A DNA stretch of 63,998 nt, filler included, from Aduncisulcus paluster (Eukaryota), in the NCBI GenBank assembly GCA_024181965.1. It is 10 parts of 10 records of this genome, joined end to end, with 100 filler letters (N's around TTAATTAATTAA, not from the genome) between each part and the next. Parts side by side here need not be neighbours in the genome. Positions count along the whole stretch, not along the records: positions 17,340 to 34,422 come from BQXS01010106.1; 9 more parts are not named here. One strand, 5' to 3'. The translations under genes were made by a program, and so were the position numbers. The notes beneath the pieces were generated by a model that saw only the letters and a list, made by a program, of their open reading frames with translations, had not been told where the DNA came from and ran no database searches. This document shows, piece after piece, positions 1 through 63,998 of this stretch. Within the stretch, counting starts at the first letter, position 1. Every line of letters starts with the position of its first letter.

Positions 1-49
1 GATCCAAGGGGATGTATTTTCTTCTGGATACATTTATTCTCAACCACCT

Positions 50-3000
50 TTGTTATCGCATGAACTCATTCACCACATCTCTCTTCCATTCAAAATATTA
101 TGCGATCAAGTGGAAATGCCAAGGCGTATCTCTTTTGAGCACCATTGTTTGTTACAAAAGCTTGAGCTGTGTGCTCGTGATCAGCTTCAGATCAGAACAG
201 ATCGGATGCTTCGTTTTTCATCTGATGCGCAGATTGATACTTCTGCAAACAATCTCACGCGATCTCAGAAGGAATTCATGAATGGAATTATCAACAGACA
301 TTATGGAATTTCTCACATTGGTAATGATCATCCTCCCACTGGGTTTCCTTCTACATCAGCTCCTAATCATCAAACTTCTGTTAGTTTGGAAGCTGAAACC
401 AAGCCTCAAGCCATGTTTAGTTCTGTTTCTCAAAGAGGTGCCTCCTTTTTCGATCTGTTGCAAGAGGGATATTTAGACCATTCTTATTATGGAATCTCTG
501 ATTTATTGACGATTTGGCTTTTCAATGAAGTGCAACATTTCTCATTAATCCATTATTATCTTGCATCAATGGCTCTATCCCATTCATATACTCTTCCTTT
601 TGAAGCTCATGTTGTGAAAGTAATGAATTTACAACGGTTTATCCGACTTCAGTCATGTTTGTCCGATGCAAGAAAATCTGTTTCTTTGAGTATCAAAGAT
701 CCAACTTCCTCAAATTTCGATGCCCCAGAAGGGTTTATGTACCTTTCTGCATGTTTTGATTGTGGGGCCAATCTTCTTCGAGAACATCGCCAATTGTGTG
801 GAGAAATCTCAAGGGATGTCGATACCCTCGAAAATGGAATATGGGAGAATCTTGGTGTGGCCAATTCATCAAGACATCAGAATGTTTTTGTATTAAGTGA
901 GCTTTTGTGCAGGGAAGGAATTCTTGGAGAATTCATCAATCTAAGTGTTCGTCATGAAATTGAGCAAAAAGAAAGAAAGAGAGAAGCGAAAAATACCAAA
1001 CTTATTCAGCAATATGATGGCCATTCTTCAAAATCGAGATCAGAGATGCTCCCCAATCGGAAAGGGATTATCGGAATCGGTGGAAGCATAGCTTTCCCTT
1101 TGCAAGGAGGGAAAAGGAGTATATTTTATAGTAATAGCAGTTCTACTGAAACTTCTTACACGATGGAAGGCAATGAAGAACAATGGTGGCTACAGCAGCA
1201 ATTGGATGATGAAACGGAGATAATTTCAAGAACGGGTTCTTGTGAAGGAAATAACGATAATTCATCTTCTTCAAATTGGAATGAAAGTCCCAAACTTGGA
1301 ACATCATCCGCTTCCCTACATTCATCTTTGGCCATTCAACAAACTTCAAGCAAGAAACAATTGCTTAAGATTCGTGGAAAAGATTCAAAGAGGAAAAGAA
1401 ACCCCCATTCAAACTTTTTTGTTGACCCTTTCCCAAAACATTCAATTCAATTTCCTGATCACTCAGTATTTAGCCTCCATTCTTTTCATTCCACTTTGCC
1501 AAGGCCGACCTCTGGGGTCATAGTTGTTATCTCTGTTGTTGCTCTCCTTATTATTTTCTCTTTACTATTTAAATGCCTTTTATTATATGTTGTTGTTCTG
1601 AAAAGTGTGGATTTGCAAACTTTAGTCCAAGAACGAAATGTGTTGTTATCCAAGACTTTGGCTCTTGCCCATTATGATGCAACATTGAATGAATTTGGTA
1701 TTGAGCCAAATAATATCTCCCTTCTTGTGCAACTAGCCATTTCATCACGAATATCTCATGAGAAGGTAATTGATCTGATGAATGTGATTAAATCTCTTCA
1801 TGTGGTTGAAAAGCATCCAACCGTGTATTACAGTCTGGAAAAGCTAGATATGTTGTTCCACACTGGTTTTATCGTCCCTTCCAAATCAACCCACCTCAGT
1901 CATGGAAGTCGTGTGTATGATGGCCGAATGAAGGAATCCAACAGTGGTGTTTCTGATGAACCCTTCTATTACTCTCCAACACGTGCTCCTTTCTTGAGTG
2001 TCTTTGAAGATAGAAGGAAACTCCTAACTTCTGAACAAGCATCAGCCAAATTGTCATCTGATCCAGCTTTAGTATCTTCCTCAAAAGTTGTTTCTGTGTT
2101 GAATGGACTTGTTGAAGCCACTCATCTTAAACCTGGACAAGTTGAACATCTTTCTCAGCTTTTGATTCATCATTCACTTCGCTCTTCTTTTGATCCAGGT
2201 GCACTTTCAATAGTCCAATCTCCAAGAACTTCTGTGAATGACTCATTACTGTCGAGTGGATCGAAGGAATATCACATGCATACACTCTTTCCAACCCCTC
2301 TCTCAACAAGTTCCATGTATGATCAAGCAATTCCACACCATGCACTGAAGGAATCTCTCTTGAATTTATCATCGAAGCATGATGAAGAGATTGCAAGGGT
2401 TCTCACTGGACTCATGAGTAATACATTNNNNNNNNNNNNNNNNNNNNTTTGATTCATCATTCACTTCGCTCTTCTTTTGATCCAGGTGCACTTTCAATAG
2501 TCCAATCTCCAAGAACTTCTGTGAATGACTCATTACTGTCGAGTGGATCGAAGGAATATCACATGCAGACACTCTTTCCAACCCCTCTCTCAACAAGTTC
2601 CATGTATGATCAAGCAATTCCACACCATGCACTGAAGGAATCTCTCTTGAATTTATCATCGAAGCATGATGAAGAGATTGCAAGGGTTCTCACTGGACTC
2701 ATGAGTAATACATTTTTGGAAAACCCACTCCTTGTTCGCCATCTTCTTCAGTTTGAAGGATATCTCGCAGAGGAAGTTGTTGTTGAATCTGTGATGTATC
2801 TTTATGCATGGGTTAACCTAACATTATCAATAAGTATAAATATTTGTTGTTTAACAATCCTTATTCACCTCATATTTATAACCAATTTCCAAGAAATGAT
2901 GAATAGATTCATTCATAATATCAAAGTTAAATCACCATCCTGTCTCAATGGTGTATCTGTTCTCTCCCGCATTGAGAATGAAATTTATAGTAGTTGTATT

Positions 3001-4628
3001 CTTCATAATATTCTCCCTCTTGATGCTGAATGCCAATTTGAAGTTCGCAATGGAAGTTATTTGGTGTTAAATCTCTCGTCATTGTCTGCCAGTACCGTAG
3101 AATTCATTAAAGATTGTGCACTGTGGCGAGGAAATAGGTGCGCCATTAAACTTATTGATAAAACCCAAGGAGATGAAAACAATTTGTTACGAAACCTTTT
3201 TTCAAATAGTTTCCAAAGAAACATGATCCATTCTCAGCTTCCTTTTGGAGTTAATCAAAATGCATGGATATTTGATCAGGATTCAGACAGTTATGACACC
3301 TTTGATGGTCAAGGATATCATCATTCGCAGAGAATTCCAGATTCACTTCATTATGAAATGAGTGATGTTGATGATGTTGATGATGAAGAGAGGGAAGGCA
3401 AAGAGTCAGAAAAGGAGGAGTATAGTTCAAGAAATAGTTACGATTCTTCACAATACGTCAGTGAACTTGAAACAGTTAAGGCATGGAGAAGATGGAAATT
3501 CACTGAACATGATAAAGTGGTTCGTCGCGAGAAATATGCGCAATCATTGCATTTATGCTGTTCCAAATCCGGTTCGACTTTCCAAAAAAGTCGGATGACA
3601 ATGAGACACTCTTCAAAGCAACTCTTGTCTGAGAGTGAGTTATCTGATACTCTCCAGGAATCTGAGGATTACCAACATCAGTTTAAACCTGTTGAAGTCC
3701 ACTCAACTGCTCTTGTTTTGCCCGAAAAACCAATTCAAGATGTGATATCATATCCATTTGCTGTTTTTATGGGGAACGATAAGATGTGGAGAAAACAAAT
3801 GATGAAATACTTTAAGCTTTTTCTTTTTGCAAGAATTTGTTCGATTCTCCTGTGTGTTTTTGATTGTCATTTAAATATGACAGTTATATCGTTAGTGAAT
3901 TTCTTGGCCATCCTTCTCATCGGAAATGTGAAAACTATGTCCATCATGATTCTCCAGGCATTAACATTTTCAAAGAGTGTTTATGATGTTGTCTATTTCA
4001 CTTCTCTCCACCATGATCTTCAAAGTCCTGAGGTATCTTGTTTAGAAACTCAAAACAGATTAAAAGATTTCATGGCCTTCTCTCCTGATGGTATTGCTAG
4101 TATGTTCCAACCAATATTAGATTCTTTTGCTACCATCGATGTGTATGATTCACTGTATCCTTTCATGCATCAATTACAGGAATCTTCTATTGCCTTAGTA
4201 CATGAAACTACCATTGGATTATTCTTATCAGCCCTGAATACTTTTTCATCTGATCAATCCCTTGGACATATGTGGAGAAACTCTCATGCTGTGGATCACA
4301 TTCGATACGCCTTAAATGTCATTGGGCCTTTGACGAATTATGATTTCTCTTACATTCATCCTGATCTACCTGCTTCCCTTAGGAGGTATTGTACTTCTTC
4401 TGATGAGATCAAACCGACAACTTGGGAAATCAATGAATTGTTGGAGGAGTTTTACTCATCGAATCCTCAATTTGCATATACATGTCCTATGTTAGATGCT
4501 ATCCTCAATCCAGCCTTAAAAAAGAGAAATCTTGAAAAATTCTTTCAGAACCCTGTTTTTCTCGATTCAGTAGAACAATACCGAATGGATTTATCGAGAA
4601 TAACAACTCAGATGGGTCATAAACTGTA
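50..4628 (+). CDS. Large hypothetical protein with predicted TM segments; ORFs 50..2452 and 2449..4680 are one gene split by a gap overlap; probably partial at both ends
   Basis: Long ORFs. 2161..2427 is repeated at 2448..2714 across the 20-N gap. Hydrophobic stretch VIVVISVVALLIIFSLLFKCLLLYVVVL. No family motif recognised. Confidence 0.7.
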
Positions 4629-4728
4629 NNNNNNNNNNNNNNNNNNNNNNNNNNNNNNNNNNNNNNNNNNNNTTAATTAATTAANNNNNNNNNNNNNNNN
4701 NNNNNNNNNNNNNNNNNNNNNNNNNNNN
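4629..4728. other. Artificial scaffold linker (N..TTAATTAATTAA..N); also at 13098-13197, 17240-17339, 34423-34522, 41938-42037, 45708-45807, 51273-51372, 58771-58870, 62400-62499
   Basis: Identical 100-nt spacer containing stop codons in all six frames. Confidence 0.98.
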
Positions 4729-5855
4729 GCTTCAAGGGCGAATGAATGTCTCTCCTTGTCAATGGCAGATATAGATGCGACCAATGCTCGTTTCTGTTTT
4801 TTCAGCCTCTCTTTCTTCAGATCTAAGGCAGCAAGAACATTCTCTGACATTCGAGAGAATCCTGAGGCAGAAGATGGACATGAAACCTGAATATCTTCTT
4901 CATCTTTCTCTTTCTCACCCCCAGAAAGATCTTCTCCAGATACTGTACCAGAAGGAGACGATGAAGATTTCTTCAAATCTCTCTTCTCTCTCTTCTTCCT
5001 CTCTTTCTCCCGCTCTTTCTCCTCTTTTTTGACTAGTTTCTTCAGTGTTTCCAGTCGTTGCATTTCACACTCGACACTTTTGAGCTGTTCCCTGAGTTCT
5101 TCTTCCTCGGGTCCACCAATCCAGGAAGACTTCCCTGTATATTGAGCAGAAGGGGCATATGAACGACCAAACTTCTTGTGACCAGTTTCAATGGCATCCC
5201 GACAAGCCTTTCTTTCCATCCAGGCAAGCTGAACAAGCATAGTATCAACAGACAATCGAGCACGATACATGTGGTTGCTTACATGTGAACGATATGACAC
5301 AAACGAGCTTTCAAGTTCTCTTTTCGATTGTTCCAATGTGGCTTTTTCAGCTTCCAGACGAGATATAGTCTTTTTTAGTTTTGCATTGGTATCTTGAAGT
5401 TCAGAAATACGCCCAGTCAACAATTTAACTTGACGATCATTCGAACTTGATTTAGAGGGACTGCTAAAATAGAAGTCTAGCCGTGAATCCAATGTGGTCT
5501 CTTTTTCTGAAGAGAGTGTATTATCTTCGGTCGAACTCTTCGACTTCTTACGAGATCCTTTGGATTTTTTAGAACTATCTTTGGAAGAAAAGGCATGTTT
5601 CTTTTTGATCGGTGTTTGGATACTAGTTGGGCCAACTACAGCATCAATATCATCATCAACAGATTCCCACAGAGATTCATCTGTTGACAGGAGCTGTTTC
5701 ATATTTTTAGAACTCTGATGTTCATCTAATTCCCCTTTAACTATTTCTAACTTTGTATCGCTTGTTTTCAATGATTTTTTCCGCAGTTCATGAAGATTGT
5801 GTTCGCCACTTTCATCTATCACAGTTCTTCTCTTACCAGAATCTAAATCGGGCAT
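4729..5855 (-). CDS. TLK: Tousled-like kinase, N-terminal coiled-coil region (kinase domain lies beyond the contig end)
   Basis: WMERKACRDAIETGHKKFG..SSWIGG..LREQLKSVECEMQRLETLKK and LDLKKERLKKQKRALVASISAIDKERHSFALE match the TLK pattern EKMACRDK..RLG..EQWTDG..; [30 protein letters not shown]. Confidence 0.6.
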
Positions 5856-6257
5856 AAAATTAATTTAATAATAAATGAAAATGAAGTTAAGAGAGAAAAA
5901 CTATTGAAAAGGTCCCTAGAATAGTCCAAAATATTGATAAGAGCTGTAGTAAATCTTAATCTTCCCATTTTCAAAGGTGATGTCTTTTATATTAACATAT
6001 ATTACGCTTTTCATTATTCACTGCATATTTTTATTCATAGTGCAGAAGATATTCTATTTCGGCTCAAACACCGTTTGCACGGTGTAAAATCAGTGTAGAA
6101 ACAAGTATCAAAATGAAATATATTAATAAAAATTCAATATCAGGTTATAAAACAGATTCATATTCTTATTAAGACTTATAATGAGCCTCCACTGATTCTG
6201 GATCTCAGTGTGGGTATTTCAAGGCTTCAAAACGCTTGTACACATAATTTAAAAAGT

Positions 6258-6276
6258 ATATATATATATATATATA
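6258..6276. repeat. (TA)n microsatellite
   Basis: TATATATA... run in the divergent intergenic region. Confidence 0.85.
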
Positions 6277-6366
6277 TTTATTGAAAATGATTAATAGGCG
6301 TTGAGATAGACAAAATCGAGCTTCCAGAAAATCTAAAAAAAAATAACCGGTTTGGAGAATGAATCA

Positions 6367-9030
6367 ATGGAAGACTCTTATAATTTAACGGAAGAGGATT
6401 TCACTGAAGATAGTTATATTGTTCCAACTGAAGAAAAAGTGCCCGCCAAGTGTTCCCCATGTGTTATTGTACTTGCAGTCTTTGCACTTGTCATATTCGC
6501 GGCTGGAATAGCTTGCCTTTGTATATTTTTGCCAATGATCTTTGATAAGGGGAATGACTATGATATTACAAGTCCCCTTTTTGATGATATTATTAATGGT
6601 GAATATTCCAAACAATTTACTTCAAATTTCACATTTGTAAATGATTCTCCTCAAAATTTCATATTTTTACAGAATAGTCTTATTCAATTTGGTGAAATAG
6701 AAGCCGACAATTCTATTGTTATCTCAAATTATTCAATTCCCACATATTTTATCTATAGTTCAACTCCACAACAAGTTAGTTATTTTGAAGTGGATGATTC
6801 TGGATCTTTTTTATTATTATTTACAAACAAGACGAAAAGATATCGTCATTCCGGCTATTATAATCTTTTTATCACCCCCTCTCCAGTTTCGAGCGAATCC
6901 AACGAAAATTCATATCTTCGAATCACCTCTAAGTCAGTTACAAATGCGAGTTTTATCCAAATCGATAATGCTCTTGTGGTTATGTATGTGGCCAATAACA
7001 ACGTTTTTGCCCGAACAATTGCCATTGATGGGGTTATTTTGACCAATGACACCATCGGAACTGAGCTTCAGATCACCGATTCAGGTTCTGATGTTATATT
7101 TAACGGTGTTGCTGACTGGTTAATGGAGGAAGAAATTCTATCTCAAACTTCCACCTTATTCGCTCAACCTGCTCCTTCAAATAAGTCCCCACCTGATGCT
7201 TTGTCATCATCTCTCTGTGCTTCTGGTGGATGTTTTGTTTTTCTCACTCTCGATGATACCGATGTTATCGAATATTCTTGGGATACCTATTCGATCGCTG
7301 ATTCGTATCCCGTCCAAGTTTCCATTCCTTACCCGAAAGCTGGATCCTTTATTCCATCTTTTACAATCAATCTCGGGCATCTCTCTCTTGATGAGGATGG
7401 AACAACTCTTGTCCTTCTTTCTGGGACTATCTCGACTCCCACCCCCAATGTATCTGAGTCTGAACAGTTTACATACGTGTCCCGTGTTATTTGGGGCACT
7501 GGAGGTGAGCTATATATCCGATTCATGTCTCGAGAGCAACGAATCGATGGTCTTTATGTTTCTATTTTGGGAACAAACCTTCTCAAGACTGAGATAACGA
7601 ACGATTTATACGAGGTTTATACACAGGAGGTATCTGAGGCATATTGGATCCCTATACATAACTCTTTAACTCCTCTCGATGCACTGAATAATACCTTTAG
7701 GACTCTTGATCTTGTATATCCCTCCAGTGCTGAATTTGAAGCTGTTGTGTTGTATTCTCTTCCCATTCCATCTGATTCTGAGCCCACGACGACATCTCTG
7801 ACCGTGGTTGATCAGCATTCCAACTTTGGCATTGTTCAGATAATTGGGGTTCAACAAGATGGAACTGTGCTTGTAATGGACACGAGAAATGATTCAAGCG
7901 AACGTAGTCTGAGTTATACAACTATCGATGGCATTTCTGCCAGTGTCGAATGCACACCGTCTTTCCTTTCAAGCTCATTCATTTCCACTCCACTGTTGTC
8001 GAGCGATGCATCATATCTGTACATTCGAAATGAAGGACCCAATCTACCCTTCGATTCTGTTATGATTCGAGACAATATTACAGGTGTCTGGACTCTTGTT
8101 GATTACCTCGTTGTCAACTCAACGTTTGGCGACAAGATGTCAGCTATATCCAAACCTTCGATTCAGTATGTTTCCATTCCAGCATCTCCAAGTACAATTG
8201 CACCATCACACGTTTCTGATACAGCTACCTCTGCAACACGAGCCATGATCTGGTATCCTCCGTTTTTCTCTGAGAAAGTTGAGGACGGAGTTAAATTCCC
8301 ATGTGTTATTTACCAATACAGTGGACCAAGATCACAGAAAGTCACTAAAAAATACCCATCCATCGATTGGTTGTATTACATGGCCATCAATGGAACTGTG
8401 ATTGTGACCATTGATGTGGCTGGGACAGGATTCCGTGGAAGGTCGTATGAATCACAAGTTCGACTCCGCTTGGGTGAACAGGAATCGTCAGATGTTGTGA
8501 CAGCGGCTGAATGGATTTCATTACAAGAATGGAGTGGTAAACTTGCTGTGTATGGATGGAGTTATGGAGGCTTTGTCAGTGGGATGAGTGCAATTAACGC
8601 CTCTGTGAACACTTCGGATGAATCTTTGCCCGTATTTTCTGCTGCCATCTCTGTTGCACCCGTGACAGACTGGAAATGGTACGACGCTGCCTACACAGAA
8701 CGATACATGTCCCTGCCTAATCTCAATGAAACTGGGTATAACGTTGCATCCGTCGTCCGAAGTTGTTCTGAGCTTGATGGAAAGAACATTAAGTATCTTC
8801 TTATTCATGGAAGTGCAGATGACAATGTGCATCTTCAAAATAGCATGAATTTATTGCTTCAATTAGTTGCCTACAATATCCAGGTAGATTTTTTCACATA
8901 TGTCAATACCGATCACAGTATAAACACGTATCATGCGCCTTGCCATCTTTACGCAAAGATGATCAACTTCTTGAGAGGCAATATTAACGTACAATTTGAT
9001 GAGAGTGATGTCTTGGCCTGCTCAAGTTGA
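6367..9030 (+). CDS. DPP4: Dipeptidyl peptidase IV-like type II membrane serine peptidase (family S9B)
   Basis: N-terminal TM anchor; KRYRHS; NGVADWLMEEEIL; YPKAG; catalytic GWSYGG, HGSADDNVH and DH. First ATG in frame is at 6367. Confidence 0.92.
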   Translation: MEDSYNLTEEDFTEDSYIVPTEEKVPAKCSPCVIVLAVFALVIFAAGIACLCIFLPMIFDKGNDYDITSPLFDDIINGEYSKQFTSNFTFVNDSPQNFIFLQNSLIQFGEIEADNSIVISNYSIPTYFIYSSTPQQVSYFEVDDSGSFLLLFTNKTKRYRHSGYYNLFITPSPVSSESNENSYLRITSKSVTNASFIQIDNALVVMYVANNNVFARTIAIDGVILTNDTIGTELQITDSGSDVIFNGVADWLMEEEILSQTSTLFAQPAPSNKSPPDALSSSLCASGGCFVFLTLDDTDVIEYSWDTYSIADSYPVQVSIPYPKAGSFIPSFTINLGHLSLDEDGTTLVLLSGTISTPTPNVSESEQFTYVSRVIWGTGGELYIRFMSREQRIDGLYVSILGTNLLKTEITNDLYEVYTQEVSEAYWIPIHNSLTPLDALNNTFRTLDLVYPSSAEFEAVVLYSLPIPSDSEPTTTSLTVVDQHSNFGIVQIIGVQQDGTVLVMDTRNDSSERSLSYTTIDGISASVECTPSFLSSSFISTPLLSSDASYLYIRNEGPNLPFDSVMIRDNITGVWTLVDYLVVNSTFGDKMSAISKPSIQYVSIPASPSTIAPSHVSDTATSATRAMIWYPPFFSEKVEDGVKFPCVIYQYSGPRSQKVTKKYPSIDWLYYMAINGTVIVTIDVAGTGFRGRSYESQVRLRLGEQESSDVVTAAEWISLQEWSGKLAVYGWSYGGFVSGMSAINASVNTSDESLPVFSAAISVAPVTDWKWYDAAYTERYMSLPNLNETGYNVASVVRSCSELDGKNIKYLLIHGSADDNVHLQNSMNLLLQLVAYNIQVDFFTYVNTDHSINTYHAPCHLYAKMINFLRGNINVQFDESDVLACSS

Positions 9031-9052
9031 TGTCTTGGCCTGCTCAAGTTGA
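9006..9052 (+). repeat. 22-bp tandem direct repeat spanning the DPP4 stop codon
   Basis: TGATGTCTTGGCCTGCTCAAGT x2 plus TGA. Confidence 0.9.
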
Positions 9053-9968
9053 ACAAATAATGTTCCACAGAACCTTGAAAAACCAGGATTGCTTTGTAAA
9101 GGATGTCACTATACTCGATTGTATAGTATAGTACAAAGCTGCGATTGGATTGTACACTCTGGGATTTCCTCTCTCTTTTCTTGTTCGAAACAACACAAAA
9201 CTCTATTGTCGTTTATTTATTTACTCTGATTCCTGTGGATTACACTTTTCTATACTCCCAAGACCACTTGAAAATTGAGAGAAGAACAGGATTTGTTTGT
9301 CTTGAAAAGAATAGTACAGAACAATATTCTATTTCGAGAATAACTGAGAAAATTGAGCGCCCAGTTTATACACTGATAGAATACTAACTACTGGACTTAG
9401 TACAGTATATAGTATAGAATATCTTCTTCTTCACCTGGTGCTTCAGGAAGTAGTCAAGGATCGGACAATGAGGAGCAACAGGAAGATCGTGTCCATATTG
9501 TGTTTACTTGCTTATCTGAAGGGTCTGTTCCAAAAGAATGGGTGAAATTATTGCCTCAACCACCTGTTGTTGGGCAAGGAGATACATCTGTTCCGTTTCA
9601 TGTGCCTGTTTTATCTCCAGCCTCATTTATTATTCATCCTCTTGGATTGTTCGATAGAATCTGACATGTCTACATCAAATTCATGCTTTATTTTTCTCCA
9701 GGCGGAGTTTGAAGCAAATTAATAAAATCGATGGGAAGGATAATCTGTAAAATTCCACGAAATACAAAATCTTGTCGAATAAATCACGGAAAATGTTCCC
9801 AAGTTATTGCAAAAAGAGATTTTTGTGTTTTTGGATAATCACCGTTTTTCTATCTGATAAATATTTAAATATAAATTTTGAATTATTTATTTTGCAATTT
9901 TATGCCTGAAAATTACAGTCTGGTCAGGAATCTAGATTCTATTGTTCATTTTTCATTTCTTGGCTACA

Positions 9969-11279
9969 ATGGAAGAAATTTTGATGGATCATAGGCCAGG
10001 AAACACTGAAAAATATGGGAAAGCACTATATAAAGCAGCCCTGGAGTTTCAAAAGGAAAGAAAAGAGCTTTATGAAGCAGAGAAGAAGAAAAAAGAAGAA
10101 GAATATAAGAAATATTCTTTCAAACCTGATATTATAGTCTGTGAATGTACCCGTGGGAGAAAACCATCAGCAGTTTTTGATAAATTATACCAATCAGCTC
10201 TCGAAGTTCGAGCTGAACAGGAACAAACAAGGAAAGAAGCAGAAGAAAAAAGACTTGCTTCTTATTCATTTCGGCCTAATTTAGAAACTTCTAAGAAAAG
10301 TGAAAAGGGTCAGAGTCAGAAAAAACGACAGGTTTCAAAAATTGCTCGTAGGGTTGAAATTAAGCGTCAAAGAATGCGAGAAAAGAAACTCGGGGTGTTT
10401 TCTGCTCTATATGACGATGCTACAAGGAGACATATGAGACAAGCTGAATATCATTATTGGTTTCCTGAAGATTACACTTTCCACCCCGATTTATCAAAGT
10501 CTTTTTCCACAAATTCGCGTTATAAACCATCCAAAAAGGTTGCTTCTACCCCTCCAAGCGAATTAAGACGTCGAGAAATGGTTGATAGAGCTTCTATTCC
10601 CAGAAGCCTTGACGATGCCTTTGATGGCCGTGAAATGACAAAATCAGAACTTTTAGGATCGAAAGGTGGTCCATCATCCGGTAAAAAGAAGTCAAACCGG
10701 ACTGAGGGCATTGAAGATCTTATGAGTCCTGAGTTGCATGATCAAGGCAGAATCTCCTCAAGAAGACACCCAAAGACTCAACCTCTCCCTCGTCCTTCAT
10801 CATACATTTCCTCCTCGATTGGTACTATTGGATCTATGTCTGGATCCCAAGGGCCTGTGTCTCGAAGCAGAGGTATCGGTGGTCCAGTTGAATCATCCAC
10901 GAACACTGGGCTTTCCCTGTCTTCCTCGACGAAACCACGCCGACAATCTGCCCTCTCTTCCTCCTATGCCAAGACAAGTTCTGATTCTAGTTCTCCTTAT
11001 ATCGTTACTCCGGCGAACTTAACCTCAAGCTACCACGACCCGACATCATGTCTTCTTGCGTATGAAAAAGACAGTGAAACCATGGGAGGAAGTATATTCG
11101 ACATGTTAGACGATGATAAAGATGGAATTTTATACGAAGATGATGTGAAGAACAAAATGACAAAGTTATCATTTCCCGATGATAAAACGAAAGAAAAAGA
11201 AAAGGCCGTCAGTATCCTTTCAGAAACAAAATATCCACTTCTTAGGCCTCAATTTTTGAAGGAACTAAGCAAGAAATGA
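9969..11279 (+). CDS. Hypothetical protein with three LY..A..(Y)xFxP repeats and a C-terminal EF-hand-like loop; possibly cytoskeletal
   Basis: YSFKPDI, YSFRPNL and YTFHPDL, each preceded by LYxxA; FDMLDDDKDGILYEDDV. Confidence 0.6.
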   Translation: MEEILMDHRPGNTEKYGKALYKAALEFQKERKELYEAEKKKKEEEYKKYSFKPDIIVCECTRGRKPSAVFDKLYQSALEVRAEQEQTRKEAEEKRLASYSFRPNLETSKKSEKGQSQKKRQVSKIARRVEIKRQRMREKKLGVFSALYDDATRRHMRQAEYHYWFPEDYTFHPDLSKSFSTNSRYKPSKKVASTPPSELRRREMVDRASIPRSLDDAFDGREMTKSELLGSKGGPSSGKKKSNRTEGIEDLMSPELHDQGRISSRRHPKTQPLPRPSSYISSSIGTIGSMSGSQGPVSRSRGIGGPVESSTNTGLSLSSSTKPRRQSALSSSYAKTSSDSSSPYIVTPANLTSSYHDPTSCLLAYEKDSETMGGSIFDMLDDDKDGILYEDDVKNKMTKLSFPDDKTKEKEKAVSILSETKYPLLRPQFLKELSKK

Positions 11280-12109
11280 ATGTCACATTTTTTACACGGT
11301 GATAAAATGATCATATGTCATGTTACATGACTCATGTATGTACTGTACGATTGTAATTCCGAATTATATTATAAAATTTATTGATGATCAATAATTGGTC
11401 AAAGTAATTCTTCCAAAGACAAATAAATTTGATGAACGAATTCAATTTGCCCAACATGGAAGATCCTCATACATGTACAGCATCCGCCACAATAACTCTC
11501 GTTGAACGAGCCGTTCGACTGTCGAATCGACATCTTGCATTCTTGCTGTTCTCCACAATTTCTCCCCAAGAGATCTCCCTTCTTCTTCTTCTGGGAGGGT
11601 GGGGATTTGATGAAAGAATCTTTCTGAAAGATGTTAAACTACTAGTTTAGAATAGTATTCTTCATGAGAAAGGATTCAAAAACAAGATTTCTGGATATCC
11701 GATATCTATTCCCGCCGGGAAACCGGCGGTTNNNNNNNNNNNNNNNNNNNNACTCTCGTTGAACGAGCCGTTCGACTGTCGAATCGACATCTTGCATTCT
11801 TGCTGTTCTCCACAATTTCTCCCCAAGAGATCTCCCTTCTTCTTCTTCTGGGAGGGTGGGGATTTGATGAAAGAATCTTTCTGAAAGATGTTAAACTACT
11901 AGTTTAGAATAGTATTCTTCATGAGAAAGGATTCAAAAACAAGATTTCTGGATATCCGATATCTATTCCCGCCGGGAAACCGGCGGTTTACATATCCTCA
12001 GAGCAAACGGGAAATCACAATTGGTGAAATATTTATTCCTGTGTTCGTCCGATGGGAAAAGAAGGAGTCATATCGGATACGATATCTTTTCCAATAATCA
12101 GAAATTGAA

Positions 12110-13097
12110 TTAGTCTTCCTTTTCAACCTTTTGCATCAACCTTGCAAGACATTCTTCAATTCGCTCGTTAGATAGTTTTATCCCTTCCTCTTTCATTTTT
12201 TTCTCAACATTGTCAACATTTGGTGGAAGCAAAAACATTAACATATCACGAAGATATTTAAGTTCTGCCACTGTACTTGCTGCAACAGCATACGGAATAA
12301 ACACACCTTTTTCCAAAGCCGAAGAAGAGGAAGAAGAAGAGGAAGAAGAAGAGGAAGAAGAGGAATGTTCATCTCTAGACGCCATTGTAGAAGAAGAAGA
12401 TTCAGTAGACGAAGACACAATGGGACTGGCTTGAGTGGCATCAACATGTTCAATTTTTTCTTGGTCTTGCCGCATTCCTCGTAATATTTCAGACTCGATT
12501 GTATCAGAAATGGTGGATAAATTGGAAGCAACTGCAAGAGAAACCTTATGAAAATCAGAGTTAGAAACTCTCCCAGCAACAGCAAGACTCGCATCCCTCC
12601 TTCGAAGCGAGGAAGAGGAAGAATGTGAAGAATGTGAAGAATGTGAAGAGGAAGAAGAGGAAGAAGAGGAAGAAGAGGAAGACCCAAGAGGGACATGCTG
12701 TGCCAATGAGCTGTGTGTGGACGGGGAAGAGTGTGGATGGGGAAGAGTGTGAGCTTTTGTCACAGGCTGATGCTGTTTAAGGGAATGAGAAAGAGAAGGA
12801 GAAGGAGAAAGGGGAGGGGTAGTTGTAACTATGCTTGAAGATAGGGGATCATTATAAGCAGTTGATGACACCGATGTTCCAGAAATAGATTGAGAAGAAG
12901 TGATTGTATTGGTTTGAAGCTGGCGAATTTTATAACCTTGTTGGGAAGGAACATCATAACTCTGCACTGTTGGTTGGGCCTGTTTAGGCTTCGATTTAAA
13001 GGAATTAATAAAAGTTTTCCATCCACTTTCCTTCTTTTTCTTTGGTTGTGGTGGTAATGTGTATGAGTTGTGGGGTTTCTGTGTTAGAGAATGAAGA
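12110..13097 (-). CDS. Ser/His-rich hypothetical protein, 5' partial
   Basis: 285-aa ORF with poly-Ser tracts; coding-like sequence continues toward the contig end. Confidence 0.55.
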
Positions 13098-13197
13098 NNN
13101 NNNNNNNNNNNNNNNNNNNNNNNNNNNNNNNNNNNNNNNNNTTAATTAATTAANNNNNNNNNNNNNNNNNNNNNNNNNNNNNNNNNNNNNNNNNNNN

Positions 13198-16071
13198 CAG
13201 TGTTTAATTGATTCCGGGGCGAGTGTTTCTTTTATATCGCCTGATTTGGTGAAGAAATTAAACCTGACTGTTTCAAAGGAGGAAAGTTCTGTTGAATATG
13301 GAGACCGAACAAAGAGCATCTCAGAGAAAACGAATGTCTATGTAACACTTCGCCAAGGTATCAACAAACGTTTGATTTGTTTTCCTGTTCAATGTCTGGT
13401 TTCTTCTATCGTTGCAAAGTATGGATTCATCCTGGGAAGAACCGATGCGGAAAGGCATTCATTATATAAACTTACAGCCTTTAGCATGAATGATGAGCTC
13501 GTAGGAGAAGATGCTGACATGGAGGAGAGTGAAGAGTACCCTTGTTTCGACGAAAAAACTACAAAGATTACCCGTGACGCACTGAGAGATCGAATCAGTG
13601 ATGAATATTGTGCGAGAAAGGAATTAGAAGAACTATTGTGGAGTTATAAGGATGTATTTGAACCCTTTGAGGAGGCTGGATCTTCTAAATTACCAGAATT
13701 CACGATCGAACTGATTGAAAACTTTAAACTGTGGAAGATACCTCCACGAAGACTTGCTCCGCTTTACAAGGAAGAAGCGGCAATTCAGGTGAAAGAAGCT
13801 TTGGCTTTGAAGGCTATTAGAAAGTCTAGAAGCAACGTCTCATGTGTTCCAGTGTTCGTAGGAAAGCGAGATGGAAACACACGTATGTGTATAGACTTCA
13901 AGCCGTTGAACCGGAATACGGTGCCTCTAACATTTCCACTTCCAAGAATTGCAGAAATTCTGGACAATTTGGATGGAAAGAGATGGTTTGCTACTTTTGA
14001 TCTGAGAAGTGGCTTTAATCAGATCTCTATCCGAGAAGCGGATAGGCATTTGACAGCTTTTACGGTATTGGGAAACCTCTACGAATATAATGCCATGCCC
14101 TTTGGAGCAACGAATGCTCCGATACATTTTCAGCAGTCTATAGCCAATGAATTCGAAGATCTTATGGGTGATGGTTGTGAAATTTTTGTGGATGACATTA
14201 TTGTGTATGGTAGTGACGAAGAAGAATTCATGAAGAACATAAAAAGAGTATTATCCCGACTAAGAAGCTTAAATCTGAGAGCAAAGCTTTCAAAATGTGA
14301 GTTTGGGAAAGGAAAAATTGCTTATCTGGGTCGTATGGTATCTACAGACGGAATGTCTCCTGACAAAAGCAGGATGAGAGATCTTTTGGAGATCGGTGCG
14401 CCAAGAGACAAGAAACAACTATTATCTCTCTTAGCAATGTTGAATTATTATCGAGTGTACATTTCTGATTTTGAAAATAAGATTGCGGATCTGAGAGAGT
14501 TGGAAAGATCTCACAAGAGATTTGAATGGACAGAGAATCATGAACGAGTTCTCAGAGAGGTATTAAGAGAACTTGGTGAACAGCCAATGCTTTTCTTCAT
14601 CGACTACAGCAAAGACCTATTCTTGAGGACAGATGCAAGTGATCGAGCATTGGGTGGTGTATTATTCCAAATGGATGATAAAACTGAAAAGCCAATAGAG
14701 TATGTATCAAAAGCCTTCTCAAGGTCGGAACGGAACTGGACTATCAACGAGAAAGAAGCTTTTGCAATTAAGTTTTGTGTTGAAAAGCTCCAACATTATT
14801 TGAGAGGATCAGTCTTTACAGTACTGACTGATCACAAGAACTTGCTGGCAATTGAAGCAGCAAAGAGCAGCAAAATTCAGCGCTGGAACATGTTTTTGCG
14901 AGATTTCAGGTTTAAAGTGATTCATGTCCCTGGAAAGGATAATGTGGTACCTGACGCTTTATCAAGAGTGGGCTTTCCAGAAGAACTTCACGTAATGGTT
15001 GAGGTGGATGAGAACTGGAAAGAAGATGCTGTAAAGAGTCAGGACATGCTTTCTAAGAAAGAAAAAGAGTTCTATAAGGAGGATGAGAATGGTGTCTATA
15101 AGGACGTAGACAAGAGAATAATTATTCCCCAAGGAAATGACGAGTTGAAAAGAAAGGTGATGAAACGTTTTCATAATGCCATTGTTGGTCATGGTGGTGC
15201 AGCGAACACCGTTTACAAGATTGAAAGTAGTGGTGTCACATGGCAGTCAATACGGAAAGATGTTGCTGAGTTTGTTTCAGAATGTATGACGTGCCAGAAG
15301 TTGAAAGCAAGGAGAGGAGGAAAGGCTCCTTTGATGACAGGAGAGTACGAGGATCCATTTCATACGGTTTCAATGGACACAATGGGTCCATTACCCATGG
15401 CAGTGTCTGGTGAGAAATACATTATAGTGCTAGTCGATGCTTTCTCAAAATGGGTAGAATTGGTTCCAGTGAGAACATTGGAAGCAGAAGAAGCAGCAGA
15501 TGCATTGGTAAGATCGGTATTTGCAAGACATGGTCTTCCACGACAGATTAAAAGCGATAACGGTCCACAGTTTGCCAATTCTCTATTTGCAAGGTTGACA
15601 ACGTGTTTTGAGGTGTTTCAATATACGACAACACCATATCATCCCGAAGCGAATGGTGCAGTAGAGAGAGTTATGAGAGAATTGAAAAAACATATTCATG
15701 CGTTGCTTCATGATGTGTTGGAAAGAAGAGACTGGATTCGGGCGGTGCCAATCGTTCAGTATGTATTGAACAACACCTTGCATTCAGCAATCGGAGTAAC
15801 CCCACATGAAATGTTATTTGGAAGAAGATTGCCTGTCTGGAGAGATTTTAAGCAGACAAAATTTAAAGACATAGGTTCTGAGAAGGATCAGAAATCGTAT
15901 GTCAAGTACGTTGATGAGTTGACGGATCATTTGAAGATACTAAGATCTCGAGCAGAGTCATATCAGTATGACAGGCTGAAAAAGAAGGTTAAAGGATATT
16001 CAGAGCTGGATAAAAAAACTTGGAATCCTGATGGGTTGTATTTAATTCATCGATTTCCAGTAATAATATGA
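13198..16071 (+). mobile_element. pol: Ty3/Gypsy LTR retrotransposon pol (protease-RT-RNase H-integrase), open reading frame, 5' partial
   Basis: LIDSGA (in frame from 13198); RMCIDFKPLN, FDLRSGFNQI, MPFGATNAP, FVDD; TDASD, EKEAFAI, TDHKNL; H..GH..C..C zinc finger; D-D-E (SMDT, SDNG, VER). Confidence 0.96.
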
Positions 16072-17339
16072 TTTAAAGATCCGTATATAATTTGTATTGT
16101 CCATCGTTGATACCAAATTATCAACCAAATTCCATCCCTGGGTCTAATAAAGATACAAATTAAATATCAATAACTTCAAATCTAATTTATTCCATTTTAA
16201 TGAATATAATCTTCAATAGTATCAAAATTAATGCTTTATCCAACACTTTAGATTCGTCAAGCTAATTTTGTTACAATATACAATTTTATTGTAAGTAATT
16301 ATCATCAAATGAATTGTTGCTGATCGTTTCTAACTGAAATATTATATTCCAAACAGCGAATTCCGATGTTTTATATGTTTTCTTGAGATGAGTTCTTTAG
16401 CAATGAGTATATGAATATAAAACATGATAAAATATCGAATTTCGTGTCAAAAACATCTCGTGGAGCAAATGGCATGATTTTATTGATTTGATTCCTCTCT
16501 TTATACTGTGTCATTCATAACATCTTCATTTGTACAACCTCTTAAGAATATTTTTCCAAATATTCCTGGAATATCACGATAAAAACGGGGCTTACAGTAA
16601 TTGCAATTCGAAGTTCATGTCATTATTCTCTCTACTGCTTGTTATTGTGTGTCAATGATATCTGTTTGGCTCTCGAACCTTTTGATACCTTTTTGTTCTT
16701 TTTATTGACATAAAACTGAACTTAAACGTTTGATATTTGCCATACTACTCCCTAAAATCCTGCTACAAACTAAAAACACTAATAACACTCAACTCTCTGC
16801 TTCTGATTGTTGATCCTGGTTTCCACCCATTGTCTCTGAAAGTAATTGAGAAAATGACACACCTGCCCTCGCTTAACTCATTTGAATCTCGAATAACACA
16901 TCAATAACACCAATAACATCAATAACATCAATGTTATTCCCCAATCTGTGTGTCACATCATCTTATTCTTGGATGGTGATTCTTGATTAGAGATCTTTCC
17001 TTTGTTTTGCCGAATCCAATCTTTTCTCTTCTCTCTCTAAACAGTTCAAACAACATAAGAAGAGAACTTGATCTGCCCAATGAACTTGATTCTTTTATTT
17101 TCTGCCAATCTATGTAGTAAATTTCCCCCCTTTTACCCCCATCCGTGGGGGTCCCCCCTGTACGGTGGTTGCACTGTACATTTCTTTATTATATTTTTTT
17201 CCCAAAAAAACAAACAAACAAAAAAATACACAAACTTTCNNNNNNNNNNNNNNNNNNNNNNNNNNNNNNNNNNNNNNNNNNNNTTAATTAATTAANNNNN
17301 NNNNNNNNNNNNNNNNNNNNNNNNNNNNNNNNNNNNNNN

Positions 17340-19020
17340 GCTGCCCTATCAACTAAAAACTCTTTTTCTCCTTCTAACCTTTCCTCACCGCCCTTCTCCT
17401 CTTCTTGTTCTTTTTCCATTGCTTCCTGATAAAATTCTGCCACATCTTCATCCTTTTGTGTGACTGAAGGATCTTCGTGGAAAATATGTCCTTCCCACTT
17501 ACGATTGAGAATATTCAGCATCACGCGCACTCTCTCTTTCACACCAGATGCTCTCGGAAAGACATGCAAATACTGGGCAACATCAACAGAAACAGACGTG
17601 CTTGCTGACCCCGCTGACTTCACGTTATAGGAGAGAGGTTTATGAATGCACATTGGCAGGGAAGGAAGGAGAGAAGGCGGGAGGGTGGCTGAGAAAACCA
17701 TATGGATGCATCGTTTGAATAAAACATGGGGAAGTTTCTCATCAACATCCTCAGAATCTTCAGCATCACGCGCACTCTCTCTTTCACACCAGATGCTCTC
17801 GGAAAGACATGCAAATACTGGGCAACATCAACAGAAACAGACGTGCTTGCTGACCCCGCTGACTTCACGTTATAGGAGAGAGGTTTATGAATGCACATTG
17901 GCAGGGAAGGAAGGAGAGAAGGCGGGAGGGTGGCTGAGAAAACCATATGGATGCATCGTTTGAATAAAACATGGGGAAGTTTCTCATCAACATCCTCAGA
18001 ATCTTCATCATCATCGGATTGAGTATGTTTACCAGAGGCACCACCAATAAAGTCATCCCAAGTGTCTGATGAAGTCGTAATCGAAGGAACATCAGGAGGA
18101 TTAAGAATCGTGGAAGAAGAAGAAGTATATATTGCGGGATATTGTTTACCATCAAGATGAGAATCTATTGTACGGCGTTTGCCAAGTTCAATTTCTCCAC
18201 CCTTGAGACTAGATGTGTTGGGGATCTGTGGAATAGAAATCCTTGAAGGAATAGAAATTTGGCGCGAACGTTTCAATTTGTCTTTAAATTTAGAAGATTT
18301 TTTTCGCTTAACGTATCTCTTATTCACATTGATACCTGTATCCTTAGTTTGAGTTTTATCCATAGCGAGTTTTTCTTTTTCAAGACTTATTTTCTCAACA
18401 ATTTCATCAAATTGAGATTCATCTTGGGAAGGAATGAATGAAAAACACTTCTCTAATTGGGAAATAAAACGTTTATCAACCATTTTATCAATTTCATCAA
18501 CAACCACAATTTTGAGGGACAGAAGATTACAGAGGTCAGGGCGCCGGTCAACAAGGTCAATCAATCGGCCTGGAGTAGCAATGAGGATGTGACATCCACC
18601 AGATAACGCAGATATATGCTCATTTATGGATTTACCACCACTAGCACAGATAACAGAAAGAGGACGTGCCCATCCCTTTGAAGAAAAAGGAATATTAGGA
18701 AGTGATAATTTATGAATCTCTCGTTCAATTTGCTGCCCAAGTTCTCTTGTAGGAACAATAATCAAACCTTTAATGTCAATATGTTTATGAGTAGGTCGTT
18801 GATATGCCAAAGATTCAGAGATAAGTTCAACCATAGGAATAATATATGCCAACGTTTTACCCGATCCTGTCGGAGAAAGACCGATAATATCACGGCGATC
18901 TTGTAAAACACTTGGGATCACCAAACTTTGTATTCTTGTTGGATTTGGGAATTTTTTTTCAAGAGATATCTCTAATGGCTTACTGAGATTTAACTTTTGC
19001 CACTTTTGAGTCTCATCCAT
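17340..19020 (-). CDS. DEAD-box RNA helicase, Prp28/DDX23-like, 3' partial; interrupted by a 245-bp tandem duplication
   Basis: Q motif FPNPTRIQ, SPTGSGKT, PTRELGQQ, GG, TPGRL, DEID, SAT. RDIIG and MVFSATLPP...KP....SAG resemble Prp28. Confidence 0.85.
17514..18007. repeat. 245-bp exact tandem duplication that frameshifts the helicase; probable assembly artefact
   Basis: 17514..17762 equals 17759..18007. Confidence 0.85.
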
Positions 19021-19218
19021 ATAGAATAGGATGCAAGAAAAGATATTTTTCAAAAAAATTGGCTATCCGGTGAAATAATGATAATACTATAAATCTGGTA
19101 CAATAAACATACTTAATATTAAGTGACTATTTATAATAAGAATACAATTCTGATTACATATGGATGGATCGATGGTGGTGTTAATTTCTTTGATTTTTGC
19201 TGAACACAATCTTAAAAT

Positions 19219-19833
19219 ATGGTATGTATAGTTGAGACTTTTATTTATAATCATATATATATAAAATTATATCATTAATTTTTTTCTTATTGTTAGTCTT
19301 CATCCCAATTTTCCAAATTGAAGGAGAAACAGCCAAAAGTAGAGCATTTAACACAACATGATATAGCAGAAGATATTAGAAGAATGTGGGAACTTTCGCC
19401 ACTCTATGATCCCCTTCCTCCATTTCATTTGTTGATCAGACCCTCATACGCATCAGTATCTACCGAAACCGCTGGTATTGATCCAACAATTCCAATAGCC
19501 CTGGCTGGAATTCCAACAGATCTTCCCCTTGAAATGGAAGAGCCACTTATTACGACCGGTTTAACTCATGAGGAAGAAGAATTATTGAATCATCCCCCAA
19601 AACCTCCAACCATCTTTGATGCTCTTGTTGAGACGATGAAAGAATGTGGTGCATTACCCCCCCGCGTTGATATTCCCCAACCCCCAGCTAGACCACCCGG
19701 AATGAGTGTGCTTGAATATGAACGTGTTATGACCGAACATGGAATTCTACTTCCGAGGACTGTCCCCCAACATCCTTCTCAAAAACGAGTTGAAGAGGAA
19801 TTGATGGATAGTGTTGGAAGAACAGGTAGATAA
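19219..19833 (+). CDS. Pro-rich hypothetical protein; exon 1 is the ATG alone (19219-19221), intron 19222-19296, exon 2 19297-19833
   Basis: ATG|GTATGT...TGTTAG|TCT TCA TCC CAA joins in phase 0 to the 19318 ORF. Confidence 0.7.
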
Positions 19834-20384
19834 AATTTTTGTTAGTAGAACTACTTGATCAATACATACAGACTGCTCATACTTATAGACTGAAAAATTA
19901 CAAATATTTGGCAAAATTATTAAATAAACAACTTTTATTTCACTCCCATTTGAAAGCTGGAATAGACCATTCCGAATAGATCTCTGCAATCCATTATAGT
20001 TGGAAAGCTCAGGAGTCATTACTGCTCACAGTGATAAGGAACATTAGAGTACATGAAATCCATTCAGTTGCGCTCGAACTGAGTTCTTTGACACCAGCCT
20101 GGTGTCTGAGTCAGATCATCTGAATCATGATGATTTTGCGCAAGTATTATACAATTCAAGGAGGCTCAAATAGAATAAATCTGACCGATATGGAGCTTTA
20201 GTTGACCTTTCACCGCAAATAACCATAATAGTGCATCAATTCAGTTATCTTTAGCAAATTTGAGTTTCTGGCTTTAAATCAGATTATTGAGGAGAATAAA
20301 TGACGTAAAAATGGTAGAATGAACATTTTAAAGAAAGAATTTATCTCAAAATCAGTAATATATTTCTCATTTGATGAATAATAA

Positions 20385-20974
20385 ATGCTTGATATCGAGG
20401 CTATTAATAGAACCACTCATCATGAAAGCTTTTTGGAGCCGTATAACAGTAAGATGGGAATTCGTGTCAAGAAAATCACAAAGGGAAAGCGTCAACCAGT
20501 TCGTAAAGCCACCAAACCCACATACCCCGATGCTAAGACCATGGATCACATTATGCAATCCCGTTTCAAGTGCCGTCAGGTACCTGTGACTGAGGTTTCC
20601 CTTATGATGAAGGACAACTCTGTTAAAATGTTCTCTCAACCTATGTGTATGTTTTGTTATTATTATCAATTTTCTTCCACCATCATTGTATGATTGCTTA
20701 TCCGTATTATTCTTGCTTTTTTTGGATTATTTCTTTTTGTTTTAACTTCCCCCAATATTATCACTTAGTCATGGGTAATGGTGGATCTAACGTTTGGTAC
20801 GTCTCTGGTCCTTCTGAAAAGAAGTCCTTTGGTGACTACCTCCAACACGTTGCTGCTTCTATCCAACAACACCTCTCTCCTGAGGACCTTAAGCGTTTCG
20901 CTGAACAACAATCCAAGATGGAAGGTGCTCCCGGAGCTATGCCCGATATCGAATCCTTTGAAAAGGCTGAGTAA
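20385..20974 (+). CDS. BTF3: Nascent polypeptide-associated complex beta subunit; intron 20647-20768; start may be 20454
   Basis: Spliced product VTEVSLMMKDNSVKMFSQPMFMGNGGSNVWYVSGPSEKK...LSPEDLKRFAEQ...MPDIESFE matches NAC-beta. The GTATGT...CTTAG intron restores the frame. Confidence 0.82.
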
Positions 20975-21242
20975 GACATTTTTATAACATAGTAAAATCT
21001 CCATCATTTGTCGTTTTTTGTATTTATTTTATTGCCATGGTCAAAAATTGAAAATAGTCCTTATATTTTGTCGATTTGGCCCAAATCACCAGGATCCCTA
21101 AGATCTTGGATATTGGACGATAAAAAAAATTAAATTGGGAATTTTACTCCGAAATAATAGCGTCATTATATTCTTCATTGAAATATTTTGCTGTTATTTT
21201 TGGAAAATCCAAAGAATATCTATTTGTTGACACAATAACACA

Positions 21243-21854
21243 ATGTCCGAAGTTCCACCTCCAAAAGATAAAGATGAAGATTTCGTTGATGAATCTGGAT
21301 ACAAAGGAGCTGCCAAGATTTCCATGAGTGAAGCCTTGGAAGCTGACAAAGGAGATGAAGCTCTTGACAAATGGAAAGCTGCCCTTGTTGCAGATGTGGA
21401 TACCTCCAGTGATGAGTCTGATCCCAGGCAAGTTATTGTTGATAAACTTGTTATCACTACAGATTATGGTGCCAAATTTGAATTCGATTTGTCTACTGAA
21501 GCCAAAGTTAAGGCCTTTTGTGAACAAGAAATGGCTTTTTCTTTGATCGAAGGATGCACTTACACCATGAAGATCCTCTTCCACGTTAGAAAGGAGATTG
21601 TCGCTGGTTTCTGTTACGTCAATCTTGTTTACAAGGGTCCCTTCAGAATTCTCAAGGAGCAGCAGATGTTTGGAAGTTACGCTTCAAAGGCTGCCCAACA
21701 ACAATTTACTTTCCCCGTGAAAACAGCCCCCAAGGGTCCCCTTGCCCGTGGAAAATACACAGCAAAGGCTAAATTCACAGATGATGATAAGAACCTCCAT
21801 TTGCAGATTGAATACAGATTTGGGATTGAAAAAGCCCCTAAACCCAAGAAGTAA
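21243..21854 (+). CDS. ARHGDI: Rho GDP-dissociation inhibitor
   Basis: DKGDEALDKWKAALV, EGCTY, EIVAG, MFGSY, APKGPLARGKY.AK.KFTDDD. Confidence 0.93.
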   Translation: MSEVPPPKDKDEDFVDESGYKGAAKISMSEALEADKGDEALDKWKAALVADVDTSSDESDPRQVIVDKLVITTDYGAKFEFDLSTEAKVKAFCEQEMAFSLIEGCTYTMKILFHVRKEIVAGFCYVNLVYKGPFRILKEQQMFGSYASKAAQQQFTFPVKTAPKGPLARGKYTAKAKFTDDDKNLHLQIEYRFGIEKAPKPKK

Positions 21855-22062
21855 GGCGAATAAAATTGTAATAGTGTTTGTACAATGAACAACTTCGAAT
21901 AATAATAAATTTTTTCTTCATGGACAAATTGTTTATCAATGAAAAAATATATTAGCAATAATATCGTTATCATTCAAGCAATTACTCCTCGTACATAATG
22001 AGATTTACTCCATCAGATACTCTGAATTTGCTAGGTGATCAGTGGCCATAACTTTTTGAAGC

Positions 22063-24699
22063 ATGGAATCCAAGGAGCCGGCCGATTATGAGTATATTGA
22101 AATAGGAAAAGGCAAATCAATCCATCCATTTCCAAATCATCGGACTTTAACCGAGGTTTTTTTCAATATCGCATCGACATATCCTGATCAGCCATATCTT
22201 GGTAAAAGAAAATATATTGGTGGAAAATTTGAGGGAGAGTATCATTTATTGTCATATTCTGAAGTTTTTCAGATTTGCCAGGACCTTGCTTGTGGTTTAG
22301 ATAAACTCTCGATTTGTGGAGTATCCAATTACCAAAATCCATCATCAATCGATGAAATTTCTGGAAAGGTTGATACTATCATGGATTTGAAGCTGAGACC
22401 TAAGGCTGCGATCATCAGTCGAAGCTGTATTGGATGGTCTATGGTTGATAATTGTTGCCAGATGGCTGGTGTAATTTCTGTCCCTGTTTATGATACCTCT
22501 AGTCCTGCTGATATTCAGTACATGATCAGTTTGACTGATGCTGAAATATTATTCATTTCGCCCACATTAGCTCACGTGTTCCCATTACTTTATGAATGTG
22601 AGAAAGTGAAACTCATCGTTGTCTTGGATGAAGATGAAGAGAAGAAAGAGTGGGTTGGGCAAAGAGAAGACCTTTTTGCCGATTCTTTGGCCCGGCTAGT
22701 TGCCTCACATTTCCCAGATTTATTTCCCCCCCCAGAACCCGTTGAATCTCTTCCAATTCTTTTTGAAAGAGTTCGTTCCAAGATGGAAATGGGTGCTTCT
22801 TCCTCCAAAGATGCTCCAACTCCAGCCAAATCGCCAATTTCTCTCCTTGGACCCAATGATGAAGACACTATAAAATTCATTGCCAATGGGGGTCGTTTTA
22901 TATCACTGAGTCAGTTGAGAGCCATTGGACGGACATCATACATTCCCCATAAAGATATTCATCCACTCACTCGTACCCATCCTATGCCTCTCCCAGATTC
23001 TGTCTTTACGATCATCTTCACCAGTGGAAGTACAGGTTATCCAAATGGTGCTGTCATTACTCACCGTGCCATGACCTATGCTTTGGCCCGGTTGCAACAG
23101 AGATGGCTTGATTGTGAGGACCAACGAGCCTTCATTTTCTTACCGCAAGCCCATGTATATCAGAGGTGCTTTGATGTCTTGACAACTTATTGTGCCGGAC
23201 AATTGCTCTTCTATAGCGGATCTTTGGCCACTATGGGATCAGATATGGAGGCTGCTATCCCCACACAGATGGCCCTTGTCCCCCGAGTTCTGGAGAAGAT
23301 TTATAATGGAGTTATGGCTACCCTCGAGAAAAAGGGAGCAATCGCCCAGCTGTTATATAAATGGTGTTTCAATTTGCAATTCAAGAGCATACAGAAACGT
23401 AAAAAGAGGAGTTGGTTCCCAGATGCCTTGGTTTTGAACAATATCAAGCGCAAAACAGGAGGAAAACTCACTATGATGTGCTGCGGTGCTGCTCCAATGT
23501 CCAAAGATCTTGCTATCTTCACTGAGGTTGCCATTGGAGGCCGTTTAATTGAAGGATATGGTGCCACAGAGACCTGTGCAGCCACTTGTGCAATGCAGGC
23601 TGGAGACGGTTACGATACGTTTGGGACGGTTGGAGACGTTATGTTCAACACGACTGTTCGTTTATGTGATGTTCCTGAGCTCGGATATTATGTAAATCCA
23701 GAGAAAGCAAAAGCCGAAGGAAAATCTCCAATCAATACCCTTCCCACCGGTGAGATCTTGATTGCTGGTCCTTGTTTGTTTGACCATTATCTCAAGAATC
23801 CAGAACATACCGCCGAATCGTTCACTTCTGATGGATTCTATCGCTCTGGAGATGTTGGAGAAATGACTTCCTGTGGAAAAGTCCGTATTGTTGACAGAAT
23901 CAAGAGTTTCTTTAAGCTTGCCCAGGGTGAATTCGTTGCAGCCGAGAAGATTGAGGTCTGTATCCGGAAGAGTTCTTTTATTGAGCAAGTGTATGTCAGT
24001 GGGAAAAGTACTGAAAGGTATATCGCAACTGTGATTGTTCCGAACATGATCTCTCTCCGCAAAGCTATGAGTAAGGTGTCTGTGAAGGCCAGTGAACACC
24101 ATCGCCGTGGAAAAGGAGAAGAGGAAGAAGAAGAGAAGGGTCACATCCCCCCCAAGGAGATAGAGTTCTCCAAGATGAATGATGCCGAGTTCCTTGCACA
24201 ACCCCGTGTCAAAGAAGCTATATTTGTCTCTGTCTTGAAACACTGCAGCGAGGATAAGCTGAAAGGATTTGAATTACCTCGTTATATGGTCATTGATCCC
24301 GTTAATTGGGAACCTGAGAGTGGGCTTGTGTCTCCAGCTCTCAAGATCCGTAGACCGCCTTTGAAGAAGTACTATGAGAGGTCCATCGATCGTTTATACA
24401 AGATTGCAAGAGCTGAAGAGGCCAGAAGACTGTCATCAACACCTGCTAAGAAGAAAGTTGATCCCAAATCACGCACTCATGCTCCTTCTTCTGTTTTCTC
24501 TGCAACCTCTGCTTCTTCCGTTTCTTCTGGTTCACACTTCAAGGAAATGGTTGGTTTTGAGAGTGAATTCCATGTTAAGGGAAGACATCTTGCTTGTATG
24601 CTTGATTTGAGGGCTTTTGGAACCCTTGAAGCTGTTGGAGCCATGACTGGAGGAGAAGGAGAAGTGAGAGGGAAGGTTGTCGTGAAAAAATCGATATGA
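22063..24699 (+). CDS. ACSL: Long-chain fatty acyl-CoA synthetase
   Basis: IIFTSGSTGYPNG, FLPQAHVYQR, EGYGATET, SGDVG, DRIKSFFKLAQGEFVAAEKIE. Confidence 0.93.
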   Translation: MESKEPADYEYIEIGKGKSIHPFPNHRTLTEVFFNIASTYPDQPYLGKRKYIGGKFEGEYHLLSYSEVFQICQDLACGLDKLSICGVSNYQNPSSIDEISGKVDTIMDLKLRPKAAIISRSCIGWSMVDNCCQMAGVISVPVYDTSSPADIQYMISLTDAEILFISPTLAHVFPLLYECEKVKLIVVLDEDEEKKEWVGQREDLFADSLARLVASHFPDLFPPPEPVESLPILFERVRSKMEMGASSSKDAPTPAKSPISLLGPNDEDTIKFIANGGRFISLSQLRAIGRTSYIPHKDIHPLTRTHPMPLPDSVFTIIFTSGSTGYPNGAVITHRAMTYALARLQQRWLDCEDQRAFIFLPQAHVYQRCFDVLTTYCAGQLLFYSGSLATMGSDMEAAIPTQMALVPRVLEKIYNGVMATLEKKGAIAQLLYKWCFNLQFKSIQKRKKRSWFPDALVLNNIKRKTGGKLTMMCCGAAPMSKDLAIFTEVAIGGRLIEGYGATETCAATCAMQAGDGYDTFGTVGDVMFNTTVRLCDVPELGYYVNPEKAKAEGKSPINTLPTGEILIAGPCLFDHYLKNPEHTAESFTSDGFYRSGDVGEMTSCGKVRIVDRIKSFFKLAQGEFVAAEKIEVCIRKSSFIEQVYVSGKSTERYIATVIVPNMISLRKAMSKVSVKASEHHRRGKGEEEEEEKGHIPPKEIEFSKMNDAEFLAQPRVKEAIFVSVLKHCSEDKLKGFELPRYMVIDPVNWEPESGLVSPALKIRRPPLKKYYERSIDRLYKIARAEEARRLSSTPAKKKVDPKSRTHAPSSVFSATSASSVSSGSHFKEMVGFESEFHVKGRHLACMLDLRAFGTLEAVGAMTGGEGEVRGKVVVKKSI

Positions 24700-25265
24700 G
24701 CTTACAAAACTACATAAAAAAATAGGTTTTGTTTCTATTTTTTTGGAATATTTTTGAGTTTTGGTTCCAGATTTTTTTATTCCTTTCTTCTCTCACTTTC
24801 TTTTCCATTCTCTTCCTTTCAAATCCTTTGTATTTGTTTTATTACTATTCTTTTCCTCTATATTATTATGATCACGAAAAATATTCGTCGACTCATTGTA
24901 TATTTTCGCCTTTTTATATTGATATGCCACATCATTATGTGCAATCACAATATCTGTTTGATTCCGAGTTTTTTCTCCTCTTTTTTACAATCTGCATTAA
25001 ATATCTCTGATATGATCATATTATGATCTTAGTATCAAGATATGTTTTAATAAATGAAATTCTTCCCCAAATGTTGTGATAGTGGCAATATGTCATGAGT
25101 CAGAAAATATGAATGCGGCAGTTCACTTCAACCTCTCCCTTTTCACACACTGTGTACTCGAGAACTCATATCAATGTAGTGACTGACAAATTAACGAAGA
25201 GAACAGGATATGGAGTCAATCATTATTGTAGAGTACCTATATTGACTCAAAGTATATTAGCTTTG

Positions 25266-27806
25266 TTATTTCTCAGTAATAAGATATGTTTGATATGAAA
25301 CCAATGAATCGTTACACGTTGGACATCTTTTAGCTTCTTTCCATCCCTCATCACAATGTATACACCATAATTCATGGCTGGCATCTTCCACGCCTTCTAC
25401 GTCTGTAAATTCTGTTCCTTTCTTGTATTTTACAACCTTTTTATCCTTTTTCTTAACTTCAAATACCCTTTTAGCCGTTTTCATGGCTATTTCCGAGATT
25501 AATTTTTTTTCAAACCAATAAGATAAGAGTTCATCCAGAGCTTCTTTTTCCTGTGAAGATACATTCATTGACATCACACGGCCATATTCACATGTTTCCA
25601 ATGATCTGATTCTTGATAACAGTGAAGGAACATGGAAATGAGGGAATTTCCAGATAGCCATGTCTTTTGGGAATCTTTCATCTCCTTCTTCCTCCTCATC
25701 TTTCTCTCCCTCTTCTTCCTTGGATTTCTCGCTTCCATCCTGTTCTCCACGTCCAATTCCTCCATATCCCCATACTCCCATAGTGGAACATTCCATTTTG
25801 GACAGAGTGTCTCTCACAGGAGATATCCTGAGAGTGACTGCTGTCACAAGAAGCGGATGGGGTGATAAAATACAGATTCCGATGTGATCAGACATGACAG
25901 AGAAAGAGGGCAGGAAAGAATCGAATACATCGCTATGTTTACAACCAATGGATCCATCTTGGTGCTTCGACTGAATATCCTTCAACACATCAACCATATC
26001 TCCATTCATTCGCATCATGTGTTTTGAGACATTCCCGCTCTTACAAAAACAGCGATCACTCGGCTTATCTTGGCCTTCTTTCACAAGACCATCACAGATA
26101 CACAGACAGAAGGGATTTGGGAGGATTGAGTGGAGAATCACAATCGAGGGTGTTAACACATGGGTGTGGATCATGATTCCAGATTCAGTCAGTGCAAAAA
26201 CATCACCAGCAGCGGTAACAGAGATATCTACGAAAATGGGGAAAGAAGAGGGCTGGAAGAGGGGTGAGAAGAATTGAAAATTCTTAACACTTTCAGAATG
26301 GCCCTCCTCACACTCTCCAATAACGATTTCTCCACTCTCTCTGAGAGATTCAAGATATAAAGGCAAAGGTACACCTGCTGGCATATCCTTCACCCTATCC
26401 ATCCCAAGCCACTCTGAAGCAGTCCTTTGTTCTGTTGCATCAGCTTTCTTAAACGATAAATTGAACATTCTGCTCTTATTGTCCATGATGACAATTGTTC
26501 CCATTGGGAGACAGTATGCAATACAATCTTTCCCATCAAGTTTACACCAGTCGATGGCTACAACACGAGGGGAAAACGAAGGTGGACATGACGAATCAAG
26601 TAAATTAATGGCACGAAACGATGCGTGTTTCTCAGAAGGGACCGATTCATCTGGTTCTCCTTTCCTCCTCCTCTTTCCCATCTTTGTGAGTTTCAGAGGA
26701 AACAGAATCACTATCCATACGAATAATAACAACAGAACAATCACAACATGCACAAATACATCCAGGAATGGGACCTTTCAATGGAGTAATGGCTGTGAGA
26801 GGAGCTGGAAGGATGAAGTAGAATATCAACTCGACAGACAAAGTGGAATCAATTGATGGCTTCAGGACATATAAAACATTATTGCTGCAAACAAGGAACA
26901 AATATTCATTATATCCCGAAATATGAGTTACAACTGGAGTATAAGGAGGAAATAGAATCTCATTATCTATTTCATTTTCATCATCTTTCTTAGGTGATGA
27001 TTTCGATGAAGACCGAGCTTTGGATCTGGAAACCTTCTTTTTTTTTGGAATTGGAATTGGAACAGAATCAAGACGAAACAACTTATCTTCACTACTAGCA
27101 ATGGCCACAGTTCCATATTGGGAGAGTCCAACAATACAAGGAACATCATAACCTTTAATATTGATCAGGCAAGTGTCAAAAAACAAACCATCTTGCGTAG
27201 ATTCCCCAACAACAAAGCACGCCGTCTTTAGAGNNNNNNNNNNNNNNNNNNNNTCCCGAAATATGAGTTACAACTGGAGTATAAGGAGGAAATAGAATCT
27301 CATTATCTATTTCATTTTCATCATCTTTCTTAGGTGATGATTTCGATGAAGACCGAGCTTTGGATCTGGAAACCTTCTTTTTTTTTTGGAATTGGAATTG
27401 GAACAGAATCAAGACGAAACAACTTATCTTCACTACTAGCAATGGCCACAGTTCCATATTGGGAGAGTCCAACAATACAAGGAACATCATAACCTTTAAT
27501 ATTGATCAGGCAAGTGTCCAAAAACAAACCATCTTGCGTAGATTCCCCAACAACAAAGCACGCCGTCTTTAGAGCATCTGAACATCGGTGAGCAGGTATA
27601 ATATGCTTTGTTTTCGGCGCATACGTTTCCTTTTGACCAAAAAATTTCTTTGAAGATATGAAATATTCTAAAAATGCATCAGAATCAAGGGAGCTGAGAT
27701 TCGTTGTGTGATATAACCCGACTCCATAGTGTGTACACATTGAAACATATCCATTATTAGATAAAAAGCAAGAATACCTTGAACTTCGAACTAAACATCT
27801 ATTCAT
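25266..27806 (-). CDS. Hypothetical beta-propeller-like protein with a C-terminal CxxC..CxxC; fragmented by a gap duplication and an apparent frameshift near 26660
   Basis: Three collinear ORFs; ~26914..27233 duplicated at 27254..27574 (T9 vs T10); ends WCIHCD...RCPTC. Confidence 0.55.
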
Positions 27807-28187
27807 TGGAGAGATAAGCGAAAAAAATTCTTCATTGGTCAGCTTCCCATCAAAAGTTAATTATTTTCCAAATTTCTGGATAGAAATATTGACTTTATTT
27901 AGTTTCAACCTTATTTTATCGTTTTTCAATTCAATGAAATTGGTTTCTTTACAGATATAAAAGCTGATTTCACATCAAATGAAAATCACCGATCCAAGAA
28001 TTTTTTCCAGTATTATTATTTCTTTTCTTGATTTTTATTGTCGTGACCGAATACTGTATTTCTGGAATTGAAGTTTCTTGAAAACAATGATCTATAAATA
28101 ACACCGATCCGTTTTGCTCACCTCCTACACTTAACAGAAGTAATTTAATTTTAATTTATTAACTTAATCTCATAAAAAATTAAAATT

Positions 28188-29711
28188 ATGAACAAAAAAA
28201 TTCTATTTACAATTTTTTGTATTTTTTTGATGAGCATCAATCCTGCCTTTGCCATGGATGAAATCGTCGAAAAAGAAACTGAAACATTTGATCCAGCATT
28301 ACTTCACTCAGCCACGGGTATAATATCAATCGTGGTGTTTTTAGTCGCCTATATTTTTGTTATCCTCGAAGAAAAGCTCCACTTACGGAAAAGCAAGCCC
28401 ATGTTGCTTGCTGGAGGTATAATTTGGATTCTTGTTGCAGCTCAGTATGCCAGCATGGACGATAAAGAGACAGCTCACGATGCCATTCAAGATACCTTGT
28501 TGGAATATGCTGAATTGCTCCTCTTTTTCCTTGTGGCCATGACCTACATCAATGCCATGGAAGAGAGAAATGTATTTCAGAGACTTCGTGTGTGGTTGAT
28601 TGGGAAAGGATATTCCTTGAGAGTTGTTTTTTGGATCACCGGTCTCCTTGCCTTCTTTATTTCCCCTATTGCTGATAATCTTACCACTGCTCTTCTCATG
28701 GGAACTGTTACAATTGCTGTTGGTGGAGATAAACCTAAATTTGTCACCGTAGCTTGTATTAATATTGTTGTTGCTGCAAATGCTGGTGGAGCCTTCTCTC
28801 CTTTCGGAGACATTACCACTCTCATGGTTTGGCAAGAGGAAATTCTTCAATTTGAACAGTTCTTCGCACTTTTCGTTCCCTCATTAGTCAATTGGTTAAT
28901 TCCTGCCTTTATCATGAACTTTTCTCTTGGTAGTGAACCTTCTGATGAAATTACTGAGAAAATTGAGATTAAACTTGGCGGTAAGGGCATTGTATTCCTG
29001 TTTATTTGTACCGTTGCCACTGCTGTATGCTTCCATAGTTTCTTACACCTCCCTCCCGCCGCTGGTATGATGCTTGGGCTTGGTTATCTTGGTGTCTTCT
29101 CACATTGGCTTAAATACAAAGAAATGCGTATGGATCAGCTTGATCCTATTCTTGGAGAAGAGCAAGAAGCTATTCCTGTGCGCCACCGTGACCTTCAGCT
29201 GGTTATTGATTCTGCTATTACCGATGTTGAAGAAATTGTCACTGATCCCCATGGCAACAAGGCTTCTCCATACTTTGACATGATGCGTAAAGTTGCCAGA
29301 GCCGAGTGGGATACCCTTCTTTTCTTCTATGGTGTGTATATGTGTGTTGGTGGTATTTCTCTTTTTGGTTACCTTACTGAGGTATCCAACTATATGTATG
29401 TTGAGCACGGTGCTTCCTTTGCGAACATTTGTGTTGGTGTTCTCGCTGCCCTCTTTGGAAACATCCCCATTATGTATGCCGTGATTACCATGCGCCCTGA
29501 GATGGCCGATGGTCAATGGGCCCTCGTTACTCTCACTGCTGGTGTTGGAGGAAGTCTTCTCTCCATTGGTTCAGCCGCTGGTGTTGCTCTCATGGGAACA
29601 TCTCAAGGTGCCTACTCTTTCATGTCTCACTTGAAATGGGCCTGGGCCATTGTTCTTGGATACGCTGCCAGTATTGGTGTTCATTTCTTAATCAATGCCA
29701 AGACCTTCTGA
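28188..29711 (+). CDS. nhaD: NhaD-type Na+/H+ antiporter, bacterial-like
   Basis: LEEKLHLRKSKP, SPIADNLTTALLM, VVAANAGGAFSPFGDITTLMVWQ, EWDTLLFFYG, LTAGVGGSLLSIGSAAGVALMG; many TM helices. Confidence 0.92.
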   Translation: MNKKILFTIFCIFLMSINPAFAMDEIVEKETETFDPALLHSATGIISIVVFLVAYIFVILEEKLHLRKSKPMLLAGGIIWILVAAQYASMDDKETAHDAIQDTLLEYAELLLFFLVAMTYINAMEERNVFQRLRVWLIGKGYSLRVVFWITGLLAFFISPIADNLTTALLMGTVTIAVGGDKPKFVTVACINIVVAANAGGAFSPFGDITTLMVWQEEILQFEQFFALFVPSLVNWLIPAFIMNFSLGSEPSDEITEKIEIKLGGKGIVFLFICTVATAVCFHSFLHLPPAAGMMLGLGYLGVFSHWLKYKEMRMDQLDPILGEEQEAIPVRHRDLQLVIDSAITDVEEIVTDPHGNKASPYFDMMRKVARAEWDTLLFFYGVYMCVGGISLFGYLTEVSNYMYVEHGASFANICVGVLAALFGNIPIMYAVITMRPEMADGQWALVTLTAGVGGSLLSIGSAAGVALMGTSQGAYSFMSHLKWAWAIVLGYAASIGVHFLINAKTF

Positions 29712-30498
29712 GTGAGACTACGTCTGTCATATTTATTAGATTGTCGTTCGATTCTAATATAGGTTCTCAAGTATGGATAAGTTGAAGTTATGGAACTTGT
29801 TGTTGAATCGACCTGATTTATGTCATATGAATTTGGATATTATTTATTTTTTGATAAATTCGTTAATTCGAATCAACCCGGTTCGTGTCTTTCTCTTTTT
29901 CTTTGTTGCATTTTGTTCATTGTTCTGATTTTGAAACATAAATTTCAAAATGACCCATATTCATAATTTTTACAACTTACTATGGGGCTTTGAGTAATTT
30001 GTAATAAAGACAAAGAATTCCATTAGGTAATTTTCAACAAAAATAAATCTAGAAACCGTTTCCTGTGATGACAACCGGCATTCCCGGCTGTACCGGTCAC
30101 TACCTCCAAAAACACCAAATAAATTTGCTATCCGCCGTTTATACGGTCAATACATGGACATTTTCAGAACAAGTTGTGAAGAGTATGTATCATAACAACC
30201 CATGAAGCAGGAGATCCAAGTCCAATCAAATGCAAATGGGAGAAATAAATAAGTCGATAAAAATATTGGAAGCGTTGGCACGCGAGAGAAATTGAAAAAA
30301 TAGTTACTCCAAGCTCCAATTGGATGATCAATTGTGACAATAGAAACAAGGTCAAAGTGATCAAAGGGAATGTCCATATTCAAGCACTTCCAATTGGAGC
30401 TCATATTGAAGCAAATGAAAAGATATTCGTGAATTTTAGACCAATGAATCAATATATCATCTCAATTCTGTCGATGTTTCCTTGTTTCTGAAATAGGA

Positions 30499-33072
30499 TC
30501 ATTTCTCAGACTCATTGTTCTGCAATTCAACACAGATTGTGGCGAATTCGCAACATTTTACGGCCTCAATGATAATTTTTTTGGCCTTCGTAAGAAAAGA
30601 TGGGATCCGATCAAGGAGATCTTTCGCTTCGAAACAATTTGGGAAAACAACGCAATGCTTATGATCTGAAATTGATCCAAATGATTCCATCATTATTTTG
30701 GATGGGTCATTTGAAGATAGGGGGTCGGATTGCTTTTGTTGACCCTCATGATCACCTGAGTGAGAAAGTTTGGGTTCTATTTTGGAATTGTGAAGCGCCA
30801 ATTTCTTTGATTTTTCAAGATAAGACGGATTGGAGAGAATCTTTTTCACCATTCGGGTCTCATCATATGCTTTTTGGAAAGAGTCAACGTCAACAAGAAC
30901 ACGACGTTTAAAGGATTTTTCCTTTTTGGTCGGAGTATCTATTTTTAGAAGAGAGAAAGATACAGACTTTTCGGATGAAGATCTTGATGGGGTTCTTTCT
31001 TTTGATTGTCCTTTGCCAGAAGAATCTCGAGTTAAAGTTGATCTTTCTTCTTGTACCAGAGCTTGAAGAATATCATCATCCTTTTCACTATTTTTGATAG
31101 CAATCTGTCTCTTAACACCAGTGGAGATGAGTCTTTGTCTCCTTTCATTGTACTGACGAATTCTTTCCTGCCTTTCACGTTTCACATACAATTGCCTCAA
31201 TTTATCATAAAACACCTCCAAAGATCCAATTTGTTGTGAAAGATCAGGCAATAAACCAGCAATAGACTCACATTCATCGAATAACATATCAAGAAGTCCA
31301 AATTTAGAATCAGAGTGACTCTGAGAATCAGAATGAGGGAGTGAGATGAAAGAATAAAGGTGTGCTGAGAGAGATAACGGAGGAGTAATACTATTATTGC
31401 TGCTTGAAGCAACTCTCTCCGAACCCAACTCCTTTCCAGGCTCAGCATGATCAACACTATCCTCTTCAATTTCATCTATCTTGTCTTCTTCTTTCTCGGC
31501 AACTTCCTTTAGTTTTTCATCAGTCTGTTCTCCAGAGACTGAATTACTGGCATCTTTACCGGCATCTTTACCGGCATCTTCATCGGTATCTTCTTGTTCA
31601 CCAAGTCCCATGTGAAGAAATAATCCCTCACTGAATTCATCATCATTATCGTTTTCTGCCATCATCTTTTCAAACAGAGCATCTTCTTCAGCTCGAAGAA
31701 TGAGTTGACGTCTCTCCTCTTCCTCTTCAAGGAGTTGAATACGCTTGAGCTCTCTGACTTTTGATGCCTCGATGCAAGCAGAATGTTCCTCAGCAAGATC
31801 ACAGAGATTGGCGTGAATATCCTTAATTGAGTCAATGTGTATTCGCATGGTATCACATACCGGTTTAACCAAAGAATAGCCAGTCTCAGTCGATTTGAGA
31901 ACCTGTTCGAAAAGAATAGTCTGTTGAAGATGAGAAGGAAGATGGATATTCGATTTTGACCCACCATGTAAGGAAGATGAGGAAATAAGAGATAACTTAC
32001 TTGGGTCAAGTGAAACAATAGAATTTAATATGTGAGCTAAAGATGACATCTTGAGAAACTCTTCAATCCGAAATAAAACGTCTCGAATCTCTTTCGAAGG
32101 AATTGAGATTTGAGGGACACTTTTACCTGTTGATGATGATTTAGGAGAGCATTTCTTCAGTTCCCGTAACACAAGGGCTCGAATCGTTAAACATATTGGA
32201 CAATTAATAAGATTTGAGCAGATGTCTTCAACAACTTTCATCCATTTGGAATCAGGGGATGATTTTGAAGAACAACAGACATCTAATATTCGCAAAAGAG
32301 AAAGATAACATTGTAATATAAATAAAAATCTCCCTTTTCGCTCATTATTTGTAAAGCACCGAAGATATTCGAGAAAGAAGTATTTTTTGGATTCGTCGAT
32401 CGATTGAATGTAAATATCATAATATTTCCCTTGATGAGCAATGGAATGGAAAGAACTGGCTTCTTTCAGACTGAATACTTGAAAAATCGCATCCTTTGAC
32501 AATTCACAAGTAACAGATATGAGGGAAAGAACGACACGAACAAAAGATTGTGGAGATTTTAGAACTGATATCGTTCTAATAAGGGAAGAACTTAAGAAAA
32601 TATAACCTGAATCTCGAAATTTATGTGACAAACTTGCACAGAATCCCCATACTAGCAATGATAATGAGGTTGAAAAGAATAAAGGATTCTCTTGATATTG
32701 AATCAATGGTTTCTTGCGAGAAAGAAAATAATTTAACTGTACGGATGAAGATCTATGGAAGATAAGGTCGGTTCCTTGTTTAGAGCGAATTGGAATAAAT
32801 TTAATAATTTGACTAGGGAGTAATGTTGCCAATTGATGTTTATCATCGATTATTTTTGTCATTTCTATAATATCTTTAAAGCCACGATATATATCACGAT
32901 CTATTTTAAACAAACTAATACGCTGAATAATTTGTTTTAATTCGGGAAGATTTGCCACTAATATGGTCTCAGTCTTTCTTTTAAGATGTTTCATGGGAAC
33001 TAAATTTTCAGAGAACCATGATACCAGAAAAAAACATGGATATTTTGAAGAGAAAGTTCCATAATGAATCAT
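30499..33072 (-). CDS. Hypothetical helical/coiled-coil protein
   Basis: 857-aa ORF with an acidic central region; the true start may be MKHLKRK. Confidence 0.7.
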   Translation of the reverse strand: MIHYGTFSSKYPCFFLVSWFSENLVPMKHLKRKTETILVANLPELKQIIQRISLFKIDRDIYRGFKDIIEMTKIIDDKHQLATLLPSQIIKFIPIRSKQGTDLIFHRSSSVQLNYFLSRKKPLIQYQENPLFFSTSLSLLVWGFCASLSHKFRDSGYIFLSSSLIRTISVLKSPQSFVRVVLSLISVTCELSKDAIFQVFSLKEASSFHSIAHQGKYYDIYIQSIDESKKYFFLEYLRCFTNNERKGRFLFILQCYLSLLRILDVCCSSKSSPDSKWMKVVEDICSNLINCPICLTIRALVLRELKKCSPKSSSTGKSVPQISIPSKEIRDVLFRIEEFLKMSSLAHILNSIVSLDPSKLSLISSSSLHGGSKSNIHLPSHLQQTILFEQVLKSTETGYSLVKPVCDTMRIHIDSIKDIHANLCDLAEEHSACIEASKVRELKRIQLLEEEEERRQLILRAEEDALFEKMMAENDNDDEFSEGLFLHMGLGEQEDTDEDAGKDAGKDASNSVSGEQTDEKLKEVAEKEEDKIDEIEEDSVDHAEPGKELGSERVASSSNNSITPPLSLSAHLYSFISLPHSDSQSHSDSKFGLLDMLFDECESIAGLLPDLSQQIGSLEVFYDKLRQLYVKRERQERIRQYNERRQRLISTGVKRQIAIKNSEKDDDILQALVQEERSTLTRDSSGKGQSKERTPSRSSSEKSVSFSLLKIDTPTKKEKSFKRRVLVDVDSFQKAYDETRMVKKILSNPSYLEKSKKLALHNSKIEPKLSHSGDHEGQQKQSDPLSSNDPSKIMMESFGSISDHKHCVVFPNCFEAKDLLDRIPSFLTKAKKIIIEAVKCCEFATICVELQNNESEK

Positions 33073-33201
33073 TATACATATTATTTTTTAATTTGTGTAT
33101 CATATCTAATTTTATTATTAAAATCTCAATACTAGCTTATTTTCATTCCCAAATTCGATTTTGGCGGATTTCGTTGACATAGAGTTAAAAACAAAAAGAC
33201 A

Positions 33202-34422
33202 ATGGATCAGTTATATTCATTTCTTAAAGAAAAGGATCAATATGAAGGTGTGATACGTGATATTGACGGAATGCTAAAGAAATTGGATTGTTGGGATGCG
33301 CAGAAAAAATATGGTATGTTATATTGATTATTTCTTCTTGCAAATGCCATAAATTTTTAGTTTTAATGCTTTTAATATTGTTTGTTCTTTATTTTAATAG
33401 ATTTGCTCAAGTTAGATTGTGATCGATTAGGGTCTTCTCTTCGAGAGGCAAAATCAAAGAATGATAAATTATCCATTGAAATATCATCTTTGAAGGAAGA
33501 AAAATCCAGAAATAGTGATCTTACTTCCTTTATGAGTGAATTCAGAAGAGGGCTTGATAGAATCGATCATCTTGCAACTGTCATTGCCATTTCACCATAT
33601 GATAGAGCTAGATCTTATCCTCAAGCGTCCATTCCAAAACCTCCTGTGCGAGCAAGGGTATTAGCTCAGCATGAGATTGAGGAAGATCCTTCTCCCATTC
33701 CTCCACACCCTGTTAGTGGAGCACCTTCTCAAAGATCCAATAATAGCACAAGGCAGTATTCCAAATTATCTGCACACTCTACCTCCAAAAGAAGAACCTC
33801 CAAGCATTTGTATCCCTCAAGTCCAGAAGAGGTTGCATACCCCTCAAGTGAAGAAGAACAGACCGCCAGTGGTCTCTCCACGGATAATACAGCAGATGTA
33901 TTTGGAAGATTACTATCAAAGAGACGAAAGAATCCAAAGTAGAATGCCAATTTATATCTATGTTGACGTTTATGAAAGGGAGTTAAAGAAGAAAGATTCC
34001 GAATCTGTTTTGATTTCAAAGGAGACTTCACGCGTTAAAGATCAATTATCTAAAGCTGAATCGATCATCTCCGATCTTCGTCGCCAACTGATTGATCAAA
34101 AATCTATGAATCAGAGTATTGAATTGGCCCATGCTCAACACTCCTTGCCCAAAGTTCAGAAAGAACTAGCCGATATGCAATTAGCACACGATAAACTTGC
34201 TGAAGAAAACAAAAGGCTTAGATTGACCATTTCACACTCTACAAAACATACTTCCAGCACTCATGATGAATTTGCCATGAAAGTGATACAACTCTCAAAA
34301 GATCTGGATCTTCAGGTCGGTAAAACATCATTTTTACAGAAAGAATTGGATTATGAAAGAGCTCAGCGTAAGAGACTCGAAGATACAATAACAGAACTTC
34401 AGACTCAAAAGGCGTTGTTATC
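33202..34422 (+). CDS. Coiled-coil hypothetical protein; intron 33314-33400; second intron (33939-33978) or frameshift; 3' partial
   Basis: ATG at 33202 opens MDQLYSFLKE..KKY; G|GTATGT...TAATAG|AT joins the 33382 ORF; the downstream coiled-coil ORF is in another frame. Confidence 0.7.
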
Positions 34423-35279
34423 NNNNNNNNNNNNNNNNNNNNNNNNNNNNNNNNNNNNNNNNNNNNTTAATTAATTAANNNNNNNNNNNNNNNNNNNNNN
34501 NNNNNNNNNNNNNNNNNNNNNNGGACGAAATAGTCATTCCTTTTCACGACACATTCTTGAGCTTCCAACATCTCCTCCCTTGTTGTTGAAGGTAAACATA
34601 AAACATGTGTCACAATACACGATTGAACGCTGATCTTCCAAAGATCGATCATGCGATGTTTCTCACACGGCCCAAAGAATTGTGCATTGCGATTCTTCTG
34701 TTTCATGTCAGCTACAACACAAAAAATATCTCCGAATATTGTATAATTGTGTGCAAACACACCAGAACCAAGTGATTGAATATCCTTCTCCACGTCCTTC
34801 ATTACCCTTTCCTCTTCTGATTCTTCATATATCGATAATACCAATGATATATTCCGACAACTGGGTTGTACCGTGGCATAAAAACCTTGTAGACTCCTTC
34901 CAGACATCCCAGTAACCTGAAATCCATCCATACTACTAGTAATTAGTAAGTATCGCTGAAACTATTATGTCGTTGGAGCTCATTGGGCAGAACTGAGAGA
35001 CTATCTCCTTATCTCTTTCACAAGAAGAACAATATCGTAGATCCAAAAGATCATCGGTAATGAATCTAATGTAACTACTGATTGATAGTAGTCATACTTT
35101 CTCCGACACATCGGCAGCACAGGAAATGATTTCTCTCTCGCAGCTGCGAGTTGAGATGAATCAGGAGTTGCCGGAGAGAGGCCATACTCTTCAATTAATG
35201 TATTTCTCAGGAGTCATATGCAGACTTTGAGATTCCAGATCGTACTCTTCAAAAGACGGGGAAAGTTGCTCTTCAAGAA

Positions 35280-35620
35280 GTCTTTTACAACATCTGTACC
35301 ATCGCTCATTAAACGCTCAATAACCAATCCATAAGATGGGTTTCTTTGATCAGATCGAAAACCTTTGCTCCAATTCCAAGGAAAAAGACATGGAGAGGAT
35401 CAGCAGCTATCAAATTAAGAGGGATCATATGCTTAAGTGAAGGGTTTTGGAAAATACCCCTCGTGGTGGATTGGCCGTAGGCGGCCTTCAGCTCCAAACA
35501 ACAGTCGAAGACCACTTATTTTACGCCACTGGCATTGATTCCTCTTGGTTCCAATGATCTTTTCCCTCTCTGGATGATCAGCCAAAATGATCTGAAAGTT
35601 TTCAACCACTGTGACATCAA
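35280..35620 (-). pseudogene. Degenerate CACTA/Plavaka-like DDE transposase fragment
   Basis: ILADHPEREKIIGTKRNQCQWR (AD.PE..G..CxxC with C>R), then after a frameshift ADPLHVFFLG. Confidence 0.65.
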
Positions 35621-36300
35621 TAAATTGGTGTTTTGGATCTAAGTGTAATTTTTTCGTTTGGGTGTTGAAGAATCTTCTTCCATGAATTTTTATTATTTTC
35701 GATGCTTTGTATATATTTTCGAAGTTCCCTCGCGTCTTCGATTGTGTGGCAATTTGAAAGAAGAGCTAAGTAGCGGTTGTGCATACTTGTGAACTCTAAA
35801 AGGAAAGTTTTTTTCGAGTACGATTCAACTTTAGCCTTCCAATCTTCTCTTTTTCTCATCACTTCTTCATCCGTGAATGAGTTTAGTCTCTCTTTCTGGG
35901 CATTCGAGAGTTTAAAGTTACTCACAGTATCCGATATCGTGTTCTTCAGTATGAATGGCAGCAAACTGTATAGTCTTCTAGCCACACTAGCACTCGGGGC
36001 TTTTCTCCCAAACATGGTTGATCCTGATCTTCTACAATATTGCGATAGATCCCTATCGATACTTTGGAGGTTATCGGGCTCTATTACACACTTCAATAGC
36101 GGAATTGAATACCGGGATAGCACACCTAACAGCTCCATGTGCATAAAATCCGGCATAAGATGGAAGCCTGGATATTGAAGTTGAGAGTAGAGGGTGTCCC
36201 CAAGACCAAGTCAGTTTTCTTGAGAGGATGCACAGAGGCATCTAAATTGATGAAAGAGATAATGGGGCTTCTATTGAATACTCCATTACGAGGATTGTGC
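35617..36300 (-). pseudogene. Second CACTA/Plavaka-like transposase fragment
   Basis: NGVFNRSPIISF, then after a frameshift PDFMHMELLGV: the GV..SP...D.MH...LGV pattern. Confidence 0.6.
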
Positions 36301-36337
36301 AACTATAAGGTAATAAATAGACTTTCTTTATTTTCTA

Positions 36338-36516
36338 GCAACAATACTATTGTTGCAAAACAAAAGGTGTTGTAGATAAACAACATGCATTATCTTGCAA
36401 CAATAGGATTGTTTTGCAACAACCCGATTGTTGTGCAACAGGTCCTGTTTTTATTTTGGGATCAACTTAATTGGTTGGAGAATTAACCTTATCATTTATT
36501 AACCTTATCATTTATT
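36338..36516. repeat. Cluster of direct and inverted GCAACAA/TTGTTGC motifs plus a 17-bp tandem repeat; possible transposon subterminal region
   Basis: GCAACAATA-C-TATTGTTGC at 36338-36356, further TTGCAACAA copies, ATTAACCTTATCATTT x2. Confidence 0.55.
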
Positions 36517-39500
36517 AGTTTTATCTAACTTTAATTACTCATCTGAGCTAGAAGTAATACATTCCTTGTCTTCATCTTCAGTACTGAGAAGAGTATCAAT
36601 TGATCTTCGTTTACCAATGGCGATATAGCTCGGAATTATTTCTCCAAAATATCCCCAACTTCTAAACATTTGCTCATCAAGTTTAGAGACCCATCCAAAA
36701 TCTTTTGAATAATCAAGACAGTATCTCACCATGCCCATATCACTCACATCAACCTGATTTTTGTTCAAGATAACGTCAACGTAAATAACACTAGAGACAA
36801 GCGAACCACGAATCAGTTTGTCGTGGATAAGACTAACCCCATGTTTTAGCATAAGGGATGATTTAAAATAATCAACGGGGCTCATAAAAAGCAGATCAAC
36901 CTCCTTCTCACCAGACTTTACAAAAGTGGAAACACAATCACGAAAATCCTTAAATTCTGGGAGAATCTCAGAACACACNNNNNNNNNNNNNNNNNNNNAA
37001 CATTTGCTCATCAAGTTTAGAGACCCATCCAAAATCTTTTGAATAATCAAGACAGTATCTCACCATGCCCATATCACTCACATCAACCTGATTTTTGTTC
37101 AAGATAACGTCAACGTAAATAACACTAGAGACAAGCGAACCACGAATCAGTTTGTCGTGGATAAGACTAACCCCATGTTTTAGCATAAGGGATGATTTAA
37201 AATAATCAACGGGGCTCATAAAAAGCAGATCAACCTCCTTCTCACCAGACTTTACAAAAGTGGAAACACAATCACGAAAATCCTTAAATTCTGGGAGAAT
37301 CTCAGAACACACACCTCTAAAACTTAGCTCAGCATAACCACTTTGGTCGCTAGCCCTCCATATAGCGATATCTCTGCAAAGCTTCCTGTGTACGAACTCT
37401 CGTTCGTCTTCTTCAACACAACCAATCAGAATATTTACAAATAATAGTTTTGAATTTGTTTAAAACACATCACTAACCAAAACAAGACTTACAATTCAAT
37501 TCAATTGAGTACAAGTTGTACTACAATTGATAGTATCAAGTTGATTTACTATTTAGGTTCTTACTTAGAATCGGATGATTCGGATGATTCCGAATCTCTT
37601 GAGTCAGTAAACTCCGAGTTAATCGAGTCGATAATGTGATAAGTACTTTGTTTCTGAGAAGACATACTATGGATAGTAGTACTAATAGAGGGATGATAAG
37701 TTATCAAAAATGAACTTTTGTTTTGTCTTGAATATGCCTGCACAAGTGCGAGTTGAACGTCCGTTATCATCACTACAACTGCTTGAATATATCACAGATC
37801 TTTAGGAACAGATTCTAAAATCACAAGAAAGGGAAGGGATAACGAAGGTTGCTGATGCTGTTCATATTGCAACAACATGGCGCAATCATGATGGAAAGAA
37901 ACACATTGATGATATTCTTGAGGCATCAAGTGGTGCTGATAGTGACTGTGACATCTATAAAGATCAGTTAGAATACATTCAAACAATTTTATCGAATCTA
38001 AGGTCATGCCTCCTAACTCTTGGTCATGTAGCAAGTCACCACAATGTAGATCGGGTGGGCTAAATAACAACCTGTCGGTTACCCATGAATATATGAGGTT
38101 ATTCTCATCATAATAGCTTACCGTATCAATGGAATCATCTTCTGATAATGGAGAGAGCCTCTTCACTGCGATATTCTCCTTTCAGATTGCAACATGTGTA
38201 CCTAACACACAATGCACTATGTCTACTTCTGTCAATAGTAATACCATCCATGAATGCGATAATAAGACCAATGAAGAAGATGGGGGATGTACCAGGATAC
38301 CCGAGTCAATTTATTGAATAAACGGTCACAATTATTCTATTCACATCATTGAATACATCACNNNNNNNNNNNNNNNNNNNNAGAAACACATTGATGATAT
38401 TCTTGAGGCATCAAGTGGTGCTGATAGTGACTGTGACATCTATAAAGATCAGTTAGAATACATTCAAACAATTTTATCGAATCTAAGGTCATGCCTCCTA
38501 ACTCTTGGTCATGTAGCAAGTCACCACAATGTAGATCGGGTGGGCTAAATAACAACCTGTCGGTTACCCATGAATATATGAGGTTATTCTCATCATAATA
38601 GCTTACCGTATCAATGGAATCATCTTCTGATAATGGAGAGAGCCTCTTCACTGCGATATTCTCCTTTCAGATTGCAACATGTGTACCTAACACACAATGC
38701 ACTATGTCTACTTCTGTCAATAGTAATACCATCCATGAATGCGATAATAAGACCAATGAAGAAGATGGGGGATGTACCAGGATACCCGAGTCAATTTATT
38801 GAATAAACGGTCACAATTATTCTATTCACATCATTGAATACATCACCATAATATGTTTCGTCACTATGAGAATTGGAACAATTTGAATGGTTGAGATGAC
38901 TGATATTCATGACATTTGTAATCCGTGGCCTTCCATAAATGCCGGTGAGAAAAGGGCTGAGAAAACCCGACGGCTGTTTGTCACCTTCTCAGGATGTTCT
39001 AATTATAGAATTCAAGACTGTCCGTTTATTAAGAAAAATGTAACCAGTCAACAGTATATACTATGGCCATTAAGGTTATGAGCAACAAGGATACCGAAAA
39101 ATCCGAAAGAACTAGCGCTATGAACCCTCCAAAACCACCCTTTAAAATCGTTGGACACGAAAAATTGGGGAGGGTTCACACGAGAACTTACGCATTACAA
39201 GTCTCTTGGGGGAACAAAAAAGTGAATCGAAATGGTTGAAGCCAGTGCCCTGGCCGTAATCACGGATATTTCGGATGTGCAGGATCAACAGATTCTGTCG
39301 ATATCTCGGAGATAGAAACGGTAGCAATTTATTGGAAAGTAAACAGAAGGACATCAGGTCTATAAATAGAACACTGAGAAAACCTACAGATTCAGTTTCT
39401 AGAGTAATGAAGACACCTTTTAGCTCCGGAATGCATATTGCAGATACGGAAATGCTCCTAAATGATCGGGAAGCAGCAAAAGAAGAGAGTTCAGAAACTC

Positions 39501-39779
39501 TGCCAGAGGCAGTACCGAGCCGACCTTCGACCACTCACGTGGCTACGGCAATGCCTCCGTGGGCACAGTCCTCGAGCATTTATCAATCTGGGACATCCTT
39601 CTTGCATCAAAATCCAATTGGAATCCCAACATTCCATAATCCATTTATTCCAACCCCTCAACCCCGTATGATGGGAAGTACTATATATAATCCTTTAATG
39701 GGACAATTTAGCACCTCCGTACCGGTAATCACACACGGAAGTCGTCTTAGCTGTTGATACTGTTCTAGCTCTGAGATGA

Positions 39780-41315
39780 ATAGCTTTCTCCTTAAGTTTT
39801 AACAGCTTCTCTTTTAACCCTTCTGAGAAGGCTATGATGCTTCCTTCGTCTTCTTGTTCCCCAAATCAGGTGATTTCACCTTCCTCCTTGAGTCGACGAA
39901 TATATCCCACCATTCATCAGGCTTCCGAAAACCATCTCGAATGGGAGATCTCCAACAGTGTTCTTGTGAATTCATCAAGAAACGGGCAACTGGTATTTGT
40001 TCGGTCCAACCTCCCTTTTCCTTCTCTATCAGTAAAGCTTTTAAAACTTTAATGGGTCGCGGTTCAATCTCTCAACGATGCCATTTGATTGTGGATTATG
40101 GTACCGTTCGATGATGTTTAATCTCTAGCCAATCAAACAAGCATTTCCATACTGCATTCACAAATTGAGAACCGTAATGTTTTTGCATTCACATACACAA
40201 GATTATGCTCAGTGCGTAAGGTGAAGTGTCTTCCACGGAGGATTGGAGCACACTGAAGAACAGCATACACGATTCCCCATGCCTATTATTCTCCAACTGT
40301 CCATCTCTTTTGTTGAAGGGTCAACTTCTTTGACAAGAATGCCAGAACTCTTTCCTTGCCCTCGTGAACTTGGACGAGTGCAGTTCCAATATCAACAGAA
40401 GATGCATCAGTATAGAGAATTAATTCACCAGTGTCGGACGAAGCAGCAAGTGTGTTTCCTTGTAATAAGGCTTTCTTTACACATAACAGGGTCTCATCAT
40501 GTTTAGCCGTCAAGAGGAAGGTCTTCTTGGTATCCAGAAGTGAAGTGATTGGTTCCATGACTGTAGCAAAGTGAGGAACGAACTCTCGGAGATAATTTAA
40601 GAAGCCGACCAATACTTGAACTTCTTTTCTTGACTTTGCAGGCTGAACATCACGAATCCCTTGAAAACGATGGGATATGCGTCGTCCGTCATGGTGGATA
40701 GTCCACCCTAAATAATCAATCTGAGTGCAGCCTAGTACTGTTTTCTTTTTGTTTAGAGATAACCCAAACGAACAAATACGCTTCAAGACTTCTTCAAGTC
40801 TCTCAATAAATTCTTCAGCAGTCGAACCATACACAATGATATCGTCGAGATAGACAAGCACTCTATGGTAAAGCAGATCGGAGAATAGGTGTTGAATGGT
40901 TCTTTGGAAGATTCATGGAGCGGATTTCAAACCAAAGGGTAGAACTGTCCTCAAAAAAACCCAAGGGAGTGGTGAATGCAGTGGTGTGTCTGGTATCTGG
41001 ATGGAGAGGTCTCTACGTATACTCGGTAATCACGGCATCAGTAACAGAGCGGAGGGAGAGCTTTTCAAGCTCATAAATACAGTCAAATTCTGATCCAATG
41101 GCAAACAGCTTATCGATGGCCTTGATGAACGTCCCATCATTGAGCGTAGGTGCAGAATCGAGTGGAATTCTGGCAAACAGGATTCTTTTCTGAACCACCG
41201 TCAGAAAAGCAAAAATGGAAGCAGTAGGATGACACCTTTTGTACCTACGAAACTCGTCGCGGAACGGCTTCCAACCATCTTTGGTAACTGTAGACAAACG
41301 TGGGATCTTAACAGT
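39780..41315 (-). mobile_element. Internally deleted, degenerate Ty3/Gypsy element: gag (41013-41315), RT-RNase H (40286-40950), integrase core (39780-40180)
   Basis: LPFGLKSAP, VYLDDIIVYG, YTDAS; GSQFVNAVW, PQSNGIVERLN; stops and frameshifts present. Confidence 0.88.
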
Positions 41316-41330
41316 CTAAAATAATTATTT

Positions 41331-41431
41331 TGTAATAAGGCCAACTCAAACAATGTTGCTGTGAGCAAGTTTATTCGTTATGATCGATTGTTCAAGGGGG
41401 TCAAGTTCCCTGCATACAACTTCCCCTGACA
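41331..41431 (-). mobile_element. Putative 101-bp LTR (TGTCA...TTACA) with PPT (GGGAGGCAG, 41432-41440) upstream and a palindrome (41318-41331) downstream
   Basis: Follows the pol stop at 41444 and a purine tract; TG..CA termini; AATAAA inside; followed directly by gag. Confidence 0.75.
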
Positions 41432-41443
41432 CTGCCTCCCATG

Positions 41444-41937
41444 CTAAGGGTTCCTGATCCTCTTGGACTTCAGGTATTCCTTTAGGATTGCTAGTGTCTT
41501 TATATTCTCGTATGGTACCCAGTTGTTCCTGGTATCCTTCAAGCCGTACCACTTGACAAAGAATTCTCTTTGTCCCTTTGGGCCTCTATGTCTCTCGATT
41601 CTCTCGACAAGCCTACTGCCATAATCACGTAAAGCCAATGCACGAACGTCGTTATCTGTAAGCTTTGGATCCCGGATAAATTCAATTATGTTATCTATCT
41701 CGGCTTCTACGGTCAGCGTGTTACATGTCAAGCTCTGAAGCTTATACAGCTTATCGCCGAGCTTTAGAATCACCTTATAGGGTCCTGTGAAGGCTGGATA
41801 TAATTTAGAGACTCCAATGTCTCTCTTTAACAAGACGTAATCATCTGTCTCAAGTGTTCTGATTTTTCCCTCGGTATCCTTTTCCAGCTTTTGTCTTTGG
41901 TGGATCTCCGAACGTCTTTGAAGTTTTCTTATATTGT
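41444..41937 (-). mobile_element. Chromovirus integrase C-terminus (GPY/F motif plus chromodomain)
   Basis: LYPAFTGPYKVI; VERIERHR..REFFVKWYG....NNWVPYENI. Confidence 0.9.
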
Positions 41938-42037
41938 NNNNNNNNNNNNNNNNNNNNNNNNNNNNNNNNNNNNNNNNNNNNTTAATTAATTAANNNNNNN
42001 NNNNNNNNNNNNNNNNNNNNNNNNNNNNNNNNNNNNN

Positions 42038-45000
42038 ACTCAACATTTCCCATAACAACCTCGGCGATGAGGGTCTTGCCAATATCCTCAGTGTCTGTGA
42101 AAGAACGGACAAATTGAAGTATCTAGATATATCTGGAACCTTTATTTCGGGTCCAAATGCCAATTCTCTTATCCATTATCTCTCATCCACCCATAACCTC
42201 ACTCAAGTCAAAGCGACTCACAATCCCATCCCCTATGGTCAACTATTACGTTGTAAAGATATTATTGTGAAAAGAAAAGTGACTAAACAGTTCGATATAA
42301 GTCAAGATCCGATGTTATCCCCTGAGCAATGTTCTTCTCTTGAAATGCACTTGGATCCGTTCTCCGAAAACGGAATATCTGTGTTCTGCAAGCCTGTTGT
42401 CAGTGACGGTTCTACTAGTCATCAGCTAAAACAACAATCTAGAGTTTCACGACCACCCCCTGATACCCTCGAATCTCCCTCCCCTCCGAAAAGATATACT
42501 CCTGACAATTCAATCTCTTCTTCCCGCAGTAGTAGGACAGCCATTCCCACAAGTGCACATGGGCATGTGCATCATAGTCCTGTTGGGGCTGCTAGGTATG
42601 ATCATGGAGTTCCCGTGATACCAGGACAAGATACAGATAGAGATAAAGATAGAGATGATGGCTCTTCTGAATATCGTGATTCAAGGGAACGTCGTTCGTC
42701 GACTACATCCACACAACAATCGTACCCATTCCAGCGTCATAGCCCCACTGGTCGCCTCCATTCCATCTCCCCGCCACTGTCTGTCTCTCCTCGGACAGCT
42801 GTTTTATCACGTGATGCCCGTATCTCGACTCTGATCCATAGCAATCAGATTCTGAGTGTAGCGTTGGAGGAAGAGCGGCAAGAGCGTGAGAAGAGGAAAG
42901 AAGAGAGGCAACGACGAAGGCGGCGTGAAGAAGAGGAACGGAAAGAGAGAGAAAAAGAAAGGAGGAGGCTAGAAGAAAAACGGAAGAGCGACGATCGTCT
43001 TCGAGAGGAAAGGATAAGAAAAGAAGAAAGAGATCGTCGTTTGGAACGTGAACGGATGCAACAAAAAGAGAGATCCACCAATAGAGAACTTCTCAATTCT
43101 CACTCCTTGAATTCTCCTTCACAGCTTTCTCATCCAGGATCGAGAAGATCTGTTACTTTCCAAGTGGCACAAGAGATTGAGGAACCTGGGCGTGGACGAA
43201 AGAAAGGAAATCCAGTCCAAATTGGTGCATCTGTGTTTATGTCAACCAATAATGATCCGACCACTCAAACCACCAAGGGAGCTAAAAGAACAAGTGTTAT
43301 CGGTAGCAGCAGTATTGGAAGTAATCCTTCTGCTTCTATCTCCTCCCTTTCATCTACTGTGGAAAGGCTCGATATGTTGAAGAGATCGGTCAGAGAGAGT
43401 GAAAAACGCATTCAAGATGCAAGGAGAGAACAGAAAGAAGTCGAAGGACAGCATGACAAAGAGAAGATGCATCAGGCAAAAGTTCTTCAGGAAGCTGATA
43501 GCGAACTTGGAGCCAAACAATCATCCAAACATTCTTCCAATCCATCCAAGTTTTCAAGACATCGTTTCTCTGATCGAGTTACTCAAGCAGCTGGAGATGT
43601 TAGCACTCATTCTTCTTCAAAGATCTCTTCTTCTTCTACCCCTTCCTCTTCAATATCACCCCATCCTCACACTAAATGTGGTATCCCTCACATTATGCTC
43701 TACTCCTTCACTGCTCGTTCCCACAAGCCGTCTGAGATATCGGTTAGGGCCGGCGAGGAAGTTTGGGTTGTGACGAAAGCAGGAGATGGCTGGACTCTCG
43801 TATGCCGTGGTGACGGAGAAATGGGAGTTGTTCCCACAGATTATCTTGGGAAACAGGTAAAGAAGAAGAAGAAGTCGCCAAAGACTGCTGATGCAAAGCA
43901 TGTTGATGGAACTGAGGGTGAGAAGAGAGAGAAGAACGAGAAGAGAGAGAAGAAAGAGAAGAGAGAGGAAGTGAGTCGTAAAACAAAACATAAGGATTCT
44001 AAAAAAGAGCTGCGATCGAAAGATTCTTCCAAACATGACATTCCACATGCTTCTCTCGATGGTTCTGATTCTGAGAAAGATGATAGAAAAGTAGACAAAC
44101 AACCATTGTCTCCAAATGCTGGCAGTGAGGGTGAAGATATGGATTCCAAGACTTCTCCTCCTCTTCTCAAACATATAGATATGGACAGTGGCAGACCAAC
44201 AACAAAGCCACACTCAGACAGTCTCAAGGGCTCAGATATTCATTCGGAGACTGATGGTATCGATCATACTCCCCCTCTCGAAGCAATGTCTCCTTCCTCA
44301 ACACAGCTCATTGATAGCGAGCATATCATTGATAGTGATCCTCACATGGATGATCCTGCACCAGAAATATCTCCTCTCAAATCCAGATTTAAACGAAGGA
44401 ATGAGAAGAAGGGCCCGACTTTGAAGAGTTCAAAGAAACGATCCTCAAAACGAAAGGATAAAACCCCATCCGAGTCTGGATTCACTGATGTCCCTCCTCC
44501 TATTGTTCCAGCTCCCTTGATTGTCCCTTCCCCAATTATTTCCTCTTCTCCTTCTTCTTCCTCCTCCTCTTCCTCCTCTTCTTCCTCTTCCTCCTCTCCA
44601 ATGCTTCCGATTGCCTCCTTCCTTCTTCCTCCACCTTCCCCTCGTCCCCCTACCAAACTTGTATTTAGACACCTCTCTGTGCCACCGTACCCCATTGTTT
44701 ACACTCCATTGTGTGACAAGGAAGCCGTTGCTATGCTTCGAGGTGACATATTCCTTCGTCATTTCGATAATGGGACAATGGTTGAGCAGAAAATATGCAT
44801 AAACAATTCATTTGATAAAATACTTATGGGCACTGAAAAGGCGATAGAAAAAGAAAAGAAACGTCTTCGAATCATTGAAGAGAAGAAGAAACAGCAACAA
44901 GCAAAACAATACAGATCTCTATACAATCTTATGCATTCTGGAGATTTGAATGCCATGCGAGGACGTTCTTCTCGAGAGATCGTGTCTCCATTCGTAATTG

Positions 45001-45434
45001 GAGAGAAGTTCCAAGTTGCATCTTCCTCTGGCGTTCCTTTCAAGTCCTCTGCAACTCTGATAACATCGATGAGTCATAATAAGATGACATTCATGGGTCT
45101 TCCGGGGTTTTATTCTCCTTCACATAATCTCAAATGTATTGATGTCGGTCGTATCATGTCAATCTATGTTGATCCCATATCTCCTTCTCTTCTTGTCATT
45201 CGCATAGCTGTTGGTTCCTCAGCTGTCAAGAAATATACACACTCGTTCAAGGAGGGTGTTGTGATGATGTCAGACTTCTTGGAGGAGTCAAAGATTGAAG
45301 AAATCACATTGCAGGCAAGAAATGGACAGTTGGCAGCATTATGGTGCGATTTGTTCACAAGACTCGTTCAAACAGTCACGCAAACCATACCAAACCCATT
45401 ATATGGAGTGTTTGTTGAACGTGTTCCTAAATAA
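42038..45434 (+). CDS. LRR + coiled-coil + SH3 + PH-like domain protein, 5' partial
   Basis: LNISHNNLGDEG / LKYLDISGT (RI-like LRR); MLYSFTA..SEISVRAGE..DGWT..GVVPTDYL (SH3); terminal ITLQA..AALWCDLFTRLV helix (PH-like). Confidence 0.8.
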
Positions 45435-45807
45435 ATATAATTGTTTGCATATAATTTGTTACGGGCCGTAATACGGCTGATGGAGCAAATTCATTTAAAT
45501 AAAAGTACCGGTTATCACCGATTGATGTGGTAGTAGGTGAGTCACCTGGGTGACTCTCGTTATGTTAGTATGATGGTATTACAATGTTGTTTATTTATTA
45601 TTGACAGAAACTATTATTATTATTTATTATTTTGAAGTTATCATCTTATTATATTAAAGGATTAAGAATGTTTTATTTTTTGGTTCCGGTTTGGTTTCAA
45701 ATCCAAANNNNNNNNNNNNNNNNNNNNNNNNNNNNNNNNNNNNNNNNNNNNTTAATTAATTAANNNNNNNNNNNNNNNNNNNNNNNNNNNNNNNNNNNNN
45801 NNNNNNN

Positions 45808-48713
45808 CAAATATAATGCTGCAAAGAGACAGAAAGTGAAAGATGTTGAATCCGCTATATTCGACGGCATTAGTGACGTTGTTGACATGCGTCTTGCAGA
45901 TCAGGATGACAGAGATCGTGGACATCAGGACGATACAACTTTATTGATTAATCAACTCATTTCACAGGCCCCCGATAGTCCCTCGTTCTTTGAGAAGATA
46001 TTCCTGAAGCGTATTCCTATCAATATCATCAAAGAGAGATACACTCTTTCTCAAGCCTCTATAAATAGAGCTATAAGCAAACAAGCTGTCACTGCATTCC
46101 TTGAAGCCCACGACCAGTACATTTCTTCTCTCTGCGTGACATTGCTGGAACACTCCATTCCATCATATTGCTATGCTTTTCTCCGTTGTGCTGGAGCTGG
46201 TGTGTGGATCCACTCTCTCAAGGGTGTAGTTCTCGCCAACAAGGCTAAATCCAAACAATTTAAGGGTGCTGGTAACAAAAAGAATGGTTCAAGGGGTTCA
46301 AAGGAAGGATTAGAGGCCTCCATGATTGCTGCTATGCCCTATCATGTCCATATGCTCCACGCTGTGTTGAATGCCACCCATCTTGTTCTGAACAAGGTAG
46401 TTTCGTTGAAAGATGTTGAATTCGGTGCTGATGGAATTGGTTACACCGATGGAATAAGGAAACTGTGGAGATATATGATCAGGATGGAAGATATTGAGCG
46501 AGATGATGAAGATGAAGAGGACAATGAGGACAATCAATTTAGTGCAAAGGATCGTTTATTCGTTGAACGAAGCTTACGGTCTTCCTCCATGCTTACCACT
46601 TCCTCCTCCTCTTCCTCTTCCTCATCTTCTACCTCAGTCTCTTCCTCTTCCTCATCTTCTGCTTCGTCCACTCACAATGTTCTGTTGAGAGGATCTATGC
46701 TTGATCGAGAGGAACAAGCTATTATGAGCATTCTCCATGCCATCTTGCAGATAGTAATGAAATCCTCTCCCTCTGGTCTGTTCTTCAACTCTCCATTAAA
46801 TACTGTAGAGAGATGTCTTGCAAGTGCTGCGGTGGCCATGCGTGTGTCAAGTGGTCGTCGTAAGAAGTTGAAGGGAGGCGAATATGAAAAAGATATGGAA
46901 AAGAAACTTAATGAGTTAGTTCGTTATATCATCTTTGACATTTTCAAACAAATCCCCATATCCAAGGATAAACAAGTTCGACTGTCCCTGAAATCTTTCT
47001 CTAGACCATTGAGTAAGAATTGTCCATATGCTCTTGATTTATTGAATTTCCCAAGCTTTATTAAACCTCTCGAATGTACTCTTTTCCCTTTGATGATGTT
47101 ATACNNNNNNNNNNNNNNNNNNNNTGTTCTTCAACTCTCCATTAAATACTGTAGAGAGATGTCTTGCAAGTGCTGCGGTGGCCATGCGTGTGTCAAGTGG
47201 TCGGCGTAAGAAGTTGAAGGGAGGCGAATATGAAAAAGATATGGAAAAGAAACTTAATGAGTTAGTTCGTTATATCATCTTTGACATTTTCAAACAAATC
47301 CCCATATCCAAGGATAAACAAGTTCGACTGTCCCTGAAATCTTTCTCTAGACCATTGAGTAAGAATTGTCCATATGCTCTTGATTTATTGAATTTCCCAA
47401 GCTTTATTAAACCTCTCGAATGTACTCTTTTCCCTTTGATGATGTTATACCCAACCTTACTCTCAGACCTTGAGAAGACTGGCCATTCGATCAATGAATA
47501 TCTTCGTATCCATGGAAATAGTGATGCGATGAGACACCCAGACCGGAAAGGGCTTATGTTATTGCAGGTTTTGTTGTTATTGCCACCAGAACTCTCACAG
47601 CTTGTGACTCTGTCTTTCACTCAGTTACCTCCTCTGCTCTTGCATTTCATGTGCACTAATACAAAAACAGCTGCAATCATGGAAAGAATGATCGAGTGGA
47701 ATGGCAAAGAAAGAGGATATTTGGAGAAGACGTTTAACATCCCATTGCTGCCTCCTTCAGCCCCGGTTCAACATATCAGTGATCTTAGGCTCACAATGTG
47801 TAAATGGTCAACGAAGTTCTTGAGACACCCATGCTCAAGTGCCGTGTTGTGGAAATATCTTGACTGTAGCAACGGTGATAACCACGTAACCATCTTTGAT
47901 GATCCAAAGGGAAGGAAAGGGAAACGTCGAGCAGCCTCTTCTCTTTTGCCTCATTTGGAGGTCTGTGTGAAGGATTTCATGAAGCATGGTGTACAGCGGT
48001 GGGAAATTGGAAGTCAACTTAAACGGCGTGTGATTGATATTTGTGATCTTTCTGGCTTTGCAGAGAACCCTGAAGAATGGCATAAGAAAATGGAAAGGAT
48101 TATCAAGGAACAAAGCAGTCTCTCTGAGCTTATGCAGAGTGTTAAAGATGTTTCTGATGTTTCTGGTGCTTTATGTATTGATGAGAGGGTGAGAGAAGAA
48201 AAAGTTGAAGAAGAAGAGGAAGAGAGAGAAGAGGAGGAGGAGGAAGAGAGGGGGGGAGAAAAAGAGAAAGAGGAAGAGGAGGAAGAGGAAGAGGAAGAGG
48301 AAGAATATGAATATACGGAGGAAGAAGAAAAGGAAGAGAAGGAAGAGGAGAAGGAAAAGAAGAAGAGAGAAGAAGAAGAGGAAGAAAGGAAGAGGAAAGA
48401 AGAGAAAAAGAGAAGAAAGGAGGAAAAGAGGAAGAAGAAGGAAGAAAAAGAAAAGAAAAAGGAAGAAAAACGGAAAAGAAAAGAAGAAAAGGAGAAAAAG
48501 AAGATAGAAAAAGAAAAGAAGAAGGAGAAGAAGGAAAAGAAGGTAAAGGAAGAAAAGAAGGTAAAGGAAGAAAAGGAAATTAAAGAGGAAAAGAAAATTA
48601 AAGAAGAAAAGAAGGAAAAGGAAGTGAAGAAAGAAAAGAAGGAAAAGAAACATAGTGGTAAAAGACGTCATGCAGATGAGGAGTTGGAAACCACAAAGTC
48701 TATCAAGAAATGA
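45808..48713 (+). CDS. Hypothetical helical protein with a Glu/Lys-rich tail; one gene split by a gap overlap; 5' partial
   Basis: ~46778..47104 repeated from 47125; the two ORFs share identical translated sequence. Confidence 0.72.
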
Positions 48714-49027
48714 TTTTGATATCAAAGTTAGGTTCTCGTTTAATGTTAATTTGATTGACGGAAAATGGAAGGTAATGCTATTTTTTGCTGGATGATTGAA
48801 TTGTTTCAATCTTGGCAAAATAATCATCAAATAAATTATTTTCTTAGTTATTTTTAAGTTATTCTGAGTTTTTATTGTTTTTTAAGGTCATTCATATAAA
48901 TTTGATTTGCAGATCTTGTGATGTCAAGCTCATCCAAAAAAAAAAAAAAAATGTTGATGATCTTGAACGTTTTTGACCCTTTCAAAAATAATTCCAGAAT
49001 CAACATAATATACATATAATCTAGGAG

Positions 49028-50611
49028 ATGAAATCTTGTTTAGAGGATAAATATTCTCTTGAGGCTGGGCTTGAGGCTGGGATTGTTTCTATGGGCTTAA
49101 CCCATAGTAGAAAATATGATTTTGAGTCGAGTTCCATTTCAAATGAAAGTTATAGCGGAGATTTTAGCGAAGTACAACATATTATTGATGATGATTCGAA
49201 ACCTGTTGATGGAACTCCTGTTATTGGTTGTATTTTGAGTGACAAAGATACAATTTTAGCTTCAACGAGGTTACAAGATGATTTAAGGGAAGATTTTAAA
49301 GATTATATCCTTGAGGCCAAATGGGAAAGATGCGGAGATGAAAGATATCCTATTTTGCCATATACAAGTCATAAACAAGCAATTCGAACAAGTATTAGAT
49401 TGCCAGTGCTCTCGAATCCACAGAATATAATTCAACTTGATGAATGTTTTGAAGGGTGTGGAAAAGCTTCCTTTTTTGCCTTTTCTGTCCTCTTGGCTTT
49501 CCATCAGACAATTCAATCGATTTTAATATGTACTTTATTCGGCAAAACAGATATATTTGATTCATCCAGTCCACCCAAATATCTTAATATCACATTTTAT
49601 ACGTCAAAAGGTGATTCAATTGTGAAACATTACTATTTCTCCAACAAAGAAGGCTATAATTGGTATTCTCTGCCCGTGAATGTTCCAAATGTAACTCATT
49701 TTGAAGTTATTTGCAAGGAATCTATTCATGGTGCTGCCTGGTGTCAAATTAATTCCATTCAAATTATCCTTTCCGAAGATGAACAGTGCCAATGTCAGTC
49801 TGGTGAAGAGTCTGAAATTCATGATAGATGTCCTTCATTCAAATCGTTTTGTGGAAGCAAACATTTAATTTCTCAAGTTTCTTCATTGCTTCCATCTATT
49901 TCTACCTCATTGGAGTCAACTTCTTTCATGTTATCATATTTAGAGGATGAGTTTTTCCAGCGAATAATTTCTCCCCCATTTCGATGGAATCGTGTCGTGC
50001 AACTATTTTCTACGAGTATTATTCGATCTTTGAGTTATTCTGACCCATTCCAAAGTTTATTTGAAAGTTCAATCATACGTAATGACCCTCGACTCTCATG
50101 TTCTGTTAATGTCAATAAGAAGCTTCTAGATGGTGAATTTGTACAAGACATGGGTTCAAATACTCTATGGAGTTGCATTCAAGATTGTCTTTCAATATCA
50201 TTTCGATCTCTTCATATTCCTTTCGATTATCCACAGAATATCCATTCTCTCTGTTTCCGCACTGATTATTTAAAGAATTATCCTCCTAAATTGCTTGGAA
50301 TATCTCTCAAAACAAGAGAAGGGATTGCTTTCTCAAGGATATGTTCCTTTGAAATGCTATCGGGGTCAAATTGGATTGTATTTCCGATTGACATAAATAA
50401 TGTAATTTGGTGTGACATTTTCTGTCTGGAATCTTGGTGGGAAATGAAATGGTGTTCTTTGGAAGGAATAAGCTTTATCACTTGTAAAGATGCAGAGTTG
50501 GCAGAATCATTCCATACGAGGACTCGAAAAGAGATGTTGACTCGGAACTTACAAGAGTTGGAAAGATTAGAGAATCAATATTCAGAAATATGGAATATGG
50601 AATATAAATGA
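49028..50611 (+). CDS. Hypothetical protein with two copies of a beta-sandwich-like repeat domain
   Basis: PPKYLNITF..NWYSLPVNVPNV..INSIQII and PPKLLGISL..NWIVFPIDINNV..LEGISFI. Confidence 0.75.
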   Translation: MKSCLEDKYSLEAGLEAGIVSMGLTHSRKYDFESSSISNESYSGDFSEVQHIIDDDSKPVDGTPVIGCILSDKDTILASTRLQDDLREDFKDYILEAKWERCGDERYPILPYTSHKQAIRTSIRLPVLSNPQNIIQLDECFEGCGKASFFAFSVLLAFHQTIQSILICTLFGKTDIFDSSSPPKYLNITFYTSKGDSIVKHYYFSNKEGYNWYSLPVNVPNVTHFEVICKESIHGAAWCQINSIQIILSEDEQCQCQSGEESEIHDRCPSFKSFCGSKHLISQVSSLLPSISTSLESTSFMLSYLEDEFFQRIISPPFRWNRVVQLFSTSIIRSLSYSDPFQSLFESSIIRNDPRLSCSVNVNKKLLDGEFVQDMGSNTLWSCIQDCLSISFRSLHIPFDYPQNIHSLCFRTDYLKNYPPKLLGISLKTREGIAFSRICSFEMLSGSNWIVFPIDINNVIWCDIFCLESWWEMKWCSLEGISFITCKDAELAESFHTRTRKEMLTRNLQELERLENQYSEIWNMEYK

Positions 50612-50699
50612 AAATTGTAGATATAAAATTCAACGAACAATTTATAATTCATGTTAATACAACCTTTACGTTTATTTGGTCTTAATTACTTAATATTAT

Positions 50700-51272
50700 T
50701 TGCTTATTTTGCTCAAACTAAGGAAGTTAATTGTTGCAAACCGCGAACACATTGTTGCGTATGGCGAGATGGGTCTCGATTTTGATCGTCTTCACTTTGC
50801 CCCCAAACAAGCCCAATTGCTTGCCTTCGATGCCCAGTTAAAGTTGGCCGAGGAACTTGATCTTCCTCTCTTCCTTCACAGTCGTGCTGCCGAGAGTGAT
50901 TTCCTTCGATTGTTGGGCAAATACAAGTTCCCACGAAAAGGTGTTGTGCACAGTTTCACAGGCAGTGCTGCCGAGAGAGATGCTATTCTGAAGCTTGGGT
51001 TCGATATCGGTGTTAACGGGTGTTCCTTGAAGACGGAAGAGAACCTCAGAGTTGTGCGTGATATTCCTCTCGATCGACTCCACTTAGAGACGGATGCCCC
51101 CTGGTGTGAGATCCGTCCAAGCCATGCGTCGTATAAGTATGTCAAAACACGATTCCCTGCCAAGAAGAAGGAGAAGTTTGTGATGGGTCAGCTTGTCAAG
51201 AGTCGCAATGAAGTGTGTTGTATCATCCAGGTTGCAGAGGTTATCAGTGGATTGTTGGACATTTCCATGGAT
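50700..51272 (+). pseudogene. TATDN1: TatD-family DNase (TATDN1-like), C-terminal part only
   Basis: GEMGLDFDRL, LPLFLHSR, GVVHSFTG, LETDAPWC; no N-terminal motif and no ATG upstream of these. Confidence 0.8.
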
Positions 51273-51372
51273 NNNNNNNNNNNNNNNNNNNNNNNNNNNN
51301 NNNNNNNNNNNNNNNNTTAATTAATTAANNNNNNNNNNNNNNNNNNNNNNNNNNNNNNNNNNNNNNNNNNNN

Positions 51373-54300
51373 ACTGCTTCATCCAGGATGGCTGTGTTTA
51401 TGGAGCTTGAAGAGGTAGAAAAGGGTGTGAAGAGAGAAAAGATATCCAAAGGAAGATCCTCAGATCCTAAACACTCTTTATCTACAACTGATTCGGCTGA
51501 TAGTTCTATTGTATCCACGGGTGGGTCCTCCTCCGGCAGACAAGAGATTGTTACTATTGGTTCTGGTTGTGGAGATGCGAGTGGCTCACTCTGTTTTGCT
51601 CGTCTTGACGATCGTTCAGACCCTTCAAGAGTGTTTGTCAACGCTGGATGGGGTGAAAATGAAGGAAAGGGTGTTGAGATCATCAAAGTTCTGAAAAAGA
51701 AGAAAGACAAGAAAGACAAGAAAGATAAAGCGTCCAAGGAGAAGAAGAAGGATAAGGACTCAAGTTCAGGATCAGGTTCAACAAAGTCTGAGGATGGAAT
51801 CAAAGAGAAAGCCGACGAAAAGTCTACTGCCGTTAAGAGTACTGAAGAAGCTTCCCAGCCGAAAGCTATAAATACGTTGTCTAACCTCTCTCTCTCTTTC
51901 TTCTCTGGTGAATCTGTGTGTGTTCTCGGCAGTGTTGGAAGTGGAAAGAGTAGTCTGCTTAGTCTTATTCTTGGAGAGATGAAGATATCAACATCTTGTG
52001 AGGAAGCTAGTGATGTCTCTGCTACTACCTTGCCTCCACATGCCACTGGTGCTTCTTCCCCTCTTGCTCTCACTTCCTCTCGCTCCAGTGATGATATCTC
52101 TGCTCATGTAGTCACACGTGGAGATATAGCTCTTGCCTCTCAGGCTCCCTTTGTTCTCAATGCCACCCTGAGGGACAATGTGTTGTTTGGAATGCCCTAT
52201 GATGCTGAACGTTACAGGCATACTCTGGTCTCGTGCTGTCTTGTCCCTGACCTTATGCAGCTCAGTGATGCTGATCTTACTGAGATTGGGGAAAGAGGAT
52301 TCACGTTGAGTGGTGGACAAAAGGCTCGTGTATCACTGGCAAGAGCTGTGTACAGAAACCCCGATATCCTCCTCCTTGACGATCCATTGAGTGCTGTCGA
52401 TGCCCACGTTGCTCGGAGATTAATGCGTAGACTTGTCGAACGTCGAAGAAAGAAAGATTGTTCTTCCTCTTCCTCATCTTCATTACCCAACAAAACACTC
52501 CCTCCGAGTCTTGTCTCTCCCTCCTGTATGGTTTTACTGCCAACACACCAATACCAATACCTTGATATGTTTGACCGTGTCCTTGTAATGGATCGAGGCA
52601 GTGCTCTCTTTGTTGGTCCTGTGGATGATGCCAGACGTATAGCTCTTGAAGGAGAAGCTAAGTGGGGTGAGAAGGGGAAAGTTATGCACCAGAGTCTTAT
52701 GGGTGAAAAGGATCCATTCTCTGCGGCATCTTCACCTTCCTCTTCTTCACCTTCCTCTTCTTCTGGATCCAGGACACACTCTGTTACTGATACTGCAGTT
52801 GCTGTTCTTGGAGTCGATATCGACGAAGCTATCCGTTCTGAGGAGACCAAGACAAGTCATGCTGTCCTTGAGAGTGAATGTGAGGAGTCAGAGTCTTCAG
52901 AAATGGAGGATGAAGGTAAACCCCACCACCATCATCATTTGCATGGATTGGCCGAATATTGGAGTGAATACGAGAGTTTGCTTCAAATCCATAGGGAACA
53001 AGAGAAGAACGGAGGAGAAGAAGAGGAAGAGGAAGAAGATGAGAAGATGCATGCTTCTACAGCTGTTGGTAAAGGTTCTGGCACTGAGATGTCTTCTGTT
53101 CGTTCCATTTCATCTCCAAAGGAAGCTAAAGCCCTTCCTGTTACAGATACCACTTCTCAGGCTATTGTTGAAGGTGATAAACCAGCATGTAGTATTCTAC
53201 AAACGACACAGACAGCCGCACCAGTGTCAGGAGTGTCGGGAACTATGTCACAACCATCCAAGAAGAAGGAGACGGCTGGATCTGGCTTGATTTCTTTCAA
53301 GGAGACTAAACAAGAAGGAAGCACTGCTTTGGCCTCATTCGGTCATTTTATCCATAATGGAGGTTCTGTTCTTTTCTTCCTCATTGTCTTGTTCTATGCG
53401 CTTGTCAATGGTGTCAATGCGATCCAGACCTGGTGGTTAAGCATATGGAGTGCGTCAAGCTCTGATCCTTCGAACACTCACAGTGTTTGGTTCTATGTAG
53501 GTATCTACCTCTCTCTTGGAGGTGTTGTTATCCTTGTTTCATTCATTAAGGTCTTTGTTGGGTGCTCTTTCTCCTATTCCGCTGCCGTCAAGATGCATAA
53601 ACGTCTCGTTGGTGGGGTCATGCGTGGGAGAATGTCCTTCTTCGATGTGACACCTGTAGGAAGATTGAGCACTCGTTTCGCCAAGGACATCTCTGTGATC
53701 GATTCCCGTCTGCAATACAGTTTGAATTCTCTATTCTCATGCCTTATGAAGGTTGTCTCGGTGTTCACTGTTGTCGGCATTGCCATTCCCTGGTATCTGA
53801 TATCTCTTGTTCCTCTTGGCGCTCTGTATTTGTGGATTTATAACAGGTATCGCAACACTCAGCGAGAAGTGAAGAGATGGGAAAGTGTAACGAGTGCTCC
53901 AATCGTTGCCTTGGCTGGAGAGGCTGTTGCTGGCTTGGCTACTATCCGTGCCTTCAATGATCAAGATAGGTTTGTGACCAAATGTGCAAACAACTTGGAT
54001 AAGAATAACAAAGCTTACCATATGCTTGTTGAAATGAACAGATGGTCTGCATTCCGTCTTGAAACCATTGCCACTTCATCTCAGACCGTTGTAGCTGCTC
54101 TCTTGGTAACCCTTGCTTCAAATTTGTCCCCATCGATCGCTGCTTTGTGTCTTTCATACTCTTTATCAATCACCCAGACTCTCAACTGGGTTGTGCGTCA
54201 GCTCACTGAAATGGAGGTCCAGATGAACAGTGTGGAAAGAGTTATGGAGTATGCAGAGGACATTCCTGAGGAATCTGGTGTCTGGAATGAAGAGGAATTG

Positions 54301-55503
54301 GAACGAAAAAATGCTAAGATACAACATAAGAGGAAGGAAATTGATAAGGAGAATGCCAAATTATCTAAAACTCATGATAAAAAGCTTGCTTCCTGGGAAA
54401 AATCCAATAAGAAAGAGAAGAAACAATGGGAAGCAACTGTTGCTGGCACTCCTACCGCTAGTGCGTGTTATGTTCCCACTAACCCAAGGCCCAGTCTTTC
54501 CTTTGCTTCTCTCCCCCAGCTTGATGCTGCTCTATATCACCCAGACCAGTTCTGGCCCTCCGAGTCGCCTTCTCTCGTTCTCTCCCATGTATATATGCGT
54601 TATAGACCCGAGCTTCCTCTTGTTCTGCATGATATCAGTGTCGACATCAAGGGAGGCGAGAAGATAGGAGTTGTTGGACGCAGTGGAAGTGGCAAGAGTT
54701 CCTTGGTTGCTACTTTACTGCGTCTTGTTGATATTGACCATGATGCTGCTTCTGTTGGTCAGCATCCATCTATTCGTATCGATGAAGTCGACATCCATTC
54801 CATTGGTCTACATAGACTGCGTCATAGTGTGGCTTATATCCCTCAAGACCCTGTACTCTTCGCGGGATCAATCCGTCGCAACCTTGCTCCGACTCAGAAA
54901 GATGCAGCAACTGATGATGAGATGGTACGAGTACTCTCTGAAGCTGGGCTGCTCTCTATTTTGCTGAGGATGGTCAAAGAACGAGTTTCTAAGGATAATG
55001 AATCTTTGAAGGAGGTTGATACTGACAGTGTTTCTCAGGCTGTTGAAGATATCATTCAGGTGGAGAGAGAGTCTGGGAGCATATCAAGCATTCCGAACGA
55101 TATCCTTGACATTGCTGCGAATGCTCTTCAGTTGGAACTCACGGATGGTGGTGCAAATCTCTCTGTTGGTCAACGACAACTTGTGTGTCTGTGCCGAGCT
55201 CTATTGCGCTCTTCTTCACTTCTCCTCATGGACGAAGCTACAAGTTCCATCGATCGGGCCAGTGATGCAGCCCTCCAGAGGTGTGTCTATGAACGGTATA
55301 AGAAGGGTACGGTGATTACGATTGCTCATCGACTCGATACAGTCATGGGATACGATAAAATCCTTGTAATGGATGCAGGAAGAGTTGGAGAATATGGAAG
55401 TCCTGCTGAATTACTTGCTCAAGATGGGCTTCTCTCAGCCCTTGTGAAGGAAACAGGAGAAGAAAATGAGCAAAAACTTAGAGAAATGGCCGGGTTGAAG
55501 TGA
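51373..55503 (+). CDS. ABCC: ABCC/MRP-family ABC transporter (NBD1-TMD2-NBD2), 5' partial, with low-complexity insertions
   Basis: GSVGSGKSS, LSGGQKARVSLARA, LLDDPLSAVDAHV; FFDVTPVGR; GRSGSGKSS, NLSVGQRQL, DEATSSID, IAHRL. Confidence 0.96.
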   Translation, partial: TASSRMAVFMELEEVEKGVKREKISKGRSSDPKHSLSTTDSADSSIVSTGGSSSGRQEIVTIGSGCGDASGSLCFARLDDRSDPSRVFVNAGWGENEGKGVEIIKVLKKKKDKKDKKDKASKEKKKDKDSSSGSGSTKSEDGIKEKADEKSTAVKSTEEASQPKAINTLSNLSLSFFSGESVCVLGSVGSGKSSLLSLILGEMKISTSCEEASDVSATTLPPHATGASSPLALTSSRSSDDISAHVVTRGDIALASQAPFVLNATLRDNVLFGMPYDAERYRHTLVSCCLVPDLMQLSDADLTEIGERGFTLSGGQKARVSLARAVYRNPDILLLDDPLSAVDAHVARRLMRRLVERRRKKDCSSSSSSSLPNKTLPPSLVSPSCMVLLPTHQYQYLDMFDRVLVMDRGSALFVGPVDDARRIALEGEAKWGEKGKVMHQSLMGEKDPFSAASSPSSSSPSSSSGSRTHSVTDTAVAVLGVDIDEAIRSEETKTSHAVLESECEESESSEMEDEGKPHHHHHLHGLAEYWSEYESLLQIHREQEKNGGEEEEEEEDEKMHASTAVGKGSGTEMSSVRSISSPKEAKALPVTDTTSQAIVEGDKPACSILQTTQTAAPVSGVSGTMSQPSKKKETAGSGLISFKETKQEGSTALASFGHFIHNGGSVLFFLIVLFYALVNGVNAIQTWWLSIWSASSSDPSNTHSVWFYVGIYLSLGGVVILVSFIKVFVGCSFSYSAAVKMHKRLVGGVMRGRMSFFDVTPVGRLSTRFAKDISVIDSRLQYSLNSLFSCLMKVVSVFTVVGIAIPWYLISLVPLGALYLWIYNRYRNTQREVKRWESVTSAPIVALAGEAVAGLATIRAFNDQDRFVTKCANNLDKNNKAYHMLVEMNRWSAFRLETIATSSQTVVAALLVTLASNLSPSIAALCLSYSLSITQTLNWVVRQLTEMEVQMNSVERVMEYAEDIPEESGVWNEEELERKNAKIQHKRKEIDKENAKLSKTHDKKLASWEKSNKKEKKQWEATVAGTPTASACYVPTNPRPSLSFASLPQLDAALYHPDQFWPSESPSLVLSHVYMRYRPELPLVLHDISVDIKGGEKIGVVGRSGSGKSSLVATLLRLVDIDHDAASVGQHPSIRIDEVDIHSIGLHRLRHSVAYIPQDPVLFAGSIRRNLAPTQKDAATDDEMVRVLSEAGLLSILLRMVKERVSKDNESLKEVDTDSVSQAVEDIIQVERESGSISSIPNDILDIAANALQLELTDGGANLSVGQRQLVCLCRALLRSSSLLLMDEATSSIDRASDAALQRCVYERYKKGTVITIAHRLDTVMGYDKILVMDAGRVGEYGSPAELLAQDGLLSALVKETGEENEQKLREMAGLK

Positions 55504-56417
55504 TGATAGGAATCAAATTTCTGTGAAGGAATATAAATCCCTTTCATTTAATTTCAAGGCTGTTGACTCACTGCCATTGATGAGCACAGTCTGAAGACCA
55601 AGGAGAGCACTCTGAAGACCTTGAGAGAAATGGGCAGAAAGTAACATGTTTCGCGTCTTTTTATTCCAATAGAAGCTTGAGAGAAAGGATGTGGGGATGT
55701 GAATGAGTACATCTCTTGTGGGGATTTTCAAGATTTGGTCTTGATTTTGGAAGAAATAAGCATTGTCGTGTTTCTGAAACCATTATTTAAATATCAGATT
55801 TCACGATTTTCGATGAACATTTCCTGTAGTTAGTAAATTCAAAGGATACTTGAGTTTTGATGGTCTTGTGTTCCTGTTGTTGTCTGAAAGAACACNNNNN
55901 NNNNNNNNNNNNNNNACTCTGAAGACCTTGAGAGAAATGGGCAGAAAGTAACATGTTTCGCGTCTTTTTATTCCAATAGAAGCTTGAGAGAAAGGATGTG
56001 GGGATGTGAATGAGTACATCTCTTGTGGGGATTTTCAAGATTTGGTCTTGATTTTGAAAGAAATAAGCATTGTCGTGTTTCTGAAACCATTATTTAAATA
56101 TCAGATTTCACGATTTTCGATGAACATTTCCTGTAGTTAGTAAATTCAAAGGATACTTGAGTTTTGATGGTCTTGTGTTCCTGTTGTTGTCTGAAAGAAC
56201 ACCGCGCTTTGTTGATGGTTTGGAATGTGGCCTCACTGAGGCCTCAGTAACTCAGATTGGGGTGAGGTTGGTTTATTGTAGTTTAGCTAGGTAATAAAAC
56301 ACGGTCGGATGCAAATCCTTTATTACATGTTATAATATTACAAAAACGGGCATTTTGGAAGTGGTCTGAAGACTCCGTTACATATTCATCTTGAATCGTG
56401 AAGATTCTTGACACAAT

Positions 56418-58770
56418 TCAAGGTAGTTGGCTAATGATCTTCGGGACAACTTGCCGTGATCTAATCCCTTTCTTCCCTTTCCCTTCCTTCCTCCTCTTCC
56501 TCCTCTTCTCCTTCATTTCTTTGAAAGGTTTCATTATATCATGTTGTGGTTGCAGCTCATCCTCGCCACAACCAGAAGAGTCATGAATACTCTCAGTTGA
56601 CGATATTTCTGGAGGATCTTTACCTTTGACCTTGATCATATCGTCTTTTGGCAGTGACTTTTTGGCCTTTGTTAATTTCTTCAGTGATTTCTTCCCTGAT
56701 TTCTTCCCTGCTTTCTTCTTCGATTGCTTCTTTGATTTCTTTGAGTCTTGGAGTTCATAACAAGAAGAAGAGTTTATATCTGGACCATGGACAGGTTGAA
56801 CCATTATTGGTATTAATGAAGGAAGAACCGACACCATTTCTTCTTCAGCATCATGGACTGGATGTGATGGATGCAATGAATGGATCCCATTTGTAGCATC
56901 TTTTGTCACATTACCATGTTTCAATAAAGTCTTCTTCTTCCTCCTTTTCACAGTTACAGTCGAGATCTAATCCCTTTCTTCCCTTTCCCTTCCTTCCTCC
57001 TCTTCCTCCTCTTCTCCTTCATTTCTTTGAAAGGTTTCATTATATCATGTTGTGGTTGCAGCTCATCCTCGCCACAACCAGAAGAGTCATGAATACTCTC
57101 AGTTGACGATATTTCTGGAGGATCTTTACCTTTGACCTTGATCATATCGTCTTTTGGCAGTGACTTTTTGGCCTTTGTTAATTTCTTCAGTGATTTCTTC
57201 CCTGATTTCTTCCCTGCTTTCTTCTTCGATTGCTTCTTTGATTTCTTTGAGTCTTGGAGTTCATAACAAGAAGAAGAGTTTATATCTGGACCATGGACAG
57301 GTTGAACCATTATTGGTATTAATGAAGGAAGAACCGACACCATTTCTTCTTCAGCATCATGGACTGGATGTGATGGATGCAATGAATGGATCCCATTTGT
57401 AGCATCTTTTGTCACATTACCATGTTTCAATAAAGTCTTCTTCTTCCTCCTTTTCACAGTTACAGTCGACTTTCGATGATTCCATTTTGTTCCTGAATGA
57501 CGGATCTTATCCTCTCCATCCAATCGATTGCTGAGGACAAAATTCCCAGATGTTGATCGCTTCATGCGATTAAAGCTACAATACGAGCATATGACATATA
57601 TAAGAATAATGAGAATAATGAACGATAGAGCAAAGATGATGATGACAAACAGTGACCAAAATGAGTCCTCTTCTGCACACGATTGTCCATACCATCCTTC
57701 TTCACAAGAGCATTCATAGAACAATGGGAGTGAAGAAGAGGGCGAAGATACCACGAGATTGCATGTGCCATGAGATGAACAAAGGGTATCGGATGATGAT
57801 TGAGTCTCCACTCCACATACATCCACAGAACACATTGACGATGAAGAAGTTGGATTATTTGCATCATTTATATCATTTGTAGCAACACTGTCATCATTAC
57901 CCCATCCATACTCACACTGACACATGGCCGTGAGACTATCTTCCCCTTCACCAAGAACACATGTGCCATGACTATCCGTGGTTGTTCCACAGGTCAAGCA
58001 AGCTGTGTCATTTCCAGCAATGTCCTTGTAATAAGGGTGGGTTGCAGGATCAATGCATGTGGATGTGGATGCATCAGTGATGAGACCATAGGAGGAACAG
58101 TCACACGAATATGTGTCAGTGTTTGGTGTATAGATTGCATAGTCTGAATATGATGAAGATGGAATTGTGGTGTAATTGATTCCACACACATAATCAACGA
58201 TAGTCGGGTTTGTTTCATCATCATCATTCACATACTCAACAGTCTCAACAGGATATTGAGTGAAACATGTTGATCCATTCCATCCAGCATCACACTCACA
58301 ATACAATGCCTCAGAAGAAGAGGAGGAAGAGAGATCAACAGAACATCGACCGTGCAGACCACATCTTGACAAACTATCACAATAGAGGTTGCATGAAGAT
58401 CCATAATACCCAGACTCACACACACATGTATGGGTGGCAGCATCACATGTTCCACGAGATGATCCACTGCACAAACCAAGATCGTCAGAAACAGGACAAA
58501 TGGACGAGCATTCAGTCCCATACCATCCATCAGAACACTCACAGAATGGCAATGATTCATCACCAGAGTCAGAGTCAGAGTCAGAGTCAGCATCATGCAC
58601 ACATGTACCACGCTCACCACCACAATTGGAGCATGCAGAAGAAGAAGAAGAAGAAGAAGAAACAACAGTAGCAGCTGAAACACATTCTCCAGATGAAGTG
58701 TCTTCATAGTATCCTGACCCACAGACACATACATATTCACTTCCATCATCATCTGCAGAATCATTGACCT
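56418..58770 (-). CDS. EGF-like (tenascin-type) repeat type I membrane protein, 5' partial
   Basis: Repeated C..HG.C...C.C..GW.G..C; TM FWSLFVIIIFALSFIILIILIYVIC; Lys-rich cytoplasmic tail. Confidence 0.88.
56458..57469. repeat. 506-bp exact tandem duplication, probable assembly artefact
   Basis: 56458..56963 equals 56964..57469 and frameshifts the EGF gene. Confidence 0.85.
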
Positions 58771-58870
58771 NNNNNNNNNNNNNNNNNNNNNNNNNNNNNN
58801 NNNNNNNNNNNNNNTTAATTAATTAANNNNNNNNNNNNNNNNNNNNNNNNNNNNNNNNNNNNNNNNNNNN

Positions 58871-60160
58871 CTTGCAAGGAATCTCTTGTCATTCTCAAAG
58901 CCTAAACAGAGAGATGTCTGCATTGTGGCAATCGAAAGGAGGATAGTGGACACTGGAATTAACGAAAAAGAACAATACACTTATCAAACGTTGAAGTTAG
59001 ATGATTTATCTGTGCAAAATACTGTATCTGTCGATGAAAATGGAATTGTAACAAAAAAGTCTGAGGAAGCGAAGTCTGAGGATATTATCTGGCCGACCAT
59101 TGATGATATCTTGAGATTTGACGATGAGGAGGAATATGGGCTTGAAGTTGACACGACTTGTTTCCGGTGCTTTCCAGTGAATGATCCCCGTGGATGCATG
59201 GTACGAGATTCTTTGGAAGCTGAATTCACTGATAGTGTCTCGCTCGAGGATGATGGAGTTCCTTGTCTTCCGAATTCTGCCCTTGACAGCTTACCGGTGC
59301 TCCAAGTCGATTGGGATGCCGTTTCAGAGCTGGCAAAAGATGACGATCACTGTAAATTTGAGACCTGGAATGCCCAATTCCGGCAGTGTGCTATCAAAGA
59401 ATTTCCTCAGGTCGATAAATGGATTATTCAGGAAGATTTGCTCCTGAATGTTTCATTTGAGGAAGATGGAAAGATGTGCACTCGGCGACGGATGAAAGTT
59501 CTATTATCGCGAAAACCTCAAGACATTGGATGCAATCGGATGTGGTTCTCCTTTGCCAAAGCAGAGACAATGAGGAGAAGAGCAGAGGACAAGTATATTC
59601 CTGATATCATTTCTTCCGTCACTACTAAAAAAGGGGAGGATATTGACGCAAGGATTGGCATGTTGAAGAAACAACGAACTAAAATATCTCATCAAGATGA
59701 CCCTTCAATGTGGAGTGGGAAAATATATTACGGGTTTAGTAGGTTACATTCTTATGGTTTGTTCGCTGCTAAATCGTATAAAAAGAATGAAGAGGTCTGT
59801 AAGTACATTGGGGAACATATCTCGAAGATTAAGTGCGATTTAATGGAAATGAGTTATGTTTTGGGTGGATTGGACAGCACTTATATGTTCAGACTCAAAG
59901 ATGACGCCGTTGATTCGACGCACGCAGGAAATTGGGGTCGTTTTATTAATCACTCGTGTGAATCCAACTGTACAGCAAGCACTGTGGGATCTAGTTCCGA
60001 GGCAAATATCATCATACGGGCGTGTAGACCAATTCAAAAGGGCGAGGAATTGACATACGATTATAAACTTCCATATGAAAGCAAGGAAAACGCAATTCGA
60101 TGTTTGTGTGGGTCTCCAAAATGTAGAGGATACCTTAATTATCAAGATCCACAGCAATAA
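58871..60160 (+). CDS. SET + post-SET histone lysine methyltransferase, Set1/H3K4-like, 5' partial
   Basis: SRLHSYGLFA, YIGE, YMFRL, RFINHSC.SNC, EELTYDY, CLCGSPKCRGYLN. Confidence 0.92.
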   Translation, partial: LARNLLSFSKPKQRDVCIVAIERRIVDTGINEKEQYTYQTLKLDDLSVQNTVSVDENGIVTKKSEEAKSEDIIWPTIDDILRFDDEEEYGLEVDTTCFRCFPVNDPRGCMVRDSLEAEFTDSVSLEDDGVPCLPNSALDSLPVLQVDWDAVSELAKDDDHCKFETWNAQFRQCAIKEFPQVDKWIIQEDLLLNVSFEEDGKMCTRRRMKVLLSRKPQDIGCNRMWFSFAKAETMRRRAEDKYIPDIISSVTTKKGEDIDARIGMLKKQRTKISHQDDPSMWSGKIYYGFSRLHSYGLFAAKSYKKNEEVCKYIGEHISKIKCDLMEMSYVLGGLDSTYMFRLKDDAVDSTHAGNWGRFINHSCESNCTASTVGSSSEANIIIRACRPIQKGEELTYDYKLPYESKENAIRCLCGSPKCRGYLNYQDPQQ

Positions 60161-60450
60161 ATCAATATATTTGGTTTTTGAAATGTATTTTATCATCAGG
60201 ATACAATGATTGAAATGATTTGTTCATCTTTTCCTGCATTGAAACAAAGGATATATTTATTGTATGTCATTTATTTCTTTTAATGTAGATTAAAACATAT
60301 TTTATGTGTTTTTAGGCAATTATATTTGCTAGATGTGCCGTCGGGCTTGTTAATATTGTTTCTCGGACTATTCTTCCTGAAATACAATTGTTTGAACATA
60401 TATTTTTTTCATATCTTGTCTAATATTAGATAAAATTCGATTTTTAGTCA

Positions 60451-61536
60451 ATGAGTTCATCCTCACCTGTGATTCAAATTGTGAAGCCGAAATTAATTCA
60501 TGAAGGAGGATTGGGTTGCTGTCCAATATTTCTTGATGCTCCAAATATTATGAGGGTAGATTTTCAAACAATTCATGCAAGAGATGTAACCAAGGGAAAA
60601 GTGCACGATAAGAGTATGAATGCCCAAAATATGATGAAAGGTGAGGTCAATTTTGGATCATTTACATATATTTCCATTCCTTTTTCTTCGTCTTCTACAG
60701 TGAAAGGCGCTTATATATGTCTGTATTCTTTGTATTCACCTCCATCTCATATTCTCCTCACTTTTAAATCTTCAAAGGGTGGTAAAATATCCAAGAAATA
60801 CAAATTTTCTGAATTTAGCGGTATATATTGGTATTTCCTTCCTGTTAATCTTTCTGGTGTCGTTTTATGTGAGATTACAGGGAAGGGAAGAGGAGAAAGA
60901 GTGTGTTTTAATATTATCTCCCTTGTTTTCGTTCGAGAAGAAACCTCCGAGGAAGTCATAGCTTGTGAAGTCAGAGAGAAACTATGGTCTGAAACTCCAG
61001 TTGTGAAATCAGAGTTTGTTATGGAAGGCGATTGGAAATCTCAAGGTAGAGATTCCATTCCCATTCCACGTGATGATCCAAAGGTTATTGATCCTTCATT
61101 CTCGATGGTTGAGTGCAAGAATGTTTCAAATAGTAAGGATTCTAAGAAGTATGACAAGAGTTTAGATGCCAAATTGATGTTAAAGGGGGAAAGTGCTGTT
61201 TCCTTATCCCATCTTTCTATTCCTTTTCCATCACCTAATCCAATGAAAGGTGCTTATATCTGTGTGAGTAATTGTAGTTCACCCGCTCTTCTCTTCACTT
61301 TTACTGATTGTTATGGTATCAAGACATCCAAGAAGTATGATTTCACAGAACCTAAATATTACTATGAATGGCATTTCCTCCCTATTGACTTGACCGACGT
61401 TGTCCTATGTGAAATTGAGGGGAAAGGGAGGTGGGAAGAGAAGAATTGTCAATTTTTTCATATTTACTCCCTTGTTTTTACTATTCCAGACGAAATCGTT
61501 GTTGCTGAACGATTATCTCTACTTCCATGGAAATAA
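60451..61536 (+). CDS. Hypothetical protein with two tandem ~180-aa repeats (same family as 49028..50611)
   Basis: SIPF..KGAYIC..LL.F..SKKY.F..W.FLP..L..VVLCEI.GKG..I.SLVF occurs twice. Confidence 0.8.
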   Translation: MSSSSPVIQIVKPKLIHEGGLGCCPIFLDAPNIMRVDFQTIHARDVTKGKVHDKSMNAQNMMKGEVNFGSFTYISIPFSSSSTVKGAYICLYSLYSPPSHILLTFKSSKGGKISKKYKFSEFSGIYWYFLPVNLSGVVLCEITGKGRGERVCFNIISLVFVREETSEEVIACEVREKLWSETPVVKSEFVMEGDWKSQGRDSIPIPRDDPKVIDPSFSMVECKNVSNSKDSKKYDKSLDAKLMLKGESAVSLSHLSIPFPSPNPMKGAYICVSNCSSPALLFTFTDCYGIKTSKKYDFTEPKYYYEWHFLPIDLTDVVLCEIEGKGRWEEKNCQFFHIYSLVFTIPDEIVVAERLSLLPWK

Positions 61537-61742
61537 GCGAACAAATTGTCTTCACAGAATACATTTTACAGTTGTTTGATGATAAATTTTCAATGAACAG
61601 TCGGCGTTTTCACGAAGTTCGTTGAGTCCACTCCACTTGAATTTTCTAAAAAATGATTTGAGATTTATTATATTAAAGTTTAGGTATTGTTATAAACAAT
61701 GATGTTGTTGTTTGATATATCACAAAATGGGCAAAATTATGT

Positions 61743-62399
61743 TTACAAATAACTTGACGAATCATCAAACAACCCAGCAGTCAAATCAATATCAGATTTG
61801 GATTTTTTCGCTTTTGACGTTGTTTTCCCCGATTTCTTCTTTGATGACATCGAATCATCTCCAAACCCAAGCCCCAAAGAAGCAGAACTTGTCCCTCCAC
61901 CGAGCAGATCATCATCGTCATCCAGAAAGTTATTATCAATCCCTGTTGTAGTGCTGAGCATACTATCTTCTCGCTTCACAGTACGGTTATCACCAGAGGT
62001 CTTCTTCGAGCTGAGAGAAGTCTTAGAGCTTGTTCCTGTGAGGAAATCAAGACTTGCACTGCCGCCTCTTGGCTCACTTTCACTCAGTAAATCCACAGTC
62101 CCGTCACGTCCAAGCCCAAGATCGGTTGTCGATCCGAATAGAGAAGAAGACTTCTTCAAGGTGTGTGCGCTCTGGTCATCCGTTTTGTGTGAAGATAACT
62201 TTGCCTTGCTAGGGGAAGAAGGAGAAGGAGAATCTGACCCGAGAATGCCGAGAAGGTCAGGAGAAGCCGATGGTGCCCCACCAAGGTTTGAAATTGAAGG
62301 AGAATCCAAATGAATGGTTGAGCTAGTGGAAGCAATTGTGTGAGTTTTATCTTTATCTTTCTCATCTTTCGTCGATTTTTCTGACTTTGTTTGACCTGC
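61743..62399 (-). CDS. Ser/Asp/Gly-rich disordered C-terminus of a hypothetical protein, 5' partial
   Basis: 188-aa ORF with DLLG/LFDD motifs; probable frameshift near 62310. Confidence 0.5.
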   Translation of the reverse strand, partial: AGQTKSEKSTKDEKDKDKTHTIASTSSTIHLDSPSISNLGGAPSASPDLLGILGSDSPSPSSPSKAKLSSHKTDDQSAHTLKKSSSLFGSTTDLGLGRDGTVDLLSESEPRGGSASLDFLTGTSSKTSLSSKKTSGDNRTVKREDSMLSTTTGIDNNFLDDDDDLLGGGTSSASLGLGFGDDSMSSKKKSGKTTSKAKKSKSDIDLTAGLFDDSSSYL

Positions 62400-62499
62400 N
62401 NNNNNNNNNNNNNNNNNNNNNNNNNNNNNNNNNNNNNNNNNNNTTAATTAATTAANNNNNNNNNNNNNNNNNNNNNNNNNNNNNNNNNNNNNNNNNNNN

Positions 62500-62797
62500 A
62501 AAGAGCATCTAAACCTGACAGCTGGCCAAAGTACTCGATAACCTTGTTCAGGAACGTTTCTTCATTCTCCCTAACCTCGTCGGGAGATGAGAGCAAGTCT
62601 GGGTGTTTAAGGACGGTTCCGACAACGTCGGCATAGATCGGCAAGATATCCATGTCAATAAGAGAGAACAATGAGCTTTTCCCGCCTCGGGCGCGATACT
62701 GGTCGAAGTCTTTATAAAACTTCCCAAACTCTTTAGAGCCATAAAGAAATAAAAACGGAGACTTATTTTCAATCATACGGTTGATTTTGATCAAAAT
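62500..62797 (-). mobile_element. gag: LTR retrotransposon 5' region: LTR end, palindrome, gag N-terminus (ATG at 62776)
   Basis: ..CTGACACA-TTTTGATCAAAAT-7 nt-ATG; protein homologous to the 63446 ORF. Confidence 0.75.
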
Positions 62798-63422
62798 GTG
62801 TCAGTACAACGAAAATGACTGTGCAAAATTTACTAGAACATTTCAAGCTTGTTCATCTATTTTTAGATGAGAAGAAACAAAGTTAAAAGCAACAAAAATA
62901 AAAATAAATAAATAATTGAGAATAAAATAAGTCAATAAATCTTAAACAAAATGTAATTTTATTCTCAACCAATACAGGGGTGTGGTGACCCCACCTCAAA
63001 ACTTTTTATAACACGATATTTCTAGAACAATATTTATTTTTATTATTATTTATTTGAATTATGTTTATTTTATATATTTATTTTATATTCTATGTCTCAT
63101 AATTTGACATGTAATTGATTTCACAAGAATCAATCTGATCTCCCGCAAACCAATAAATTCAATTTAGTACAAGTTGTACTACAATGTTAGATAGTATCTA
63201 ACGTTGACGAATCGTCTCCGTGTTATTCGCTTATTTAGTGACTAACACCACATTAGTAGTTATCAAAACTCGACCAAAGTGCGCTGTAATATACCTTATA
63301 TTATATCATATTTTTATTATTTATTTTACTCTATTCATTATTCTCAGAGATCTATTTTTAGGAGTTTCGGTTCATGTGTTTATTCTTAAATAAATTTGTC
63401 TGCGCTTTACTAAGCCTGTCAC

Positions 63423-63998
63423 ATTTTGATCAAAATCTCAAGCTTATGATTGCTCAACAAACTTTCACAAAGGCTCCTTTGCTTCGTTTGGTGGGAGAAA
63501 AGCACTTTATTCGTTTTAAGAACGAGTTATCTACTTATCGGGCCGCTGGTGGCCAAGCTGCCTTGTTCTCACTAATTCGAACGGACACACTGTCCATTTA
63601 CCGTGATATAGCGGATGCTAAACTGGAAGCTCCAGGGGAACGAGCTAAGGAAGTCATTGCCGAGGAAGAGAAATTGTTTCTGGAAAAACTTCACGAACAC
63701 TACGGAAACAAATCTGCTTTAGACACATTCTACTCGATTGAAGCGATAAAACTTAAGGAGATCACTGAAGATGCTGTTGCCAAGTACGTTACTCGTTACA
63801 AGGCTTCATTGAGAAGATTGTCTGAAGAAGAAGTGTTAACTGATAAGTCCCTTACCGAGGCGTTCATTAAGGGCATTAAGCACCCTCGTTTTCGCTTAAG
63901 AGTGAAAGCTGCCCTGGAAGGAGAGTCTTTCGGTATGTCTGGTTTAACCAAGGTGATCTTCCAACAATTACATCTGGTATTGGAAACTTTGGAGGATG
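63423..63998 (+). mobile_element. gag: LTR retrotransposon 5' region: LTR end, palindrome, gag ORF 63446..>63998 (absent from the ORF track)
   Basis: MIAQQTFTKAPLLRLVGEKHFIRFKNELSTYRAAGG..VAKYVTRYK..AFIKGI; capsid-like V..Y...F..G pattern; open to the window end. Confidence 0.8.

Follow-up and report, generated by a model that had tools for sequence, protein, structure and literature searches.

The palindrome chain described here lies between two genes that are both located on the plus strand of an Aduncisulcus paluster scaffold (Table 1). It occupies the interval 243–319 nt downstream of the stop codon of a 171-aa ORF and 233–309 nt upstream of the ATG of a two-exon gene, the first exon of which has no Pfam family and no relative among solved structures. 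The two exons are joined at a GT..AG joint (20646->20769) that was seen in six contigs of run X2 and one contig of run X3, and the spliceosomal intron between them (20647–20768), which starts with GTATGT, is skipped by the spliced contigs. A minus-strand ORF (19747–20019) appears to be non-coding and was set aside. The scaffold as a whole (17340–34422; 17,083 nt) carries ordinary genes.

Run X2 has been treated as RNA-like because it contains spliced contigs and because its depth changes in steps of more than 1000-fold. The depth is approximately 10 over the spacer 18990–19319 and approximately 410 over 19312–20281, where one contig spans both the upstream ORF and the chain, and it reaches approximately 376,000 from 20310 on, a jump of about 1000-fold that belongs to the downstream gene; the chain is found 160–230 nt upstream of this point. 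Given that a single X2 contig covers the upstream ORF and the chain, the chain is transcribed, and most simply it is part of the 3′ UTR of the upstream gene. The contig continues for 129 nt beyond the chain, although contigs do not reveal RNA ends. An 18,250-nt contig of DNA run X1, possibly the source sample, carries the chain without differences, and so does a 970-nt contig of X2, a run of the same sample. Its presence in contigs of two separate runs means that it is not the artefact of a single library, and no polymorphism was seen in the contigs examined.

The window, meaning the whole stretch of DNA that was analysed (63,998 bases), is made up of approximately ten small scaffolds and is not a single chromosome stretch. 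The DNA is eukaryotic, with approximately 38% G+C and few introns, and encodes RhoGDI, a DEAD-box helicase, an AMP-binding enzyme, DPP-IV, an ABC transporter, SET proteins, SH3 proteins and a Ty3/gypsy pol; with a spliceosomal intron, RhoGDI and retrotransposons present, the genome is cellular. A homology search with RhoGDI recovered just the window's own protein (1 of 236 candidates), and the closest Atlas clusters lean toward fungi. No RNA families or tRNAs were found in the window, and a scan for bacterial promoters and terminators returned no terminator-like site, its model being bacterial and uninformative for this eukaryote. The scaffolds are separated by nine identical 100-base linkers (44 N, a 12-base six-frame stop word and 44 N) and contain nine internal 20-N gaps, eight of which are bordered by a duplicate of 99–100% identity and 237–465 nt that represents unmerged contig overlap; the gap at 55896–55915 adjoins duplicates of 287 and 509 nt. 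In addition, a tandem duplicate of 261 nt without a gap (17508–18013) is collapsed in an independent contig, and 11752–11988 is an assembly duplicate of 11495–11731. Counting was done after masking of the linkers, one (TA)n run and, for every assembly duplicate, its second copy; an ORF-based gene list made for this analysis then assigned 44,120 bases of the window to coding DNA and 15,975 to non-coding DNA. All palindrome counts refer to this 64-kb window, with its approximately 16 kb of non-coding DNA on unplaced and partly transposon-bearing scaffolds, and are compared with dinucleotide-preserving shuffles (in 500-nt blocks for the coverage test).

Table 1. Positions of the 20.1-kb chain, its neighbouring genes and the other palindrome-rich loci of the window.
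Feature	Position	Strand	Description
Upstream ORF	19318..19833	+	171 aa; no Pfam family
Downstream gene	20385..20974	+	two exons (20385-20646, 20769-20974); unknown family; very high RNA-like depth
Palindrome chain	20076..20152		seven perfect members, abutting or overlapping; six odd (one-base centre), one even
Member 1	20076-20086		arm 5, one-base centre
Member 2	20090-20106		longest; 8-nt arms, central C; sole member forming a hairpin in predicted folds
Member 3	20105-20115		arm 5, one-base centre
Member 4	20111-20123		arm 6, one-base centre
Member 5	20123-20135		arm 6, one-base centre
Member 6	20136-20143		even 8-mer
Member 7	20144-20152		arm 4, one-base centre
Zigzag core	20105..20135		three odd palindromes with shared arms
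Spacer	11280-12109		converging ORFs; 13 odd palindromes, arm >=6
Spacer	19834-20384		3 odd palindromes, arm >=6
Spacer	36157-39274		7 odd palindromes, arm >=6
Spacer	45435-45707		3 odd palindromes, arm >=6
Spacer	62795-63373		diverging gag-like ORFs; 3 odd palindromes, arm >=6
Largest palindrome-rich spacer	11279..11731		between ends of two converging ORFs
Chain	37496..37545	+	five odd palindromes; related to 63154-63216; further palindromes at 37577-37635
Chain	45459..45556		two overlapping odd palindromes 25 nt past ORF stop codon
Chain	63154..63216	+	five odd members; flanked by two gag-like ORFs that diverge; related to the 37.5-kb chain

Structure of the 20.1-kb chain

The original prediction was that seven palindromes tile 77 bp of intergenic DNA almost completely, and all seven were found where it had placed them. 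When palindromes with arms of at least 4 nt and a spacer of 0–1 nt between the arms are counted, 74 of the 77 bases are covered and the only gap in the tiling is at 20087–20089. No other 77-nt frame in the window reaches as high a value, and none of 100 shuffles does: their best frame averaged 43.2±4.4 covered bases, with a maximum of 59. The zigzag core contains, in addition to its three odd palindromes, a larger imperfect palindrome of the form 10+1+10 centred on 20117. The chain has no second copy in the window, where the best match of its 551-nt spacer elsewhere is 15 nt. No terminal inverted repeats were found for it and no clear element boundaries were seen; the sole direct repeat that flanks it matches at 11 of 12 positions, 177 nt apart, and may be due to chance.

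Selection for structure is one possible source of such an arrangement: the palindromes could act as RNA hairpins in 3′-UTR stability or 3′-end formation, or as signals for replication or cruciform extrusion in single-stranded DNA. Transcription of the chain within the would-be 3′ UTR of the upstream ORF is in keeping with this, but folding barely beats that of shuffled sequence. The predicted RNA fold of 20050–20180 has an energy of -31.2 kcal/mol (z -1.48; 19 of 200 shuffles as good) and the DNA fold one of -18.3 kcal/mol (z -2.09; 9 of 200 as good). Moreover, a hairpin loop of one base cannot form, so that selection for hairpins should not require pairing directly beside the centre, yet palindromes that are perfect up to the centre dominate. 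Selected hairpin or cruciform signals, which were among the mechanisms first put forward, are therefore a poor fit to a chain with z-scores of -1.5 (RNA) and -2.1 (DNA) through which an RNA-like contig passes, and we consider them unlikely.

A different kind of selection would operate if the palindromes were regulatory modules, that is, packed two-fold-symmetric sites for dimeric DNA-binding proteins (bZIP-type) forming an upstream element of the gene at 20385. The bZIP-type AP-1/Gcn4 sites (TGA-S-TCA) are odd, with overlapping half-sites, a length of 7 bp and a single central C/G pair. One heptamer of this kind, TGAGTCA at 20107, is held in the zigzag core; the even 8-mer at 20136–20143 resembles a C/EBP-type site; and the whole chain precedes the approximately 1000-fold rise in RNA-like depth by ~160–230 nt. 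Chain loci hold four of the window's 12 TGASTCA sites, but a total of 12 where 15.7±3.3 are expected amounts to no enrichment, sites that abut or overlap could not all be occupied together, and the arms of 7–9 bases found among the palindromes exceed half-sites. Protein sites of this type are a possible explanation of the chain, albeit a doubtful one.

Inverted repeats by spacer length

The check that had been named beforehand was a spike of palindromes with a one-base centre (spacer 1) over shuffled sequence, and such a spike was observed, in non-coding DNA only. Palindromes with a one-base centre and arms of at least 5 nt number 69 in non-coding DNA (27.0±4.8 in shuffles), those with arms of at least 6 nt number 37 (7.6±2.4) and those with arms of at least 7 nt number 15 (2.2±1.6), values that none of the 60 shuffles reached. 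At the same minimum arm of 6 nt, non-coding DNA has no excess at spacer 0 (9 against 6.5±2.3; 12 of 60 shuffles as high) or at spacer 2 (10 against 7.4). Nor is there an excess in non-coding DNA at spacer 5, or at spacer 3 among non-nested cases (8 against 5.8), the spacer-3 count being raised solely by palindromes nested in the spacer-1 class. The number of inverted repeats is thus dependent on spacer length, with the spike at 1 and a lesser rise at 4, where 18 non-nested hairpins were found against 5.4 to 5.9±2.4. Ten of these 18 lie in the same intergenic spacers as chains, and seven carry a GNRA loop on one strand, compared with a share of 9% in shuffles (0 of 200 reach seven). Coding DNA shows no excess at any spacer (15 against 16.4±5.0 at spacer 1). 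The surplus of hairpins with 4-nt loops, and the GNRA loops among them, would suit selected RNA or DNA structures; such selection should, however, enrich non-nested spacer 3 equally.

The profile bears directly on the proposal that the chains are footprints left by the excision of hairpin-forming transposons (hAT/CACTA), comparable to P nucleotides. Opening of hairpin-capped ends, as in V(D)J recombination and hAT excision, yields palindromes without a spacer, and the footprints are a few bases long. This part of the original prediction finds no support in the absence of an excess at spacer 0 and in the one-base centre of six of the seven chain members. Where a few bases would be expected, the stretches here measure 77–450, and no remnants of target-site duplicates were seen; nothing beyond the presence of palindromes in spacer DNA speaks for excision, which we regard as scarcely credible.

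It could also be asked whether the spike reflects chance, low-complexity sequence or an artefact of assembly. Mirror repeats, which serve as a control without pairing meaning, are 2–3 times more numerous than in shuffles at all spacers in non-coding DNA (23 against 7.4 at spacer 1), and the assembly is rough, with every 20-N gap flanked by a near-identical duplicate. The mirror repeats indicate that shuffles underestimate chance symmetry in low-complexity spacer DNA, and hence that spacer 1 is more fairly judged by the reverse-complement counts at spacers 0 and 2, which are flat and show no inflation; it exceeds them approximately 4-fold. Simplicity of the type ‘one word plus its reverse complement’ was rejected as a general cause, as the dominant word and its reverse complement reach p<0.01 in only one of eight chain segments; in the 20.1-kb chain, where TCA/TGA occurs nine times in 77 nt, p=0.05. 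When applied to 54 kb of unrelated DNA, the same script yielded a flat profile, with 78/20 at spacer 1 and 67–88/16–32 at the other spacers; the searched word was masked in these control loci since it had itself inflated the spacer-1 count. With the duplicates, linkers and (TA)n run masked, and with the chain in contigs of two runs, chance or artefact is very improbable.

The palindromes themselves have two further properties. Their arms end sharply: past the first mismatch, 72 of 222 positions are complementary (0.32), where chance gives 0.27 and chance palindromes in coding DNA give 0.32. Perfect arms followed by chance-level complementarity point to discrete copy blocks and not to longer hairpins that have decayed. 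The first mismatch is of the G/T type in 17 of 68 cases, compared with 10 of 61 in coding DNA, a lean too slight to favour a selected RNA structure. Secondly, G/C centres are over-represented among the non-coding cases, at 64% where shuffles give 36±9%, and none of the 60 shuffles attains this share. Odd parity combined with a G/C centre recalls AP-1/Gcn4 half-site dimers, but the three bases on either side of the centre vary between palindromes and no common half-site emerges.

Chains in other spacers and a related pair

Similar chains had been predicted to recur in other spacers of the window, and they do, at 11279–11400, 11498–11532, 11612–11731, 37496–37545, 37577–37635, 45459–45556 and 63154–63216. 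The next-best 77-nt frames after the 20.1-kb chain start at 11317 (71 bases covered), 63152 (59), 37610 (59) and 37470 (53), and a weaker cluster is found at 16546–16574, downstream of the Ty3/gypsy pol ORF. In the 45-kb chain, the odd palindrome at 45535–45547 overlaps an 8+2+8 palindrome. The distribution is patchy: 29 of the 37 non-coding cases with arms of at least 6 nt fall in five of the 27 spacers, and the other 22 spacers are without a chain. Per kb, such cases number 4.6 in 3′/3′ spacers, 2.1 in 5′/5′ spacers and 1.5 in 3′/5′ spacers, where one locus supplies 13 of the 16 cases of the 3′/3′ class. The chains are hence neither a property of every gene end or promoter nor bound to one type of flank.

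This distribution bears on both forms of selection. Long odd palindromes or chains are found just past stop codons or between converging genes at 11279–11731, 21073–21087, 25010–25028, 45459–45477 and 56229–56248, as would suit signals in 3′ flanks, and yeast inverted repeats are also reported to cluster more in 3′ flanks (PMC2908449). Chains occur in 5′/5′ spacers too, however, and most gene ends lack one. Regulatory sites are hard to reconcile with the position of the richest locus, where two ORFs converge at their 3′ ends, and with the many spacers that lack a chain.

The chains at 37.5 and 63.15 kb differ from the others in being related. They have approximately 50 nt in common at 88% identity, with unrelated flanks. 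All 38 of 38 cells pair in the two chains, and all four arm substitutions that distinguish them form two double changes. When the partners are slid by 1–3 columns, 26–38% pair and there are no double changes; in the shuffle control, 113 of 500 reach the observed number, a weak control with two sequences only. The changes are as if copied from one arm to the other (arm homogenisation), again with a weak control, as two double changes in the sole related pair are involved. A covariance model of the conserved chain scored only its two source copies in the window and found no further copies; the next matches (E 0.03–0.06) are the reverse strands of the source copies, 11611–11666 and the assembly duplicate of the latter at 11868–11923. 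A 19-nt word of the conserved chain matched 21 loci in a metagenome scan, which are chance matches, and 0 of 21 share the flanking chain. The prediction that the chains are not a repeat family holds for the 20.1-kb chain, which has no similar stretch in the window, and fails for this other chain, which is present twice.

The pair raises the question of whether the chains are pieces of mobile elements, either LTR or untranslated regions of retrotransposons or fold-back, MITE-like elements with sub-palindromes at their ends. The 63.15-kb chain lies approximately 290 nt upstream of the likely start of a gag-like ORF, the 37.5-kb chain shares its scaffold with reverse-transcriptase remnants and has a 19-nt inverted partner 127 nt away, and the cluster at 16546–16574 follows the Ty3/gypsy pol. 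Small unplaced scaffolds, of which the window consists, tend toward repeat richness, and copies of an approximately 50-nt unit within unrelated flanks are what mobility would produce. On the other hand, each chain differs in sequence, and the 20.1-kb chain, on its scaffold of ordinary genes, is single-copy in the window, lacks terminal inverted repeats and has only the 11/12 direct repeat 177 nt apart beside it. A mobile origin is improbable for the chains as a group, and slightly more so than selected structure. The same pair can be set beside the protein-site explanation: in its favour, one chain has been conserved in two places whose flanks are unrelated, and one of these places is upstream of a gag-like ORF; against it, double changes in both half-sites would be unexpected if the protein had remained unchanged.

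Origin of the chains and known systems

Three mechanisms were offered with the original prediction, and iterative snap-back or template-switch synthesis is the one that fits best, in that arms abut or share bases, arm ends are sharp and the sequences are unique; the other two are unsupported. Our preferred reading, to which we assign a probability of about 0.38, is that the chain may be the mutational scar of repeated short snap-back or template-switch synthesis, with its symmetry kept by quasi-palindrome correction. A polymerase would repeatedly turn back and copy the 4–8 bases it had just made or passed, through snap-back during break repair or through short template switches in replication. 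Each turn would leave one perfect short palindrome, and the next would begin where the previous one ended or reuse its second arm, giving a gap-free and partly overlapping tiling of unrelated sequences; the scars would persist only where no reading frame is broken. If one arm changed, the result would be a quasi-palindrome, and quasi-palindromes are known hot spots of templated correction; in this way the arms would stay perfect, and both sides could change without selection. The excess of spacer-4 hairpins in the spacers that hold chains would fit a process that acts through hairpin turns. Together, the unique sequences, the tiling, the sharp arms, the location in frame-free DNA, the weak folding, the co-occurrence with tetraloops and the double changes suggest a process, not a signal. 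The polymerase events, their timing and the enzyme are what we infer from an excess that is restricted to non-coding DNA, from tiling with sharp arm ends and weak folding, and from symmetric double changes in DNA of which the 20.1-kb chain is transcribed.

Snap-back and quasi-palindrome models as they are known need a loop of approximately three or more bases or a self-complementary microhomology, which is an even seed. The chains do not match this geometry, as one-base centres dominate and neither spacer 0 nor non-nested spacer 3 rises above chance. Neither the restriction to odd centres nor the prevalence of G/C at the centre is, to our knowledge, predicted by any model, and repeated turn-around synthesis leaves both unaccounted for. 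The approximately 50-nt chain that is kept at two loci with unrelated flanks is likewise easier to reconcile with selection or mobility than with neutral scars. Another possibility, about as doubtful as the protein sites discussed above, is a dedicated, sequence-independent process by which non-coding DNA acquires or retains tiled palindromes whose centre is exactly one unpaired base, usually G/C. It could consist of a polymerase of repair or replication for which a one-base turn-around is obligatory or, alternatively, of a protein family that reads two-fold symmetry and not sequence.

Short inverted repeats are known to accumulate between genes, and either mutation or selection may place them there. 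The window is an unusually clean case: an excess of one parity, a biased centre, gap-free tiling and paired arm changes would be specific enough, given a whole genome, sister strains and RNA-end data, to separate polymerase geometry from selection by proteins or for hairpins. If the parity rule is genome-wide, it would point to a turn-around mechanism or a symmetry reader so far undescribed in eukaryotes, from which new hairpins in transcribed DNA would also arise; if it is not, the chains would be a local curiosity of repeat-rich unplaced scaffolds. If a dedicated process exists, it would leave an odd-only genomic signature that is absent from the surveys of eukaryotic inverted repeats, two of which describe a preference for spacer 0 instead (PMC2908449; PMC13155455). 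In the open-access literature, no description was found of odd, overlapping, consecutive or clustered palindrome chains like these.

Several known systems share some of these features. The AP-1/Gcn4 sites of bZIP proteins resemble the 20.1-kb chain in odd length, in the central C/G pair, in a position upstream of a strongly expressed gene and in the one exact heptamer; the chain differs from them in its lack of a common half-site, in a motif that is not enriched, in longer arms and in overlapping sites. In the Mimiviridae, the ‘hairpin rule’ describes nearly every gene as ending in one stable hairpin that is cleaved and polyadenylated (PMC4402537). These hairpins share with the chains the occurrence of unrelated, transcribed palindromes in spacers after genes; the present case differs in having 22 of 27 spacers without a chain, weak folds, contig read-through and a cellular genome.

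Closer parallels exist for synthesis that turns back on itself. In alternative end joining, SD-MMEJ snap-back synthesis is reported to make inserted bases part of new, longer inverted repeats and to be capable of at least two rounds (PMC5728401), polymerase theta is described as alternating between untemplated and snap-back extension (PMC4912351), and template switching is reported to homogenise the arms of short inverted repeats in the yeast lineage (PMC8604942). The likeness extends to reverse-complement copies of adjacent bases, several rounds, longer repeats and homogenised arms. Each of the events described in these sources involves one junction, a few to tens of bases in size, with microhomology as the primer and a real loop, whereas here the chains are 60–450 nt long with odd G/C centres.

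The nearest comparison as regards distribution is that with yeast and with genome surveys. A survey of 118,019 genomes (arms of at least 10 nt) reports that eukaryotic inverted repeats mostly have spacer 0 and bacterial ones spacer 4 (PMC13155455). In Saccharomyces cerevisiae, intergenic inverted repeats outnumber those of randomised sequence and surpass them in perfection; they cluster and overlap, whilst those in coding DNA are at chance level and 3′ flanks show more clustering, and a correcting or lengthening process has already been proposed for them (Strawbridge et al. 2010; PMC2908449). Their counts are reported as approximately constant for spacers above 1 and ‘somewhat larger’ at 0 and 1, in real and randomised genomes alike (PMC2908449). 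As in yeast, there is here an excess over random sequence, clustered between genes, with coding DNA at chance; unlike what is described for yeast, the window has a 4–5-fold spike at spacer 1 alone and none at 0, a G/C bias at the centre and gap-free tiling. The chains thus belong to the known clustering of short inverted repeats between genes, and what is new in them is the spacer profile, the centre bias and the tiling.

Inverted repeats in the non-coding spacers

Perfect hairpins with 4-nt loops constitute a second class of inverted repeat, located partly in the same spacers as the odd-palindrome chains (tiled short palindromes, mostly with one-base centres). They are present in ~3-fold excess in the non-coding DNA of the window (n = 18 sites), and in 7/18 the loop is of the GNRA type on one strand, a count that was reached by 0/200 shuffles. 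The palindrome-chain loci, which occupy ~1-2% of the sequence, have also been found to hold 4 of the 12 TGASTCA (AP-1/Gcn4-type) heptamers of the window, within which this motif shows no overall enrichment.

Coordinates of features in the window
Feature	Position	Strand
TGASTCA heptamers within palindrome-chain loci	11328, 20107, 37600, 45538	
Perfect 4-nt-loop hairpins, non-coding (examples)	6068-6085, 11712-11729, 21949-21964, 37577-37596, 41555-41574	
Artificial linkers (n = 9)	4629-4728, 13098-13197, 17240-17339, 34423-34522, 41938-42037, 45708-45807, 51273-51372, 58771-58870, 62400-62499	
20-N gaps beside duplicates	2428, 11732, 27234, 36979, 38362, 47105, 55896	
Tandem duplicate within helicase gene	17508-18013	
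Two-exon gene, no known family	20385-20974	+
Gag-like ORFs, diverging	62504-62794	-
	63374-63997	+
14-nt even palindrome	62784-62797, 63423-63436	
Ty3/gypsy pol ORF, intact-looking (RT, RNase H, integrase)	13246-16071	+
RT/RNase H remnant, degenerate	40184-40948	-
ORF regions with low-complexity repeats	12321-12682, 44540-44640, 46578-46668, 48190-48650	
ORF with EGF and teneurin-type EGF repeats	56954-58600	-

Linkers and assembly duplicates

The window is a pseudo-molecule of ~10 unplaced scaffolds, and neighbourhood across a linker is therefore meaningless. All nine linkers are identical, their 100 bases comprising a 12-base six-frame stop word with 44 N on either side. Duplicates of 237-509 nt (99-100% identical) adjoin nearly all of the 20-N gaps and are unmerged contig overlaps, whilst the tandem duplicate in the helicase gene (261 nt) is collapsed in an independent contig. 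Both kinds of duplicate split ORFs and inflate repeat counts.

Genes and retrotransposon-related ORFs

The two-exon gene has an RNA-like depth (contig depth in run X2) of ~376,000 vs ~400 for neighbouring genes; its spliced form and the adjoining RhoGDI gene are both matched at ≥99% identity in a run from 2013 whose label names another organism. The two gag-like ORFs share 40% identity, and the same even palindrome is found just 5' of the likely start codon in both. The degenerate remnant displays 31% identity to the Ty3/gypsy pol ORF, which lies on a separate scaffold.

Low-complexity repeat units of ~45 nt are common to ORFs on four scaffolds, and these regions show a strong G-over-C skew (maximum 0.33). 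The ORF carrying EGF and teneurin-type EGF repeats would be unusual were the organism a fungus.
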